Assembly (NCBI GenBank): GCA_041671565.1
Contig: JBAZBH010000002.1
Coordinates: forward strand, 32,000 to 95,999
Direction of reading: 5' to 3'
Source of the DNA: Patescibacteria group bacterium
Lineage (GTDB): Bacteria > Patescibacteriota > Patescibacteriia > JACRDY01
Length of the DNA stretch: 64,000 bases
Shown: positions 1-64,000 of the stretch, piece by piece
Position numbering within the stretch: position 1 is the first letter of the stretch
Layout: each line of letters opens with the position of its first letter
Position numbers and translations under genes: made by a program
Notes under the pieces: generated by a model
The model's input: the letters and a program-made list of their open reading frames with translations, nothing else
Told to the model about the DNA's origin: nothing
Database searches by the model: none

Positions 1-1
1 T

Positions 2-205
2 GTCGTGGTTTGGAAGTCGGAGTGGATCCTGCAGAACTTTGGCGGCAACGCTTGGGCGGAGCATTATTTGGGCAGTGACGGCGGCTCGCGGTTACTGTAT
101 AAACTGATTGGCCTGGGCGTGATTTTTATTTCTATTCTTTACATGACTTATCTGATTGACGGCATCTTGCTTGCTATTTTCAAAACGATTTTTGTGATAA
201 AATAA
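2..205 (+). CDS. 3' end of a membrane protein gene (5' end lies upstream of window)
   Basis: ORF track 5..205 with hydrophobic C-terminal tail (GLGVIFISILYMTYLIDGILLAIF); frame open to window edge. Confidence 0.3.
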   Translation, partial: VVVWKSEWILQNFGGNAWAEHYLGSDGGSRLLYKLIGLGVIFISILYMTYLIDGILLAIFKTIFVIK

Positions 206-211
206 TCGTAT

Positions 212-778
212 ATGGAAAACTCTAGCGGTGGCAATCAATTATTGGACCCGCAAGCGGTTTTGGCAGTTAGCGGGGTGAAGCTCGGCAGCCGCGTGGCTGA
301 CCTCGGTTGCGGCGCCGTCGGGCATTTTGTTTTCCCGGCGAGCCAGTTGGTCGGCAAAAGCGGCAAGGTCTATGCCGTGGATATTCGCGCTACGGTTTTG
401 GACGGGATTAAGCGGCGGGCGCATTTAGCCGGCCTGGAGAACATCCAAGTTTTGCGGGCTAACTTAGAAAACAACAAAGGCACGGGACTGCCGGATGGCA
501 GCGCTGATGTGGCGATGCTCATCAATGTTTTGTTTCAAAACGACAAACGCGAGGAAGTGTTGCGGGAAGCGCTTCGGGTGGTGAAACCCGGCGGGACGCT
601 TCTGGTGATTGATTGGCGGTCAGAGCCGTCCGTCATCGGGCCGGTCGCCGAGCGGCGGGTGCGGTCCGAGGGCGTGGCGCGTTTTTGCCAAGCCCAAGGC
701 GCCGAGCTGGTCAAGAGATTTGAGCCGAGCAAGTGGCACTTTGGCTTATTGTTTAAAAAAATAAATAAACCGCGTTAG
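212..778 (+). CDS. class I SAM-dependent methyltransferase
   Basis: Gly-rich SAM-binding motif VADLGCGAVGHF, then VYAVDI and an acidic loop; 188 aa. Confidence 0.7.
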   Translation: MENSSGGNQLLDPQAVLAVSGVKLGSRVADLGCGAVGHFVFPASQLVGKSGKVYAVDIRATVLDGIKRRAHLAGLENIQVLRANLENNKGTGLPDGSADVAMLINVLFQNDKREEVLREALRVVKPGGTLLVIDWRSEPSVIGPVAERRVRSEGVARFCQAQGAELVKRFEPSKWHFGLLFKKINKPR

Positions 779-895
779 TAGTTGTTTTATTCGTAGATTC
801 GCATGTAATTCGTAGCATTCGTATCGCTTCCAACCAGAGATGGGCTGATGCGACCATGTGGATTGTTAGTAAAAATTAACAAATAATTAATACAG

Positions 896-1324
896 TTGAT
901 AATCTATATGTTTGATTGGAGCAAATTATTGTCGTTAGGTTTTTGGTTCACGGTTCAGCCCGGTCCGTTCTTGGCCGCGGCCGCGCAGTTCCTCTTGGTG
1001 TTGTTTGGTTTGTGTCTCGTCGCGGCGGTGGTTTTCTTCTTAATCTCCCGCGCCAAAAAGCACGACCGAGTGATTTGGCGTCTATTCAAAAAACTGCAAA
1101 GCTACTTTACCACTTTAGGGCTCATCGGTTTTTTGATTTTGTTTTTCTTCTATCAGCAGATCCCGTATCTTTCCAGTCGGTTTTGGCTGATTGTTTGGCT
1201 CCTAATAGTTTTAGTCTGGGCCGGGTTTATCGGTAAGTTTGGTTTTATCGAAGTGCCGCGGTTGCGCGTTGAGCGGGCGGAGAAGGAGAAGATCGAGAAG
1301 TATTTGCCGAAAAAGAAAAAATAA
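896..1324 (+). CDS. hypothetical integral membrane protein
   Basis: multiple hydrophobic helices; high-GC coding; followed by an intrinsic terminator. Confidence 0.45.
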   Translation: MIIYMFDWSKLLSLGFWFTVQPGPFLAAAAQFLLVLFGLCLVAAVVFFLISRAKKHDRVIWRLFKKLQSYFTTLGLIGFLILFFFYQQIPYLSSRFWLIVWLLIVLVWAGFIGKFGFIEVPRLRVERAEKEKIEKYLPKKKK

Positions 1325-1358
1325 TTACAAATTACAAATTACGAATTACGAATTGAAA

Positions 1359-1384
1359 GACACGGTTTTGAGCCGTGTTTTTTC
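1359..1384 (+). terminator. rho-independent terminator
   Basis: cacgg-ttttgag-ccgtg hairpin followed by tttttt. Confidence 0.6.
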
Positions 1385-1387
1385 TGT

Positions 1388-1475
1388 GCAGGATTTAGGA
1401 GTTAGAATTTAGAATTTAGGAAAAGTAGCCCCCCCCTAAATTCTAAATTCTAACTCCTAAATTCTAATTTTTAGC
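1388..1475. repeat. AT-rich perfect palindrome of tandem 'ttagaatttag' units
   Basis: ggatttaggagttagaatttagaatttagg ... cctaaattctaaattctaactcctaaattc around a C8 centre. Confidence 0.8.
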
Positions 1476-1578
1476 TAAAACTAGATAAATTGATCTAATC
1501 GAGTTTAACTAGATTTAATGTTTATTTTAGATTTAGTTAATCTCCCCTTCGGTATAATCTAGTTGAATAGTTAAAACT

Positions 1579-1932
1579 ATGCCTAGCCGCCGCCAGCAAT
1601 TTGGCCAGTGGGGAGAAGGGGTCGCCTGCCAGTTTCTGGGTCGGCGCGGTTTTAAAATTGTTGAAAAGAATTATCATTGCCGCGAAGGCGAGGTGGATAT
1701 TGTCGCCAAGCAGGGCGAAGCCTGGTGGTTTATCGAGGTCAAGACGCGACGGTCAGCGGCGTCCGGCGAGCCGGAGGAAATGATGGACGAGGCGAAACTC
1801 GAGAAAACCGAAGCCGCGGCGTTTGATTATCTGAGTAAAAAAGAAATCGAAACCGACAACTGGCAGATCGGCTTTATCGCCATTAAGGTGCTGGGTCCGA
1901 GGCGGGTGAGGGTGAGGTTTATGACGGTGTAG
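1579..1932 (+). CDS. yraN: YraN-family (UPF0102) predicted endonuclease
   Basis: GEVDIVAK...WFIEVKTRR core typical of UPF0102; ~117 aa. Confidence 0.7.
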   Translation: MPSRRQQFGQWGEGVACQFLGRRGFKIVEKNYHCREGEVDIVAKQGEAWWFIEVKTRRSAASGEPEEMMDEAKLEKTEAAAFDYLSKKEIETDNWQIGFIAIKVLGPRRVRVRFMTV

Positions 1933-2100
1933 GGAAAAATTATGAATTACTATGCTTCTTGAGATAGGGTTATATTAAAAGGCTATATCCCATGCTTTTT
2001 TAGGTGTTGACCTGTTGATAAATTGTATGATAAAGTTAATAATTCCCTGTTAATAAATTTTCTGCTATAATTTAAATAGCTTAAAAGTCTTAGTAAAAAT

Positions 2101-2604
2101 ATGAAGGATACTATTATGCAAGCTGCCCTAGCAATTGGTATCGCTACCATTATTGGTGGTCTTGTTTACATTGGTCGAAAGTTACAAATTCTAGATGATT
2201 TAAAGGAAACAATGGAAAAGGTCAAGCACAATGTTAAAGTTATTTGTGATACTCTTTCTAAGCCGAAAATTGATTTTAACCCACAAGATATTCAGTCTTA
2301 TAGTCCATTAAAGCTTACTACGGTTGGTGAAAAGAAAATTATTGATATTGGTTTCGCGGATATTTTTAGAAATAACAGCTCTGATTTTTTGGGTTTTATT
2401 AAATCAGAGAGTGCCGGGACTAAATATGATGTTGAAATTGCTGCGATTAAATCAGTTAAAGTTCTATTTGATAAAGAATACTTCAATCCGATTAAAAGTT
2501 ATCTCTACAATAATCCGAGTGAAAATGTTGATACCTTGTTTACTACTTTAGGTGTTTATGTTAGAGATAATTATTTAGAACAGTATCCCGAAATAACGGA
2601 ATAA
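2101..2604 (+). CDS. hypothetical protein with N-terminal TM anchor, in an AT-rich patch
   Basis: 167-aa ORF, clearly lower GC than flanks; TTGACC / TATGAT-like promoter upstream (~2007-2035). Confidence 0.4.
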   Translation: MKDTIMQAALAIGIATIIGGLVYIGRKLQILDDLKETMEKVKHNVKVICDTLSKPKIDFNPQDIQSYSPLKLTTVGEKKIIDIGFADIFRNNSSDFLGFIKSESAGTKYDVEIAAIKSVKVLFDKEYFNPIKSYLYNNPSENVDTLFTTLGVYVRDNYLEQYPEITE

Positions 2605-2619
2605 TTTTTAAAGATATTC

Positions 2620-2793
2620 ATGAATAATTTCAAAGAATCATTATTAGTGGTAGTATATTTTTTAATCTTTTTACTGCCGGGGTTTATTATTATGATTTTT
2701 GTTCATACGATCCCGAGTGCCATTACGGCGACTATGATAATTTATAGTGGAATTTGTTTTTATTTTGGCTGGTATTCGGGAAAAAATTATTAG
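2620..2793 (+). CDS. small hydrophobic protein (57 aa), two predicted TM helices
   Basis: ATG 2620, stop TAG 2791; below ORF-track size cut-off; same AT-rich patch. Confidence 0.3.
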   Translation: MNNFKESLLVVVYFLIFLLPGFIIMIFVHTIPSAITATMIIYSGICFYFGWYSGKNY

Positions 2794-2817
2794 ATTAATT
2801 ATTATTTTCACCGCATC

Positions 2818-2846
2818 TTGACAAAAATTGCCCCTTACCCTATAAT
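2818..2846 (+). promoter_or_regulatory. consensus sigma70-type promoter (TTGACA-17-TATAAT)
   Basis: ttgaca 2818-2823, 17-nt spacer, tataat 2841-2846; lies ~160 nt upstream of nusA with a small hairpin+T-run (tcact..agtga ttttttt, ~2863-2890) in the leader. Confidence 0.6.
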
Positions 2847-3003
2847 GCTTCTAGAAAGTCACTATCTGATAAAGAGAGTGATTTTTTTGTTGCCAGGCTC
2901 GGATTCAATTTCGCGCTGATTTGCTGATTATTCGCTTAAATTTGCGTTTATTGTTTAATTACCCAATTTGCTTTATAATTAACTTATTATTAGATAAAAA
3001 TTT

Positions 3004-4380
3004 ATGTCACAATCACCAATCATGGCGGCCATTCAGCAGATTTGCCAAGAAAAGAATATTTCGGTGGAGGCGGTTATTGAAACCATCGAGGCGGCGCTCT
3101 CGGCCGCTTACCGCAAGGATTTTGGCCAGAAGAACCAAAACATCAAAGTTATTTACGACGCGGAAACCGGCGGTTCGCGGGTTTTTGATGTCAAAATTGT
3201 CGTTGAGGATGAATTGAAGGCGAAAGCCGAGGCTGAGGCCGAAGAGCGGCGGCTGGCGATTGAACGGGGCGAAGAACTGCCGGTTCATGAAGAAGTCGAG
3301 CTCGCTGAAGGCGAAGAAGCGGAACTCCGTTATAATCCCAAACTGCATATCTCTCTGACCGACGCCAAAGAGATCAAAGACGACGCGGTGGTTGGCGAGG
3401 AGATCCGGGTGGAGTTGTCGGTGCCGGCGGCTTACGGCCGGATGGCGGCCCAGACTGCCAAGCAGGTAATTATTCAGAGACTCCGTGAAGCTGAACGGTC
3501 AACAATTTTTGAAGAATATAAAGATAAAGAAGGCACCGTTCTCGCCGGCACGGTCCAACGCCGCGAAGGTCCTAATGTGTTGATTGACCTTGCTCGCGCG
3601 ACCGGCATTTTGCGGCCCGAGGAACAAATTGAGCGCGAGCGGTATAACACCGGCGAACGGCTGAAAGTTTTTGTCATGTCGGTGGCGCTGGGCAGTAAAG
3701 GGCCGGAAATTAACCTTTCCCGCAAAAGCCCGGAGATTGTCCGCGAGCTTTTTGCCATGGAAATCCCGGAAATTGCCAACCGCACGATTGAAATTAAAGG
3801 CATCGCCCGCGAGGCCGGTTCCCGCAGCAAAGTAGCGGTGCACAGCGATGACAGCAATATCGACCCGATCGGCTCGTGCGTCGGCCAGCGCGGTTCGCGC
3901 GTCCAGACGATTATTGCCGAGCTGGGCGGCGAGAAAATTGATATTATTGAATGGTCCGAAGACCTGAAAGAATTTATTACCCATGCCATGTTGCCCGCCA
4001 AGATTTTGGGAGTGGAAATTGCCGAGTCCAAAACTGAAGCCACCGTGAGCGTGGCGACTGACCAGTTGTCGCTTGCCATCGGCCGGAGCGGCCAAAATGT
4101 GCGCCTAGCTTCGCGCCTGAGCGGTTGCCGGATTAATATCGTGGAAGTGAAGGGTGATGAAAAACGGGTGATTAGCGCCGAAGAAATCGAGCAAGGCTTG
4201 ATTGACGCCGCTAAACTCGCCTCGGCCGGCGCGGCGGAAAAGGTTGCCGTGGCCGAACCAGAATCAATCTCAGCAGTTGAAACTGAAGTTAAAGTTGAAG
4301 AGGTTAAGCCGGAAGAAGCGGCTGAACCCAAAGCGGAAAAGAAACCGGCCAAAAAGAAAAGAGTTGCCAAGGCTATTTAA
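3004..4380 (+). CDS. nusA: transcription termination/antitermination factor NusA
   Basis: N-terminal NusA domain, S1 domain, two KH motifs (IGxxGxxV: CVGQRGSRVQ, IGRSGQNVRL), acidic/Lys-rich C-tail. Confidence 0.9.
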   Translation: MSQSPIMAAIQQICQEKNISVEAVIETIEAALSAAYRKDFGQKNQNIKVIYDAETGGSRVFDVKIVVEDELKAKAEAEAEERRLAIERGEELPVHEEVELAEGEEAELRYNPKLHISLTDAKEIKDDAVVGEEIRVELSVPAAYGRMAAQTAKQVIIQRLREAERSTIFEEYKDKEGTVLAGTVQRREGPNVLIDLARATGILRPEEQIERERYNTGERLKVFVMSVALGSKGPEINLSRKSPEIVRELFAMEIPEIANRTIEIKGIAREAGSRSKVAVHSDDSNIDPIGSCVGQRGSRVQTIIAELGGEKIDIIEWSEDLKEFITHAMLPAKILGVEIAESKTEATVSVATDQLSLAIGRSGQNVRLASRLSGCRINIVEVKGDEKRVISAEEIEQGLIDAAKLASAGAAEKVAVAEPESISAVETEVKVEEVKPEEAAEPKAEKKPAKKKRVAKAI

Positions 4381-4512
4381 ATAAGTATTCAGGGAGCAGT
4401 ATTCAAGCATTAGTATTCAGGGAACAGTATTCAGTATTCAGGGAACTATATTCACGAACGGTGAATACGGACCCCCTGAATACTGAATACCGATCCCTGA
4501 ATACTTACTATA
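4381..4512. repeat. palindromic intergenic element, 'gtattcaggg' family
   Basis: tandem gtattcaggg(a)ac units mirrored by ccctgaatac units around ttcacgaacggtgaa; second copy at 8565-8700. Confidence 0.8.
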
Positions 4513-4513
4513 T

Positions 4514-5290
4514 ATGATTCAAATTTATAACCTAGTTCTATACCAACCGCTGTTTAATCTTTTGGTTTGGCTTTATAACACCATTCCGGGGCATGATTTC
4601 GGCTTGGCGGTGATTGCCTTGACGGTGATCATCAAGCTGGTTTTATATCCTTTTTCTCTGCAATCCATTCGGGCGCAGAAAGCGATGCAGCAGTTACAGC
4701 CAAAGTTGGAAGAGTTGAAGAAAAAATATAAAGACAATAAAGAAAAGCTGTCGGTGGAGATGATGAATCTTTATCGGGCGGAAAAAGTCAATCCGCTGTC
4801 ATCTTGCTTGCCGGTGTTGATCCAATTGCCGTTTCTCATTGCGGTTTACCAAGTGTTTCGCCGCGGATTGTCTAACGGCAGTTTTGAAATACTTTACCCG
4901 TTTGTCGCTAATCCCGGCACGATTAACGCTTCATTCCTTGGTTTAGTTGATTTAAGTAAGCCGCAGGTTGTCCTCGCGGTGCTCGCCGGCGCGGCGCAAT
5001 TTTGGCAAGCGAAGATGCTGCAAGTTAAACCGCCACCCCAGGGCAAAAACGGCCAGCCGATTGCCGGCGCCAAAGACGAGAACATGATGGCGATCATGAA
5101 TAAGCAAATGCTTTACATGATGCCACTGATGACCGTGTTTATTGGTTTCAGTTTGCCGGGCGGCCTAACCTTGTATTGGTTGGTCACTACGGTGCTGACG
5201 GTGTTTATGCAATTATTTCTCTTTCGCAAAAAGACGGGTAAGCCGACCGGCGGGGCGCCGACGGTGATTGAAGGAGAGATAATTAAATAG
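4514..5290 (+). CDS. yidC: membrane protein insertase YidC/Oxa1 (short form)
   Basis: FGLAVIALTVIIKLVLYPFS...KKKYKDNKEKL...MNLYRAEKVNPLSSCLP conserved YidC core; 5 TM. Confidence 0.85.
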   Translation: MIQIYNLVLYQPLFNLLVWLYNTIPGHDFGLAVIALTVIIKLVLYPFSLQSIRAQKAMQQLQPKLEELKKKYKDNKEKLSVEMMNLYRAEKVNPLSSCLPVLIQLPFLIAVYQVFRRGLSNGSFEILYPFVANPGTINASFLGLVDLSKPQVVLAVLAGAAQFWQAKMLQVKPPPQGKNGQPIAGAKDENMMAIMNKQMLYMMPLMTVFIGFSLPGGLTLYWLVTTVLTVFMQLFLFRKKTGKPTGGAPTVIEGEIIK

Positions 5291-5372
5291 TCCAGAGTCC
5301 GAAGTCCAGAGTGAGTTTTGAGCTGATTAGCTTTGAGCTTTCTCGGGACTTTGGACTCGGGACTCGGGACTT
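5291..5372. repeat. palindromic intergenic element, 'agtccagag' family
   Basis: tccagagtccgaagtccagagtga ... ctcgggactttggactcgggactcgggac; related copies at 17815-17850, 42660-42720, 43182-43230. Confidence 0.7.
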
Positions 5373-5377
5373 ATTTT

Positions 5378-5704
5378 ATGTTGATTCATGGTAAAAAACT
5401 TATTGGTTTGCCGGTTTATACCCAAGGCGGCCAGCATCTGGGCCATGTTGTTGATTTAGAAATTGATATTGATTCGCAAAGTATTGTTAACTATCAAGTG
5501 GGCAACTTTAATCCTATAAAAAATCTTTGGGGCGACAAGTTATTGGTTAATCGCCAGCAGGTGGTCAGCATCAGCGCCGAACGGCTGGTAGTGGAAGATA
5601 ATGTTAAAGAAGCGGCGGCCGCTATTTCTCTCAACGCTAAAGCCGAGGCGCCGGCCAGCGAAGCCATGGCCACTTCAACTCTTAACGCTGTCGAAAAAAA
5701 TTAA
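5378..5704 (+). CDS. PRC-barrel-like small protein
   Basis: GKKLIGLPVYTQGGQHLGHVVDLEIDIDSQSIVNY resembles PRC-barrel (RimM-C/YlmC-like); track ORF start 5333 lies inside the repeat, ATG 5378 preferred. Confidence 0.4.
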   Translation: MLIHGKKLIGLPVYTQGGQHLGHVVDLEIDIDSQSIVNYQVGNFNPIKNLWGDKLLVNRQQVVSISAERLVVEDNVKEAAAAISLNAKAEAPASEAMATSTLNAVEKN

Positions 5705-5734
5705 AATTTACCGCCGCGAAGAGAAGAAAAAAAT

Positions 5735-6142
5735 ATGAGTAAAGTATATATTTTTGGCCCAATCAATTTGTTCGGCGAGGATTATTTACCGGTATATAAA
5801 CATTTAAGAAGTTTGTGTCAAAAGTATTTTGATGAAGTTATTTGTACTTATCCTGATTTTTGGGATTCAAAAGAAAGTCCGCAAGATTTCTACGATCGAA
5901 CCTATAAGACAATTACAAAATGTGATTTATTTATAGGCGAGCTAAGTTCACCATCAATAGGAGTCGGGATGGAATTTCAAATGGCGCAAGAACATAATAT
6001 TCCTTGCATAATTTTATGTAAAAAAGGTGTTAAGCCGTCTATTATGGCTTTTGGCATACCGTGCGCCAAGCAGGTTATTTATTATGAAACATTGGATGAT
6101 TTATCAAAGCAGATAGAAGCGGCCGTGCAAGAGTTTAAGTAG
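5735..6142 (+). CDS. nucleoside 2-deoxyribosyltransferase-like (SLOG-fold) small protein
   Basis: CDLFIGELSSPSIGVGMEFQMAQEHNIPCIIL matches the Rossmann-like NDT motif (G-x-G-x-E-x-G-x-A); markedly AT-rich gene. Confidence 0.45.
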   Translation: MSKVYIFGPINLFGEDYLPVYKHLRSLCQKYFDEVICTYPDFWDSKESPQDFYDRTYKTITKCDLFIGELSSPSIGVGMEFQMAQEHNIPCIILCKKGVKPSIMAFGIPCAKQVIYYETLDDLSKQIEAAVQEFK

Positions 6143-6166
6143 TTGTTTAGAAAAGAAATATAAAAC

Positions 6167-7105
6167 ATGGCCGAGACTAATTTAAAATCAGCCATTTTGA
6201 AGACTTTAGTTTTTTTTGATATTTTTGAATTTCCGTTGACGCCGTTGGAAATCAAGCGGTATCTGTATGGCTCGGCCGACGGTAATTTAGAAACTATCGA
6301 GGCGGCGCTAGCGGAATTAACCCAGGTGAAAACTCACCAGGGTTTTTATTTTTTGGCTAGTGCTTCAGCTGAAATAGTCGCGCGGCGGCAAGAGCGGTAT
6401 TTGGCGGCCGAGAAAAAATACAGAAAAGTGAAGCGAATCGGCCATTTTTTGGCATTATTGCCCTTTGTCCGGCTGATAGCGGTTTGCAATAGTCTTGCTT
6501 ACAGCAACGCGCGGCCGGAGAGCGATATTGATTTGTTTGTTGTCAGCGCGCGCGGTAAAGTTTGGACCACTCGGTTTGTTTGTCTGCTGTTTCTGAAAAT
6601 TTTTGGTTTGCGGCCGACGGACAAAACGCGGCAGGATAAATTTTGTTTAAGTTTTTTCGTGGATGAGAGTCATCTGGATTTGTCGGATATCGCTCTGGCG
6701 CGGAATGATATTTACTTTTATTATTGGCTGGCGCAACTTTATCCGGTTTATGATGCTGGCGGGGTTTACGGGCGCCTGTGGCAGGCGAATGGTTGGTTAA
6801 AAGATTATTTGCCACTAGCGACGCCGATCGAGCCACACCCGCGGCGGCTGATAGAGCTGGGCGCGGCGGGTAGAATGATCAAAAAAACCAAAGAAGCCGG
6901 TTGGAATTTTGCTTGGTGCGAAGAACTGCTGAGAAAGTTTCAGTTGCGCCACCTGCCGGCGGTACTGAAAGAAAAACTAAAAAATAAAGATGTCGGCGCG
7001 GTAATCGGCGAGGGCGTGGTTAAACTGATTGCCAATGACCGGAGGGAGGGGTATCGGAATGAGTGGGTGATGAAGGTGAATAGATTGTTAGGGGAAGGAA
7101 AATAA
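6167..7105 (+). CDS. Pol-beta-superfamily nucleotidyltransferase-fold protein, function unknown
   Basis: NSLAYSNARPESDIDLFVV (hG[GS]-x9-13-DhD-like) plus downstream acidic FFVDES; 312 aa. Confidence 0.4.
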   Translation: MAETNLKSAILKTLVFFDIFEFPLTPLEIKRYLYGSADGNLETIEAALAELTQVKTHQGFYFLASASAEIVARRQERYLAAEKKYRKVKRIGHFLALLPFVRLIAVCNSLAYSNARPESDIDLFVVSARGKVWTTRFVCLLFLKIFGLRPTDKTRQDKFCLSFFVDESHLDLSDIALARNDIYFYYWLAQLYPVYDAGGVYGRLWQANGWLKDYLPLATPIEPHPRRLIELGAAGRMIKKTKEAGWNFAWCEELLRKFQLRHLPAVLKEKLKNKDVGAVIGEGVVKLIANDRREGYRNEWVMKVNRLLGEGK

Positions 7106-7253
7106 TTTTTAATTTAAAATTCTTAATTTTTAATGAATTTCTAATGTTTAATTTATAATTTTTAAACCTAAAGCCAAGTTCGCGGCAATTAAAAATTAAG
7201 AATTATAAATTGATTAGAAATTTTAAATTAAAAATTAAAAATTATTTTAAGTT
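7106..7253. repeat. AT-rich palindromic intergenic element ('aattcttaatttttaatg ... ccaagttcgcgg' family)
   Basis: mirror arms around aaagccaagttcgcggcaatt; homologous copy at 45150-45300 with core ccaaccaagttcgtggttatt. Confidence 0.8.
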
Positions 7254-8537
7254 ATGCTTTGGCTGAAAAAAATAACTCTAACCAATGTCCTTGAGTGGGG
7301 CACTTACCTCCTCGTCTTCCTCTTGCCGATGCAAACGCGCTGGATTTACTTGGCCGCGCGATTGAACGGCGGAGATTGGGAGTACGGCTCAAATTCGCTC
7401 TACGGCACAGAAATACTCTTAGCAGTTTTGGTGGCGCTATTTTTGGTTTGGCGCCGGAAAAATAATATAAAATTTGCCGAGAGAAATTTGGTTTTACTGA
7501 TTGGCGTTTTTGTTTTTTGGAGTTTGGCGACCGCCCTATGGGCCGTGGACTACAATCTGGCGCTTTACCGCTGGTGGCTCCTCGTCGGCGGGATAATGTT
7601 TTATTTTCTGGTCGCTTATGGTCCGGCAGTTAAAGCGAAAATCATGGCTAGCCTGATTGCTGCGGCGGCCCTGCAAAGCGTTTTAGCTTTAATTCAATTT
7701 TTCAGTCAAACAGTTTTTGGCAATAAATGGCTGGGCCTAGCGCCGCATTGGCCGGCTGATCTCGGCGCTTTAGTCATCGCGGTGGGGGATGAGCGGTGGC
7801 TGCGCGCTTACGGCAGTTTGCCGCATCCGAATATCTTGGCGGCGTTTTTACTGGTGGGGCTGGTTTTCCTCGCCGGTTTAAGTTTGACGGCCAGAAGTTC
7901 AAAAATTAAATGGTCAATGGCGGGCGCTTGGCTGTTGATTCTGACAGGTTTATTTTTTACTTTTTCAAGGGCGGCGGCGATTGTTGTGATTATTTGTTAT
8001 TTGATATTTGTTATTTGGTTGGCGAAAGAATGGGTCGGTTATAAAAGGCAGTATGTTTTTACCGCGCAATTGCTAGCCGGCGGCGCGCTAGTTCTAATTA
8101 TTTTGGCGGCGAGTTTTTGGCCGCTTCTGGCCACGCGCGCGACTGGTGACGGCCGGCTGGAAGTTAAATCCAATCAGGAACGACTAGCTTCGTATAGTGA
8201 AAGTTGGCAGCTAATAAAAATTCATCCCATCGTGGGATCGGGCTTGGGAAATTATACCGCGGCAGTGTATAATAGACTTGATAACCGTTTGCCGGCTTGG
8301 GCGTATCAGCCGACGCACAATCTTTACTTGTTAGTTCTGGCGGAGACGGGGGCGGTGGGGTTGATGATGTTATTTGTTATTTGTTATTTGTTATTTGCCA
8401 CTAAAGGCACTTGGACAATAAAGGCGGCGCTTGCTTCATTATTGTTTCTGGGGTTATTTGACCATTGGCTGTGGAGTTTGTATTTTGGCGGGATGTTGTG
8501 GTGGCTGGTGGCCGGTTTGACTATAAAAAAAGATTGA
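7254..8537 (+). CDS. O-antigen ligase/polymerase-family membrane protein (Wzy_C)
   Basis: ~11 TM; FTFSRAAAI and HNLYLLVLAETGAVGL motifs typical of Wzy_C/WaaL family. Confidence 0.65.
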   Translation: MLWLKKITLTNVLEWGTYLLVFLLPMQTRWIYLAARLNGGDWEYGSNSLYGTEILLAVLVALFLVWRRKNNIKFAERNLVLLIGVFVFWSLATALWAVDYNLALYRWWLLVGGIMFYFLVAYGPAVKAKIMASLIAAAALQSVLALIQFFSQTVFGNKWLGLAPHWPADLGALVIAVGDERWLRAYGSLPHPNILAAFLLVGLVFLAGLSLTARSSKIKWSMAGAWLLILTGLFFTFSRAAAIVVIICYLIFVIWLAKEWVGYKRQYVFTAQLLAGGALVLIILAASFWPLLATRATGDGRLEVKSNQERLASYSESWQLIKIHPIVGSGLGNYTAAVYNRLDNRLPAWAYQPTHNLYLLVLAETGAVGLMMLFVICYLLFATKGTWTIKAALASLLFLGLFDHWLWSLYFGGMLWWLVAGLTIKKD

Positions 8538-8564
8538 TTATTTAATTCACTTATTTAATTCACT

Positions 8565-8700
8565 TTGTTGTAATCGGTAGCAAGAGTATTCAGGGAACAG
8601 TATGCAGCCTGCCTGCGCAGGCAGGTATTCAGGGAACTATATCCACGAACGGTGAATTTGAATCCCTCCCTGATCCCCGAATACTGACCCCTGAATACTT
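8565..8700. repeat. palindromic intergenic element, 'gtattcaggg' family (copy 2)
   Basis: gtattcagggaac ... ccctgaatac arms; inner hairpin gcagcctgcctgcgcaggcaggt. Confidence 0.8.
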
Positions 8701-8707
8701 ATAAATT

Positions 8708-9868
8708 ATGACTGCAGTTAAAAAGAATCTATTTATTTTATTTTCGCTCGGGTTTTTTCTGGCGCTCGCCGTCGCTTTGCCCGCCTATATCCACTCCACC
8801 TATCTCAGCCAGTTTGTGGGCGCGGACCAAACCGGCTGGTTTTTTATTGGCGCCATGGTTTTTGCGACTTTGGCGATAAATTTTTTCCCGCGGTATATCA
8901 GAAAATTCAGTAATTACAAAACCGCTTTGATGCTCTTGGCAGTCTACGGGCTGGACGCTTGGCTGTTGTCTTTTGCTTCTTCGGCTGTCATGGCCTTGAC
9001 GCTCTTTATTATTTTAGAAACTTCGGTCGTGCTTCTCGCTATCGTCATGGATGTTTTTGTGGAAAGGTTTTCGGCTGACGCGCTGACCGGGCGCATTCGG
9101 ACAGTCTACTACACCTTTATTAATTTTGGTTGGCTTATCTCGCCATTTATCGCCGGCCAATTGGTGAGCGGCGGCGGTTACGCTTGGGTTTATTGGGGCG
9201 CGGCCGCGATGGTCTTGCCGATTATTGCCATTTTACTCATTTGCCGCGGTCGGTATAAGGATCATCTGCCTTACCGCCATCGCTCAACCATTGAGGCGTT
9301 AAAAAAACTTTGGCCCCAGCCGAATTTGCGGCGCATTGTTAGCGTAGCTTTTCTTTTGGATTTTTTCTATGGCCTGGCAGTAATCTATATTCCGATTTAT
9401 TTGCATCAGTATCTAGGTTTTGACTGGATGACGATCGGTTGGATGTTCACGATTATGCTTTTACCGTTTGTGCTTTTGGAAATTCCGGCCGGCATCCTCG
9501 CCGATAAATATTGGGGCGAGAAAGAAATCCTAGCCAGCGGCTTCATAATCCTTTCCGGCGTCTTAATCGCGATGTTTCTCCTCGGTCCGGCGAGTCCTTT
9601 GGTTTGGGCGATTATTCTTTTCCTCAGCCGTTGTGGCGCCGCCCTGACCGAGGCGATGCGCGAGACTTACTTTTTCAAAAAAGTCAGCGTCCGCGATATG
9701 GATTATATTAATCTCTTTCGCAACGCCCAGCCATTTGGCTACATCGCCGCCGCGCTCCTCGGCATGCTAATCTTGCAGTTTTTCCCCTTTAACTATTTAT
9801 TCTTGTTTTTCGGGGTGATTTTGTTGTTGGGAGTTTATTTGGCGGTGAGATTGGAAGATACGAAATAG
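8708..9868 (+). CDS. MFS-type transporter
   Basis: ~12 predicted TM helices in 6+6 arrangement with a basic central loop. Confidence 0.55.
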   Translation: MTAVKKNLFILFSLGFFLALAVALPAYIHSTYLSQFVGADQTGWFFIGAMVFATLAINFFPRYIRKFSNYKTALMLLAVYGLDAWLLSFASSAVMALTLFIILETSVVLLAIVMDVFVERFSADALTGRIRTVYYTFINFGWLISPFIAGQLVSGGGYAWVYWGAAAMVLPIIAILLICRGRYKDHLPYRHRSTIEALKKLWPQPNLRRIVSVAFLLDFFYGLAVIYIPIYLHQYLGFDWMTIGWMFTIMLLPFVLLEIPAGILADKYWGEKEILASGFIILSGVLIAMFLLGPASPLVWAIILFLSRCGAALTEAMRETYFFKKVSVRDMDYINLFRNAQPFGYIAAALLGMLILQFFPFNYLFLFFGVILLLGVYLAVRLEDTK

Positions 9869-10130
9869 ATTTAAGATTTAGGATTTAAGATTTAAGAATG
9901 GTCGGTAAGCAGCGTCTAAACCTCTAAATACCATTTAAAGTTCAAAACCCTAAGTGCAAAGTTCCCCAGCATCCCAGCATACGCGGGACAAGTGCGCGGG
10001 GCAGGCAAATCAAGTTCAAAGATCAAAAGCTACCGGAGTTTTGACCTTTGAACTTGATTTGTCATTTGGGTTTTGGATTTTGTCATTTTAACTGTATCTA
10101 TTGGGTTAAAACATTTATTTCTAATTTTGT
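9869..10130. repeat. nested palindromic intergenic element (outer 'gatttaa' arms, inner 'ttcaaag' arms)
   Basis: atttaagatttaggatttaagatttaagaatg ... ttcaaag(a)tcaaaa ... tttgaacttgatttg; same architecture at 12425, 26925, 29685, 51160. Confidence 0.8.
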
Positions 10131-10173
10131 TTTATTCTGAGGCGATAAACTATAAATTAGGTAATCACCCCTC

Positions 10174-10202
10174 TTGACGGGGTTTTTGGTTTGCGTTAAG
10201 AT
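10174..10202 (+). promoter_or_regulatory. sigma70-type promoter (TTGACG-17-TAAGAT) for groES-groEL
   Basis: ttgacg 10174-10179, 17-nt spacer, taagat 10197-10202, immediately upstream of CIRCE. Confidence 0.5.
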
Positions 10203-10213
10203 AACAGCACTAA

Positions 10214-10240
10214 TTAGCACTCGATATTTAAGAGTGCTAA
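10214..10240 (+). promoter_or_regulatory. CIRCE operator (HrcA-binding inverted repeat)
   Basis: TTAGCACTC-gatatttaa-GAGTGCTAA is a perfect match to the CIRCE consensus; ~95 nt upstream of groES. Confidence 0.85.
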
Positions 10241-10333
10241 AATAAATAATCGCGAATAAAAACGAATATAAACGAATAAAAACTAATAATTGTTCACATA
10301 AATTCGCTTTTAATTCGCTTAAATTCGCACCAT

Positions 10334-10621
10334 ATGAATCTCAAACCACTGCACGATCATTTGATCGTCAAACCTCTGCGTGAGGACACAATGACCAAGA
10401 GCGGCATTGTGCTCCCTGAAACCGTGGACAAAGAAAAGCCGGAAAAGGGCGAAGTTTTGGCGGCTGGTCCGGGTAAGATGCTGGACAACGGCCAACTCGC
10501 GCCGATGTCAGTCAAAGTCGGTGACAAAATCATGTTTAAGAAATACTCGCCGGACGAGATTAAGATCGACGACGAGGATCTTTTAGTTATATCCGAGAGT
10601 GATGTACTGGCAATTATCTAG
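10334..10621 (+). CDS. groES: co-chaperonin GroES
   Basis: 95 aa; LKPL.D.I.VK...E.KT.SGIVLPE...EKP..G.V.A.G.G core. Confidence 0.95.
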   Translation: MNLKPLHDHLIVKPLREDTMTKSGIVLPETVDKEKPEKGEVLAAGPGKMLDNGQLAPMSVKVGDKIMFKKYSPDEIKIDDEDLLVISESDVLAII

Positions 10622-10700
10622 AGAGTTAGACAGCCAGACAGTTAGACAGCTAGAAAGCTAGCAGTCAACAAATTCTTAATTCTTAATTCTTAATTCTTAA

Positions 10701-12368
<1,668 letters not shown>

Positions 12369-12424
12369 GTCGGTTATTTAACTTAATTTTTTAAAACTCG
12401 TTCGGGTAAATCTCCGGGCGAGTT

Positions 12425-12700
12425 TTTGTATAGAAGAGATTTAAGATTTAGGATTTAAGATTTAAGAATGCCGGTATTTAGCGGTTTAAAGTTCAAAACC
12501 CTAAGTTCAAAGTTCAAATCAAGTTCAAAGATCAAAATTACTCAACCAGTTAAACCAAGAATAATATTTTGTCATTTGAACTTGATTTGTCATTTGGATT
12601 TTGAATTTTAAACTTCTAGTTGTGTTTATTGGTTTAAATGCCGGTTGCCGACCTTCTTAAATCCTACTTCTTAAATCTTAAATCTTATGTTATAATGTCC
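12425..12700. repeat. nested palindromic intergenic element (gatttaa outer / ttcaaag inner)
   Basis: agatttaagatttaggatttaagatttaagaatg ... aagttcaaagttcaaatcaagttcaaagatcaaaa ... tttgaacttgatttg ... cttcttaaatcttaaatc. Confidence 0.8.
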
Positions 12701-12704
12701 CCAT

Positions 12705-13517
12705 ATGTCTATAGAAACAGCAGACCAGCAAACCGCCACCGCCAATGATTTGAAGTTTTATTTTCAAAAAATCAGTCGGCCGTTAGCGGCCAGCTTGGGG
12801 ATAATTTTGTTTGTTTATTTATTCAGTTTAATCAGTTTTTTGAGCTGGTCGCGGCCGGCTTTAAATTATTTCAGCTGGGCGATAATCCTGATTTTAATGG
12901 TGATGGTGGTGTGGCGGGTGGCCGGGGAAAAAAAAGACCGGTCCAGCCATGCGGCGATTGTTGGAGTTTTGGTGGGGCTCGGGGCGGGTCTCGGCCACGC
13001 GATTTTACAGGTAGTTTGGTTTTGGTCTTGGTGGCGATTAACTGATTTAGTGTTGGAGCCATTGGTTTTGGCTTTAGCCGGCCTCGGAATCGGATTTTTG
13101 GTTTTTAAACTCAGAGAGAAAGGGCAAGCTATAATGGCGGCCGGACGCGAACGGGAATCAGCGGCGGATTCAGTTGTTCCCACAACAATAGTTGAGGACA
13201 TCAAGATAGATTTGCCGGCGGAGGCAGTAGAAATTATAAAAGAATTGCCGGTAATGCCAGTAGTTTTGCCGGTTATCCGCCCGAAAGTTCAGAAAATTCG
13301 CCCAGCGCGGAGCCGTTCAGTTGAATCTCGTTTTAATCCGACGGTCATAGAAAAAGAAGTGGCGGTTGCCGCTGCGGTTGAAACGGCGCCAGCCGTTGCC
13401 ATTGAAGCTGAAGCAATAGTTAAAGAACCCAAAGTTAAAGAAGTTAAAGCCAAAATTGTTCGTCAGGCCAAGTCGGCTGATAAAAATAAAACTAAAGAGA
13501 CTAAAAATATAAAATAA
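12705..13517 (+). CDS. hypothetical membrane protein with Ala/Val/Glu/Lys-rich low-complexity C-terminus
   Basis: 4 predicted TM helices; C-terminal 120 aa low complexity. Confidence 0.4.
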   Translation: MSIETADQQTATANDLKFYFQKISRPLAASLGIILFVYLFSLISFLSWSRPALNYFSWAIILILMVMVVWRVAGEKKDRSSHAAIVGVLVGLGAGLGHAILQVVWFWSWWRLTDLVLEPLVLALAGLGIGFLVFKLREKGQAIMAAGRERESAADSVVPTTIVEDIKIDLPAEAVEIIKELPVMPVVLPVIRPKVQKIRPARSRSVESRFNPTVIEKEVAVAAAVETAPAVAIEAEAIVKEPKVKEVKAKIVRQAKSADKNKTKETKNIK

Positions 13518-13523
13518 AAATCT

Positions 13524-13871
13524 ATGGCAGTCAAAAAAAAGCCAGTCACGGCAAGTTCCAGTACCCAAAACGGAGTTAAAGACATTGAGGAGAATAAAGT
13601 TGTGGCGGCTTTATCTTATATTTGGATTCTATTTCTCATTCCGCTCCTTGCCAAGAAAGATAGCCCTTTTTGCCAATGGCACGCCAAGCAAGGGTTAGTG
13701 CTGTTTTTAGTGGAAGTGGTTGGCAGTTTGGTTTTTTGGATCCCGCTTTTTGGCTGGCTGTTACTTTTGGGGGTAATTTTACTCGCCGTGGTTGGCATTC
13801 TGCGGGCTTTGATTGGGGAGTTTTGGGAAATGCCGATCCTTGGCGCTTATGCCAAAAAGATCAATCTTTAA
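13524..13871 (+). CDS. small membrane protein, DUF4870-like
   Basis: LSYIWILFLIPLLAKKDSPFCQWHAKQGL motif characteristic of DUF4870; 3 TM. Confidence 0.5.
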   Translation: MAVKKKPVTASSSTQNGVKDIEENKVVAALSYIWILFLIPLLAKKDSPFCQWHAKQGLVLFLVEVVGSLVFWIPLFGWLLLLGVILLAVVGILRALIGEFWEMPILGAYAKKINL

Positions 13872-13883
13872 GCCAGTTGCCGG

Positions 13884-15365
13884 TTGATACTTATGACTAA
13901 ACGGACAAAAATTGTTGCGACTATCGGCCCGTCTTCAGCGCGGCCGGAAGTTTTGGTCGAGATGATCAAAGCCGGTATGGATGTGGCGCGGCTTAATTTT
14001 TCCCATGGCAACTATCACGACCATAAAATTTTATTTGAGAATATCTTGGCGGCGAGCAAAAAGGCCGGTCGAGCGGTGGCGGTGATGCAAGATTTGCAAG
14101 GCCCGCGGATCAGGGTGGGCCAGTTGCCGGGCAACGGTTTGGTCTTGGCGGCGGGCGAGCGGGTTGTCCTGCTGCCGGATAAAAAGTTTAGCGAACGGTT
14201 GGCGGAGAAATCGGCCGATAAAATTTTGCCGGTGCAATACGAACGGCTTTTTCGCGAGGTGAAGCCGGGCGCCAAAATTTTAATCAGCGACGGGCTGATT
14301 GAACTGAAAGTTAAAAAAGTTAATAAGACCCAGGCGCTGATTGATTGCTTGGTGGTAAATGGCGGCACGGTGCTGTCTTTCCGCGGGATTAATCTGCCGG
14401 GGACCAAAATCGCCGCTGAAGTGATCACGCCGAAAGACCGGGAGGATTTGCGGTTTGGCTTGAAACTCGGAGTTGACTGGGTGGCGTTGTCTTTTGTCCA
14501 GGACGCGAAGGATATTTTGGCGCTGCGAAAATTGATCAATAGTTACCAATCAGGGAGCCAGGTTAAAATTATAGCAAAAATTGAAAGAGCTTCGGCGATC
14601 AAGAATTTTGACGCGATTCTCGGGGCAGCCGACGGCATTATGGTGGCGCGGGGCGATCTGGGGATTGAGTTGCCGGCGGCCGAAGTGCCAATGCTCCAAA
14701 AAATGATGATTGGCAAATGTCTCCGAGCCGCCAAGCCGGTGGTGGTGGCGACGCAAATGTTGGAGTCGATGATGATTAATCCGCGGCCGACGCGGGCGGA
14801 AGTGTCGGATATCGCTAACGCCGTGATCGACCATACTGACGCGGTGATGCTTTCGGGCGAAACCGCGACCGGCAATTTTCCAGTGGAGTCGGTGGCGATG
14901 ATGGCCGGCACGATCCAACAAACCGAAAAATCACCTTATGATAATCTAACAGTTGATAGCCGGCTGGAGAGCGATAAGGCCGCATTTTATTTTGCCGAAT
15001 CGGTATATAATTTAACCAAAAAGTTAAAAATCAAAGCGATTGTGGTGGCAACGGCCAGCGGCGAAGCGGCGCGGCTGATTGCCCGTTTCCGGCCGGAAAC
15101 CAGAATTTTGGCCTTAACTCCCAGTCCGGCAACAGCGCGGCAATTAATTTTGAGTTGGGGGGTGGAAGGCAAAGTGGCGGCGGTCAGCAGTAATTTGAAT
15201 AAATTGATCAAGCAAGCGGTTAACCTCGCGCGCGCCGAAGGTGTGGGCCGGCCGGGCGACAAAATCGTAGTGGCCGCGGCTTACCCTTGCTTACAGCCGG
15301 GTTTTAGCCGGCAGGCGATAAGGTGCAAAGAAAATCTGAATTTGGTTAAAGTGGCAGAATTGTGA
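13884..15365 (+). CDS. pyk: pyruvate kinase
   Basis: KIVATIGP...LNFSHG N-terminus, MVARGDLG active-site motif. Confidence 0.93.
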   Translation: MILMTKRTKIVATIGPSSARPEVLVEMIKAGMDVARLNFSHGNYHDHKILFENILAASKKAGRAVAVMQDLQGPRIRVGQLPGNGLVLAAGERVVLLPDKKFSERLAEKSADKILPVQYERLFREVKPGAKILISDGLIELKVKKVNKTQALIDCLVVNGGTVLSFRGINLPGTKIAAEVITPKDREDLRFGLKLGVDWVALSFVQDAKDILALRKLINSYQSGSQVKIIAKIERASAIKNFDAILGAADGIMVARGDLGIELPAAEVPMLQKMMIGKCLRAAKPVVVATQMLESMMINPRPTRAEVSDIANAVIDHTDAVMLSGETATGNFPVESVAMMAGTIQQTEKSPYDNLTVDSRLESDKAAFYFAESVYNLTKKLKIKAIVVATASGEAARLIARFRPETRILALTPSPATARQLILSWGVEGKVAAVSSNLNKLIKQAVNLARAEGVGRPGDKIVVAAAYPCLQPGFSRQAIRCKENLNLVKVAEL

Positions 15366-15399
15366 AGGTAGGAGGTTAGGATGATAGGATGTTAGGCAG

Positions 15400-15500
15400 G
15401 AGTGTCTATTTGCTAAAGACTTTATGGCTCTATGGTTAAATGGTTTTATGGTTGGGAGTTGTCTCAAGGTGATCACTTTGGGATTAACCATTTAACTATA
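15400..15500. repeat. palindromic intergenic element, 'ggttttatgg / gttagg' family
   Basis: ggttaaatggttttatggttgggagttg ... gggattaaccatttaac; preceded by gttagg units; copies at 19028-19137 and 28440-28570. Confidence 0.7.
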
Positions 15501-15540
15501 TAACCGGATATATCGGGAAGGGGTTAAATAATTTGGAGCG

Positions 15541-15566
15541 GCCCCGTTAGAACGGGGTTTTTTGTT
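15541..15566 (+). terminator. rho-independent terminator after pyk
   Basis: ccccgtt-aga-aacgggg stem followed by ttttttg. Confidence 0.65.
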
Positions 15567-15653
15567 TGGGCGGATTTCCCTTGTAAAACTTAAGGAAAAG
15601 AGGTATTCTTGGAGTAATATAGTCGAGATAATTAAGTAATTTTTACCCGATTT

Positions 15654-17351
15654 ATGAGGCTTTCACATTATTTTCTAAAAACCACCAAGTCGGTTTCTGA
15701 AGACGACAAAAGCGTGTCGGCCAAGTTTTTAAAACAGGGTGGGTATATCCGCGAATCGGTTGCCGGCCGGTATTATTTTTTGCCAATTGGTCAGAAAGTT
15801 CAGCAAAAAATCATGGCGGTGATCAAGGAAGAAATGGATGCCGCCGGCGCGCAAGAGATGGTGGCGCCGATTTTGCACCCGCTGGAATTATGGCAAGAAA
15901 CTAACCGCACCAACACCACGGGGTTTGAACTAATGAAAGTCAAAGATCGGCGCGGGGCCGAATTCGCTTTAGGCGGCACGGCCGAAGAAATGTTTGTTGA
16001 CTTGGTGCGGCAATATAAATTAAGTTACCGCGATTTGCCGTTTCAACTTTATCAGTTTTCGCCCAAGTTTCGCGATGAACTGCGCGCTCGCGGCGGATTG
16101 CTTCGCGTTCGCGAGTTTATTATGAAAGATGGCTATTCTTTTCATTCGGATGAAGCGGATTTTAAATTGGAATACGAAAAGATGAAAAAAGTTTATGCCA
16201 GGATTTTTGAGCGATTAGGTTTAGCCACGGTTATAGTTGAGTCGGACAACGGCTATATCGGCGGGGAGTATTGCCATGAGTTTATTGTTGAGTCGGAGAT
16301 TGGTGAAAGCAAGTATTTTGTCACTGAAGGCGGCAATTACGCCGCTCATGAAGATGTAGCGGTATTTAAAAAAGAAATAAAAAATCAGGCGGAAAAATTA
16401 AAAGAGCCAGTTGAAGTTGATGCCAAGCGCGGCACCACCATGGAAGCGGGCGTTGAATTTCACCATTTGCCGTTGTGGCAACAGATTAAAGATGTGTTGT
16501 TTGTTGATGAAAAGAGTCGGTTTATTTTGGCGATTATCCGCGGCGATTTTGAAGTCAATGAAACTAAACTTAAAAACCTGATTAAAGCCGCGACCTTGCG
16601 CCACGCCACTGACGAAGAAATTCGGGAGAAAATCAAATCAGAGCCAGGGTTTATTTCGCCGGTAAAAATCAAAGACGGACTGGCCAAGAAAGTTGAATTG
16701 CTGATTGTCGCTGACGATTCTTTACGAACGATTGCCAACGCTTATGGCGGCAGTAACCGGAAAAACCGAGATTTACTGAATGGTAATATCGACCGCGACT
16801 ACCAACCGGATCTGGAAGGGGATATTGCTTTAGCTAAAGCCGGCGACGAAGCGCTTAGCGGCGGGAAACTATTAGCCGGTAAGGGGATTGAAGTGGGAAA
16901 TATTTTTCAACTGGGCTATCATTATTCCAATAAAATGAAAGGCGCGGTGTATATTGACGCCGAGGGTAAAGAGCAGCCGTTTTATATGGGCTGTTATGGT
17001 ATTGGGGTCGGCCGCACTATGGCTGCGATTGTGGAAAAGCATTTCGATGACCGAGGAATAATCTGGCCCGAAGCCGTGGCGCCATTTGCTGTGCAGTTAA
17101 TCGCTTTGGACGGCGCCGAGGCGGAGGCGGATAAACTGTATGACCAGTTAATCAAAAAAGGCGTGGCGGTGCTCTACGACGACCGCGATAAGCGCGCCGG
17201 CGAGAAGTTCGCTGACGCGGATTTAATCGGTTTACCGCTCCGCGCGGTAGTTAGTAAAAAAACCGTCCAAGAACAAAGCGTGGAGTTGAAAAGCCGCCAA
17301 GAGGCCAAGACCGAGCTGGTTAGTTTTAAGGATTTTATAAAAAGATTCTAA
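15654..17351 (+). CDS. proS: prolyl-tRNA synthetase
   Basis: 565 aa; class II core with bacterial-type editing/insertion domain; FLKQGGYIRESVAGRYYFLP N-terminus. Confidence 0.9.
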   Translation: MRLSHYFLKTTKSVSEDDKSVSAKFLKQGGYIRESVAGRYYFLPIGQKVQQKIMAVIKEEMDAAGAQEMVAPILHPLELWQETNRTNTTGFELMKVKDRRGAEFALGGTAEEMFVDLVRQYKLSYRDLPFQLYQFSPKFRDELRARGGLLRVREFIMKDGYSFHSDEADFKLEYEKMKKVYARIFERLGLATVIVESDNGYIGGEYCHEFIVESEIGESKYFVTEGGNYAAHEDVAVFKKEIKNQAEKLKEPVEVDAKRGTTMEAGVEFHHLPLWQQIKDVLFVDEKSRFILAIIRGDFEVNETKLKNLIKAATLRHATDEEIREKIKSEPGFISPVKIKDGLAKKVELLIVADDSLRTIANAYGGSNRKNRDLLNGNIDRDYQPDLEGDIALAKAGDEALSGGKLLAGKGIEVGNIFQLGYHYSNKMKGAVYIDAEGKEQPFYMGCYGIGVGRTMAAIVEKHFDDRGIIWPEAVAPFAVQLIALDGAEAEADKLYDQLIKKGVAVLYDDRDKRAGEKFADADLIGLPLRAVVSKKTVQEQSVELKSRQEAKTELVSFKDFIKRF

Positions 17352-17486
17352 AGATATTAAATATCTCTCCTAAAAAATTCCGTTCCGACGGGGTTTTTAG
17401 TTTAATCAAGCAAGCCAGTTATTTTACTGGAAGAGGTTGGTAGTTGATTATTTCGCCGGCAATAATTTTTACGGTTTTTTGTCAAA

Positions 17487-17515
17487 TTGACATTTTTATG
17501 GTCTAGCACTAGAAT
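17487..17515 (+). promoter_or_regulatory. sigma70-type promoter (TTGACA-17-TAGAAT)
   Basis: ttgaca 17487-17492, 17-nt spacer, tagaat 17510-17515; GGAGG RBS 9 nt before ATG 17546. Confidence 0.55.
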
Positions 17516-17545
17516 TGGGTCAAACCTTTTGGAGGGAGGTCAAAA

Positions 17546-17746
17546 ATGGAGAATAATACAGCGCTACTGTTTTTGGCAGGGTTTTTATTGGTTCTGTGGC
17601 TGATCATACGGTTGGTGACTAATCGCCAACATAAAGGGCCAAAAACTGGCAGAATGTCGCGTTGGGAGGTTGAGGCCTGGGCCGATTGCCTTAATCGGCC
17701 GCTCCGAGGTGGGAAGATTCTTCCGCCACTTCAGCGCGCCAAGTAG
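17546..17746 (+). CDS. small membrane protein (66 aa)
   Basis: ORF with one N-terminal TM helix, strong promoter and RBS upstream. Confidence 0.45.
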   Translation: MENNTALLFLAGFLLVLWLIIRLVTNRQHKGPKTGRMSRWEVEAWADCLNRPLRGGKILPPLQRAK

Positions 17747-17883
17747 GCGCGTCCAGTTTTCCACATCAACTAATCTCTCGCAGGGCCAATGCTTTGCGAG
17801 GGATTTTATTAAATAGCTCAGAGTCATGAGTCCAGAGTCCTGAGTAATAATATCTAAATTTAGACAAAATAGCAGGTTTTCTA

Positions 17884-17912
17884 TTGACAGAAAACCTGTT
17901 ATTTGCTATCAT
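17884..17912 (+). promoter_or_regulatory. sigma70-type promoter (TTGACA-17-TATCAT) overlapped by a 9-bp inverted repeat
   Basis: caggttttc-tattgaca-gaaaacctg palindrome spans the -35; AAGGAGGG RBS before ATG 17961. Confidence 0.5.
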
Positions 17913-17960
17913 AGAAACAAGTAGTTTGAAAACCCAACTCTTCACCCAAGGAGGGTAAAA

Positions 17961-18215
17961 ATGAAGAGATTCAATTGGAAAGAGGTTGTAGCGGTGGCGC
18001 TTATGTTTTTTGGGTTCGCGGGCGCGTTTGTGTATTGCCCGATTTTTGATGGGCCCGAGACCGGATTAGGCGCGCATGCAATTTTTATTGCCGGTCTTCT
18101 GGCGATGCTCGGTGGGTTTAAACTCGCCGGCGGGTTGGACTGGGCTCTTGGCTTTGATAAACCGAGGAAGCCCAGAAAATATACTGTTATTTATCCGGGG
18201 GGCTATCGCAAATAG
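17961..18215 (+). CDS. small membrane protein (84 aa)
   Basis: two predicted TM helices; own promoter and RBS. Confidence 0.45.
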   Translation: MKRFNWKEVVAVALMFFGFAGAFVYCPIFDGPETGLGAHAIFIAGLLAMLGGFKLAGGLDWALGFDKPRKPRKYTVIYPGGYRK

Positions 18216-18299
18216 TTCGCTGGCGCATCTCGTAAGCTCGTTGTTCCTCGGGGACAGCGGGCTTTTTCTTTTGGCTAAATTTAGGTATGATGTTAGTAG

Positions 18300-18420
18300 C
18301 GCAAAACTCAAAGCTCAAAAGTCAAAACCACAAGTCAAAAGGCAAAACTGTCGGAGTAGTAGAGTTTTTAGCTTTGAGCTGTGGTTTTGACTTTTGACTT
18401 TTGCGCTTTGACTTTATTTT
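18300..18420. repeat. palindromic intergenic element, 'agtcaaaaccaca' family
   Basis: gcgcaaaactcaaagctcaaaagtcaaaaccacaagtcaaaagg ... gctttgagctgtggttttgacttttgacttttgcgc; second copy 19925-20110. Confidence 0.8.
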
Positions 18421-19026
18421 ATGTTTTCCAAAGAAACCAAATTCATCCTCGCCCTCGTCCTCATCTTATTTTTGGTTTTTTCCTACTGGCTAATTGTTTA
18501 CTCGCCAAAGGAAGCGCCAACGCCGGTGGTCTATGAAACCGGCCGGCCGGACCGCGGCGCGCCAGACGCCAAAACCGTAGTAACGCTTTATTTTGATTTT
18601 GGCTGTTCGCTTTGCCATGAAGCCAGTTTTGCCTTAGATAAAATTTATCAGCAGTATGGCAATGCGGTGTTGGTCAAATATCGCTATGTGCCTTTAACCG
18701 CTAATTCCATCATGGTGGAGGCGGCGGCGGAATGCGCTCAGCGCCAAGGCAAGTTTTTTGCTTACCGTGATTATTTATTTGCCAGTTCGGACACAGTTTG
18801 GACTGCGGAAAAGTTGAAAGCCGGCGCCGCGGCGAGCGGTTTAAATCAACCGCAGTTTGATGGTTGCTTAGATAACAAGGAAACCGAGGCCGTGGTGGAA
18901 TATGACGCTGGCCAGGCTTGGAAGCTGGGCGTGACCGCTACGCCGGCGCTTTTCTTGAACGGCCAGGCGGTGGAATTAAATAGCCTGGAGACGGCGGTAG
19001 CGCGGTCGATGGCGGCGGGACAATAA
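18421..19026 (+). CDS. DsbA/thioredoxin-fold thiol:disulfide oxidoreductase, membrane-anchored
   Basis: N-terminal TM; CSLC (CxxC) active site in FDFGCSLCHEA; DsbA-like C-terminal region. Confidence 0.7.
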   Translation: MFSKETKFILALVLILFLVFSYWLIVYSPKEAPTPVVYETGRPDRGAPDAKTVVTLYFDFGCSLCHEASFALDKIYQQYGNAVLVKYRYVPLTANSIMVEAAAECAQRQGKFFAYRDYLFASSDTVWTAEKLKAGAAASGLNQPQFDGCLDNKETEAVVEYDAGQAWKLGVTATPALFLNGQAVELNSLETAVARSMAAGQ

Positions 19027-19027
19027 A

Positions 19028-19137
19028 ATAAATGGTTTTATGGTTTTATGGTTAGGAGTTGTTCCAAAATGATTCCTTCAGTATTAGCCATTCAACCATA
19101 AAGCCATATAACCATAGAACCATAAAGCCATAAAATT
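19028..19137. repeat. palindromic intergenic element, 'ggttttatgg' family
   Basis: aatggttttatggttttatggttagg ... ccataaagccatataaccatagaaccataaagccat. Confidence 0.8.
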
Positions 19138-19983
19138 ATGCATACCTATCTCCCCAGTAGCATTATCTTCCAACTCGGTTCCCTTAGTATTCATTGGTAC
19201 GGCCTTTTGGTGACGGCTGGATTTCTCGCCGGGTTGTTCGTTTTAGTCCGGCTGTTCCGGTTTTATGGCCGGCCGCCGGCCGAGGCTTATGACCTATTTT
19301 TTTATGTCATTATTTTTGGTTTACTGGGCGCCCGGATTTACTATGTGTTTTACGACTGGGCTTATTACAGCGGGCATTTAATCGATGTTTTTAAGGTTTG
19401 GCAGGGCGGCCTCGCCATCCACGGCGCCATTATCGCCGCGCTCCTGACCATTTATTTTTACTCTCGTCGCCGCGGCTGGACGGTCTTGGTGATAACTGAT
19501 ATAGTGGCGGCCTGCGTGCCGTTAGCGCTGGCCATTGGCCGCTGGGGCAATTATTTTAATCAAGAACTGTTTGGTCGGCCGACTAATCTGCCTTGGGGTA
19601 TTCCGATTAGCCTAGCTAACCGGCCGGCGGAATATATTACCAGCCAATATTTTCACCCGACATTTCTTTATGAAAGTCTGATGGACTTGGCGCTGGCGGC
19701 GGTTCTCCTGTGCTGGCATTGCCGGTGCTTAAAGCAAGCAGCCAAAAGCCAGTTAGAAGTCAGACCGGGAGAAATTACCCTAGGATTTTTATTTGGCTAC
19801 TCGCTGATCCGGTTTGTCACCGAATTTTGGCGGGTGGATTATTCGCCGCTGGTTTTTGGCCTGCGGTGGGCGCAGGTGTTGTCGGGGGTGGTGATGGTGG
19901 GAGTGATCGGTTTTTGGTTAAAAATAAAAACTCAAAACTCAAAGCTCGAAAGTCAAAACCACAGCTCAAAACTAAAAACTTAA
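19138..19983 (+). CDS. lgt: prolipoprotein diacylglyceryl transferase
   Basis: Lgt signature region GRWGNYFNQELFGRPT...PWG and conserved helices; low-complexity C-tail (KIKTQNSKLESQNHSSKLKT) is encoded by the downstream repeat element. Confidence 0.88.
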   Translation: MHTYLPSSIIFQLGSLSIHWYGLLVTAGFLAGLFVLVRLFRFYGRPPAEAYDLFFYVIIFGLLGARIYYVFYDWAYYSGHLIDVFKVWQGGLAIHGAIIAALLTIYFYSRRRGWTVLVITDIVAACVPLALAIGRWGNYFNQELFGRPTNLPWGIPISLANRPAEYITSQYFHPTFLYESLMDLALAAVLLCWHCRCLKQAAKSQLEVRPGEITLGFLFGYSLIRFVTEFWRVDYSPLVFGLRWAQVLSGVVMVGVIGFWLKIKTQNSKLESQNHSSKLKT

Positions 19984-20110
19984 TCTTCTCCGTACTTTAT
20001 ATCAAAGGCATTCAAGAGGATAAGTAAATCTTTTGAATTAGAGGTTAAGAACTGTAGTTTTGCCTTTTGCGTTGTGGTTTTGACTTTTGACTTTTGAGAT
20101 TTGACTTTAA
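19925..20110. repeat. palindromic intergenic element, 'agtcaaaaccaca' family (overlaps lgt 3' end)
   Basis: aaaactcaaaactcaaagctcgaaagtcaaaaccacagctcaaaac ... gcgttgtggttttgacttttgacttttgagatttgac. Confidence 0.8.
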
Positions 20111-20113
20111 TTT

Positions 20114-20575
20114 ATGATTCTCGCCGAAAACAAAAAAGCCCATTTTGACTATCAAATCCTCCAAAGCTGGGAGGCGGGTTTAGTTTTGGCTGGTTATGAG
20201 GTAAAGGCGGTCCGGGCCGGGCAAATTAGCCTGAAAGAGTCTTTTGTGGTGATTAATCTGAACCCGAAAACCAAGCGGCCGGAAGCGCGCCTCTTGAATT
20301 GCCATATCAATAAATACCAAAAAGCCGGGCCCCTGCCAGGCTACGATCCGACCCGCAGTCGGCGGTTACTCTTGCACCAGAAGGAAATCAATTCAATTTA
20401 TGGCAAAATTCAGCCAAAAGGCTTGACATTATTACCTTTAAGAGTGTATACTAAGGGCACTAAAATTAAAGTTGCCATCGGCCTCGGTCGCGGCAAAAAG
20501 CAGTTTGATAAACGCGCCGCCACCAAAAAACGCGAGGTGGACCGGACTTTAAAACGAAAATTGAAAAACCAATAA
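20114..20575 (+). CDS. smpB: SsrA-binding protein SmpB
   Basis: 153 aa; KKAHFDY...EAG.VL.G.EVKA...G...L.ESF N-terminal core and basic C-tail. Confidence 0.93.
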   Translation: MILAENKKAHFDYQILQSWEAGLVLAGYEVKAVRAGQISLKESFVVINLNPKTKRPEARLLNCHINKYQKAGPLPGYDPTRSRRLLLHQKEINSIYGKIQPKGLTLLPLRVYTKGTKIKVAIGLGRGKKQFDKRAATKKREVDRTLKRKLKNQ

Positions 20576-20665
20576 GCGCAGATACTCACAGATAGGCACA
20601 GATTTTCACGGATAAATTATCTGTGTAAATCTGTGCTGATCTGCGCCTATCTGTGTTCTTAAAAT
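20576..20665. repeat. 'cacagat' palindromic element (left flank of tmRNA)
   Basis: cagatactcacagataggcacagatttt ... atctgtgtaaatctgtgctgatctgcgcctatctgtg. Confidence 0.8.
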
Positions 20666-20667
20666 AA

Positions 20668-21068
20668 GGGGATGCCGGGTTTCGCTTGCAAGTTTACCCC
20701 ACTCTTTTGCCAGCCGAGCGCTCCCGAGCAACTCGTTAAACCGTTTGGGAAAGGACAAATGTCAACTTGTTCAACCAGGCTAAAAACGCGATCGCTTCGG
20801 CGTTCCGCGTTCCGGCCTTGGCTTCAGTCGTTGCCTAATTGCGACGGCTCATCGGTTCCCGATGTCTAATAGGGGAAAACCGGTGTTATAATTTAGACTC
20901 GGTTTAGGCGGCCGTTTGACTGCCTAATCCTAACTTGACTCAAACTCGGCTCACGGCGGATTTTGCCTGTTTCCTACCGCCGCGGCTTAAAAAACAACAA
21001 AACCGGCTAAGCTAGTAGAGTAAAGAGCGCGGTCTTGTAAGACGCGGGTTCAACTCCCGCCATCTCCA
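20668..21068 (+). ncRNA. ssrA: tmRNA (ssrA)
   Basis: begins GGGGATG and ends with tRNA-like T-arm/acceptor GGTTCAACTCCCGCCATCTCCA (acceptor pairs with the 5' end; CCA not encoded); directly downstream of smpB; a spurious 65-aa ORF overlies it. Confidence 0.8.
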
Positions 21069-21185
21069 TTTTAAAACACAGATTTACACAGATACTCACA
21101 GATAGGCACAGATTTACACAGATAATTTATCCGTGGAAATCTGTGCTGATCTGTGTAAATCTGTGCTTTAATCTGTGTCCTAATT
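21069..21185. repeat. 'cacagat' palindromic element (right flank of tmRNA)
   Basis: cacagatttacacagatactcacagataggcacagatttacacagat ... atctgtgctgatctgtgtaaatctgtgc. Confidence 0.8.
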
Positions 21186-21186
21186 T

Positions 21187-21729
21187 ATGCGTAAAAGTTA
21201 TCATCGTCGGCCGGACAAGGCGATTATCCCGATTTTTTGGGCTAATGAAAAAATTCGCGCGAGCGAGGTGCGTTTGATTGACGAAAAACAGCAAATGATT
21301 GGCGTGGTCAGTATCACCGAAGCGCGCCGGTTAGCCGAGGAAGCCGGTTTAGACCTGGTGGAAGTTTCGCCCAAAGCCCAACCGCCGGTTTGCAAAATCA
21401 TGGATCTCGGCTCGTTTAAATACCAAAAAGAAAAAGAGGCCAAAGCCCAGAAGCAAAAGCAAAAAGTCGCCGAAATCAAAGGCATCCGGTTATCTTTCAA
21501 AATTGGCGACCATGACCGCGAGGTGCGCTTGCACCAGGCCCAGAAGTTTATCGCCGAGGACAACAAAGTAAAAATTGAAATAATTTTAAAAGGCCGGGAA
21601 CGGCAGTATACCGATTTGGCGCAGACGATTATCAAGGATTTTGTCCGCGATCTAGGCAAAGTTAAAGTCGAACAGCCATTTGCCAAACAACAGGGCAAAC
21701 TAAGCATGGTCGTGGCGCCGGATAAATAA
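21187..21729 (+). CDS. infC: translation initiation factor IF-3
   Basis: IRASEVRLIDEKQQMIGVVSITEARRLAEEAGLDLVEVSP...PPVCKIMD is a classic IF3 N-domain; C-domain follows. Confidence 0.9.
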   Translation: MRKSYHRRPDKAIIPIFWANEKIRASEVRLIDEKQQMIGVVSITEARRLAEEAGLDLVEVSPKAQPPVCKIMDLGSFKYQKEKEAKAQKQKQKVAEIKGIRLSFKIGDHDREVRLHQAQKFIAEDNKVKIEIILKGRERQYTDLAQTIIKDFVRDLGKVKVEQPFAKQQGKLSMVVAPDK

Positions 21730-21789
21730 ATTAGACCATCGGGTTAGTTATTTAATAATTTTCATTGAGGTAATTTGTGGAATTAATTT

Positions 21790-21862
21790 TTTTAACCACC
21801 CGGCTTGAAAGCGATGCGAATGCTACGAATTGCATGCGAATGCTACTAATAATAAGGTAATT
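21790..21862. repeat. half-copy of the 'gcgatgcgaatgctacgaatt' element
   Basis: gaaagcgatgcgaatgctacgaattgcatgcgaatgctac; full palindromic copy at 52160-52300; other half-copy at 783-832. Confidence 0.7.
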
Positions 21863-21885
21863 AAATTAAAAATAGCGATTTTATT

Positions 21886-22098
21886 ATGCCAAAACTTAAA
21901 ACCCACCAAAGCGTGGCCAAAAGAATTAAAGTTACCAAAAAAGGCAAATTGATCCAACGCCGCGGCGGCCAGGACCATTTTAATTCCCACGAACGGGGCA
22001 ATACCACCCGCAACAAGCGCCGGGATATGACCACGGACAAAACCGAGCAGGCTAACATGCGCCGGGGAATGCCTTATGCCAGCAAAAAACGCAGTTAA
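21886..22098 (+). CDS. rpmI: 50S ribosomal protein L35
   Basis: MPKLKTHQSVAKRIKVTKKGK start; 70 aa. Confidence 0.9.
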   Translation: MPKLKTHQSVAKRIKVTKKGKLIQRRGGQDHFNSHERGNTTRNKRRDMTTDKTEQANMRRGMPYASKKRS

Positions 22099-22151
22099 TA
22101 AAACCTCAAAATTAGTTAATTTAGAAAATTCGACTTTAAAACAACCAATTT

Positions 22152-22499
22152 ATGCCTAGAGTAAAACGAGGCGTCCAACACGCCAAAACCCGCCGCAACC
22201 TGCTGAAGCGGGTTAAAGGCTACCAATACGGGCGGAAAAATTTACCCAAACAAGCTCATCCGGCGGTCCTCAAAGCCGGCGTTCACGCTTATGTCGGCCG
22301 GAAGAAAAAGAAACGGGACTACCGCGGTTTGTGGCAGATCCGCATCAGCGCCGCTGTCAAAGAGCAGGGGCTGAGCTACAGCAAGTTTATGGGCCTCTTG
22401 CACAAGAAAAATATTGCCCTTGACCGCAAAGTGCTCGCCCAGCTGGCGGCTGAACATCCGGCAATTTTTGCCGCGATTGTCGCCGAGGTCAAGAAATAA
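22152..22499 (+). CDS. rplT: 50S ribosomal protein L20
   Basis: MPRVKRGVQHAKTRR...RDYRGLWQIRISAA; 115 aa. Confidence 0.95.
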   Translation: MPRVKRGVQHAKTRRNLLKRVKGYQYGRKNLPKQAHPAVLKAGVHAYVGRKKKKRDYRGLWQIRISAAVKEQGLSYSKFMGLLHKKNIALDRKVLAQLAAEHPAIFAAIVAEVKK

Positions 22500-22520
22500 G
22501 ATTTTAACTTCAAAATAAAA

Positions 22521-22549
22521 AAGCCCCGAGTAATCGGGGCCTTTTTTAT
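22521..22549 (+). terminator. rho-independent terminator after rplT
   Basis: gccccga-gtaa-tcggggc stem followed by cttttttatt. Confidence 0.8.
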
Positions 22550-22574
22550 TCTAATAAGGCGTAGTTAACGAAGT

Positions 22575-22735
22575 AGATTCCCGTAGGGGCAATTCATGAA
22601 TTGCCCCTACCTGTCGTCAATCAAACAAACCCGTCCCGTTCAGTTGAAAACTGGTCGTACGGTCGTAGGGACAGGTCGCGACCTGTCCCTACAAAACAAA
22701 AACCGCCGGCGATAGGCCAGCGGTGTTTTTTTATC
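22575..22735. other. cluster of three further strong hairpins between convergent genes
   Basis: gtaggggcaattcatgaattgcccctac; gtagggacaggtcgcgacctgtccctac (share gtaggg/ccctac arms); ccgccggcgataggccagcgg followed by T7 (terminator-like, possibly bidirectional). Confidence 0.6.
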
Positions 22736-22741
22736 AATTTC

Positions 22742-23332
22742 TTAAAACAGTTTTTTAAACCAGCGGCTGATTGACCTTAGCGCGCCGCCTTTTTCCGTCG
22801 ACTCCGGTTCTGTCTCTCCCGGCTCATCGGCTTTGTTTCGGGCTGATTCCATGTCGGCAATTTCTTCTTGCAGTTGATAGATGGTTTTTAAATCTCTTTT
22901 GCCCGGCTCTCGATATTTGGCCATTAAAGTATCTCGCTTGCCTTTTAATTGACCGGATCTACTTTGTTCGCCTTTGGCTGGTTGTCGGTCGAGCAGATCT
23001 TCATGAATCTCATCCAGACTGCCTCGTTTTTTAATAATATTGCTTCCATCACTCTGATTTTTTAGAACCGGTTCGTCCCAGGTTTTTTCTTGGGTTTTTA
23101 TCCTGTCAGGCAGTTCTGCCGGGGGCGTATCGGTTTCTTCTAGTTTTTTGATTTTAAGCTTTAATTCGGCCATTCTCGCCTGATTCTGTTTTCTTTTAGG
23201 TAGTTTTTCTTGGGCGGCCAGTTCTTTTTTATGGAAATTTAAACTATACCTTTCCATGGCAGTTAAAGTATTAGGGTTTTTCTTCTCGCGAGGGGTGTGA
23301 AGTTTAGGAGTTTCAAAGGCTTTGTCTATCAT
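22742..23332 (-). CDS. hypothetical highly charged (Lys/Glu-rich) protein, probably coiled-coil
   Basis: 196-aa ORF on minus strand; no recognisable domain. Confidence 0.45.
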   Translation of the reverse strand: MIDKAFETPKLHTPREKKNPNTLTAMERYSLNFHKKELAAQEKLPKRKQNQARMAELKLKIKKLEETDTPPAELPDRIKTQEKTWDEPVLKNQSDGSNIIKKRGSLDEIHEDLLDRQPAKGEQSRSGQLKGKRDTLMAKYREPGKRDLKTIYQLQEEIADMESARNKADEPGETEPESTEKGGALRSISRWFKKLF

Positions 23333-23446
23333 AGGAAATAGCGGTTAGTTTTTAGCTAATTTAATCATAAGATAAACTTGGGTTTTTTACAAGGGGTCAG
23401 TATTATAGTAATTAAAAAACACCTTTTAGATAAAGGCGTCTTTTAA

Positions 23447-23536
23447 GCGGACCCTGTCCGCCGACTCGGCGGATGATCTTCTCCGTGATCCGCCGCGGCG
23501 GATTAACCGCTATGCCGCTAACCTTAGAATCACCAT
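23447..23536 (-). other. tRNA-like remnant related to the adjacent tRNA-Asp
   Basis: minus strand contains ATCACGGAGAAGATCA (near-identical to tRNA-Asp anticodon-stem/variable region) and a GGACAGGGTCCGC 3' end, but with TCCGCCG-cggcgga and tccgccg-agt-cggcgga perfect hairpins instead of D/T arms; no cloverleaf could be folded. Confidence 0.4.
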
Positions 23537-23581
23537 ATTTTATCAATGAAAAAACATCGTACCAAGACGATGCTTTCTCAG

Positions 23582-23655
23582 CGGACCCGGCCGGATTCGA
23601 ACCGGTGATCTTCTCCGTGACAGGGAGACATGTTAACCGCTACACCACGGGTCCA
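23582..23655 (-). tRNA. tRNA-Asp (anticodon GTC)
   Basis: minus-strand GGACCCG/CGGGTCC acceptor, D-arm GTGT-AGCGGTTAAC-ACAT, anticodon arm TCTCC-CTGTCAC-GGAGA, T-loop TTCGAAT; one A49:C65 mismatch in T-stem. Confidence 0.8.
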
Positions 23656-23757
23656 AAATGTAAAAACTGTTGCTTATTATAGAAAAACTTAAGCTTGATG
23701 TCAACTGTTAAGACTGGTTTGTCCTCGTCGCCATTTTATTGTATAATAATCTTAATT

Positions 23758-24828
23758 ATGTCCAGAACCACTAAAATCGAAGTTTCTACCGGCTCGCTGC
23801 TTAAGGCCGTCGGCGTGGTTTTGGCTTTTTGGTTCCTTTTTTTGATTAAGGGGATTTTGGGAATTCTGTTCGTGGCGGTGGTTTTGGCGTCGGCCTTGGA
23901 TCCAATCGTGATTTGGCTGACGCGCCGCAAAATTCCGCGGCTCTTGGCAGTCATGATTATTTATATTTTAGTTTTGTCTTTGATCAGCCTGGTGATTATT
24001 TTGCTTTGGCCGGCGGTGACCACGCAGATTCAAAATTTAGCTTCCAACTTTCCGGCTTATTGGCAAAAGATTTCAGAGGGCATTTCCGCCTTGGAAAATT
24101 ACTCGGCGGAATACGGCGTTGCCACCACGGTGCAAAACAGCCTTAATCAAGCTGAGCAATTCTTCACCGCCAGCGGCCAGGGTGTTTTCACGGTTCTCGC
24201 TAATGTCTTCGGCGGATTAATGTCATTTTTGGTGATCATGGTGATAACTTTTTATTTGCTCTTGGAAGAAAGTTCCACCAAAAAGATTTTGCGGTTTGTC
24301 GCGCCGGCGCGGTATCAGCCTTATATCACCCGGCTGCTTTTCAAAATGCGCGATAAAATCGGCCGTTGGCTCCGCGGGCAAATTATTTTGTCGTTGATTA
24401 TCGCTTTGATTGTTTACTTGGGACTAAATATCCTTGGCATCTTTGTGCCGGTTTTTGCCAAATACGCGCTGGTGCTGGCGCTACTCGCGTTTCTATTCGA
24501 GTTTATTCCTTATCTGGGACCGATTTTGGCGGCGCTACCGGCGGTCTTTATCGGTTTGACACAGAGCCTGGTGATTGCCGGCGGCGTCTTGGGTGGCTAT
24601 ATGGTGATGCAATGGCTGGAGAATAATCTCATCGTGCCGCAGGTGATGAAGCGAGCGACTGGGCTGAATCCGATTATTGTCATTATCGCTTTGATGATTG
24701 GCGCCGAAATTGGCGGGATCGTCGGCATGGCCCTCGCTATTCCGGTAACGACCGCGTTGGTGGTAATGATTGAAGAGGTTTCCCGTGAGTTAGACCAAAA
24801 AGAGTTAACTGAAGAGGAAGTTGATTAA
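23758..24828 (+). CDS. AI-2E family transporter (PerM/UPF0118)
   Basis: 8 TM topology with conserved FIPYLGPILAALPAVFIGL and C-terminal cytoplasmic segment; ATG 23758 preferred over track start 23695. Confidence 0.75.
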   Translation: MSRTTKIEVSTGSLLKAVGVVLAFWFLFLIKGILGILFVAVVLASALDPIVIWLTRRKIPRLLAVMIIYILVLSLISLVIILLWPAVTTQIQNLASNFPAYWQKISEGISALENYSAEYGVATTVQNSLNQAEQFFTASGQGVFTVLANVFGGLMSFLVIMVITFYLLLEESSTKKILRFVAPARYQPYITRLLFKMRDKIGRWLRGQIILSLIIALIVYLGLNILGIFVPVFAKYALVLALLAFLFEFIPYLGPILAALPAVFIGLTQSLVIAGGVLGGYMVMQWLENNLIVPQVMKRATGLNPIIVIIALMIGAEIGGIVGMALAIPVTTALVVMIEEVSRELDQKELTEEEVD

Positions 24829-24842
24829 ACAGCTGATAAGCC

Positions 24843-24950
24843 GATAGGTTGATAAGTCGTTAGGTTGTTAGGTAGTTAGGTTTGCGGCCCGAAGGGCCGC
24901 CGTAACGACCTAACGACCTAACAACTTAACGACCTAACCACTAAAACCAT
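24843..24950. repeat. long palindrome of 'gttagg' units with central GC hairpin
   Basis: gataggttgataagtcgttaggttgttaggtagttaggtttgcggcccgaagggccgccgtaacgacctaacgacctaacaacttaacgacctaacc. Confidence 0.8.
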
Positions 24951-25415
24951 GAAAAACTTTTTTAATAGCCGGTTGGTATTTATTTTTATTTTGATTATAG
25001 CCACCGCCAGCGTGGTTTTAATTATCGCCGGCCGCAGTGATTGGCGCGGTGAAATTGGCGAACCGGTTGCTGGCGCTAAGTTGCCGGTGAAGTCAGCCCG
25101 GACAAACTGAAAACCGACTATGAACAGGCGGCTAAAGCCTTGCTTTTGCCGTATTTTAACCGGCAAAAAACCGCGCCGCTCGTTTCCGCAGGCGAGCCGG
25201 CGGCGGATTTGGCCGGGTGGCAGGAATTGGCTGACAAAACCAAAAGCCAGCTTCTGGACCTGCGCGTGCCGGAAGTTTATAAAGAGCTTCATCTGCAATT
25301 GGTTTTGGATTTTGACCAATTGGGCAGAGCGGCTACCGCCGAAAGTGAAAGCATGGTTGCCCTGCAAAAGAAAATCAGTGATTTGGTAACGGCATATCCT
25401 TGGCTAAATCAATAG
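24949..25415 (+). pseudogene. possible frameshifted gene for a small N-terminally anchored protein
   Basis: ORF 24949-25110 (MKNFFNSRLVFIFILIIATASVVLIIAG...) stops where an overlapping frame (25080-25415) opens with no ATG; the two pieces overlap by ~30 nt. Confidence 0.3.
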
Positions 25416-25417
25416 TT

Positions 25418-26128
25418 ATGACCAGAATTGAAACTGGCTTGCCGGCTGATAATTATGGCGGGGCGGATTTAAGGGAACCGATTAAAGCCGAAGCCCCTGC
25501 CTGGCGGCCGGAACAGAAGGCTATCCGCCACCGGTCTTTTTTTAGTTGCTTTAACTGTTTGGGCATAGCCGTTTTATTTTTTGCCGTAGTGGTCGGCGGA
25601 GCCGCTGTCGTTGCCGCCCGGACCGGCCTGGTGTCGCTGCCGGTTTTAACGGCTTTAGTTTATCAGCCGCCGGAGCCAATCCATTGGGTGAAAAATAACG
25701 CGCCGCGGCCGCTGCCGAATTTAACCGCGCCCGCTAGCCGCCTGGTTTTAGACGAGGCGAGCCTGACCAAATCTTTGCAAGGCAGTGTCCAAGAATTTAA
25801 TCTCAGCCAGGAACGATTGCAAATTCGGCTGGCGCAAGTGGCGATTGAGCCGGATAATTTGGAAATTTTTGCGCAGTTTTCCCGGCCGGCCGGCGGTTAT
25901 CTGTCGTTTGAGCTTGCCCCGCGCCTCGCCAACGGGAAGTTGATTTTTATTGTAAAAAAGATTAAACTGGGTCAACTCGGCTTGCCGCGCTGGCTGGGCG
26001 GCATCGCGCTGGAACAGCTGTTGAATAGCCAATTAGATGAGCTTTTAGCCGGTTCGCCGATGGTTTTTAAGGCCGTGGCGTTGGAAACCGGGCGATTAAT
26101 TATCGATCTTGAACCGGCGGTAAAATAA
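25418..26128 (+). CDS. hypothetical membrane-anchored protein
   Basis: one TM (FFSCFNCLGIAVLFFAVVVGGAAVVAA) then ~170-aa soluble domain; ATG 25418 follows upstream stop directly. Confidence 0.45.
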   Translation: MTRIETGLPADNYGGADLREPIKAEAPAWRPEQKAIRHRSFFSCFNCLGIAVLFFAVVVGGAAVVAARTGLVSLPVLTALVYQPPEPIHWVKNNAPRPLPNLTAPASRLVLDEASLTKSLQGSVQEFNLSQERLQIRLAQVAIEPDNLEIFAQFSRPAGGYLSFELAPRLANGKLIFIVKKIKLGQLGLPRWLGGIALEQLLNSQLDELLAGSPMVFKAVALETGRLIIDLEPAVK

Positions 26129-26131
26129 GTT

Positions 26132-26929
26132 ATGATTAATTTAATTTACAAAAAAGCGGTGGTGTGGCTTTGCCCGATTGCCTTAATCATCCTTTGGGAA
26201 GAATGGCTTAATTTCCCGCGGGCGGTTTTAGAAGTTGGCCTCTGCAGCTTTTTAATTCTCGGCGGCGCGGTCTGGTATCTGACCTGGCGGCCGGTGGCGG
26301 TGCGGGAATTGCAAACTAACTGGCATCGGCAAGAATTTTGGCGCTTTGCCATTACTCCCGGGTTTTTTCTTTTGTCGGTCTATTTGTTTTTGCTGATTAT
26401 TGAGAATCGGGCGGCCGAGCACTTCTTAATTTTGGGCGCCAATTTGATCTTGTGGTTGATTTTACAAAATCTTTTTGACCGGTTTTACCGCAGTAACAAC
26501 TATCCGGCCAGCTCATTTGAAACCATCAGCGGGAATGTCAATAGCCTGTCGCTGTTTTTTTTGGTAACGGTGTGGTATAGTTTTTCCACCTTTTTGGATT
26601 TGCCGGTTTGGCAGTTGGCGTTGATGTTGGTCTTAACGGTGGTATTTTTGACTTATCAGATTATGTGGATTTCCGGCCTGACTTTTAAGGCCAGCTGGTT
26701 TTACCTGGTGATTATTGTCCTGATTGCCGTCGAGTTTTTTTGGGTGATGCTGTTTTTACCCAATACTTTCTATGTCAAAGCGATGGCGCTGACCGTAGCG
26801 TATTATCTTGCCAGCAACTTGTCCCGCAACCATTTACTCGGCCTTTTGACCCCCAAAATGGTTTGGCGCTATTTGGCGGTGGGCGGGGGGGTGTTGGTGG
26901 TGGTTTTGGTGACGGCGCAATGGCTGTGA
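26132..26929 (+). CDS. hypothetical polytopic membrane protein
   Basis: 8 or more hydrophobic helices; no recognised motif. Confidence 0.45.
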   Translation: MINLIYKKAVVWLCPIALIILWEEWLNFPRAVLEVGLCSFLILGGAVWYLTWRPVAVRELQTNWHRQEFWRFAITPGFFLLSVYLFLLIIENRAAEHFLILGANLILWLILQNLFDRFYRSNNYPASSFETISGNVNSLSLFFLVTVWYSFSTFLDLPVWQLALMLVLTVVFLTYQIMWISGLTFKASWFYLVIIVLIAVEFFWVMLFLPNTFYVKAMALTVAYYLASNLSRNHLLGLLTPKMVWRYLAVGGGVLVVVLVTAQWL

Positions 26930-27180
26930 GGCAGGATTTAAGATTTGGGATTTAATAGGATTTAAAGAAATTCGGCAATTCAAGTTTAAACCTTTAATTA
27001 TCGTTTAAAGTTCAAAACCCTAAGTTCAAGGTTCAAATCAAGTTCAAAGATCAAAAGGTGCCAGAGTTTTAGTCTTTGAACTTGATTTGAACTTTGCACT
27101 TTGAACTTTGGATTTTTAACCAAGTTATACCGCTAAGATGCTAATTTACAGGCATTCTTAAATCCTAAATCTATTGAATT
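26925..27180. repeat. nested palindromic intergenic element (gatttaa outer / ttcaaag inner)
   Basis: ggatttaagatttgggatttaa ... aagttcaaaaccctaagttcaaggttcaaatcaagttcaaagatcaaaagg ... ctttgaacttgatttgaactttgcactttgaactttgg ... cattcttaaatcctaaatc. Confidence 0.8.
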
Positions 27181-28437
27181 ATGTTTAATAAAATAGTCAA
27201 AAAACTATTCCCCGGCGAACGGCCGACTTGGCAACTTTGGGCGCTGATCGTGGTTCTGGTGTCGGTTTTTGGCTTGCTCGCGGGCTTGGGCGGTCAAATG
27301 CTCGGTAATCAGATTTTATGGCGTTATTCGGCGGGTAACCAGCAACTGGTGGAGTTAAATAACAGTTTTTATGAACTCCTGTCCAAGTATAATTTTTTGG
27401 GCACTGCCGATCAACCGGGAGCCTGGGAGTTGGTCATCCGCCGGCCGGAGTCCGCGGCCGGTTTGACGGCCGTGAACCAAGTGGAAGCCGGGGCATTGCA
27501 AAGCAGTTTAAAGCAGGGGACAGTTACTTTTTTCAATAAAGCCAAGGTGGCCAGCCGCGATCCGCTCGCGGCGGTTTATCGGCCGAGCGAGGCGCTGGGG
27601 CGCGGGTTCATCTTGACGACCGATGGTTGGCTAGTGACCACCAGTCAAGTTTTGTCGGGGTCGTTGCAATCTCAAGTGGCGGTGGGCGCCGATGGTGTCG
27701 CCTATAAATTGGAAAAAATTATTCGCGATCCGCTGACTTCGGCGGTGTTGGTCAAAATTGCGGCGAATAATTTGCCGCTCCTTAATCTAGGTGAAGAAAA
27801 ATTGTCGCCGATTGGCGGCGCGCTGGTAGCTCTCACTGCCGACGGCGGCGTGAAAGTGGCGACTATTGAAAATAATGATTATCGTCCAGCCAATAAAAGT
27901 TTGAGCGATTTGGCGGTTTCCTCAGAAAGCTTAAGCGAGTATTATCTTGCCGGTAGCGCCTGGGATAATGTTCTGCCTGGCGAGCCGACGGTTGATCAGA
28001 ATGGGCGAGTCAACGGCTTAACGGCAACGGTTGCCGGCCGGCAGATGATTTTGCCTTTATTCAATTTTCAAAAGCAAATCAGTCAAGCTTTGAAGCAGGG
28101 CAAATTTGTGCGAGCCAAACTGGGAGTCGATTACTTAAACCTGGCGCAGATTAATCTTGATAGTTTGGCAGTGAAAGCTTTGGCCGGGCGGCGGGCCGGA
28201 GCTTTGATCTATAGCAATTCGGCTTATGGGCGAGCTGGCGTTAAGCCCGGCAGTCCGGCGGCCGCGGCCGGCCTTTTAGTCGGTGATATAATCTTGCAGG
28301 TGGAAGGGGAAAAAGTCGGTCAGCCAAAAGATTTAAGCCAGTTGATCCAGAGTTACAACGCGGACCAGGAAATCGAGTTAACGATTGTCCGCAGTGGGGA
28401 GGAGAAGAAAGTTAAAGTGAAGTTGGGGGAACTATAA
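27181..28437 (+). CDS. HtrA-like trypsin-fold protein with C-terminal PDZ domain, apparently lacking the catalytic His and Ser
   Basis: N-terminal TM; GRGFILTTDGWLVTTSQV aligns to HtrA GSGFII..G.ILTNAHV but His is replaced by Ser-Gln; no GNSGG motif; clear PDZ (GALIYSNSAYGRAGVKPGSPAAAAGLLVGDIILQVEG). Confidence 0.5.
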   Translation: MFNKIVKKLFPGERPTWQLWALIVVLVSVFGLLAGLGGQMLGNQILWRYSAGNQQLVELNNSFYELLSKYNFLGTADQPGAWELVIRRPESAAGLTAVNQVEAGALQSSLKQGTVTFFNKAKVASRDPLAAVYRPSEALGRGFILTTDGWLVTTSQVLSGSLQSQVAVGADGVAYKLEKIIRDPLTSAVLVKIAANNLPLLNLGEEKLSPIGGALVALTADGGVKVATIENNDYRPANKSLSDLAVSSESLSEYYLAGSAWDNVLPGEPTVDQNGRVNGLTATVAGRQMILPLFNFQKQISQALKQGKFVRAKLGVDYLNLAQINLDSLAVKALAGRRAGALIYSNSAYGRAGVKPGSPAAAAGLLVGDIILQVEGEKVGQPKDLSQLIQSYNADQEIELTIVRSGEEKKVKVKLGEL

Positions 28438-28439
28438 AA

Positions 28440-28570
28440 TTAGCGGTTAGGTAGTTAGGAGGATAGGAGGTTAGGAAGAAGGTTAAATGGTTTTATGGTT
28501 TTATGGTTGAATGGCTAAATAAATCCCAACCATAAAGCCCTAAAGCCATAGAACCATAGAACCGTAATTT
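28440..28570. repeat. palindromic intergenic element, 'gttagg + ggttttatgg' family
   Basis: gttaggtagttaggaggataggaggttagg ... aatggttttatggttttatggttgaatgg ... ccataaagccctaaagccatagaaccatagaacc. Confidence 0.8.
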
Positions 28571-28826
28571 TAGCAGTCAGAAAGATTAAAAAATTAAAAG
28601 TTTAAATAGCAAAGTAGCCTCGTCCCCGGGGTTATTTTTATTATGTGAAAACCGGAGAAAAGTCGTTGACAGCGGGGAATAAAGGTGGTAAGGTTTTAAG
28701 TCAACTAGAGAAAAGAAAATAAGTTTTTGGAATTAGGCTGATTTTGTCTAATTTGAGCCAATTTTCTTAACAGCCTAGTTAGGCTAGTGTTATCAGGCGG
28801 CAGGGTTTAATTTATTAAAGCAATTT

Positions 28827-29681
28827 ATGACCGAAGTGAATTATTTTAAGATTATCAAAAAGCATTGGCAGCTGCTCGCCGCCATGACGATTGCGGTTGT
28901 GTTAGTTAGCTTACTAATCACGGCTTTTTTGCCGTTCAAATACCGTTCCACGGTCCAACTTCTAGTGATTGAAAATCAGGCCGGTTGGGACGCTTACTCT
29001 GCCATCCGTTCGGCTGAGCAGATTAATAGCAACTTGGCGTATCTGATTAATACCACTTCTTTCCGCGATAAAGTCCTGCATTACGGTTTTGTGCGGCAAG
29101 ACAGTTTCCCGGCCGATCCGCTCAAGAGAAAATCAGCTTGGACTGACGCCATCAGCACTTACGCTGTGCCGCAGACCGGCATTTTGAAGATTGATGTTTA
29201 CCATCGCAGCCAGACTGAAGCGACGGCGATTGCCAAAAGCATCGCTTACGGCCTGGTGACCTCCGGCCGCGAGTATCTCGGCTCCAGCCAGGTGGAAATT
29301 AAAATCGTTGACGAGCCGCTGACTTCCCGTTATCCGGTCAAACCGAATGTCCCCTTGAACTTGGGCGCGGCTTTGGTTTTGGGCGCTCTCTTTTCGGTCG
29401 GTTATGTTTTGGCGTTTAGTGAGAGTTTAGAAAAGAAAGCTCAAATGCGCGCTGAGCGGGCCGCCAGAGTCGCGGCGGTTAAACCGGATTTTGGGCAAGT
29501 CGAGTCGCCGGTTGAATTGCCAAGGGAAGAAGACAACTTAGTCGCGGTGCCGGTTTTTGGCGGGGAGCAGGAATTAGCGCCGGTGGCGGTGGCCGTGGAA
29601 CTAGAGCCGGAGGCGGGCATGGTTAGCGCTGTAGATAAGGAGAGTGATTTTTATAAGATGTTGTTCCCGGAGAGGAACTGA
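28827..29681 (+). CDS. Wzz-like polysaccharide chain-length determinant protein
   Basis: N-terminal TM after KKHWQLL, Wzz-type periplasmic domain, second TM near C-terminus (LGAALVLGALFSVGYVLAF), acidic tail. Confidence 0.55.
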   Translation: MTEVNYFKIIKKHWQLLAAMTIAVVLVSLLITAFLPFKYRSTVQLLVIENQAGWDAYSAIRSAEQINSNLAYLINTTSFRDKVLHYGFVRQDSFPADPLKRKSAWTDAISTYAVPQTGILKIDVYHRSQTEATAIAKSIAYGLVTSGREYLGSSQVEIKIVDEPLTSRYPVKPNVPLNLGAALVLGALFSVGYVLAFSESLEKKAQMRAERAARVAAVKPDFGQVESPVELPREEDNLVAVPVFGGEQELAPVAVAVELEPEAGMVSAVDKESDFYKMLFPERN

Positions 29682-29684
29682 CGG

Positions 29685-29945
29685 GGATTTAAGATTTAAG
29701 ATTTAGGATTTAAGATTTAAGAATGGTGGTAATCAGCGTCTAAACCTCTAAATACCATTTTAAGTTCAAAACCCTAAGTTCAAAGTTCAAATCAAGTTCA
29801 AAGGCCAAAACTCCAATAGTCTTTTGATTTTTGAACTTGATTTGAACTTTGCACTTTGAACTTTGGATTTTTAATCAAATTGTATTGTAGGATGTTAATT
29901 TACCGACCATTCTTAAATCCTAAATCTTAAATCCTAAATCTCATT
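29685..29945. repeat. nested palindromic intergenic element (gatttaa outer / ttcaaag inner), most complete copy
   Basis: gatttaagatttaagatttaggatttaagatttaagaatg ... ttcaaagttcaaatcaagttcaaagg ... ctttgaacttgatttgaactttg ... cattcttaaatcctaaatcttaaatcctaaatc. Confidence 0.85.
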
Positions 29946-30164
29946 TCTCCCCTAGAGCCTTGATTATCGTCGAACAACCCCTTGGTCGGCGGCCATCAAC
30001 GCTTTATATATTTGGCGCTGGGTTCTCTGAAAATTTAACGATAGATTAACAAAAGGTTTTATCAAGTAGTTTAAGTTAGTTAGTGTTCAGTAGTGTGTTG
30101 TACCCAAAACCAACCTCCACCAAGGCTTGATCGCCGCGGGGAGAAAACAGAAGGAGACAGGAAA

Positions 30165-31295
30165 ATGAAGAAATCGATGGTTCTGGTTTACGCGCTGGCG
30201 ATCAGTCTGGTCGTCAGCGGTCTGGTGCTGGCGGAGGATTTTCCACCATTTCGTATTGGCATGGAAGCGATACATCACTGTGAGGTTGGGGCCGAATATG
30301 GAAAACTACTGCCGGCGCAGACAATCCCCACACAACCCGGAGGCAATAGCCTTTGTCGGGTGGACGGAGGATATGCAGTTGGACAGGAACTCCTGCGACT
30401 GGTCAGAGCTGGTTGTTCGGAACCTAAGCAAGCCGTGCATGTTAAAAATGAGAGAATTAAAGCTGGGATGGATGCCTTAAAGAATGCCGGCTGGGATATG
30501 AGCCGGGTGATAAAAGGTAACCCGGTGCCCGGCTTCGCCGGAGTTATTGTGACTTGTTCCGAAGAAACCACTGCCTCTTACAGCAATGTCACCAACAACA
30601 TGGCGAAGGCCATGAACATACCGGAAACCAAGAAGATTTTGGATCCCGGCGAAGCGCCGAAGTGGCAATTGGAAGGCGAGGGTGAAACTTTGCACTGGGT
30701 GCAGTATTTACCCAAAGATCCGCCATCTGGCTTCGGCAGTGGCATTAATGTTCGCCTGATCCTACCAGTCCAGCTCTTCTGGGGCTGGTATCCGTTGCCG
30801 TTCAAAGATAAAGAAAAAGAGTTCAAAAACTACAGTGACCAGGAGGCGATGGATAACGATTGGGACGATGTCCAATCGTTTGACGCCCAGCTGGGGCTGG
30901 AGTTTCGGATCGACGAGCGTTGGCTGGCGAGATTAGCCGCCGGCGCCGGCGTCGCCCATGTATTGACCACTGACCCGGGTGTTACTGATAGGAGCCAGCA
31001 TAACTTCTGGGGCCCACGGGCCTTAGTTGAGGTTGGTTATTCCTGGCAGCAAACTGATTGGTGGCTGGTCCTGGGCAGCCAATACAGCGCTTTCCGCCTT
31101 TCAGAATCGTTCAAGGCGAGCGAAGGCGGATTTACCGCGCCGCACATAGGGGTCGGGTACGGATCCCTGTTTTTGAAAGCAGGCTATTTCCTGCACTGGT
31201 ACCAAGTTAACCCGGGAAACTCCGATGTCAAACTGGGTGGCGGTTTTGCCGCCATGATCGGTTTGGAACCCATATACCCCTCGATAACCGAGTAA
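30165..31295 (+). CDS. secreted hypothetical protein
   Basis: ATG 30165 with AAGGAGA RBS; signal peptide MKKSMVLVYALAISLVVSGLVLA; Gly/aromatic-rich C-terminal region. Confidence 0.5.
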   Translation: MKKSMVLVYALAISLVVSGLVLAEDFPPFRIGMEAIHHCEVGAEYGKLLPAQTIPTQPGGNSLCRVDGGYAVGQELLRLVRAGCSEPKQAVHVKNERIKAGMDALKNAGWDMSRVIKGNPVPGFAGVIVTCSEETTASYSNVTNNMAKAMNIPETKKILDPGEAPKWQLEGEGETLHWVQYLPKDPPSGFGSGINVRLILPVQLFWGWYPLPFKDKEKEFKNYSDQEAMDNDWDDVQSFDAQLGLEFRIDERWLARLAAGAGVAHVLTTDPGVTDRSQHNFWGPRALVEVGYSWQQTDWWLVLGSQYSAFRLSESFKASEGGFTAPHIGVGYGSLFLKAGYFLHWYQVNPGNSDVKLGGGFAAMIGLEPIYPSITE

Positions 31296-31323
31296 AAACT
31301 CAAATCTCTGAAAGGAGAAAGCC

Positions 31324-33291
31324 ATGAAATGGCAAAACTGGTTCACTGCGTTCTTCATGATGGCGGCAGTTATACTGTTCGCCGGTTGCACTCCCGACAC
31401 GAATGATGACGGCACGGCTTCGGCCGACGCTTCGGCGACCGCTGATGACGATGCCGCCACGGACGACGACACCGCCGCGGATGATGATGCGGTGGATGAC
31501 GATGATGTTGATGATGATGTTGATGACGACGCCGATGACGACACCGCTCCGGTGTTGTGCGACGACGGCCTGTTCTGCAACGGCGTGGATACGGTTAACT
31601 CGGTGACGCAATTGTGCGTCCACACCGGCGATCCGTGCGTGGTTCAAGGTCTGGTCTGCAATGAAGCGACGAAGTCCTGCGACCCCGCCGCTACGACCAC
31701 GACCACGACGCCGCCAGCGACCACCACGACCACGGTAGCGCCGACGACAACGACGACCGTGGCTCCGACCACCACCACGACGATGGCGCCGACAACGACG
31801 ACCACGACGGTGGTGACGACGACCAGTACGACCACGACGACCGTGGGTACGCTGGTTTCCTGTTATGAAGACGCGGACGGCGACGGCTACGGTAACTGGA
31901 ATACAACGCCGGTTCAGTTCGTTGATGTCTGCCCGTTTGGCTACGCGTCGAACGGTACGGACTGCGACGAGACCGATGGGACAATTTATCCCGGTGCGCC
32001 GGAACAGCGTTATGGCATTGACAGCGACTGTGATGATGAACCGGCCGACTGCATTGACATGGTCGTAGTCAACGGTTTCTATTGCGTTGATTATGATCCG
32101 GAAACGGATATGCTGATGCTCTACGGCCCGCCGGACCAACTTGAATCCTGGAAATACCTCAACCATTTTGAAGAAAATGGGGTGACTTATTTCGATTATG
32201 TGGATGTGCCGTTCGAGGCATATTTCATGTGGTCTTTTACGGGTTGGGGCAACCGGTTCAATTTCAGCCAAATCGTCGGCGACGGCTGGTTCTATCTGGA
32301 TAACTCCCAGCCGGAGCTGGACGGGACGGAAGAAGACGCAGACGGCGTGGTCTTGAACCACGATCTCTTGGACTACGCCAACTGCGACCTGCCGACGGGT
32401 TGCGCGTTGGAAGCTTGGGGCCGTAATCCCCGTTCTTTGGTCAATGTGATGTCCGGCAGTTGGGATGATTATTGCATCGCGTTGACCATGAGCCTAGAAA
32501 ACCAAGGCGAATGGTTGGACGATGGCAATGGCAACGCCTTGGACTGGCTGGTGGCTTTGGACGAGTGTACGGCCGGCGCCGACAATACTGGCGTTGACAG
32601 CCAAGGAAGGCCGTTTTACTGGGTGAACACCGAGGATGTTCCTTGGATTCACTCCCAACAGTGCAGCCTATTAACGGTTCCGTCGGTTTTGAAGGCTTGC
32701 CTGGAAACGAAGGCGGAATTCGTCTTCTATATTCCTCCCGGCACGACCACGACGACGAGCACCACGACCACCACGAGCACCAGCACGACGACAGTGGCGC
32801 CCGGCACCACGACGACTGTGGCTCCGACGACCACGACGACGGTGGTGACCACGACTGTGGCTCCGACGACCACGACGACGGTGCCGGTGCTAAAGGGACT
32901 ATTAACCAACAACACCACGACCGATCAATTGGAGATTGATTGGCTGATCAGCGGTGGATTTGTTCTCGGCTTCCTGGAGCCATGGCCGAATACGGCGGAG
33001 ACACCGGTGGCGCTGGCAGGCATTGACCAAGTTTGCGTCGCGAGGAAGAATGGCTCGTGGCTGCAGACTTGCGTCGATTTTGATTCGGCCGGCAATGAAT
33101 TGATTTTTCCGTCGGCCGACGGAACCGTTACGACGGATTTCTGGCTGTGGATCAGTGACATCTTCGGTCAGGAGTATTGGCTTTACATTGACACTGTAAC
33201 GACGCCGTACGAGGCGCTGCGCTTTAACCTGGATGGTTTGGCAGCAGCAGCCGGCAGCGGCGACAAATGGTTACGACGAACCGCGCCGTAA
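31324..33291 (+). CDS. surface lipoprotein with poly-Asp tract, 8-Cys module and Thr/Pro-rich linkers
   Basis: lipobox LFAGC; D-rich run (DDDAATDDDTAADDDAVDDDDVDDDVDDDADDD); CDDGLFCNG...C..C..C module; (T)n-VAPTTTTT linkers between folded domains. Confidence 0.6.
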   Translation: MKWQNWFTAFFMMAAVILFAGCTPDTNDDGTASADASATADDDAATDDDTAADDDAVDDDDVDDDVDDDADDDTAPVLCDDGLFCNGVDTVNSVTQLCVHTGDPCVVQGLVCNEATKSCDPAATTTTTTPPATTTTTVAPTTTTTVAPTTTTTMAPTTTTTTVVTTTSTTTTTVGTLVSCYEDADGDGYGNWNTTPVQFVDVCPFGYASNGTDCDETDGTIYPGAPEQRYGIDSDCDDEPADCIDMVVVNGFYCVDYDPETDMLMLYGPPDQLESWKYLNHFEENGVTYFDYVDVPFEAYFMWSFTGWGNRFNFSQIVGDGWFYLDNSQPELDGTEEDADGVVLNHDLLDYANCDLPTGCALEAWGRNPRSLVNVMSGSWDDYCIALTMSLENQGEWLDDGNGNALDWLVALDECTAGADNTGVDSQGRPFYWVNTEDVPWIHSQQCSLLTVPSVLKACLETKAEFVFYIPPGTTTTTSTTTTTSTSTTTVAPGTTTTVAPTTTTTVVTTTVAPTTTTTVPVLKGLLTNNTTTDQLEIDWLISGGFVLGFLEPWPNTAETPVALAGIDQVCVARKNGSWLQTCVDFDSAGNELIFPSADGTVTTDFWLWISDIFGQEYWLYIDTVTTPYEALRFNLDGLAAAAGSGDKWLRRTAP

Positions 33292-33439
33292 TCGCATTTT
33301 ATTCACAACGCACCGGGGGCTTGGCAACGAGCCCCCGATTTTTTTTAAAAAAGAGGGGAAAATGGTATAATTTAACTAGTTACTAGTTAACTACTGATTT
33401 TTTATATTAGGTGGTAAATCGGCGTTTTAATGGCAAAAC

Positions 33440-33600
33440 ACGGTTAGAATGTCCAATAACCAAATTCCAATATCCAATCAATGCCCAATGCCAAAACTTC
33501 GTTATTGGACATTGGTCATTGGGTCCGCCGAATCGGCGGATGGACATTTGAGCTTGGTCATTGGTCATTGTTTTAAATCTTAAATCCTTCTTTGTGCCCC
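33440..33600. repeat. nested palindromic element, 'aatgtccaat' inner family
   Basis: aatgtccaataaccaaattccaatatccaatcaatgcccaatgccaaaa ... ttggacattggtcattgggtccgccgaatcggcggatggacatttgagcttggtcattggtcatt ... aatcttaaatcc. Confidence 0.8.
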
Positions 33601-35057
33601 ATTCTCATTCAGCCACCAAAATCAACTCTGAAGTTCTATTAACCATCTGGTCCATCGCCCTGGTCGGTCTTTTTGTTTTCGGCAGTTGGTACTTTTCCCT
33701 GAATCTTTTTTGGCTGTATCTTTTGTGTTTGGCGCCGGTGGGTATCGCGATTTTGAAATATCCGGCGATTGGCGCTTATGTGATCGTGTTTTGCACGCTG
33801 GTGTTTGAACGCTGGTTCACTTTACAGTCCATTCCTTGGGGCGACCAGCTGATTAAGTTTTATCCACTGGATTTGATTATTGTCTTTTGGCTGGTGGCGG
33901 TGGTTATAAGGTTATTAGCCGGAGAGCAAAAGCCGGTCTGGCCAAACCGGAAATTAGTCTGGGGACTGGGCATATTTTTTGCCGTGGTGCTCTTGAATTT
34001 CATCCGGGCGATTTTTGCCAAAGAAATTGATTTGGCGCTTGCCTTTTCCACGGTTAAAAACTTCGCGCTTTACGGCGTGATTTACTGGCTGATGATTAAC
34101 AGCTTATTAAATAGGGAACAGTGGCGACGGTTTTGCGGCGCGCTCCTAGCCGGCGGTCTGGCGCTCTGCTACTTCGTGGTTTACGGTTTTCTCACCGGTC
34201 GCGGACTGTGGATTGAGTATGTGCCGCTCTCAACTTGGGGCACGCGCCTACTCGGCGGGCCGCATAGTTTTTATCTCTTGATTTTGATTATTCTCTTAAT
34301 CAGCTGGCTGGTCGGTTCGGAGCGGCGCTTTAGCCGGCAAGACTATTTATATTTAGCTTTACTTTTGGTTTTTGGCTTGGGCCTGGTCGGCTCGCTCCAG
34401 CGGCATTTATGGCTCGCTTTGCCGCTTGGCCTCGGCGTAACGCTCTGGTTTTATCGGCCGGCGGAAAGGTGGCGGTTTTTACGGCTCGCTGGCTTGGGAG
34501 TAATGGCGGTGGTTTTTATCTTGGCGCTGTCGTTTTGGCTCGCTTCCTGGGAGTCCAGCAATTTTTTACTCGGGAGCGATATTATTAAATCACTGCAACT
34601 CCGCGTAGTGTCTTTTTTCAACTCGGCAGTGGAGGACTCCAGCGCGTACTGGCGGGTGCGGTCGTGGCAGCAGGCTTGGGAGTGGTTTAAAACTAACCCG
34701 CTCTTTGGTGTCGGCCTCGGGCGGCTTTTGAATTTTCAAGTTGATGATGTTAAACATTATATTCCGATGCGCGACCTGCATAACGACTTTGTTTCCGTTG
34801 CCGTCCAAATGGGCCTGGCCGGCATTTTGGCGTTTCTTTTTATGCTACTGCAGATTGGTCGGAGTTTCTTGGCCGTTTATCGGCGTTTACCAACCGCTGA
34901 TCGCCTGGTGTATACTGGCTTTTTCAGCCTAGTCGTAGTTTTCTTTTTTGTCGCCAACTTCGGCGTTTATCTGGACCTGAATCTTTATGTGGTTTGGTTG
35001 TGGCTGTTTTTGGGCAGTTTGACGGTGATAGAGAGATTAAATGGCTTAAAAGGTTAA
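33594..35057 (+). CDS. Wzy/O-antigen-ligase-family polymerase-like membrane protein
   Basis: about 10-12 TM helices; HYIPMRDLHNDFVSVAVQMGLAGI matches the Wzy_C H..N.y....E.G..G motif; no ATG near 5' end, GTG 33594 proposed (track start 33561 lies in repeat). Confidence 0.55.
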   Translation: MPHSHSATKINSEVLLTIWSIALVGLFVFGSWYFSLNLFWLYLLCLAPVGIAILKYPAIGAYVIVFCTLVFERWFTLQSIPWGDQLIKFYPLDLIIVFWLVAVVIRLLAGEQKPVWPNRKLVWGLGIFFAVVLLNFIRAIFAKEIDLALAFSTVKNFALYGVIYWLMINSLLNREQWRRFCGALLAGGLALCYFVVYGFLTGRGLWIEYVPLSTWGTRLLGGPHSFYLLILIILLISWLVGSERRFSRQDYLYLALLLVFGLGLVGSLQRHLWLALPLGLGVTLWFYRPAERWRFLRLAGLGVMAVVFILALSFWLASWESSNFLLGSDIIKSLQLRVVSFFNSAVEDSSAYWRVRSWQQAWEWFKTNPLFGVGLGRLLNFQVDDVKHYIPMRDLHNDFVSVAVQMGLAGILAFLFMLLQIGRSFLAVYRRLPTADRLVYTGFFSLVVVFFFVANFGVYLDLNLYVVWLWLFLGSLTVIERLNGLKG

Positions 35058-35059
35058 AA

Positions 35060-35245
35060 ATAGTGATAAATAATTTCGGTAATTAGGGTTTTAAGTTCAA
35101 AACCCAAAGATTCAAAGTTCAAATCAAGTTCAAAGGCCAAAATTGGCTTCACGCTGGTTCAAGGATAGTAATTTTGATATTTGAACTTGATTTGAACTTT
35201 GGATTTTGAACTTTGAGCTTCTCATTATGTTTATTAGAATAAAGA
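35060..35245. repeat. 'ttcaaag' palindromic element (inner type only)
   Basis: aagttcaaaacccaaagattcaaagttcaaatcaagttcaaaggccaaaa ... tttgaacttgatttgaactttggattttgaactttg. Confidence 0.8.
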
Positions 35246-35266
35246 CCTTTTAAAGTAGCGCCAATT

Positions 35267-36484
35267 ATGAAGATCCTCCAGGTTCACAAGTTCTACTATC
35301 CTCACCGCGGGGCGGAGAGTTATTTTTTTAATCTAATTGAGTTACTAGAGAAACACGGGCACGAAGTGGCGCCTTTTGCTATGGCTGACGGTAAAAACCG
35401 CCCCAGCCCGTACGCGGACTATTTTACCGGGAAGCTTGATGTTAGCCGGCCGGATTATTCGCTCCGATCAATCAAGAAAATCGGCAAGATTATTTATAAC
35501 CGGCAGGCCAAGGCCGACGCCAGCCGGTTGGTTCAGAAATTTCGGCCGGATATTGTCCATGTTCATAATATCTATCATCAACTGTCGCCAGCGGTTTTAG
35601 AAGCGTTTAAGGAAGCCGGCTTGCCAGTGGTGATGACCGTGCATGACTTCAACCTGATTTGCCCCAATTATTTACTCTATACCCACGGTCGAATTTGCGA
35701 GCGATGCCAGGGCGGCCGGTTTTACAATTGTTTACTCCATCGTTGCATTAAAGATTCGTTTGGCGCTTCGGCCGTTGGCGCGGCGGCGGCTTATTTTAAT
35801 CGTCTCGCGCGGATTTATGAGAAAAATGTTGATCTCTATATCGCTCCCAGCCAGTTTTTGAAAAATAAACTGGTGGAGTTTGGTTTTCCGCCAGAGAAAG
35901 TGGTTGTCTTGCCGCATTTTGTCCCGGCGGCCAAAACTCCGGCTAAAGGCGCGGGCAAATATATTTTGTATGCCGGCGCGCTCCGCGGCAATAAAGGCGT
36001 TAAAGAATTGATCCGGGCGTTCCGTGAAGTTGAGTTTGATGCAGATTTGCAGATTGCCGGCGACGGGCCGGAGCGGGTTAACTTAGAAAAACTGGTTCAA
36101 AAATTGGGTTTGACCGAACGAGTTAAGTTCCTCGGCCAGTTAGCTCGCCCGGAGCTAACCGCCGTGATTCGACACTCGCGCCTAGTCGTAGTGCCGTCGC
36201 TTTATCACGAAGTTTTTGGCTTGGCGGCATTGGAAGCGTTGGCCGAGGGCAAGCCGGTACTCGCCTCGTCGCTTGGCGCGCTCCCCGAAGTGGTGACCGG
36301 CGAAGTCGGCCAGATCTTTAACCCGGCGGAAAAAGGCTCACTCGGCCGCAGTTTAAACTGGCTTCTTAGTCAACCGAATCTCGGCGCGATGGGGGAGAAA
36401 GGGTGGGAGGCGGTTAAAGAGAGGTATAGTTCGGCTGAGCATTATCAGAGGTTGTTGGAAATCTATAAGAGATTTAAGATTTAG
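35267..36484 (+). CDS. GT4-family glycosyltransferase
   Basis: GT-B fold; EVFGLAALEALAEGKPVLASSLGALPEVV (E-x7-E motif). Confidence 0.85.
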   Translation: MKILQVHKFYYPHRGAESYFFNLIELLEKHGHEVAPFAMADGKNRPSPYADYFTGKLDVSRPDYSLRSIKKIGKIIYNRQAKADASRLVQKFRPDIVHVHNIYHQLSPAVLEAFKEAGLPVVMTVHDFNLICPNYLLYTHGRICERCQGGRFYNCLLHRCIKDSFGASAVGAAAAYFNRLARIYEKNVDLYIAPSQFLKNKLVEFGFPPEKVVVLPHFVPAAKTPAKGAGKYILYAGALRGNKGVKELIRAFREVEFDADLQIAGDGPERVNLEKLVQKLGLTERVKFLGQLARPELTAVIRHSRLVVVPSLYHEVFGLAALEALAEGKPVLASSLGALPEVVTGEVGQIFNPAEKGSLGRSLNWLLSQPNLGAMGEKGWEAVKERYSSAEHYQRLLEIYKRFKI

Positions 36485-36720
36485 GATTTAAGATTTAAGA
36501 ATGTCGGTATCCGGTGTTTAAACCGATAACCGAGGTTAAAATGTCCAATATCCAAATCCCAATGTCCAATCAATGCCCAATGACCAAAGGTGGTAATCCC
36601 GAAGCGACCCCGTTGTGGCTTGGACATTGGTCATTGGGTCCGCCGAATCGGCGGATGGACATTGGAGCTTGGGCATTGGTCATTTATTCTTAAATCTTAA
36701 ATCCTAAATCTTTTTCTTGA
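36480..36720. repeat. nested palindromic element (gatttaa outer / aatgtccaat inner)
   Basis: gatttaagatttaggatttaagatttaagaatg ... aatgtccaatatccaaatcccaatgtccaatcaatgcccaatgaccaaagg ... ttggacattggtcattgggtccgccgaatcggcggatggacattgg ... ttcttaaatcttaaatcctaaatc. Confidence 0.85.
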
Positions 36721-36723
36721 GCC

Positions 36724-38766
36724 ATGCCTAAATTCCGCCTAAATATCATCGCCCTTCTTACCGTGGCTAGTCTGCTCGCGGTGGCTTTTAGCTTTAAAAC
36801 AGCGACTGATGCCGGCACGGTGAGGCAGTTCCCGCGCCTTGCCAATTATTACCTAGAGACGCCGATCACCGACGATCAGGTGCCGCAGTTGGCCAAGTGG
36901 GATTTGTTGATTCTCGGCGTGCAAGCGCAAACGGTTTGCCCGGAGCAGATTCGGAAAATCCGCGCCTTGAATCCTAAAATTAAAATTCTCGCTTATGTTT
37001 TGTCCGAGGAATTTCGTTTCGGCGACTATCAACAAATCGAGTCGCCAACCGGGCCTTATCATCAGATTTTAGCGGGCATTCAAGATGGTTGGTGGATGCT
37101 ACAGCCTGATGGCAGTCGTTACTCATTTTGGCCCGGGCATCAGATGATTAATGTGACTGACGCGGCGGCGCCGAATAGCCAAGGTGACCGCTGGAACACT
37201 TATTTGCCGAAATTAATGCACGCTCAAGTGATGTCCACCGGGCTCTGGGATGGAATTTTTTATGACAATGTCTGGGGTTCGCTCGCTTGGCAGAACAACG
37301 GCAATTTTGACATTAACCGCGATGGTCAGAAAGATGACCCGGCGGTCCTTAATCAAGCTTGGAACGCAGGCATGCGGAAAATGCTGGCATTATCGCGCCA
37401 ACTGGAAGGCCCGGGCGCGATCATTATTGGCAACGGCAGTAATGAGTTTAAAGAGTCGCTCAACGGCCGGCTGATTGAGGGCGGGTCGTGGAGCGATTGG
37501 ACGACCGACCAGCAGAATTATGTTGATTTTATGCGGACCGGCCTGCCGCCGCAGTCCACGGTGGTTAATAACAACACGCAAAATCTCGGCGGGGAGAATA
37601 ATTACCGTTTGATGCGCTTTGGCCTGACTTCCACTCTCCTTGATAACGGCTATTACAGTTTTGACTGGGGCACCGAAGACCATAGCCAGCTTTGGTGGTA
37701 TGACGAATATAATGTCGATCTGGGCCGTCCGACCGGCGCCGCTTATAACCTAGATAACAGCTCGGCGGCAGTGGCGCGCGGCTTTTGGCGGCGGGATTTT
37801 GAGAACGGGGTAGTGTTTGTTAATGCGACTGCCGCGCCGCGAGTAGCGATTTTGGGTGAGGAAGAGCTGGAAAAAATCTCCGGCGGGCAAGATCGGGCGG
37901 TTAACGACGGCTCGCGCATCAATTTTGTCCGTCTGGGCGCGAACGAAGGGCTGATGGTTTTGCGGCCGCTTTCGGAAATCATTGGCAGCCCGTTCACCAA
38001 CGGTTATTTTGTCCGAGTGTTTAATACTACGGGCGTCCGCCAGCGGGGCGGCTTTTACACTTACAAAAAACAATTCGCGGGTTCGGCCAAAATTATCACT
38101 AGCGATATTGACGCGGACGGCGAGTGGGAAACCGTGGTGGCGTCGGGCGGCCGGGTGGCTATTTACGGTTCCAGCGGTTTATTGGAAAAGGCGTTCTGGC
38201 CGTATGGCGCGGCATATCGCGGCGCGATCAGCCTGGCGGCGGGCGAGACCAACAATGATGGCTGGCAAGAAATTGTAACCGCGCCGGGCGCGGGTGGAGT
38301 TGGCGCGGTGAAGATTTTTAACTGGCAAGGCGAAAACATCGGCCCAAATTTTTATGTTTACGGCGATAAATACCGCGGCGGGGTCAATTTAGCGCTGGGT
38401 GACTTGGACGGCAATGGCGCCAGTGAAATTATCGTTGGCGCGGCGACTGGCGGCCCGCAGCTGCGGATTTTTAATGGCGCTGGCAAATTAATCTCGGCCG
38501 GCTGGTTTGCTTATGACAAAAATCAGCGCGGCGGGGTTAGAATTGCCGCGGGTGATTTAACCGGTGACGGCCGGGCGGAGATCGTGACTGTGCCGGGCGT
38601 GGGCCAAAAGGCCGAAATCAAGGTCTGGAACAGCCGCGGCGTCATGCAAGGCCAGCCTTGGTTGGCGCTCGCCGCGACCAACCGCAGTGGCGCCGAAGTG
38701 GCGGTGAATGACATCAATCGGGATGGGATAATGGAAATACTGGTTAGTAGTCTTAATACTTTTTAA
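36724..38766 (+). CDS. secreted protein: N-terminal putative glycoside-hydrolase-like TIM-barrel domain fused to C-terminal FG-GAP beta-propeller repeats
   Basis: signal/TM anchor; LANYYLE..DLLIL..IKILAYV region resembles 'GHL' hypothetical glycosyl hydrolase families; C-terminus has repeated D.D.DG..E.. motifs (DIDADGEWE, GDLDGNGASEIIVG, GDLTGDGRAEIV, NDINRDGIMEIL). Confidence 0.5.
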   Translation: MPKFRLNIIALLTVASLLAVAFSFKTATDAGTVRQFPRLANYYLETPITDDQVPQLAKWDLLILGVQAQTVCPEQIRKIRALNPKIKILAYVLSEEFRFGDYQQIESPTGPYHQILAGIQDGWWMLQPDGSRYSFWPGHQMINVTDAAAPNSQGDRWNTYLPKLMHAQVMSTGLWDGIFYDNVWGSLAWQNNGNFDINRDGQKDDPAVLNQAWNAGMRKMLALSRQLEGPGAIIIGNGSNEFKESLNGRLIEGGSWSDWTTDQQNYVDFMRTGLPPQSTVVNNNTQNLGGENNYRLMRFGLTSTLLDNGYYSFDWGTEDHSQLWWYDEYNVDLGRPTGAAYNLDNSSAAVARGFWRRDFENGVVFVNATAAPRVAILGEEELEKISGGQDRAVNDGSRINFVRLGANEGLMVLRPLSEIIGSPFTNGYFVRVFNTTGVRQRGGFYTYKKQFAGSAKIITSDIDADGEWETVVASGGRVAIYGSSGLLEKAFWPYGAAYRGAISLAAGETNNDGWQEIVTAPGAGGVGAVKIFNWQGENIGPNFYVYGDKYRGGVNLALGDLDGNGASEIIVGAATGGPQLRIFNGAGKLISAGWFAYDKNQRGGVRIAAGDLTGDGRAEIVTVPGVGQKAEIKVWNSRGVMQGQPWLALAATNRSGAEVAVNDINRDGIMEILVSSLNTF

Positions 38767-38769
38767 GGT

Positions 38770-38935
38770 TGTTTAAATTTCTAAGCATCGTTTAAAGTTC
38801 AAAACCCTAAGTTCAAAGTTCAAATCAAGTTCAAAGATCAAAAGGTGCCAGAGTTTTGGCTTTTGAACTTGATTTGAACTTTGGATTTTGGATTTTGCAC
38901 TTCTGTTTGTGTTTATTGGTTTAAACGCCAACTAC
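38770..38935. repeat. 'ttcaaag' palindromic element
   Basis: aagttcaaaaccctaagttcaaagttcaaatcaagttcaaagatcaaaagg ... tttgaacttgatttgaactttggattttgg. Confidence 0.8.
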
Positions 38936-38963
38936 CACCAGCTTAAATTTATATTTAAAATAT

Positions 38964-40793
38964 ATGTCAAAATTAATCGATCTCACCTTCGGCCCTTGGC
39001 GCTTCATCGTCCGCCGTCTGCACCGTCGCTATCAAGTCCGCTACAAATTCAACCGCAAGCACCTGGTGGCTGATTTGATTATGTTTTTGGCGGTGGTTGT
39101 TTTGATCCTCGGCAATCTTTATTTAAACCTGATTTTTGCTAAATGGGCGATTGCCCTCAAAGTCAGGACCGAAATCGCGGTCAGCGAGATTGTCCAAAAC
39201 GGCAGTGAAACTAAGATCGCGGTCAGATATTTTAACAGCAATAAAACCGATGTTTTGCGCGGCGCGTTGTTAAAATTGGACTTGCCGGTAAGTTTTCAGG
39301 CCGAAACGGCAAGCGACCCGCGGTATGACCTCAAAACCGGCGCGATCAGCCTCGGCGATATTTTGCCGGGGAAAGGCGGCGCGCTAGAATTAACCGGTGA
39401 AGTTTGGGGCGACAGCGGCAGTGAGGCTAAAATTTTCAGCCATCTTAGTTATACTCAGGAAAATCAGGGTAGCGGTTTAAGTTGGTCAGCCGAGCGGCTC
39501 GGGTCAGCCAGTTACCGTATCAGCGGCTCGGTAGTCGGTTGCCAATTGACGATGCCGGAAACCGCTGTAAATCAAAGCGCGTTTGATTTTAATCTCGCTT
39601 GCGCCAATAATTATCGGGAAAAATTGGGTAATTTAGAAGTTAAGCTTAACGCCGATAGCGGACAAATAATCGACAGTACGGTCGGGCCGTTTAATGAGCT
39701 TGGGGCCGGGGAGAAAACTGATTTTTCCGCTCGCGCTCGGTTTAATTTGCCGGAAAAGGCTGACCGCGGCCGCCTCGGTTATCAACTGTTTGGCCAGGCG
39801 CCAGACGGTCGGCGTTTGCTCTTGGATCAAGGAGAAACTTCAGTTAATATTTTTCACGCCCATTTCAGCGTTAAAGCCGAGTTAATCGGCCAGGCGGCTG
39901 ATTACGCGCCGCTGCCGGGCGAGGAACTGGAATATCGTCTGGTTTATCAGAATAACGAAAAAGAGGCGATCAAATATCTAGCCATTAGCGTAGATTTAAC
40001 CAGCCCGCTGTGGGATATAACTTCGGTTAAGGGTGATCAAACTTTTGCCTTTTCCGACCGGCAGTTGATTTTTGCCGAACGCGGCGAGACCTCTCCGGGC
40101 AAGCGCGGCGTGCTGGCACCGGGTCAAAGTGAAGAATTTAAATTTAAAATTAAAACCGTCAAAACGGTTGTTGCCGGTTTAACTCCGCCGGTTTATTTAA
40201 TACTGGCGCCGGTGGCTGATTATTCGTTGCTGGTGAATGGCGTTGATTTTGCGGTGACGGTTGACGGGCAGGCGAGCAAAAATCTTTTGAGCTCCAGTCT
40301 TGATTTAGAAGCCCTCGCCCGTTATTACACTGCTGAAGGCGAACAGCTAGGCGTTGGGCCCTTGCCGCCGGCGGTCGGTATTCCAACTAAGTACCGGATT
40401 TTTTGGCAGGTGAGTGTTAGCTACAATCCGGTCAGTGAGATTAAAGTTGTTGGCACGCTCGCGCCGAATGTCAGCTGGACCGGCCAAGAAAGTGTCAGCG
40501 CCGGCGCCGGATTAAACTTTGACCCCAAAACCAACCAGATCTCCTGGGCGCCGGGCGTTGCCGCGGCTCTCACCGGCTACGGCTCATTGCCGCAGAGCGC
40601 CAACTTTGCTTTGTCTTTAATCCCGCTCGCGAGCCAAATCGGCCGGCCGGCGGTTTTACTAGAGGACATCACTATCACCGGCCGCGACCAAACCACTGGC
40701 CGCGAACTCCGCCAAACCATTCCCAGTATTACCACGGACTTGTTTTCTGACCCGCTGGGGAGGGGGAAGGGGAGGGTGGTGAATTGGGAATAA
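38964..40793 (+). CDS. hypothetical membrane-anchored protein with large extracytoplasmic domain
   Basis: basic N-terminus, single TM (LIMFLAVVVLILGNLYLNLIFA), ~540 aa beta-rich domain; Gly-rich tail. Confidence 0.45.
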   Translation: MSKLIDLTFGPWRFIVRRLHRRYQVRYKFNRKHLVADLIMFLAVVVLILGNLYLNLIFAKWAIALKVRTEIAVSEIVQNGSETKIAVRYFNSNKTDVLRGALLKLDLPVSFQAETASDPRYDLKTGAISLGDILPGKGGALELTGEVWGDSGSEAKIFSHLSYTQENQGSGLSWSAERLGSASYRISGSVVGCQLTMPETAVNQSAFDFNLACANNYREKLGNLEVKLNADSGQIIDSTVGPFNELGAGEKTDFSARARFNLPEKADRGRLGYQLFGQAPDGRRLLLDQGETSVNIFHAHFSVKAELIGQAADYAPLPGEELEYRLVYQNNEKEAIKYLAISVDLTSPLWDITSVKGDQTFAFSDRQLIFAERGETSPGKRGVLAPGQSEEFKFKIKTVKTVVAGLTPPVYLILAPVADYSLLVNGVDFAVTVDGQASKNLLSSSLDLEALARYYTAEGEQLGVGPLPPAVGIPTKYRIFWQVSVSYNPVSEIKVVGTLAPNVSWTGQESVSAGAGLNFDPKTNQISWAPGVAAALTGYGSLPQSANFALSLIPLASQIGRPAVLLEDITITGRDQTTGRELRQTIPSITTDLFSDPLGRGKGRVVNWE

Positions 40794-40794
40794 A

Positions 40795-40930
40795 AGGGAG
40801 ATTTAAGATTTAGGATTTAAGATTTAAGAATGGTCGGTAGCCAGCGTTTAGACTAAAAACCATAGGTTTAAGGAAACTCAATGCGGAGTTTATTCTTAAA
40901 TCTTAAATCTTAATTCTTAAATCTTTTTCT
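40795..40930. repeat. 'gatttaa' outer-arm palindrome with a distinct short core
   Basis: gatttaagatttaggatttaagatttaagaatg ... tattcttaaatcttaaatcttaattcttaaatc. Confidence 0.8.
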
Positions 40931-41252
40931 CTAATTTTAGCCGTTTTTTCTGCCTGTCAGAAAAGGCGGTTTTTTTAGTTGACAAAAATCTCTGACCGTG
41001 GTAAGGTAGGGCGTTAAGTTCGTTGACAATGGAATGTCACACTAAATAAAAAGGGAGGAGGAATCCTCGCTGATTCCTCGCATTTTTTGTTTTTAACCAA
41101 AAAAACCAAAAGGAGGAATTAAAAAGGGTTCAGTTCAGAGTCAAAAAATAGAGAATCTTAGAAAAATTCAGAAACCGCCCCTTTGGGGCAATAAAACAAA
41201 AAAATTAGAATCACCGCGCCCCAGAAAGGCGCACAAACCATGGAGTAGGAAA

Positions 41253-42596
41253 ATGAAACGCAGTTTGTTCCTTTTTTGTCTCATCATCACCGTGATGATG
41301 GGCGTTGTCGCTTGCAATAGCAGTGATGACGATGACAACGGAGCCACCGCCGACGACACCAATGACGGCGGCGACGACATCGATGACGACGCGATTGATG
41401 ATGATGGCAGTGACGACACCGGCGACGACGACACGGTCGCAGAAACGATGAATCTGAAAATGTCGGTGCCTCTTACCGAGTACACCGCCGCCGCCCAGTA
41501 TGGGCGATTCAGTGAAGTGTGGGAAGATGGTACGCCGGGCGATTTTTATGCCGAAAGTCCGGTGAATTATAGCGCCGACTCCGGCCAGATTTTTGCCGCG
41601 GCTGACGCGCCGGTTACTGTGGTGCGGATTACCGTCGACATTATCAAGGCCGACGGCACGCCGGTTGGTCCTGGCATTACGCCGACGCCGACATTCACGC
41701 GGAACGGGAGCCCGTTGTACCCTTCGGGGTACTATACGGATCCGAACGAAAATCCGGATACTGGCACCAGCGGCTGGATTCTCTATCCCGCCGGTACCGG
41801 CACGACCACGACGACCACGCAGGCACCCACTACCACAACGACTCAGGCGCCGACCACGACGACCACGGTGGCACCGACTACCACGACCACCGAGTTGCCG
41901 ACCACTACGAGCACGGTGGCGCCTACTACGACGACTGTGGCTCCGACGACGACCACCACCTCTGAGCCGCCGACCACGACGAGCACGGTGGTCACCACCA
42001 CGACGGGGATGACCACGACGACGATTCCGCCGACGGTGACGGAGATTTTCGACGGGGTTACCTCGGTGGAGATCAGTAATCTGCAGGTTGTCAACGGCAA
42101 TTTGCAGAATTTTTCCCATGTGGCGGCGAATGGCAGTTCGCTGGGCACGCCTATCTCGGCGGCCAATGTGATTGCGATTCAGGTCGCGATCGACTATGTC
42201 GATCCCGCGAATTTCCCGGAACTGCTGGTGAGCGGCGTGACGGCGGCGGGTTCATATCCTGTCGTGACCTCAGCCATCGCCGGTCTGGAATACACCATTC
42301 GCGTCCGGCTGGCCGATGGCAGCTCGGGCTGGGCCTGGCTGGACGCCAGTTTTGCCGTTATTGGCGGGACGATTCAGCCGATTGGGCCGCCGATCAACGG
42401 GAATCGGGTCGTTCGCGATGCGTTCAGCATCACGGCCGGCCTTTGGAGCCGCGCGGCCGTGGAAGCCCTGAATGGCGGCACCGTGACCGGGCTACTTTTC
42501 CGGCAGTGCACGGAGTATGCCGACGGGACGAAGGAATGCGTTACTCGGCCGCTCAGTGTCGGCAGTGTCAATCTCGGCGGCGACGCCTATTATTGA
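41253..42596 (+). CDS. surface lipoprotein with poly-Asp tract and Thr-rich linkers (paralogous architecture to 31324..33291)
   Basis: lipobox VVAC; SSDDDDNGATADDTNDGGDDIDDDAIDDDGSDDTGDDD; QAPTTTTT/VAPTTTTT linker repeats; linker-coding DNA (accacgacgacc)n near-identical to that in 31324..33291. Confidence 0.6.
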   Translation: MKRSLFLFCLIITVMMGVVACNSSDDDDNGATADDTNDGGDDIDDDAIDDDGSDDTGDDDTVAETMNLKMSVPLTEYTAAAQYGRFSEVWEDGTPGDFYAESPVNYSADSGQIFAAADAPVTVVRITVDIIKADGTPVGPGITPTPTFTRNGSPLYPSGYYTDPNENPDTGTSGWILYPAGTGTTTTTTQAPTTTTTQAPTTTTTVAPTTTTTELPTTTSTVAPTTTTVAPTTTTTSEPPTTTSTVVTTTTGMTTTTIPPTVTEIFDGVTSVEISNLQVVNGNLQNFSHVAANGSSLGTPISAANVIAIQVAIDYVDPANFPELLVSGVTAAGSYPVVTSAIAGLEYTIRVRLADGSSGWAWLDASFAVIGGTIQPIGPPINGNRVVRDAFSITAGLWSRAAVEALNGGTVTGLLFRQCTEYADGTKECVTRPLSVGSVNLGGDAYY

Positions 42597-42721
42597 CCGG
42601 CTGTCCGGCCACTTTTATTCACAGCACGACACGCGGCGGGGAACCATTCCCCGCCGCCTTTTTAATATAAAAGTCCAGAGTCCAGAGTCCAGAGAAAGCC
42701 AAGAGTTTAGAGTTCAGAGCG

Positions 42722-43090
42722 TTATTTTTTAAAACTTCTAAGTTTAGCTACAAAAGCGTAGGTTAATTTAGAAGTTTCTATTAGCAGGCCTTCAGTTTTT
42801 CGGAATTGCTCTGGCTTGCCAAAACCTAGGCTTTTGGCAATTAATAGCTGGGTTTCCAATTCCATTAGCGAACCGCGACTGATTAAGATAAATCTGGCAA
42901 AATCGCCGTCGGATCTTCGGCCGTAGCCTTCAGCGATGTTAGATGGGACAGAAACCGCCGCTCGGCGGATTTGCGTGGTTAGACCAAAAAGCTCGGCTTG
43001 GGGAAACGAAGCGGTTAACTCATAGACGGTTTTGACCAAATCAATGGCTTTTTGCCAAACGATTAGGTCTTGGTAGGATTTGAATAGCAT
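42722..43090 (-). CDS. four-helix-bundle protein ('23S rRNA intervening-sequence protein' family)
   Basis: YQDLIVWQKAIDLVKTVYELT...SNIAEGYGRRS...RGSLMELETQL is the signature of the TIGR02436-type family; here free-standing on the minus strand, not inside an rRNA. Confidence 0.8.
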   Translation of the reverse strand: MLFKSYQDLIVWQKAIDLVKTVYELTASFPQAELFGLTTQIRRAAVSVPSNIAEGYGRRSDGDFARFILISRGSLMELETQLLIAKSLGFGKPEQFRKTEGLLIETSKLTYAFVAKLRSFKK

Positions 43091-43433
43091 AGTTTTAGGT
43101 TATTAATTAATGGTTTAATTATACCTAATCAATCATTAACTAAATCTAAAATAATCATTAAATAATTCTAAACTGGGATCTTTATTCTCCGGACTCCGGA
43201 CTCCGGACTTTTGACCCAAAAAACATTGACAGGTGGCCTTGCTTATGGTAAGGTGGGATGTCACAAAAGAGCAGAAAGCAGGCTGGATTTAAATGGCTAA
43301 AATTAGCAGAAGAATGTGATATATGGCATGTGGTATATGGGAGTTTCCCCATATACGATATACCACATACCATTTAGTTCTTAAGTGGTTAAAACAAGAA
43401 TAAAGAATAAGAAATTAAGTAGCTATCTCGTCT

Positions 43434-44579
43434 ATGCGTATCGCGTTTATCGGACAAAAAGGAATACCGGTGAAGTTTGGCGGCATTGAGCGCCACGCCG
43501 AAGAGCTGGCTGCGCGTTTAGTCAAAAACGGGCACCAGGTTTTTGTTTACACTCGGCCGTGGTATAGCGATCCGGAATTGAAAGAATTTCAGGGCATCAA
43601 GCTGATTAGCCTGCCGTCCATTAACACCAAGCACTTAGATGCTATTTCTCATACCTTTGTTGCCACGATTCATGCTTTGTTCGCGCCTTACGATGTTATT
43701 CATTATCATGGCGTGGGCCCGGCCTTGCTGTCGTTTATTCCGCGGATTTTTAAGCCGTCGGCTCGCGTGGTGGTGACCTTCCACTGCATTGACCGTAAGC
43801 ACCAGAAATGGGGTTGGTTTGCCCGTTTGACCCTCAAGCTTGGTGAAATGGCGGCCTGCGCTTTTGCCCATAAAACTATTGCCGTTTCCAAATCTCTCCA
43901 GTTTTACTGCTCGCAGATTTATAATTGCGAGGCCGTGTATATTCCGTCCGGCGCCAGCTGGAAGCCGGCCGTGGTGGCGGACAATCTTCTCGCTGAGAAG
44001 TTTGGCCTGGATCAAGATGATTATATTTTGACGGTTTCGCGCCTGGTGCGCCATAAAGGTATCCATTATTTGATTGATGGTTACCGCGCGCTCAAAACCG
44101 ATAAAAAACTGGTGATTGTCGGCGATTCGGCGTTTACCGATGACTATGTCAAAGAATTGCGCGAGGCGGCCAAGGACGACCCGCGGATTATTTTTACCGG
44201 TTACCAAGGCGGCGCTGAATTAGAGCAGTTGTTTGCCCATGCTTATCTCGTGGTCCAACCGTCCGAGTCCGAAGGTTTGCCTTTGTCGGTCCTGGAAGCC
44301 ATGAGTTATAGCCGGGCAGTATTGTCTTCGGATATTGCCGAAAATTTGGAAGTGGTTAAAGACCATGGTTTTAGTTTCAAAAATAAAGATGTCGCTGATC
44401 TAGTTAGTCAGTTAGAGCTTTTACTTTCTCGGCCGGATTTGGTTAAAACCGTCGGTTCCGCCGGCCGTGATTATATTAACCAGAATTATAATTGGGATGA
44501 TATCGCGCGGAAGACAGGCGATGTCTATAAAGAACTTTTGGCGGAAGAAGCGTCTTTGGAGGCTGTTGTTATAAAGTAA
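43434..44579 (+). CDS. GT4-family glycosyltransferase
   Basis: GGIERHAEELA N-terminus; SESEGLPLSVLEAMSYSRAVLSSDI E-x7-E motif. Confidence 0.85.
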   Translation: MRIAFIGQKGIPVKFGGIERHAEELAARLVKNGHQVFVYTRPWYSDPELKEFQGIKLISLPSINTKHLDAISHTFVATIHALFAPYDVIHYHGVGPALLSFIPRIFKPSARVVVTFHCIDRKHQKWGWFARLTLKLGEMAACAFAHKTIAVSKSLQFYCSQIYNCEAVYIPSGASWKPAVVADNLLAEKFGLDQDDYILTVSRLVRHKGIHYLIDGYRALKTDKKLVIVGDSAFTDDYVKELREAAKDDPRIIFTGYQGGAELEQLFAHAYLVVQPSESEGLPLSVLEAMSYSRAVLSSDIAENLEVVKDHGFSFKNKDVADLVSQLELLLSRPDLVKTVGSAGRDYINQNYNWDDIARKTGDVYKELLAEEASLEAVVIK

Positions 44580-44584
44580 ATTTA

Positions 44585-44715
44585 GTTTTTAGTATTGCAC
44601 GGTTTAAAGTTCAAAATCCAAAGATTCAAAGTTCAAATCAAGTTCAAAGACCAAAACTACTACATATTTTAACATTTGAACTTGATTTGAACTTTGGATT
44701 TTGAACTTTGCACTT
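44585..44715. repeat. 'ttcaaag' palindromic element
   Basis: aagttcaaaatccaaagattcaaagttcaaatcaagttcaaagaccaaaac ... tttgaacttgatttgaactttggattttgaactttgc. Confidence 0.8.
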
Positions 44716-44721
44716 ATAATT

Positions 44722-44758
44722 AAAAAAAATCCCTCCACACGCGTTGAGGGTATTTTTA
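44722..44758. terminator. bidirectional intrinsic terminator
   Basis: A8 - ccctc..acgcgt..gaggg - T5: hairpin flanked by an A-run and a T-run between convergent GT4 (+) and HTH (-) genes. Confidence 0.55.
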
Positions 44759-44775
44759 TTAAGTAAATAATTTGT

Positions 44776-45072
44776 TTATTCTTTCGCCTCCTCCCCTGTG
44801 GATATCCTCTCTGGGTTCGGCGAGTAGAGCGGGGCCGAGATCTTCCACTTATCCACAAACTGACCAATTCCCTCTTTGGCTAGTTTATTTTTCACCGTCG
44901 GCCGTTTCTGCGACCACTTCAGGAGGTTGTCAAAATTAACCCGATAGCGGCCGCGTACCACCACATAACCAATCTCTTTGTCATTGATTGCCCGGCGGAT
45001 GGTCTTGCTGGAGACACCAAAGATTTTAGCGGCTTCGGATAAGGATAGGCGGATAGGGGAGTTTAATGGCAT
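44776..45072 (-). CDS. small helix-turn-helix DNA-binding protein (excisionase/MerR-like HTH)
   Basis: LSEAAKIFGVSSKTIRRAINDKEIGY is a typical HTH; 98 aa; divergent from the ECF sigma gene. Confidence 0.55.
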   Translation of the reverse strand: MPLNSPIRLSLSEAAKIFGVSSKTIRRAINDKEIGYVVVRGRYRVNFDNLLKWSQKRPTVKNKLAKEGIGQFVDKWKISAPLYSPNPERISTGEEAKE

Positions 45073-45149
45073 ATTATAATCTTTAGGTTTTTAACTAGTT
45101 CAATTTTAGCAAATTTGATTGATTATGTCTACGATATTGTGGACAAATA

Positions 45150-45300
45150 ACAGGGAATTTCTAATTCTTAATTTAAAATTTTTAATGAATTTATAATGTT
45201 TAATTCTTAATTTTAATTTCCAACCAAGTTCGTGGTTATTTAAAATTAAACCTTAAAAATTGATTAAAAATTAGGAATTTTAAATTAAAAATTATTGAGC
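45150..45300. repeat. AT-rich palindromic element (copy 2 of the 7106-7253 family)
   Basis: aattcttaatttaaaatttttaatgaatttataatgtttaattcttaatt ... ccaaccaagttcgtggttatt ... aaaattaggaattttaaattaaaaatt. Confidence 0.8.
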
Positions 45301-45441
45301 GGTTAATTTCAACTAAAACCGATTTATACCTTGTATTATTCGTGGATAACCGTCTTGCTTTAAGCCCTGTTTTTAGCTACAATAGCCGCATTGTTTTTAT
45401 CTCCAAATACCACCTAAAATTAGCTATTTAGGCTCTTAAGT

Positions 45442-45467
45442 GTAACGCTTGACGCAGCTTCGCGTCT
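45442..45467 (+). promoter_or_regulatory. candidate ECF-type promoter (GTAAC-N16-CGTCT) abutting the sigma-factor start codon
   Basis: -35-like gtAAC 45442-45446, -10-like CGTCt 45463-45467, 16-nt spacer; ATG of sigma gene 6 nt downstream (possible leaderless transcript or autoregulation). Confidence 0.35.
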
Positions 45468-45473
45468 AATTTA

Positions 45474-46037
45474 ATGCCTAATCTCTTAGCTCAGAAATTC
45501 TTGCTTTTGAAGCTAAAAACTAAGGATCCAGAGGCCTTCGGTCAGTTTTATGATATCTATGTAAAGAAAATTTACCGCTTCATTTACTTTAAGGTTTCCT
45601 CAAAGGAAGAAGCGGAAGATCTAACTGCTGAGGCATTCTTGAAAATTTGGGAGTACATTTTTGCCGGCAAGAAAGTTGATAACCTCAATGCCTTCACTTA
45701 TCAAGTGGCGCGCAATCTGGTGATTGATTTTTACCGGCAAAAAAGCCAGAAAACTATCGCGCTCGAGTCGGAAGAAATTCTTGCCGAGATTCCCGACCCG
45801 ACTGCGGGCGCGGAAAAAATCGCCGAGCTGTGGCTGGACCAGGAAGAGCTGGCAAAATACCTCAAACAACTGAAAGACGAATATCGCGAAATTATCATTT
45901 TGAAATATCTGGACGAGCTGAGCGTTTCGGAGATTGCCAAGGTTCTTGATAAAACCAACGGCAATGTCCGAGTGCTCGCGCACCGAGCGCTGACGACTCT
46001 AAAAAATCTAGCGGAAAAAAATCACCGCCATGAATAA
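45474..46037 (+). CDS. ECF-type RNA polymerase sigma factor (sigma-70 regions 2 and 4)
   Basis: region 2 (FYDIYVKKIYRFIYFKV...AEDLTAEAFLKIW; NLNAFTYQVARNLVIDFYR) and region 4 HTH (LDELSVSEIAKVLDKTNGNVRVLAHRALTTLK). Confidence 0.85.
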   Translation: MPNLLAQKFLLLKLKTKDPEAFGQFYDIYVKKIYRFIYFKVSSKEEAEDLTAEAFLKIWEYIFAGKKVDNLNAFTYQVARNLVIDFYRQKSQKTIALESEEILAEIPDPTAGAEKIAELWLDQEELAKYLKQLKDEYREIIILKYLDELSVSEIAKVLDKTNGNVRVLAHRALTTLKNLAEKNHRHE

Positions 46038-47139
46038 CCACGAGTTGTTAAAACAATTAAAATCTTTAGAAACCGGCCAGCCGGACATCGAATGGGTGTC
46101 GCGGAACCGGGAGATTTTGTTATCCCAAATCCGCTCCCAGCAAGCGAAGCCAGTTGAGCTGTTTTCCCGCGCCGGCGCCAACTTCAGCTGGCAGGCGGTG
46201 CAGGTGCTTTTCCCGGTTCGGCTCGCGGTCCGCGCCGTGACGGCCGTCGGTTTGGTTATCGTCTTTCTTTTGGGCAGTTCCGTCACTTCAGCCTGGGCGG
46301 ACCGCAGTCTGCCGGGCGATCTTCTCTACAATGTTAAAATCACCACCGAGAAAGTCCAGTCCGCCATTACCACTTCAGCGGAAGATAAAACCAAGCTGGA
46401 AATGGAGTTTGCCGGCAAGCGGCTCGATGAGATCAAACGGCTGAGCGCCGAACAGCCAACTAGCGGCCGGCAGAAAGAAATCAAAAACACCCTTGCCAGC
46501 TACAAAAAAAATCTCGAGCAAGTTAATAATAATTTAGCCCAATTGGCCGGCCAGGGCAACGCGGAAAAAACGGCTGAATTGGCAACGCTGGTTAACAGCC
46601 AAACCACCGGTTATTCAAAATCACTGGCCGAGAGCGAGCAGGCGATAAAATCCCAAAGCAATGACTTTGGCCAGCAGGTCAAAGAAGTTTTGGATTTGTC
46701 TTTGGCGACAACCGATCAGGCGCTGGAAATTATGGTTGAGAAACAACAGCTCGCCGGCGCGGCGCTTTCACCGGAGGCGATCAAGCAGATTATTGGCGAA
46801 CGGATCAATAAAGCCAAAGAAAAATTAACTGCTTTAAAGCAAGAAGCGAATAATCAAGAAAACGCTTTATCAGTTATTAGCGCCAAGGCCCAGCGGCAGG
46901 CGGCTGCCACCCGTTTAGCCACCGCGCGGGAAGAATTAGCTTTAAGCGGTCAAAGTTTGGAATCAGCCCAGGCGGCTTTGGCGGGCAATGATTTAACTTC
47001 CGTTTTAAATAAATTAAAAGAGGCGAGCCAGGCGTTACGGGACGCCGAGGCGGCTTTGACTGAGCCGGTTTTGCCGGCGGTTGAGGTTGAAGGCGCGTCG
47101 GTGATAAAAGAAGTGGAGCCGGCGGAGACCTTGAAGTAG
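46030..47139 (+). CDS. putative anti-sigma factor: membrane-anchored, extracytoplasmic coiled-coil domain (DUF5667-like)
   Basis: start overlaps sigma stop (ATGAATAA coupling); single TM (AVTAVGLVIVFLLGSSVTSAWA); long Ala/Glu/Gln/Lys-rich helical ectodomain. Confidence 0.5.
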   Translation: MNNHELLKQLKSLETGQPDIEWVSRNREILLSQIRSQQAKPVELFSRAGANFSWQAVQVLFPVRLAVRAVTAVGLVIVFLLGSSVTSAWADRSLPGDLLYNVKITTEKVQSAITTSAEDKTKLEMEFAGKRLDEIKRLSAEQPTSGRQKEIKNTLASYKKNLEQVNNNLAQLAGQGNAEKTAELATLVNSQTTGYSKSLAESEQAIKSQSNDFGQQVKEVLDLSLATTDQALEIMVEKQQLAGAALSPEAIKQIIGERINKAKEKLTALKQEANNQENALSVISAKAQRQAAATRLATAREELALSGQSLESAQAALAGNDLTSVLNKLKEASQALRDAEAALTEPVLPAVEVEGASVIKEVEPAETLK

Positions 47140-47351
47140 TTAGCAAATTCTTGGTTCGCCGGCGTTTCGGCAAATAAAGAGTTTGGTGACTAGTTCACCG
47201 ATTAATGAAGCTGTGAAGACCCGCAAGGTCGATTCGCCGTCAGGCGAAGTTTTCACAATTAAAAAAATAAAAGCTATTTCGGCTCGAGGTTAGCGCATCC
47301 CAATTGGGCGGTAATCTTGACTGAAAGGCTTAATAAAGAAAAAAGGTTATT

Positions 47352-50300
47352 ATGACAAATTTAATTAAAAAAGGTTTCACTGTCTCAGTGGTGGTCGCGA
47401 CCATTTTCTGGGCGGTGGGATTAGCGGCTTTATTGCCGCTGGGCGTTTCTGCCGCGGCGGTGGAAGGCGATTTGATCAAAATGAGTGGTCTGTCGTCCGT
47501 CTACTACTATGCCAATGGCAAACGCTATGTTTTCCCGAATGAAGCCACTTACTTCTCATGGTATAGTGATTTCTCCACGGTGAAAACTCTCACCCAGGCC
47601 GAATTACAAGTGATTCCTTTGGGTTCCAATGTGTTGATGCGCGCCGGCACCAAGCTGGTGAAAATCACCACTGACCCCAAGGTTTACGCGGTCGGCCCGA
47701 ATGGCGTTCTACATCATGTCGATAGTGAAGCTCGCGCGGTTACTTTATACGGAGCCAACTGGGCTCAGCGGGTAGTTGATGTTTCCGATGCTTTCTTCAC
47801 CAACTACACCACCGGTTCGGCGCTCGCTTCCAATGTTCATCCGGAAGGCGCGTTGATCAAATACGCGGGTGCGGCTGATGTTTATTATGTGAATGCTAGC
47901 GCTCAGAAACAAAAATTGACGACTGATGCGATGACGGCTAATCGCTTGAAATTGAGCGATGTCCTCACCATCTCTGATTCGTTGGTTTATACTTCCGGCG
48001 CTGATATTACCGGCGCGGTTAACGCCATGCGGGATACTTCCCAAACTGGCGGCACCGGCGGTGTTATCACTCCGACTGTTGGTTCTTTGAATGTTGCTTT
48101 GGCTTCTGACACCCCAGGCTCGACCTCGGTGCCTTACTTGGCCAACAATGTTCCGTTTACCTATGTTAACTTGTCAGCTGGCTCCGATGGCGCCACTGTC
48201 ACGGGTGTTAAAGTCACTCGCGTTGGCCTAGGTAGCGATGCTAACTTTGGCTCCGTCAAATTGTTTTTGGACGGCGTGCAGGTTGGCAATTCCCAATCTT
48301 TGAACTCCTCTCACATTGCTTCTTTCAGCGGTTTGTCCATCAGCGTTCCGGCTAACAGCACCAAGAAATTGGTTCTCGCCGGCACGATTGCGGCTACCGG
48401 CACGGCGGTTCAGGGTCATTTGCTTGGCTTAAGTTTAGCTTCAGCTAGCGATGTCACCTCCACTGCTTCGATTGCCGGCACCTTCCCGGTGCAGGGCAAC
48501 CAGATGACTATTGCCAATGTTACCATTGGTACGGCCACCTTGGATGACGGCAGCTTGGGCACTCGCAATGACAGCAATTTGACTGTTGATACTGATGCCG
48601 CCGATGTGCGCTTCACGCAAGTGAAGATCACCGCTTCTAACGAAGATGAAAAGGTGACGCAGATCACCGCGGTTCGCAACGGCACGGCCGGCGACAGCGA
48701 TGTCAAAGATATCAAGCTTTATGATGACACCCACGGCGTGCTTTTGGGCACCGTCGCTGGTTTAACCAATGGCAGAGCGGTTTTCAGTAACCTCAATGTC
48801 TTGGTGAAGAAAGGCGAATTCGTGGAATTGTCAATTAAGGCTTCCTTAAATGGCGGCGCTGGCCGCACTTTGACTTTTGACCTGCATGATGGTGTGGCTT
48901 ACACCATGATGATTGTTGGTCAATCTTATGGCTTTGGTATTACCCCGACCGCTGGCACTTTCACCAGCTTAATGACAGCTCAGGGCATTAACCAAGGTTA
49001 TTTGACCATTAACAAGAGCGCGCTTACTCCGGCGACTGGCAACATTCCGCTCGGTGGCTCTGCGGTCACCTTAGCCGCTTTTGACTATAAAGCGGTAGGT
49101 GAGCCGATCAATGTTACTTCTACTCAGTTGACCTTTACTCCAGCTAATAGCCAATCCGCTACTACCGGTCGGGCAGCTGACTACACCAACATTGGTTTGT
49201 ATGACGCTAACGGCGTCCTGGTGGCTGGCACCAAAGATGGTGCTACCACCACCGTTAATACTGCCGAAACCTTTACCTTTACTGACGCTTATACAGTTCC
49301 GGCCGGCACTTCGGTTTATTATGTTAAAGCCAATATTTCTTCTTCGGTTTTGGCCGCAGAAAAAATAACGGTTTCCATGCCGGCTAACACGATTACTGCT
49401 AAGGGCGGCAATTCCGGCAAAACCACTTATACCACTTCAGCTGTCGGCGTTACCCCTCCGTCTGGAGCGGTATCGGCCAACCAAATGACGATTTTGGGCG
49501 GCGCTTTGGTGGTGGTGACGGCGGCGACTCCGGTCGCGGCCTCGGTCGTGGCCAACGCACAGGATCAAACTTTCGCTTACTTTGATCTGAACGCGACTGG
49601 CGGCGGCGAAGACGCGAAAATTTCCAGCGTGATAGTGACTGACACTTTGGGCAACAGCGCGGCTTATGCCGACTTGCTCAACTTGGAACTTTGGGGCGAC
49701 CCGGATAATTCTGACAGCGATGTTCAGAATATCGCGTTGGCCACCTCCAATGCCACAGCCACGAACGCCAACACGGTTACCTTCACCTTTATGACTCCGC
49801 TTCGGGTGAGTCATTCTTCAATCTCTCGCTTAACCTTAAAGGCTGATGTGGCCTCGGCCCCGGCGGATACGACTACTGCGGTGGGCACCCACACCTTTAA
49901 GATTGATGATTCGCCGGATGTTGTCGCCACTGGCTGGACTACCGGTCAGACGATTGGTGAAACTTACTCCGGTACGGGTCAAGCCATGGGCACGCAGGCG
50001 GCTGGTTTGTTGAAGGTTACTCCTTCAGCGGATATGGCGGCCGCGGCTCAGTATGTTGCCGGCACGACTGGCAATGCGATGATGTCTTACAAATTTGAGG
50101 CTTCATATGAAGATGTCTCAGTGACTTCCCTGTATATTGCCACCACCAGCGCGACTGCCAGCGCTAATGTGGCTCGGGTGAAGTTATACCTCAATGGCAC
50201 TCAGATCGGCGCCGCCAGCGGTTACACGCTGAACGCCGGTGGTGATGCTAATGTCGTCTTTGGCGCGACGGAATTCGTGGTGCCGAAAGACGGTTATGCC

Positions 50301-51050
50301 ACTTTGGCCATTAAGGTTGATTTGGCTGACAAGACTCAGTTGACTGATGCCGCGACCCTCGAAATCGGGTTGGGCGATGTCAACGGCGATGATTCTACTT
50401 GGACCACTCAAAACGGCACCGCGGTGGCTGGCAGTTACCAGATCGTCGCGACCGGTAAGTCTTCCGGTAGTGTTATTACTGAAGCTAATATCGACACTTT
50501 GGGCACTGGCGCCGGTAACATTTCAGCTTCCAAAATCATGTACCTCTATGATGGCGTGTTGACTGTTTCTTTGAACAGCGCCTCGCCTTCTGGCACGGCC
50601 ACTGCTGGCACTGCCAAAGAGGTCTTGCGTTTGAACCTGACTGCGACCGGTGACACCATTACGGTTGTCAACTTGGAAATCGCTAAGGGCGGCACTTGTA
50701 CCGTCACTGGTACGACAGCGGCTTACTTGAAGAGCGCTGACCTCGCCACCACTTATGCGACTTTCGCGGCTGGCACTGCTTGGTTAAATAACGCTCACCT
50801 TGATGTTCTCACCCATGATTCCGACGGCGCGTTTGATACCGCCTTGGAAATCGCTCCGGGTGAAACTAAGACCATTGTCTTGATCGGCGATGATGCGGCT
50901 TGCACCACTGCTAATCAGACTTTGCAATTCACGGTCGGCGGCGTTACCCACACCACTTCCGGCGTCTCTTGGAAGAATGCTTCCGCCAATACGGTGGATG
51001 CCGCTTTGACCAAGAACTTGCCGGTGGCTGGCGGTTCGCTAGTCTTCTAA
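47352..51050 (+). CDS. giant (1232 aa) secreted cell-surface protein, Thr/Ala/Gly/Val/Ser-rich, beta-rich repeat domains (S-layer/adhesin-like)
   Basis: signal peptide (FWAVGLAALLPLGVSAAA); N-terminal triplicated ~50-aa module shared with 52368..53840; very low charged-residue content; intrinsic terminator downstream. Confidence 0.5.
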   Translation: MTNLIKKGFTVSVVVATIFWAVGLAALLPLGVSAAAVEGDLIKMSGLSSVYYYANGKRYVFPNEATYFSWYSDFSTVKTLTQAELQVIPLGSNVLMRAGTKLVKITTDPKVYAVGPNGVLHHVDSEARAVTLYGANWAQRVVDVSDAFFTNYTTGSALASNVHPEGALIKYAGAADVYYVNASAQKQKLTTDAMTANRLKLSDVLTISDSLVYTSGADITGAVNAMRDTSQTGGTGGVITPTVGSLNVALASDTPGSTSVPYLANNVPFTYVNLSAGSDGATVTGVKVTRVGLGSDANFGSVKLFLDGVQVGNSQSLNSSHIASFSGLSISVPANSTKKLVLAGTIAATGTAVQGHLLGLSLASASDVTSTASIAGTFPVQGNQMTIANVTIGTATLDDGSLGTRNDSNLTVDTDAADVRFTQVKITASNEDEKVTQITAVRNGTAGDSDVKDIKLYDDTHGVLLGTVAGLTNGRAVFSNLNVLVKKGEFVELSIKASLNGGAGRTLTFDLHDGVAYTMMIVGQSYGFGITPTAGTFTSLMTAQGINQGYLTINKSALTPATGNIPLGGSAVTLAAFDYKAVGEPINVTSTQLTFTPANSQSATTGRAADYTNIGLYDANGVLVAGTKDGATTTVNTAETFTFTDAYTVPAGTSVYYVKANISSSVLAAEKITVSMPANTITAKGGNSGKTTYTTSAVGVTPPSGAVSANQMTILGGALVVVTAATPVAASVVANAQDQTFAYFDLNATGGGEDAKISSVIVTDTLGNSAAYADLLNLELWGDPDNSDSDVQNIALATSNATATNANTVTFTFMTPLRVSHSSISRLTLKADVASAPADTTTAVGTHTFKIDDSPDVVATGWTTGQTIGETYSGTGQAMGTQAAGLLKVTPSADMAAAAQYVAGTTGNAMMSYKFEASYEDVSVTSLYIATTSATASANVARVKLYLNGTQIGAASGYTLNAGGDANVVFGATEFVVPKDGYATLAIKVDLADKTQLTDAATLEIGLGDVNGDDSTWTTQNGTAVAGSYQIVATGKSSGSVITEANIDTLGTGAGNISASKIMYLYDGVLTVSLNSASPSGTATAGTAKEVLRLNLTATGDTITVVNLEIAKGGTCTVTGTTAAYLKSADLATTYATFAAGTAWLNNAHLDVLTHDSDGAFDTALEIAPGETKTIVLIGDDAACTTANQTLQFTVGGVTHTTSGVSWKNASANTVDAALTKNLPVAGGSLVF

Positions 51051-51098
51051 AGTTCGGTACCAAGTTCGTCAGCGTCTTGTTTAGTCAAGCTGACAAAA

Positions 51099-51127
51099 AC
51101 CACCCGGCATGTGCTGGGTGGTTTTTA
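51099..51127 (+). terminator. rho-independent terminator
   Basis: cacccggc-atgt-gctgggtg stem followed by gtttttatttggg. Confidence 0.75.
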
Positions 51128-51159
51128 TTTGGGAGAAATTAGGCGTTGGCGTTTGATGT

Positions 51160-51375
51160 TTAAACCAAAAGCCAGGGCTAGAAGTTCAAAGCTTAAAATC
51201 CAAAGTTCAAATCAAGTTCAAAAATCAAATGCTATTCTTGGCTAACCGTGAAGCCACCTTTTGGCATTTGAACTTGATTTGAACTTTGAATCTTTGGATT
51301 TTGAACTTCTAACCATGGTTGAGAGTTTCAACGCCGATTATTGACATTCTTGAATCCTAAATCTTAAATCTATCT
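51160..51375. repeat. nested palindromic element (ttcaaag inner, gatttaa-type outer right arm)
   Basis: aagttcaaagcttaaaatccaaagttcaaatcaagttcaaaaatcaaatg ... tttgaacttgatttgaactttgaatctttggattttgaac ... cattcttgaatcctaaatcttaaatc. Confidence 0.8.
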
Positions 51376-51446
51376 TCAGTCTAGACAAACCCCCTTTTAT
51401 TTTGTAGAATAGGAAGTGCTAATAAAGTTAATTAGTAAGCCCAATT

Positions 51447-52112
51447 ATGTCAGAAATCATTAAAAAACGCTGGCCGCTTATTTTAGTAGGGGTGTTTTTT
51501 ATTGTTTTAATTGGCACTTTTGTCTGGAAATCCAATATTAAAGAGACGGAAGTGGACTGGGTTTCAACTGATAAATTAACTTTGACTGAGACAGAAAAAG
51601 CCAAATACGAAGAAACCGTGGTTAAACTGGAGCAAAACCAAAAAGACCCGGAAGCGCTGGTTAATCTCGCGCGCCTGCGGAACTATGGCGGCGATCTGGA
51701 GGGCGCGATTAAGATTTATTTGGAAGCCTTAAAACTCCGGCCGAATGACACGCTGATTCTCAACAACTTGGGCGACGCTTATTACTCACTCGGCGACTAC
51801 AAAAAGTCCGAAGAAATGTATCTCAAAATTATTGAAAATAATCCCAAGTGGATTAGCGCTTACCGCGAATTGGTTAACATTTATCATTATAAGCTGAAAG
51901 ACAAATATACCACCGTGCCGGCGCTTTTGGAACGCGGGCTGTCCGCCGACCCAGGGTCAAGCGAAGATTTTTACGCTCTGCTTGGGATTTATTATGAAGA
52001 TGTCGGCGATATCGCCAATGCCATTCTGTATTATGAAAAAGTTTTGGCGATTAACCCGCAGAATATCGGCGCGCGGTCGGCTTTGGACGCTCTCCGGCCG
52101 GTCAAGTTTTAA
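51447..52112 (+). CDS. TPR-repeat protein with N-terminal TM anchor
   Basis: several 34-aa TPR units (e.g. LGDAYYSLGDYKKSEEMYLKIIENNPKWISAYRE). Confidence 0.75.
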   Translation: MSEIIKKRWPLILVGVFFIVLIGTFVWKSNIKETEVDWVSTDKLTLTETEKAKYEETVVKLEQNQKDPEALVNLARLRNYGGDLEGAIKIYLEALKLRPNDTLILNNLGDAYYSLGDYKKSEEMYLKIIENNPKWISAYRELVNIYHYKLKDKYTTVPALLERGLSADPGSSEDFYALLGIYYEDVGDIANAILYYEKVLAINPQNIGARSALDALRPVKF

Positions 52113-52159
52113 TCATCACCAGTTGGGTCGGTTATCCGCGGTTCGTTAATGATTGAAGT

Positions 52160-52300
52160 TTTTCTTATTAACCATGCGGCTGAATAGCGATGCGAATGCT
52201 ACAAATTACATGCGAATACTACAAATGATACGAATTTACTGGTCTTTATTCGTTGCATTCGTATGTAATTCGTAGCATTCGCATCGCTTCCAATCGGGTA
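52160..52300. repeat. palindromic element 'gcgatgcgaatgctacaaatt' (full copy)
   Basis: gaatagcgatgcgaatgctacaaattacatgcgaatactacaaatgatacgaatttactgg ... cgttgcattcgtatgtaattcgtagcattcgcatcgcttccaatc. Confidence 0.8.
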
Positions 52301-52367
52301 AAGAAAATGAATCCCGTGGATTATAAATAATTGTCAATAAATAATCAGCGTGAACTAAAACAAAAAT

Positions 52368-53840
52368 ATGAAAAAGCTTTATTTTGGACTGGCGGCGCTA
52401 CTCAGCTTTTTGGCAGTCAGCCCGGCATTGGGGGCGACTGGCGTTTTGAATAACGAAGTAACAACGGACTATTATTATCCGGGCACTTGGAATAATCTGG
52501 CGCTGGATTTTACCCTGCAGCACCAAAGCGGGGCGACTGGCGAGGCCGACACGCTGAATACTTTAACCGTCAAAAATAACGGCGCGGCGCGAAACGGCTT
52601 TGAAATTACGGCCGTGAAACTGTGGGCCGACGGCGGTTTACCGGGCTGGCAGGGCTGGGGAGTTGACCAAGAAGTCGCGACCGGCAGTTTTTTTAATGAC
52701 AGCTGGTATTTCAACGGTTTGCGCCTGGCAATACCGGCGGGCGGACAGCGGCTGTTTATCACCGTGGATATCAAAAACTACATTGAAGCGAGAAAAACCG
52801 TCCAACTTTATCTGCCGGCTTTAAATGATGATAACAGTAACAGCGTTTATGATTTGGGTGAAACCGGGATTTTTATGACTTCCGGGGTCAATGGCCCGGC
52901 CTTGCCGGTTTTTAATACGGAAACTTCGGCGGTCAGTACTACCATTACCGATTTATGGGCGCCGCAGGCGATCATTACCAACTTAACCGAGCAGCAAAGT
53001 TTAACGGTGGCGGCTGGCGGCAATTATTTGATTACCGGCGAGGCGCGCGACCAAGGCCGCGGCCACACCGCCTCAGTCAGCCTGGGGATTGGCGCGAGCG
53101 AGGCCAGCCTGGTTTGGGGCGAGGCGGTTAATACCGGGGTGGATTTCTCCACTTGGAGTTATGATTGGCAAAAGATTGAGGCTGGCAGTTATATTATTAA
53201 AATTAAAAGTAGCGACGACAGCCATAACCTTTCAGCCGAGAGCTCCGGTTTAACGGTTAAAATGCCGGCTGTTGAGGCGCCGATCGTGGCGGTAACTTTG
53301 GCTGACGGCGTTCTCGCCCAGACAACCGTTGGCGGTTCAATCTACTTGATCAAAGGCGGCCAGAAGTGCTTGATTGCCAGTGACGCGATTTTTAATTCCT
53401 GGGGTTATGATCAGGCTAAAGTGGTGACAGTTGATTTGAACGCTTACGCCGATGGCGAGCCGGTGAAATTCCGCGACGGTTATCTGATCAAAGGCGCGGA
53501 CGCCAAGGTTTTCGTCGTCAGCGAGGGCGGCAAGCGCTGGATTGGCGATGGCGCGGTTTTTGAGGGCCTTGGTTACCGATGGAATAAGATTAATTTGGTC
53601 ACCGAAGCGCAGTTGGCCACTTATCCGGCGGGCGCCGATATTACCAAGGCTTACATTCATCCGGCCGGCACGCTGATTAAATACGCCACCTATCCCGAGG
53701 TGTTTCTCTTGACAGCGGACGGGAAGCGACGGCATATTGCCAATGAAACGACATATTTAGGTCTCGGCTATCACTGGGATAATATTATCACGGTGCCGGA
53801 CTGGGAGTATTATCCGGACGGGGCGGAAATCACGCTCTAG
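52368..53840 (+). CDS. secreted hypothetical protein with C-terminal triplicated ~45-50 aa module
   Basis: signal peptide (LAALLSFLAVSPALGA); C-terminal repeats IYLIKGGQKCLIASDAIFNSWGYDQAKVVTV / VFVVSEGGKRWIGDGAVFEGLGYRWNKINLV / VFLLTADGKRRHIANETTYLGLGYHWDNIITV. Confidence 0.5.
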   Translation: MKKLYFGLAALLSFLAVSPALGATGVLNNEVTTDYYYPGTWNNLALDFTLQHQSGATGEADTLNTLTVKNNGAARNGFEITAVKLWADGGLPGWQGWGVDQEVATGSFFNDSWYFNGLRLAIPAGGQRLFITVDIKNYIEARKTVQLYLPALNDDNSNSVYDLGETGIFMTSGVNGPALPVFNTETSAVSTTITDLWAPQAIITNLTEQQSLTVAAGGNYLITGEARDQGRGHTASVSLGIGASEASLVWGEAVNTGVDFSTWSYDWQKIEAGSYIIKIKSSDDSHNLSAESSGLTVKMPAVEAPIVAVTLADGVLAQTTVGGSIYLIKGGQKCLIASDAIFNSWGYDQAKVVTVDLNAYADGEPVKFRDGYLIKGADAKVFVVSEGGKRWIGDGAVFEGLGYRWNKINLVTEAQLATYPAGADITKAYIHPAGTLIKYATYPEVFLLTADGKRRHIANETTYLGLGYHWDNIITVPDWEYYPDGAEITL

Positions 53841-53876
53841 TTTGGCGGACGGTTTAATTTAGCCAATTTTTACTAA

Positions 53877-53897
53877 GGCCCCCGAAAGGGGGTTTTT
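53877..53897 (+). terminator. rho-independent terminator
   Basis: ccccc-gaaa-ggggg stem followed by ttttt. Confidence 0.8.
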
Positions 53898-53899
53898 AG

Positions 53900-54130
53900 G
53901 GAGATTTAAGATTTAGGATTTAAGAATAAATGCCCAATGACCAAGCTCCAATGACCAATCAATGTCCAATGACCAATGTCCAATTACCGACTTTTGGCAT
54001 TTGAGCTTGATTGGACATTGGGATTTGGTTATTGGACATTTTAACCGCTGTAAGAAGTTTAAACACTAATTATCGACATTCTTAAATCTTAAATCCTAAA
54101 TCTTAAATCTGTCTCTCCCTCCCCTTGGAC
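53900..54130. repeat. nested palindromic element (gatttaa outer / aatgtccaat inner)
   Basis: gagatttaagatttaggatttaagaataaatgcccaatgaccaagctccaatgaccaatcaatgtccaatgaccaatgtccaattacc ... ttgattggacattgggatttggttattggacatt ... cattcttaaatcttaaatcctaaatcttaaatc. Confidence 0.85.
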
Positions 54131-54162
54131 TTTTCCCCAAATTTAAGCTAAAATAACGCTAT

Positions 54163-56244
54163 ATGTTTAACCGCCAACCTAAGAAAATCACCGTCTTCGC
54201 CTTAATTTTTTTGTTTGTTTTTGGCCTAATCAGTCCGGCGCTCGCGCTCAAGCCTGATGACCCGGATTATTTTCTCGAGTGGCAGATAGAGAAGATGAGT
54301 TTGCCCCTAGCTTGGGATTATACGACCGGTTCGCCGGCAGTGGTGGTGGCGGTACTGGATACCGGCGTGGATGTTAAACACCCGGATTTGGCGGACAATA
54401 TCTGGGTTAATACCGGCGAAATTCCGGGCGACGGCATTGATAATGACGGCAACGGGTATATTGATGATGTTAACGGTTATGATTTTGTAGATGAAGACGC
54501 TAATCCGGCGCCGGATTTTTCTAAAGGGTATAACCCGCTGGCGCTGAGTCACGGCACGATGGTGGCCGGCTTGATCGGCGGGGTGGGTAACAATCTGCGT
54601 GGCCTGGCGGGTGTGGCCTGGCAAGCAAAAATCATGCCGCTGCGGATTTTGGACAACTGGGGCATGGCGTCCGTGCCGCCGACCTTGGCAGCGGTGCAAT
54701 ACGCGATTGATAACGGCGCCGAGGTGATTAATTTAAGCTTTCAGGGTGAATTTCCGCTTTTAGAGTTTCAACAGATTTTAGAAAAAGCCTACCGCGCCGG
54801 TGTGGTGATTGTGGCGGCGGCCGGCAACGGCAATCACGGGGTTAATGGTTTTGACTTGGATCAGACGGAGTTTTACCCGGTTTGCTATCAAACGGCCGAT
54901 GGGCAAAATATGATTATTGGCGTGGGCGCCACCAATCAGGCTGATGAGCGGTCGGACTTTTCCAATTACGGCAAGTGTGTGGACATTATGGCGCCGGGCG
55001 AAGAAATTTATTCCACCGAAGCCTACCGCGGCCCGAACACTGATTTAGAAACTTATTACGGCGGCGACTGGCGGGGGACATCTTCGGCCGCGCCACTGGT
55101 TTCCGGCGTGGCGGCTTTGATTAAGTCGATCAACCAGAATTTTTCGCCGGATCAAATACTTAATTTTATCACTACTACCGCCGATCCTTTGGGTTATGAT
55201 TATAGTAGCACCCGCTATGCCGGCAAATTGGGAGCCGGCCGGGTTAATGCCGGCGCGGCGGTGAAAGCCGCGGCCGAGTATAGCCGCGGCCACGCCGAGG
55301 AATTAGCCTGGCAGGCGGCGGGTTGGCCGCGGGCTTATGTTACCCCTGGGTTAGTGGTAGCGCCGATTGGCGCCGGAGCGCCGGAAGTGCGGGTGTTAAC
55401 TAATTTGGGTGTGGTAAAAAATAAATTTTTGGCTTATGAAACTGATTGGCGGGGCGGCGTTAATTTAGCCTTAGGCGACTTCAACCAGGACGGCAAAAAA
55501 GAAATCGTCACAGCGCCGGGCGCGGGCCACGAGCCGGCAGTGCGGATTTTCAGTCAGACGGGTACGCCGTTAACCGAGTTTTTGGCTTATGACGCCACTT
55601 ACCGCGGCGGCGTTAAAGTCGCCGTCAAAGACATTGACGCTGACGGCCAGGCGGAAATCGTGACCGCGCCGCAAACTGCCGGCAAAGAAGCGGTTAAAAT
55701 CTTTACCCAGAAAGGAGAAGTCAAATATCAAATTAAAATTAATTCCAAGAATTTTGTCGGCGGAGTTAATCTCGCTCTCGGCGATTTAGATTTAGACGGC
55801 AAGGCAGAAATTGTGCTCTCGTCGGCTAAAGGCGGCGCGGGAGCGGTTCAAATTTGGACTTATCAGGGCAAGCTAATGCGGCAGTTTAGCGTGGCGGACA
55901 AGAAATTCACCGGCGGTCTCAGTTTGGCTGTTGGCGATATTGACGGCGACAGCCGGCCGGAGATTATTACCGCGCCGGAAAGCGGCGCTGAACCGCGGGT
56001 CAAAATTTTCAACCAAGAAGGTAAGTTGAAGAAAGATTTTCTAGTTGGCGAGAAGGCCTATCTGGGTGGGCTAACTTTGGCAACGGGCGATTATAACGGC
56101 GATGGCTGGTTAGACCTGGCGGCGAGCCAAGCGAGCGGCGATCCGGTAGTTAATTTAGTCAACGGCCTTGGCCAAATTGAAGCCAATTTTAGCGTTTTTA
56201 GTCAAGGTTATACGGGTGGAGTAAATGTTGCTATAATAGATTAA
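54163..56244 (+). CDS. subtilisin-like (S8) serine peptidase fused to C-terminal FG-GAP repeat propeller
   Basis: signal peptide; catalytic motifs VAVLDTGVD (Asp), HGTMVAGLIGG (His), GTSSAAPLVSGVAALI (Ser); C-terminal repeats GDFNQDGKKEIVTAPGAG, DIDADGQAEIVTAP, GDLDLDGKAEIV, GDIDGDSRPEIITAP, GDYNGDGWLDL. Confidence 0.88.
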   Translation: MFNRQPKKITVFALIFLFVFGLISPALALKPDDPDYFLEWQIEKMSLPLAWDYTTGSPAVVVAVLDTGVDVKHPDLADNIWVNTGEIPGDGIDNDGNGYIDDVNGYDFVDEDANPAPDFSKGYNPLALSHGTMVAGLIGGVGNNLRGLAGVAWQAKIMPLRILDNWGMASVPPTLAAVQYAIDNGAEVINLSFQGEFPLLEFQQILEKAYRAGVVIVAAAGNGNHGVNGFDLDQTEFYPVCYQTADGQNMIIGVGATNQADERSDFSNYGKCVDIMAPGEEIYSTEAYRGPNTDLETYYGGDWRGTSSAAPLVSGVAALIKSINQNFSPDQILNFITTTADPLGYDYSSTRYAGKLGAGRVNAGAAVKAAAEYSRGHAEELAWQAAGWPRAYVTPGLVVAPIGAGAPEVRVLTNLGVVKNKFLAYETDWRGGVNLALGDFNQDGKKEIVTAPGAGHEPAVRIFSQTGTPLTEFLAYDATYRGGVKVAVKDIDADGQAEIVTAPQTAGKEAVKIFTQKGEVKYQIKINSKNFVGGVNLALGDLDLDGKAEIVLSSAKGGAGAVQIWTYQGKLMRQFSVADKKFTGGLSLAVGDIDGDSRPEIITAPESGAEPRVKIFNQEGKLKKDFLVGEKAYLGGLTLATGDYNGDGWLDLAASQASGDPVVNLVNGLGQIEANFSVFSQGYTGGVNVAIID

Positions 56245-56255
56245 GCCTTAAACTT

Positions 56256-56669
56256 GTGGATAATGAGGTTAAAATAAAAGTTCCGCTCGGGCCGCAGCTG
56301 GTCAAATTTTGTTTGGTCGGCTTTGCTAACGCCACAGTGGATTTCAGTATTTATCTCAGCTTGACGCGTAATTTCCAATTTTGGGCCAAGTGGTATTTAG
56401 CCGCCAATATTATTGCCTTCGCCTTTGCCAGCTTGTTCAGCTTCATAGTCAATAAGCATTGGACTTTTGGCGCCGGCAAAAGCCGCAATTACTGGCAGGA
56501 ATATTGCCGTTTTATGGCAGTCAATTTGGTGGCGCTATTGATTGTGGAAGCGTCGTTGTTCGCGGCGGTGGATTTATTCGGCGTTTATGATTTGTGGGGC
56601 AAGTGTTTTGGCATTTTACTGTCAATCGCTTGGAGCCTGACCGCGCACCGGCGCTGGACCTTTAAATAA
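56256..56669 (+). CDS. GtrA-family membrane protein (polysaccharide/lipid-linked sugar translocation accessory)
   Basis: GTG start; KFCLVGFANATVDFSIY ... VNKHWTF ... HRRWTF, 4 TM, typical GtrA-like. Confidence 0.7.
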   Translation: MDNEVKIKVPLGPQLVKFCLVGFANATVDFSIYLSLTRNFQFWAKWYLAANIIAFAFASLFSFIVNKHWTFGAGKSRNYWQEYCRFMAVNLVALLIVEASLFAAVDLFGVYDLWGKCFGILLSIAWSLTAHRRWTFK

Positions 56670-56752
56670 GTTGAAAGTTGAAAGTTATAAAGTTGAAAGT
56701 AAAATTCGACTAACTTTATAACTTTTAACTTTATAACTTTATAACTGCTTTT
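56670..56752. repeat. short AT-rich palindrome ('gttgaaagttataaag' units)
   Basis: gttgaaagttgaaagttataaagttgaaagt ... actttataacttttaactttataactttataact. Confidence 0.75.
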
Positions 56753-57751
56753 ATGTCTACCAACAAAAAAAACATTGTGGTCTTGGGTGGGGCTGGGTTC
56801 CTCGGCTCGCATCTGTGCGATTATTTGATTAAGGAAAATCAAGTTATCTGCGTTGACGATTTTACTTCGGGTACGCAAGCGAATATCGACCATCTGCTCG
56901 CCAACCCCAATTTTGAGTTTATCAAGCATGATATTGTCGAGCCGCTGGATTTGGACGGCTTTCCCGAGCTGGATAAATTCAAAGTCAAAGTCCAGGGCGT
57001 GGCGGAAGTCTATAATCTCGCTTGCCCGACTTCGGTCAAGAATTTTGAGACTGACCGCATCCGGACTTTAGAAACCAACGGTTGGGGCACGCGGAACGGT
57101 TTGGAAATAGCGCGGAAATATAACGCTAAATTTCTCCATTTTTCTTCCTCGGTGGTTTACGGCGGTCGGACCGATGATGTTAAATTTTTTCAGGAAGATT
57201 ATTGGGGTCATGTTAATTTTCTTTCGCCCCGCGCTTGTTATGATGAAGGCCGGCGGTTTGCCGAAACCGCGGTGGTGACTTACCGCCAAGTTTACGGGCT
57301 AGACACCAAGATCGTCCGCGTTTTCCGCGCTTACGGCGCGCGGATGAAATTGTTTGATGGCCAGATGCTGCCGGATTTTATCACTGACGCGCTAGAGGGA
57401 AAAGATTTAGTGATCTACGGTGACAAAACATTTTCTTCGTCGCTCGTTTATGTCGCTGATGTGATTGATGGCGCGGTCCGTCTGATGGCCGCGGAAGAAT
57501 CCGGGCCAATCAACCTGGGCGGGATTGATGACCATAATATCTATGGAGTGGCCGAGTTGATTATTAAGTTGACCGACTCAGCTTCCAAGATTGTCTTTAA
57601 AGATCCGCTTCTATTTATGACGCCCTTGGGACTACCCGACATTACCCTCGCTAAAGAAAAACTAGGCTGGCTGCCGGTGGTGCCGCTCCAGGAAGGTTTG
57701 CAAAAAACTATTGACTACACTCGGGCGGAAAAAGGCAAAGTCGGCGCGTAG
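56753..57751 (+). CDS. NAD-dependent sugar-nucleotide epimerase/dehydratase, UDP-glucuronate decarboxylase (UXS)-like
   Basis: GGAGFLGSHLCDYL Rossmann motif; NFEFIKHDIVEPL and Y-x3-K region resemble UDP-xylose synthase. Confidence 0.7.
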   Translation: MSTNKKNIVVLGGAGFLGSHLCDYLIKENQVICVDDFTSGTQANIDHLLANPNFEFIKHDIVEPLDLDGFPELDKFKVKVQGVAEVYNLACPTSVKNFETDRIRTLETNGWGTRNGLEIARKYNAKFLHFSSSVVYGGRTDDVKFFQEDYWGHVNFLSPRACYDEGRRFAETAVVTYRQVYGLDTKIVRVFRAYGARMKLFDGQMLPDFITDALEGKDLVIYGDKTFSSSLVYVADVIDGAVRLMAAEESGPINLGGIDDHNIYGVAELIIKLTDSASKIVFKDPLLFMTPLGLPDITLAKEKLGWLPVVPLQEGLQKTIDYTRAEKGKVGA

Positions 57752-57785
57752 GTAATTACTAATGACTAATTACTAATGACGAATT

Positions 57786-58475
57786 ATGAATCAGGGGTGG
57801 GAGAAAAATGGCGTGTTTGTGGTAGTGCCGGCGTGGAACGAGGCGAAAAATATCAGCGTGGTTTTAAGCGATCTGAAAAAATATTATCCGGCAGATAATA
57901 TCGTGGTGGTGGACGACGGTTCGGCTGACGAGACTTACAATTTGGCGCTGGCGAACGGTGTGGCGGTTTTGCGCCATCCGCTTAATCGCGGCCAAGGCGC
58001 GGCCCTTCAGACCGGCACGGATTACGCGCTCAGCCGCGGCGCCGAGATAATTGTCCATTTTGACGCTGACGGCCAGCATCAAGCCGAAGAAATAGCGGAA
58101 TGGATCAAGCCGGTTGCTGCGGGTGAAGTGGAAGTGGTTTTGGGTTCGCGGTTTTTGGGCAAAACAGCGAAGAATTTGCCGCTCAGCAAGAAGATATTTT
58201 TTAAGCTGATTATTCCCTGGCACAATCTTTTTACCGGCCTAAAGCTTACTGACCTGCATAATGGCACTAGGGTTTTGTCTCGCCGCGCCGCTGAAAAGAT
58301 TCGGATCACTCAAGATGAAATGGCGCACAATTCGGAAATCCAAAGCCAGATTGCTAAATTCAGATTGCCTTACCGTGAAGTGCCGGTGGAGATTATTTAC
58401 AACCGTTACGGCCGGGGAGCGAAGACGGCCATGAAGATTTTAAAGGATTTAATCAAAAAGAGTTTAGTGGGATGA
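57786..58475 (+). CDS. GT2-family glycosyltransferase (GtrB / polyprenyl-phosphate sugar transferase-like)
   Basis: VVVPAWNEAKNI, VVVDDGSAD, DADGQH motifs of GT-A/GT2. Confidence 0.85.
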   Translation: MNQGWEKNGVFVVVPAWNEAKNISVVLSDLKKYYPADNIVVVDDGSADETYNLALANGVAVLRHPLNRGQGAALQTGTDYALSRGAEIIVHFDADGQHQAEEIAEWIKPVAAGEVEVVLGSRFLGKTAKNLPLSKKIFFKLIIPWHNLFTGLKLTDLHNGTRVLSRRAAEKIRITQDEMAHNSEIQSQIAKFRLPYREVPVEIIYNRYGRGAKTAMKILKDLIKKSLVG

Positions 58476-58479
58476 TTTA

Positions 58480-58640
58480 GGACTAAATAATAAATCATAA
58501 GTTCAAAATTATAAATAACAAATAAATTATAAATTCAGAAATCTTAAGCAATAAACGGTTCGGATTAGGAGTTTAGAATTTATTGATTTAATGCTTATGA
58601 TTTATTTGTTATTTATAATTTTGGATTTAGAATTTAAATT
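58480..58640. repeat. AT-rich palindromic intergenic element
   Basis: aataaatcataagttcaaaattataaataacaaataaattataaattc ... gaatttattgatttaatgcttatgatttatttgttatttataattttgg. Confidence 0.8.
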
Positions 58641-58643
58641 TTT

Positions 58644-58985
58644 ATGGCCATCAAAATAATTCTTCTCCTTTTCATCCTCTTCGTGGTTCTGCGGACCGCG
58701 GTCCGTTTCTATAAAAAAGAACTCCGCGGGCGGGAGCTGGCGAGTTGGCTGGTGTTTTGGGCACTGGTCAGCGCGGCGGTCGCCTTGCCGCAGGGCGCGG
58801 ACAAACTGGCGACTTTCGTCGGGGTGGAGCGCGGCGCGGACCTGCTCGTTTATATCTCAGTTTTGGTTTTATTTTATCTGGTGTTTAAGGTGCTGGTGAA
58901 ACTGGAAAAAGTGGAGGGGGAAATAACCAAGGTAGTGCGAGAAACGGCGCTGAATAATCATGACAATAAAAACATTAAAACATAA
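58644..58985 (+). CDS. small membrane protein, DUF2304-like (commonly paired with GT2 genes)
   Basis: 113 aa, two TM helices with conserved basic loop (RFYKKELRGRE); position between GT2 genes. Confidence 0.45.
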   Translation: MAIKIILLLFILFVVLRTAVRFYKKELRGRELASWLVFWALVSAAVALPQGADKLATFVGVERGADLLVYISVLVLFYLVFKVLVKLEKVEGEITKVVRETALNNHDNKNIKT

Positions 58986-59045
58986 AAACATTAAAACCGG
59001 ATCAAGTTTTGTTTTAATGTTTTAATGTTCTGGTGTTTTAATGTT
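58975..59045. repeat. 'aacattaaaac' palindromic element
   Basis: cataaaaacattaaaaccggatcaagttttgttttaatgttttaatgttctggtgttttaatgtttttt; second copy 60125-60210. Confidence 0.8.
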
Positions 59046-60114
59046 TTTTATGATCAATCGTGTCGCCGTCATCATCGCCCCAAATTGGCATGATTACGCG
59101 GAAAAATATCTCCAAGGTTGCATTGACAGCGTGCGGGCGCAAAAGACCAGCGCGACTTTTAAGGTTTTTCTTACCGATAATGAATCAACTCCGGAGTCGG
59201 TGGCATTATTAAAAAGAATCGCGCCCGAGGTTGAAATCACAACTAACAAAACCAACGATGGCTTTGCCAAGGGCAATAACGATTCAATAAAAAAGGCTTT
59301 GGCCGAAGGGTTTGAATATTTGGTTTTGTTAAACATGGATACGGAAGTCGAGCCGGATTTTTTGGAAAAACTGCTTCAGGCCGCGGCAACGGCGGAAAAT
59401 TGGGGGGCGATTCAATCACGAATCATGCTTTATCCGGAAAAAGATAAGATTAATAGTCTAGGAAACAGCCTGCATTATTTAGGCTTTGGTTTTTCGGCCG
59501 GCGGCTATCAGGATATTGGAGTATTTAAGGAGCTTCCATTCCGAGAAATCAAAGGATATTTTTCCGGTTCCTCAGTATTACTTCGCAAAGATGTTTTGGA
59601 AAAGACGGGATTATTTGATGAAAATTTCTGGATGTATCATGATGACTTAGATCTCAGTTGGAAAATAACTTTGGCCGGCTACAAAGTTTATCTGGCGCCG
59701 CGTTCAGTGATTTATCATAAATATCAGTTTGTCAAAAGCATCAAGCAGTATTTCTGGATGGAGCGGAATCGTTTCATTTTTTTGTTTACCGATTTCCACC
59801 CGGTAACTTTAATATTAATCGCGCCGATGCTTTTGGCGATGGAACTCGGTTTATTCCTCTTCGCGATCAAGGGCGGATTTTGGAAAGAAAAGCTGCGGGT
59901 TTACGCCTGGTTTTTAAAGGGCCAGAGCTGGGATTATCTTAGAGAACGCCGTTGGCGGATCAATAATCTAAGAAAAGTTAAAGACAAAGATTTGGTTAAA
60001 TATTTAAGCTCAGAAATCCAGTTTCAAGAGATTAATAACCCGCTGCTTAAATATATCGGCAATCCGGTGATGAAAATATATTGGCAAATTGTTAAGAGGT
60101 TGATTGTTTGGTAG
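59041..60114 (+). CDS. GT2-family glycosyltransferase with C-terminal membrane segment
   Basis: GT-A fold (VIIAPNW..., LLNMDTEV, DxD-like DDLD), ~2 TM near C-terminus. Confidence 0.8.
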   Translation: MFFMINRVAVIIAPNWHDYAEKYLQGCIDSVRAQKTSATFKVFLTDNESTPESVALLKRIAPEVEITTNKTNDGFAKGNNDSIKKALAEGFEYLVLLNMDTEVEPDFLEKLLQAAATAENWGAIQSRIMLYPEKDKINSLGNSLHYLGFGFSAGGYQDIGVFKELPFREIKGYFSGSSVLLRKDVLEKTGLFDENFWMYHDDLDLSWKITLAGYKVYLAPRSVIYHKYQFVKSIKQYFWMERNRFIFLFTDFHPVTLILIAPMLLAMELGLFLFAIKGGFWKEKLRVYAWFLKGQSWDYLRERRWRINNLRKVKDKDLVKYLSSEIQFQEINNPLLKYIGNPVMKIYWQIVKRLIVW

Positions 60115-60124
60115 GTGGGGGCAG

Positions 60125-60210
60125 CGAATATTAAAATATAAAAACATTAAAACAGTTTCCGGCGCCGTCTCTTTGTTTTAATGTTCTTGTGTTTTAATGT
60201 TTTAATGATT
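60125..60210. repeat. 'aacattaaaac' palindromic element (copy 2)
   Basis: aaaatataaaaacattaaaacagtttccggcgccgtctctttgttttaatgttcttgtgttttaatgttttaatg. Confidence 0.8.
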
Positions 60211-60212
60211 TT

Positions 60213-61355
60213 ATGAAGATCGCCCAAGTAGTTTGCACTTTTCCTCCCTATAAAGGCGGTATGGGTAATACCGCTTATCATTATAGTTTGGAGCTCGCTA
60301 AACTCGGCCACGCGGTGACGGTTTTTACGCCGCATTTTAAGGATCGGCTGGTTAATTTCCAAAATTTTACCATCCGCGGCGTGGCGCCCTGGTTAAGCTA
60401 TGGTCTGGGCGCTTGGAGTCCGCGACTGGCCTGGGAACTCAGCGACTTTGATATTATCCAGTTGCACTATCCGTTTTTTGGCGGCGCTTTGCCGCTTTGG
60501 TGGCTCAAGAAAATCAAGCCCCGGAAAACCAAACTGGTTTTACTTTATCAGATGGATGTTTTGGGTCAGGGCATTTGGCGCCGGGTTTTTAACTGGCACG
60601 CCAAATATCTAATGCCGGGGATTATCCGGGCGGCCGACAAAATCATTATCACTTCGCGCGACTACGCCGCCAGTTCTCGTTTGGCGCCGTGGTTGAGTAT
60701 TTTTCCTGATAAGTTTGTGGAAATCCCGCTCGGCGTGGATACGGCGGTTTTTCAGCCCACGCCGCCTGACAGCGAATTAATAAAAAAATATCAGTTGAAG
60801 CCAGGCGAAAAAGTAATTTTATTTACGGCCGCCTTAGACACCGCGCATTATTTTAAGGGCCTGGATATTCTTCTCGCGGCAACGGCTACACTAAAAAATC
60901 CGGCGCGGTTGGTAGTGGTGGGTAAGGGCGACCTCAAAGATTTTTATGAGCGGCGAGCCGAAGAGTTGGGGCTAAAGGATCGAGTGACTTTTGCCGGTTA
61001 TTTGAGCGACCGGGATTTGGCGCGGCATTATAACCTGGCTGATGTTTTTGTCTTGCCGTCGGTTAACCGTTCCGAGGCTTTTGGCTTGGTTTATTTGGAA
61101 GCCGGCGCTTGCGCCAAGCCGGTGATTGGCTCGGACTTGCCCGGCGTGCGGACGGTGATCGATGATGGGCAGACCGGCTTCTTAGTCCAGCCGGGCGACG
61201 CCGCTGATTTAGTTAGTAAGCTGGAAAAGATTTTAGCCGATGGCGAGTTGGCAAAACGGCTGGGCCAGGCCGGGCGGGAAAAGGTGGTGGCGAAGTATAA
61301 TTGGGGGAATATTGCTAAGGAGATCGAGATAATATATAAACAAATTAAAAACTAA
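60213..61355 (+). CDS. GT4-family glycosyltransferase
   Basis: SEAFGLVYLEAGACAKPVIGSDLPGVRTVI (E-x7-E). Confidence 0.85.
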   Translation: MKIAQVVCTFPPYKGGMGNTAYHYSLELAKLGHAVTVFTPHFKDRLVNFQNFTIRGVAPWLSYGLGAWSPRLAWELSDFDIIQLHYPFFGGALPLWWLKKIKPRKTKLVLLYQMDVLGQGIWRRVFNWHAKYLMPGIIRAADKIIITSRDYAASSRLAPWLSIFPDKFVEIPLGVDTAVFQPTPPDSELIKKYQLKPGEKVILFTAALDTAHYFKGLDILLAATATLKNPARLVVVGKGDLKDFYERRAEELGLKDRVTFAGYLSDRDLARHYNLADVFVLPSVNRSEAFGLVYLEAGACAKPVIGSDLPGVRTVIDDGQTGFLVQPGDAADLVSKLEKILADGELAKRLGQAGREKVVAKYNWGNIAKEIEIIYKQIKN

Positions 61356-61460
61356 AAGATAAAAGAGAAAAACGAAAAACAAAGACTAAAAACTTAAAAC
61401 CTCCCCGTTTTTACTTTTGCGTTGTTGTCTTTCGTTTTTATCTTTAAGTTTTTATCTTAC
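61356..61460. repeat. AT-rich palindromic intergenic element
   Basis: aaaagataaaagagaaaaacgaaaaacaaagactaaaaacttaaaa-cctccccg-tttttacttttgcgttgttgtctttcgtttttatctttaagtttttatctt. Confidence 0.8.
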
Positions 61461-61462
61461 TT

Positions 61463-63031
61463 ATGCCTAGCTGCAAAAACTGCCAAACCACCTTTACCAT
61501 CTACCCCGAGGACCAAAAGTTCTACGGCCGGATTGGCGTACCCGAGCCGACGCTGTGCCCCGATTGTCGGCAACAACGACGATGGGCTTATAAAAACGAT
61601 ATGACGCTTTATCAGCGGCCGTGCGACTTATGCGGCAAGAGTATGATTTCCATGTATGATCCGGCTTGCCCTGATAAATATAAGGTCTATTGCCAAGATT
61701 GCTGGTTTTCTGATAAATGGGGCGGGGAAAACTTCGCCCAAAAGTATGATTTTAGCCGGCCATTCTTTAGCCAGTTCAAAGATTTGCAGTTAAAAGTGCC
61801 GCGGCAGACGCTGATTAATAATAACGCCGTTAATTCCGAATATTGCAATTTTGCCGATTTTACCAAAAATTCCTATCTCATCACCATGTGCAATTATAAT
61901 GAAGATTGTTACTATGGCATTTGGTTGGTGGAGAACAAAGATTGCGTTGATACTGCTTATTGCCGCAAATGCGAATTTTGTTACGAGCTGATTGATGGCA
62001 TCAATTGCTATGAAGTTTTTCATAGCCAGTTATGCGGTGATTGCAGTCACAGCCAGTATCTATTTGATTGCCGCAATTGCCACGATTGCTTTGGCTGTGT
62101 CGGCCTGCGCAACCAAGACCACTGCCTATTTAATAAAAAATATCCGGAAGAGGAATATAAAAGTAAAATCAAAGGCTTGACCACCGAAGTGATTGAGCAG
62201 GAATTTAATAAATTAAAATTACAGCAGATTCGCCGCAATTTAGCCGGCCAACACAACCATAGCGCCACCGGTGATCATCTCTTTAACTGCGATAATGTCC
62301 GCCAGAGTTTTGATGTCCAGGAGGCCAAAGATTGCGCTTATTGCTATGACGGTTTGCGAACTAAAGACGGTTATGATATCGCCGGTTTTGACACCATGGA
62401 GCTGGGTTATGAATGCATCAGCGCCGGCTGGGGCAATGCTTACTTTTTTTCTTACTATTGCCGCACTTCGCACAATATCTGGTATAGTGACAGTTGCCAT
62501 AGTTGTTCGGATTGTTTTGGTTGCATCGGCTTGCGGCACAAGCAATATTGTATTTTGAATAAACAATACAGTGAGGCTGAATATAATAAATTAAAAGCGG
62601 AAATTATCAAACAAATGACGGCGGCCGGCGAGTTCGGCGAAAGTTACCCGATTGCTAATTCGCCGTTTGCTTATAATGAACCGTTGGTGTTTGATTATTA
62701 TCCCTTGAGCCGCGAGGCGGTATTACAGAAAGGTTGGCGCTGGCAAGAAGAGAAAGTTAAAAAAGTTAATCCGGAATTGCCGGTTTGCTCGGTTTGCGGC
62801 AAAAACTTCAAAATTATTGACCAGGAAAAAAAGTTTTACCAAAAAATGAATCTGTCGGATCCCAAAAAATGTTTCAAATGCCGCCATCAGGCGCGGCTTT
62901 TGCTCCGTAACCCCCGCCGGTTATACCAAAGAAAATGTGCCAAATGCGGCGCGGAGATAGAGACGACTTACGCGCCGGAACGGCCGGAGAAGGTTTACTG
63001 TGAGGAGTGCTATCGGAAGGAAATATATTAA
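61463..63031 (+). CDS. cysteine-rich protein (about 10% Cys): zinc-ribbon-like modules at both ends, internally duplicated CxxC-rich ~20-aa repeats
   Basis: N-terminus CKNC...FY.RIGVPEPTLCPDCRQQRR...LYQRPCDLCGK...VYCQDCW; C-terminus CSVCGK...FYQKM...CFKCRHQAR...LYQRKCAKCG...VYCEECY; central repeats ending CRNCHDCFGCVGLRNQDHCLFNKKY and CHSCSDCFGCIGLRHKQYCILNKQY; no signal peptide. Confidence 0.55.
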   Translation: MPSCKNCQTTFTIYPEDQKFYGRIGVPEPTLCPDCRQQRRWAYKNDMTLYQRPCDLCGKSMISMYDPACPDKYKVYCQDCWFSDKWGGENFAQKYDFSRPFFSQFKDLQLKVPRQTLINNNAVNSEYCNFADFTKNSYLITMCNYNEDCYYGIWLVENKDCVDTAYCRKCEFCYELIDGINCYEVFHSQLCGDCSHSQYLFDCRNCHDCFGCVGLRNQDHCLFNKKYPEEEYKSKIKGLTTEVIEQEFNKLKLQQIRRNLAGQHNHSATGDHLFNCDNVRQSFDVQEAKDCAYCYDGLRTKDGYDIAGFDTMELGYECISAGWGNAYFFSYYCRTSHNIWYSDSCHSCSDCFGCIGLRHKQYCILNKQYSEAEYNKLKAEIIKQMTAAGEFGESYPIANSPFAYNEPLVFDYYPLSREAVLQKGWRWQEEKVKKVNPELPVCSVCGKNFKIIDQEKKFYQKMNLSDPKKCFKCRHQARLLLRNPRRLYQRKCAKCGAEIETTYAPERPEKVYCEECYRKEIY

Positions 63032-63035
63032 CGGC

Positions 63036-63110
63036 ACGGATGGGCACAGATTAGCACAGATCAGCACAGATCTGTGACTATCTGTGCCGATCTGTGTTAA
63101 TCTGTGTTTT
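63036..63110. repeat. 'cacagat' palindromic element
   Basis: gcacagattagcacagatcagcacagatctgtgactatctgtgccgatctgtgttaatctgtg; same family flanks the tmRNA. Confidence 0.8.
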
Positions 63111-64000
63111 ATGCCTAGCTGTAAAAACTGTCAATCCAACTTTACTATCTACCCCGAGGACCGCGCGTTCTACGGCCGGATTGGCGTACCCGAACCAACA
63201 CTTTGCCCGGATTGCCGGCAGCAACGGCGGTTGGCGTGGCGTAATGTCAGCCATCTTTATCTACGACAGTGCGATTTTAGCGGTAAGGATATCATTTCTA
63301 ATTATTCGCCAGATCAGCCATATAAAGTTTTTGATCCCAAAGTTTGGTGGACTGATAAGTGGGACCCCTTGGCTGCCGGGCGGAACTATGATTTTTCTCA
63401 GACATTTTTTGACCAGTTTTATAAATTGCAGTTAGCAGTTCCGCGGCCAGCTTTATTAGATAAAAATTCCACTAACAGCGACTACACTAATCACGGCGGT
63501 TATAATAAGAACTGCTACATGTGTTTCAATGTCGGCCAATCAGAGGATTTGTATTATTGCACTAATTTTATTTTAGAAAGCAAAGATTGTGTTGATTGCT
63601 ATGATATGCGCAAATGCGAATTATTATATGAGTGTTTTGATGTTAGGAACTGCTATAATTCAAAATATTTATTTTATTGCCGAGATTGTTATGATTCGGC
63701 TCTACTCTATGATTGCCATGGTTGTCACGATTGTCTGATGTGTTGGAATTTACGCAACGCCCAGTATTGCATTGAAAATAAAGCATATTCTCAGGAAGAA
63801 TACCAGAATAAATTAAAAGACCTCTATCCTCAAACTTATTCGGCTTGGCAGCAAAAACGGCAACAATTATTAGAAAATATACAAAGCCGGGCAATTCATA
63901 AATACACGCGAATAGAAAAAAGCGATCACTCTACCGGCAACCAGATAGTTAATTGCCAAGATGTTAAGAATTCGTATTATGCCACCGAGTCCGTTGGCTG
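63111..64000 (+). CDS. second cysteine-rich paralog (5' part; runs off window end)
   Basis: MPSCKNCQSNFTIYPEDRAFYGRIGVPEPTLCPDCRQQRR is near-identical to the N-terminus of 61463..63031; open frame to position 64000; not in ORF track because no stop in window (track ORF 63094..63435 is an off-frame artefact). Confidence 0.5.
   Translation, partial: MPSCKNCQSNFTIYPEDRAFYGRIGVPEPTLCPDCRQQRRLAWRNVSHLYLRQCDFSGKDIISNYSPDQPYKVFDPKVWWTDKWDPLAAGRNYDFSQTFFDQFYKLQLAVPRPALLDKNSTNSDYTNHGGYNKNCYMCFNVGQSEDLYYCTNFILESKDCVDCYDMRKCELLYECFDVRNCYNSKYLFYCRDCYDSALLYDCHGCHDCLMCWNLRNAQYCIENKAYSQEEYQNKLKDLYPQTYSAWQQKRQQLLENIQSRAIHKYTRIEKSDHSTGNQIVNCQDVKNSYYATESVG

Follow-up and report, generated by a model that had tools for sequence, protein, structure and literature searches.

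At the end of the 64,000-nt window (the whole stretch of Patescibacteria DNA analysed here), two adjacent genes lie on the forward strand, as the preliminary description had proposed. Gene 1 (61463..63031, +; NCBI MFA6534065.1, 'zinc-ribbon domain containing protein', by ORF call and database identity) begins with ATG and encodes a 522-aa protein, while gene 2 (63111..64000, +; MFA6534064.1, WCT37_02715) is truncated by the window end, its full 528-aa protein being read from the overlapping contig L001. The pair is a dispersed copy situated among glycosyltransferase genes, and its members are tandem paralogues with an overall identity of 50%. Their N-termini had been called near-identical, which holds for the first 40 aa (90% identical) but not for the whole proteins; with an overall identity of just 50%, the term fits only the N-terminal finger and the ten C-terminal residues. 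Recent gene conversion was considered as an explanation of this N-terminal identity and rejected: third-codon-position identity is 0.67 there against 0.33-0.79 elsewhere and, being no higher than elsewhere, leaves purifying selection as the simpler account. The length of 522 aa given earlier is correct, whereas the cysteine content of roughly 10% was overestimated, with 42 Cys in 522 aa (8.0%) for gene 1 and 39 in 528 aa (7.4%) for gene 2. The gene 1 protein has its first CxxC at residue 4 and no signal peptide or hydrophobic segment (best Kyte-Doolittle 19-residue window 0.48), in agreement with the cytoplasmic location already suggested; both proteins are probably cytoplasmic.

Each gene is indeed preceded by a palindromic repeat. 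Upstream of gene 1 lies an A/T-rich imperfect palindrome (61346..61454; 48-nt arms, 77% complementary; RNA dG -28.2 kcal/mol, z -5.2), one of the tandem-unit palindromes filling intergenic regions of this genome, and between the genes lies a CACAGAT-N3 x4 palindrome (63035..63106; 36-nt arms; RNA dG -44.6 kcal/mol, z -7.6), the predicted hairpin of which stops 2 nt short of the gene 2 ATG. A general role of the paralogues as readers of the intergenic tandem-unit palindromes was discarded, since these occur at 1.23 per kb here but at a median of 0.12 per kb in family loci.

Both ends of the gene 1 protein carry a related module of about 80 aa, as first noticed (residues 1-81 and 439-520 are 37% identical, E 9e-22). 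The N-terminal double zinc-finger module (aa 1-85; 61463..61717, +) contains the putative sites N1 (C4/C7/C32/C35) and N2 (C54/C57/C77/C80), and its C-terminal counterpart (aa 439-522; 62777..63028, +) the sites C1 (C442/C445/C470/C473) and C2 (C492/C495/C513/C516, CxxC-x17-CxxC). That these modules are zinc fingers is supported by matches over curated Pfam cut-offs: gene 1 matches PF13451 (zf_Tbcl) at 35.8 bits (gathering cut-off 24) in two stretches, of which aa 4-40 scores best, and PF23477 (zf_Tbcl_2) at 28.1 bits over aa 485-520, barely above the cut-off of 27, and gene 2 matches PF13451 at 24.6 bits; at E<=1, the two models are matched by 30 and 37 of 46 homologues, respectively. The NCBIfam model TIGR04272 scores below its 36-bit cut-off in gene 1 (24.1 bits, E 2.2e-5), and its characteristic spacing is present, with exactly 17 residues between C492..C495 and C513..C516, compared with 19 between the CxxC motifs C54..C57 and C77..C80 at the N-terminus. 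In Pfam, zf_Tbcl and zf_Tbcl_2 are 'probable' treble-clef domains without an assigned function, and their models span only ~37-48 aa per end, leaving the ~350-aa centre outside any model. The earlier statement that the proteins fall into no recognised family is therefore true of the whole protein, which no characterised family claims, but not of its ends. LIM domains likewise consist of two consecutive treble-clef fingers, and weak similarity to CRP-family LIM domains is detectable (PDB 1IBI, E 9.5e-4; PDB LIM chains ~1e-3); however, the LIM model PF00412 is matched at 16.5 bits (E 0.01) against a gathering cut-off of 22.9, and the terminal modules differ from the usual LIM Cys/His ligand mix in their all-Cys ligands, their spacing and their bacterial origin.

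Among 255 homologues, Cys covariation marks all four terminal Cys4 sites, only two of which are near-universal. The Cys of N1 and C2 are 89-96% and 96-98% conserved, respectively; site N2 (r 0.98-0.99) is intact in 41% of the homologues and is lost from the gene 2 protein, and site C1 (C445/C473, r 0.99) is intact in 58%. Judged from sequence conservation, the obligatory zinc sites would be the outermost ones, N1 and C2. Near-invariant Arg-rich helices are found in both modules (R36/R40/R44 and R474/R478/R482/R490), and the net charge is +4 (family median) for the N-terminal module and +9.8 in the gene 1 protein, or +6 as the family median, for the C-terminal one. This charge segregation, with basic ends, is conserved across the family, and in 239 of the 255 members the protein ends exactly 6 aa past the last CxxC.

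Profile searches against Pfam and NCBIfam found no model for the central ~350 aa. A helical connector (aa 86-119; 61718..61819, +), with conserved W81..D84.W86, FF.Q and VPR and with AF2 helices at 88-91 and 101-111 (pLDDT >88), precedes the first half of a predicted beta-solenoid (aa 120-228; 61820..62146, +), in which all 15 Cys fall at positions = 2 mod 3 and the terminal cap reads CRNCHDCFGCVGLRNQDHCLFNKKY. A helical linker (aa 229-262; 62147..62248, +; AF2 helices 229-237 and 241-254), the most variable region of all (mean column entropy 2.83), joins it to the second half (aa 263-370; 62249..62572, +), with all 10 Cys at positions = 0 mod 3 and the terminal cap CHSCSDCFGCIGLRHKQYCILNKQY. 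The centre is internally duplicated, as had been claimed, but as two ~110-aa halves of 6/12-residue coils and not as ~20-aa repeats: residues 147-232 and 289-374 are 37% identical over 86 aa (E 2e-18), and the two block ends quoted earlier are found at residues 203-232 and 345-374. Of the folds that had been suggested for an AlphaFold check, the AF2 model (pLDDT 84.6, pTM 0.85) shows the beta-helix, with two-residue strands every 6 residues, at a pLDDT of only ~70 in the solenoid region. All 25 central Cys of the gene 1 protein keep a single mod-3 register per half; across the family their columns are 25-95% occupied, with Ser, Thr, Ala, Gly, Val or Leu as free substitutes, and their presence barely covaries (r <= 0.41). 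As modelled, the centre would be a rigid acidic beta-solenoid of two homologous halves, with a core ladder of Cys and small residues at each third position.

Foldseek searches of the PDB with the full model returned no significant match. Like the Tenebrio molitor antifreeze protein, the modelled gene 1 protein has a narrow solenoid whose Cys point inward at a short, regular spacing; however, sequence identity to the Tenebrio protein (PDB 1EZG; PF02420), spruce budworm AFP (1M8N) and ryegrass IBP (3ULT) is 5-10%, the family protein has two halves, helical inserts and zinc-finger caps, and nothing suggests ice binding. The PF02420 model (TCTxSxxCxxAx) matches neither window protein at E<=1 and is not among the 25 families matched by most homologues, and the gene 1 protein, with neither signal peptide nor hydrophobic segment, does not share the secretion of the Tenebrio type. 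In the cytoplasm of an anaerobe and with no secretion signal, disulfides are unlikely. Neither the hexapeptide repeat of left-handed beta-helix proteins (LpxA, GlmU, gamma-carbonic anhydrase) nor the pentapeptide repeat of DNA mimics (Qnr, MfpA) is matched in Pfam, and the gene 1 protein shows no match to the hexapeptide-repeat transferases; the hexapeptide pattern is aliphatic, whereas the inward residues here are Cys with period 3, and trimer or active-site features are absent.

The solenoid is separated from the C-terminal module by a conserved helix followed by an acidic, aromatic-rich motif (aa 371-438; 62573..62776, +), with the family consensus GEWGEFFP..SPFAYNET.A..YFPL. In the motif itself (aa 389-425) the mean column entropy is lower than in any other region (1.61), with E390, G392, F394/395, P396, S400, F402, Y404, N405 and E406 invariant or near-invariant, so that the best-conserved stretch of the family is not Cys-based; no Pfam model covers it in the window proteins or their homologues. 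The predicted anatomy is thus that of a basic module with two treble-clef Cys4 sites at each end and the motif between solenoid and C-terminal module. Because two terminal sites are dispensable, the central Cys are replaceable and the best-conserved stretch is non-Cys, the zinc looks structural and not stored, and on the same grounds the general multi-metal binding scaffold originally envisaged finds no support.

Genes 1 and 2 belong to a large and so far uncharacterised family of soluble, probably cytoplasmic proteins that is confined to Patescibacteria. A database search yields at least 6955 homologues of gene 1 with 40-55% identity across the full length, and the family clusters comprise 2492 representatives (50% identity) at E<=1e-30, with a uniform length of 497-601 aa. 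A genome scan with a model built from 10 sequences gave at least 595 confirmed family matches, and the 80 loci listed all belong to Patescibacteria or unclassified MAGs; in phage and viral collections the family is essentially absent, with only an edge fragment and a finger-only match. Full-length copies number 2 to 8 in 61 of 82 loci, almost all on the same strand, and at least nine lie on contigs of this MAG. These paralogues are old, the best within-array identity having a median of 44% against 55% to the locus of another species. In keeping with solubility, the gene 1 protein has no transmembrane segment and a 19-residue hydrophobicity window exceeds 1.6 in just 4 of 255 members. A phage origin or a defence system was rejected on the near-absence from phage and viral collections, a single weak PHROGs match of unknown function and the PADLOC-DB anti-phage models, none of which matches either window protein. 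Identity with the 'cysteine-rich proteins' of Peribacteria was likewise rejected, as those are extracellular, 580-3860 aa long (mean ~1,650) and annotated with pappalysin-type and Myxococcus Cys-repeat domains (PMC4736985). In the literature on PF13451/zf_Tbcl, DUF8128 and Patescibacteria solenoids or beta-helices, no description of the family was found.

Recurrent neighbourhoods comprise only three components, namely the family gene, a VirD4-like ATPase and a divergent TrmB-type regulator near the family arrays, with no T4SS channel or relaxase gene recurring. Seen from the ATPase, family genes are present in 43 of 60 loci with an ATPase at >=48% identity and in 0 of 20 loci with more distant homologues. 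Within the soluble VirD4/TraD-like subfamily, a family gene is directly adjacent to the ATPase in 34 of 53 loci, which overstates the number of independent events because metagenome loci are not phylogenetically independent, and it stands immediately upstream on the same strand in 27 of 44, with gaps of 8-200 nt. Of 81 loci approached from the family side, 15 have the ATPase and 23 the TrmB-type regulator within 6 kb; most family genes, including the window pair, are not next to the ATPase (66 of 81 loci), and ATPase and regulator are both absent from the 64-kb window and contig L001. The ATPase resembles the type IV coupling proteins VirD4/TraD/TrwB in matching the T4SS-DNA_transf, TrwB_AAD_bind, TraG-D_C and VirD4-like CD1115 models, with a weak additional match to CedD, but differs from them in its N-terminal DUF8128 domain, the absence of a membrane anchor or transmembrane segment and the absence of a linked relaxase or channel gene. 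Most of the 5713 Patescibacteria VirD4 homologues in a 2025 survey are not near virB4 (148 are), and may have been exapted (PMC12102498). For the ATPase itself, PADLOC shows nothing beyond weak matches to mad8 and HerA.

On the basis of this gene neighbourhood, we tentatively favour, at somewhat less than even confidence, a reading in which the family proteins are zinc-stabilised cytoplasmic clients or adaptors of the soluble DUF8128 VirD4/TraD-like ATPase. They would work with this transmembrane-less hexameric ATPase, in many genomes encoded right after a same-strand family array and often close to the divergent TrmB-type regulator. Coupling proteins recognise basic C-terminal elements of the conserved kind seen in the family proteins and, by analogy with such signals of their substrates, the invariant, basic, fixed-length C-terminal finger module may be the docking element, although no known family of coupling-protein substrates or accessory factors (TraM-TraD; XVIPCD-bearing effectors) resembles the solenoid protein. 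The solenoid surface and the conserved motif could then give each paralogue its own binding to protein or nucleic acid, with several anciently diverged paralogues per genome kept as a repertoire; a partner of fixed stoichiometry is hard to square with copy numbers that range from 1 to at least 8 per locus. A bolder and doubtful extension is that the family and the DUF8128 ATPase, under the TrmB-type regulator, form an undescribed Patescibacteria-specific cytoplasmic machine, in which an exapted conjugation-type motor would load, remodel or thread the zinc-capped solenoid repertoire, and in which the thiol-lined core might also hold a linear chain of metal ions, for which there is no structural precedent.

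The same linkage could be explained by stand-alone architectural proteins, unlikely but to be taken seriously, whose basic finger modules grip DNA or RNA while the rigid solenoid spaces them as a bridge or ruler; a common task in DNA handling would then account for their position beside the ATPase, as for relaxosome accessory proteins presenting DNA to TraD. The Arg-rich helices, the family-wide positive charge of the terminal modules, one JGI annotation as 'Zn ribbon nucleic-acid-binding protein' and the ATPase's matches to DNA-transfer families (T4SS-DNA_transf, TrwB_AAD_bind and, weakly, CedD) are compatible with this. However, no nucleic-acid-binding family is matched, Foldseek links the model to C2H2 finger-DNA complexes only without significance (E>3), what weak resemblance there is in sequence points to LIM domains, which mediate protein-protein contacts, and the intergenic tandem-unit palindromes are rare in most family-bearing genomes (median 0.12 versus 1.23 per kb). 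Export is still less probable: the ATPase would be a true coupling protein passing effectors to the Patescibacteria T4SS, which would deliver them into or onto a host bacterium, with the arrays as effector repertoire. The conserved basic ~80 aa with a fixed end resemble C-terminal T4SS signals, effector families typically occur in multi-copy arrays and a coupling-protein homologue is linked, but this ATPase lacks a membrane anchor, its surroundings show no recurrent T4SS channel gene, profile searches reveal no enzymatic or toxin domain in the family proteins, and a solenoid stabilised by zinc would not easily unfold for export. The paralogues are moreover old, of uniform length and constrained along their whole length, and not fast-evolving. 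T4SS are common across the Patescibacteria and matter for the epibiotic way of life, yet just 148 of 5713 VirD4 homologues lie near virB4 and that of S. epibionticum is non-essential for epibiotic growth (PMC12102498).

A metallothionein-like store or buffer, in which the Cys of the multi-zinc scaffold proposed in the preliminary description would sequester Zn or other metals, appears very improbable despite a Cys content of 8% and up to four terminal Cys4 sites. Metallothionein-like stores are small, contain 15-30% Cys in conserved clusters and have few or no aromatic residues, whereas the gene 1 protein has 522 aa, 8.0% Cys, many Tyr, Phe and Trp, and many poorly conserved Cys columns. The terminal sites N2 and C1, intact in 41% and 58% of homologues, respectively, are dispensable, the solenoid Cys swap with Ser, Ala, Gly or Val without covarying as sites, and conservation is strongest in non-Cys motifs. 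A related CxxC-x17-CxxC domain in small Methanosarcina proteins does bind Zn by ICP-MS (PMC12704099), and one homologue adjoins a ZIP metal-transporter gene, but no metal-homeostasis gene recurs in the neighbourhood. An extracellular, disulfide-bonded beta-helix, serving as adhesin or, like the antifreeze proteins at the head of the fold search, binding ice or surfaces, is scarcely credible; a precomputed PF02420 (insect antifreeze) match in one homologue, P0109, is not repeated in the gene 1 protein, which has no signal peptide or transmembrane segment, only 4 of 255 members exceed 1.6 in any 19-residue hydrophobicity window, and zinc fingers that bear Arg-rich helices belong inside the cell.

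The preliminary description had not noted how large the family is, that it is confined to Patescibacteria, that it forms tandem arrays or that it is linked to a VirD4-like ATPase and TrmB-type regulator. Patescibacteria genomes measure ~1 Mb, yet at least nine diverged copies of a ~1.6-kb gene are kept here and eight in a row elsewhere, which implies an important, still unnamed function. Since neither Pfam nor NCBIfam describes the central 350 aa, thousands of database entries stay 'hypothetical' or 'zinc-ribbon domain containing'. The linkage also supplies a concrete candidate partner for many 'orphan' Patescibacteria VirD4-like ATPases, the role of which was left open by the survey (PMC12102498), and a cytoplasmic solenoid with a cysteine-ladder core is an unusual structure worth solving.

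Beyond the gene pair, the CACAGAT element at 63036 belongs to the same family as those bracketing the tmRNA, as had been observed: the tmRNA (20668-21071) is flanked by CACAGAT palindromes at 20577-20655 and 21077-21165, these and 63035-63106 being the only three occurrences of the CACAGAT-N3 palindrome in the window. The CACAGAT-N3 pattern has 19 matches in the window against 0 expected from shuffles.

The tandem genes 1 and 2 are ordinary members of an existing, unnamed database family, and their terminal domains are already known as Pfam entries of unknown function. Gene 1 (61463..63031, + strand; NCBI name 'zinc-ribbon domain containing protein') is an ORF of 522 aa, and gene 2 (+ strand; 'hypothetical protein WCT37_02715') begins at 63111 and runs past the window end, its full length of 528 aa being completed from the overlapping metagenome contig L001. 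Cysteines number 42 in gene 1 (8.0%) and 39 in gene 2 (7.4%), so that the roughly 10% of the preliminary description was too high. The near-identical N-termini reported there do stand (90% identity over the first 40 aa, with 100% over the last 10), but the whole proteins are only 50% identical. Self-comparison of gene 1 bears out the internal duplications, both between the termini (residues 1-81 versus 439-520; 37% identity, E 9e-22) and within the centre (147-232 versus 289-374; 37% identity, E 2e-18). The profile searches proposed earlier assigned the ends alone: Pfam covers only these in the gene 1 protein, with zf_Tbcl at aa 4-40 (35.8 bits) plus a second stretch and zf_Tbcl_2 at aa 485-520 (28.1 bits), but the central ~350 aa matched no Pfam family in 46 homologues scanned one by one. 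Furthermore, the NCBIfam CxxC-x17-CxxC model scored under its cut-off, a PDB sequence search returned LIM-domain matches only, all weak, and a PADLOC scan gave no match. The sole experimental anchor found is the zinc binding, determined by ICP-MS, of small CxxC-x17-CxxC-domain proteins from Methanosarcina mazei (PMC12704099).

An architecture of zinc-finger ends enclosing a two-half solenoid is predicted with support. In an AlphaFold2 model of gene 1 built with a 46-sequence alignment (mean pLDDT 84.6, pTM 0.85), both ends form helix-containing zinc-finger modules, helical linkers separate the parts of the layout, and two-residue strands recur every six residues at approximately 120-228 and 256-368 (pLDDT ~70), in keeping with the beta-helix raised earlier as one possible outcome. 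The gene 1 sequence agrees with such a solenoid. Its central cysteines keep one mod-3 register per half, which is 2 mod 3 for all 15 in the first half and 0 mod 3 for all 10 in the second. Across a 255-sequence alignment this register is kept by nearly all columns with at least 25% Cys; the share of Cys in these solenoid columns is 25-95%, the remainder being Ser, Thr, Ala, Gly, Val or Leu, the cysteines barely covary (r <= 0.41), and a position next to them is Asp/Asn-rich. Judged from the alignment, the pattern is that of a putative inward-facing ladder. In the Tenebrio protein, every third residue of the 12-residue TCTxSxxCxxAx coil points inward, and the predicted family ladder is alike in placing an inward residue at every third position.

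Covariation and conservation of cysteines were also measured across the 255 sequences for the terminal modules, where cysteine presence covaries in blocks; from this, the modules are predicted to hold four Cys4 sites. Site N1 (Cys 4, 7, 32, 35; C7/C35 r 0.81) is 89-96% conserved, whereas N2 (Cys 54, 57, 77, 80; C57/C77/C80 r 0.98-0.99) retains C54 in 84% and C57/77/80 in 41-42% of members and is lost in gene 2. At the other end, C1 (Cys 442, 445, 470, 473; C445/C473 r 0.99) shows conservation of 97% for C442, 76% for C470 and 58% for C445/473, and C2 (Cys 492, 495, 513, 516) is near-invariant at 96-98%. The best-conserved part of the protein is non-cysteine: it begins at the cap that closes the second solenoid half and continues over a helix into a GEWGEFFP..SPFAYNET..YFPL motif, which the C2 finger follows. 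Median charges are basic for the N- and C-terminal modules (+4 and +6) and acidic for the solenoids and motif (-5, -4 and -6). In addition, the chain ends exactly six residues past the last CxxC in 239 of 255 members, mostly with Tyr.

The family is large and, as far as the searches support, restricted to Patescibacteria. A word-indexed search returned at least 6955 homologues that align along their whole length at 40-55% identity, and every named one is from Patescibacteria. When 1.84 billion representatives were searched exhaustively with a profile, 2492 clusters matched at E<=1e-30 and 6403 did so at E<=1e-3; among the 150 matches listed, almost all measure 497-601 aa and align from one end to the other. 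A scan of one genome per species confirmed at least 595 stretches, and the 80 loci kept and listed come from Patescibacteria or unclassified MAGs and cover Peregrinibacteria/Peribacteria, Gracilibacteria, Abawacabacteria, Nomurabacteria, Harrisonbacteria, Jorgensenbacteria, Staskawiczbacteria, Paceibacterota and Minisyncoccia. The family is essentially absent from the phage and viral collections searched. A PHROGs scan of the gene pair gave a single weak match to the repeat region, phrog_15341 (a phage family of unknown function, 276-position profile), which touches the solenoid halves at aa 274-378 of gene 1 and 134-230 of gene 2 (E ~2e-4), so that some phages may carry a related cysteine-ladder repeat.

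Two to eight full-length copies lie within ~14 kb in 61/82 loci, nearly all on one strand, and contigs from the window MAG's sample, whose paralogues bear WCT37 locus tags, carry at least 9 copies. Arrays in which 5 to 8 or more full-length genes share a strand occur at loci L003, L005, L014, L032, L039, L048, L056, L092 and L112, and may in truth be longer because they reach the ends of the DNA examined; at L112, six copies lie upstream of the VirD4-like ATPase gene and three more downstream. Sequence comparison shows the array paralogues to be old copies, since relatives in other species' loci are closer than locus mates: median best identity is 44% inside the own locus versus 55% to another species' locus, and 85% of family genes have their closer relative in another genome.

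Clustering of neighbouring ORFs across 81 family loci yielded two recurrent partners, a ~252-aa HTH regulator of TrmB type encoded on the opposite strand (23/81) and an ATPase of ~747 aa on the same strand, mostly directly adjacent (15/81). The recurring components are three only: regulator, array and ATPase. The ATPase matches Pfam T4SS-DNA_transf, TrwB_AAD_bind, DUF87 and TraG-D_C and NCBIfam VirD4-like CD1115, carries DUF8128 according to precomputed annotations, and has no transmembrane segment in its sequence. In the reverse direction, metagenome contigs were scanned with the ATPase alignment: among 60 loci at >=48% identity to the query, 43 held a family gene, directly adjacent in 34/53, versus none, adjacent or otherwise, among 20 loci below 48%. 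Of 44 testable loci, 27 have the family gene as the immediate upstream neighbour in the same orientation, 8-200 nt away. The linkage is specific to one subfamily of soluble VirD4-like ATPases. On a further MAG contig, L083, an apparently split version (2143-5838; a 482-aa DUF8128 protein, a 133-aa ORF and a 596-aa TrwB/DUF87 ATPase) precedes two family genes at a distance of ~2.4 kb. Neither ATPase nor TrmB-type regulator is present in the window or L001; there, the pair sits amid envelope-sugar genes, an epimerase, two GT2 and one GT4 lying upstream and a GT4 gene, then NrdR/NrdD/NrdG, downstream. In a 2025 survey, 2918 Patescibacteria genomes yielded 5713 VirD4 homologues, just 148 of them near virB4, and the authors suggested possible exaptation to other roles (PMC12102498).

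ECF-type sigma factors were also seen, adjoining a DUF5667 protein at 45474-47139 of the window, beside the family gene in locus L004 (9592-11125), and, with an unannotated 244-aa ORF, just upstream of the family gene encoding homologue P0038; these hint at sigma-factor control of some copies.

Taken together, we infer that the family comprises cytoplasmic, zinc-stabilised clients or adaptors of the VirD4-like ATPase, which would dock on it through the invariant basic C-terminal module and present the solenoid and conserved motif as a specificity surface. Competing readings are stand-alone nucleic-acid bridging proteins and exported T4SS effectors. A role as metal stores, suggested by the abundance of cysteine, is weakened because the terminal zinc sites are partly dispensable and the solenoid-core cysteines replaceable. 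An extracellular disulfide-bonded helix is likewise weakened by the absence of an export signal, no transmembrane or signal-like segment having been found, as the preliminary description had held for signal peptides.

The ingredients of the proposed client or adaptor system, namely treble-clef fingers, a beta-solenoid and a coupling-type ATPase, are of known kinds. Three features appear not to have been described in the literature searched: the solenoid centre with its cysteine ladder, old tandem arrays on this scale in genomes so small, and a conserved coupling of the family to a TrmB-type regulator and a soluble ATPase of conjugation type. The regulator/array/ATPase module has a modest chance of being a new kind of system.

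Strong palindromes precede both genes, as first described, and the CACAGAT element is indeed shared with the tmRNA flanks: the CACAGAT-N3 palindrome occurs in the window only between the two genes (63035-63106) and at 20577-20655 and 21077-21165, on either side of the tmRNA (20668-21071, + strand; Rfam 107.6 bits over the full model, no ARAGORN call). A predicted intergenic hairpin at 63042-63111 (dG -44.6 kcal/mol), followed by UUUUAU, ends 2 nt before the gene 2 ATG and thus leaves that gene with no Shine-Dalgarno region outside the paired bases; its possible roles are those of a terminator, a processing site or a means of coupling translation to unfolding. Most window intergenic regions carry palindromes of ~4 tandem 7-10-nt units followed by inverted copies (e.g., 1323-1467, 9867-9897, 12437-12687, 29686-29941, 36470-36712 and 40799-40925), the unit changing between regions and sometimes recurring (e.g., AGATTTA). 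The 64 kb of the window hold 79 merged arrays, a density of 1.23 per kb, compared with a median of 0.12 per kb across 82 loci of other Patescibacteria; a few Peribacteria loci (L030, L073, L021 and L041) are palindrome-rich as well. ORFs 31324-33291 and 41253-42596 contain long, imperfect repeats of the ACGACC / GGTGGCGCC type at 31480-31841, 32742-32876 and 41799-42024, their periods being 24, 48 and 72 nt, and probably encode low-complexity repeat proteins.
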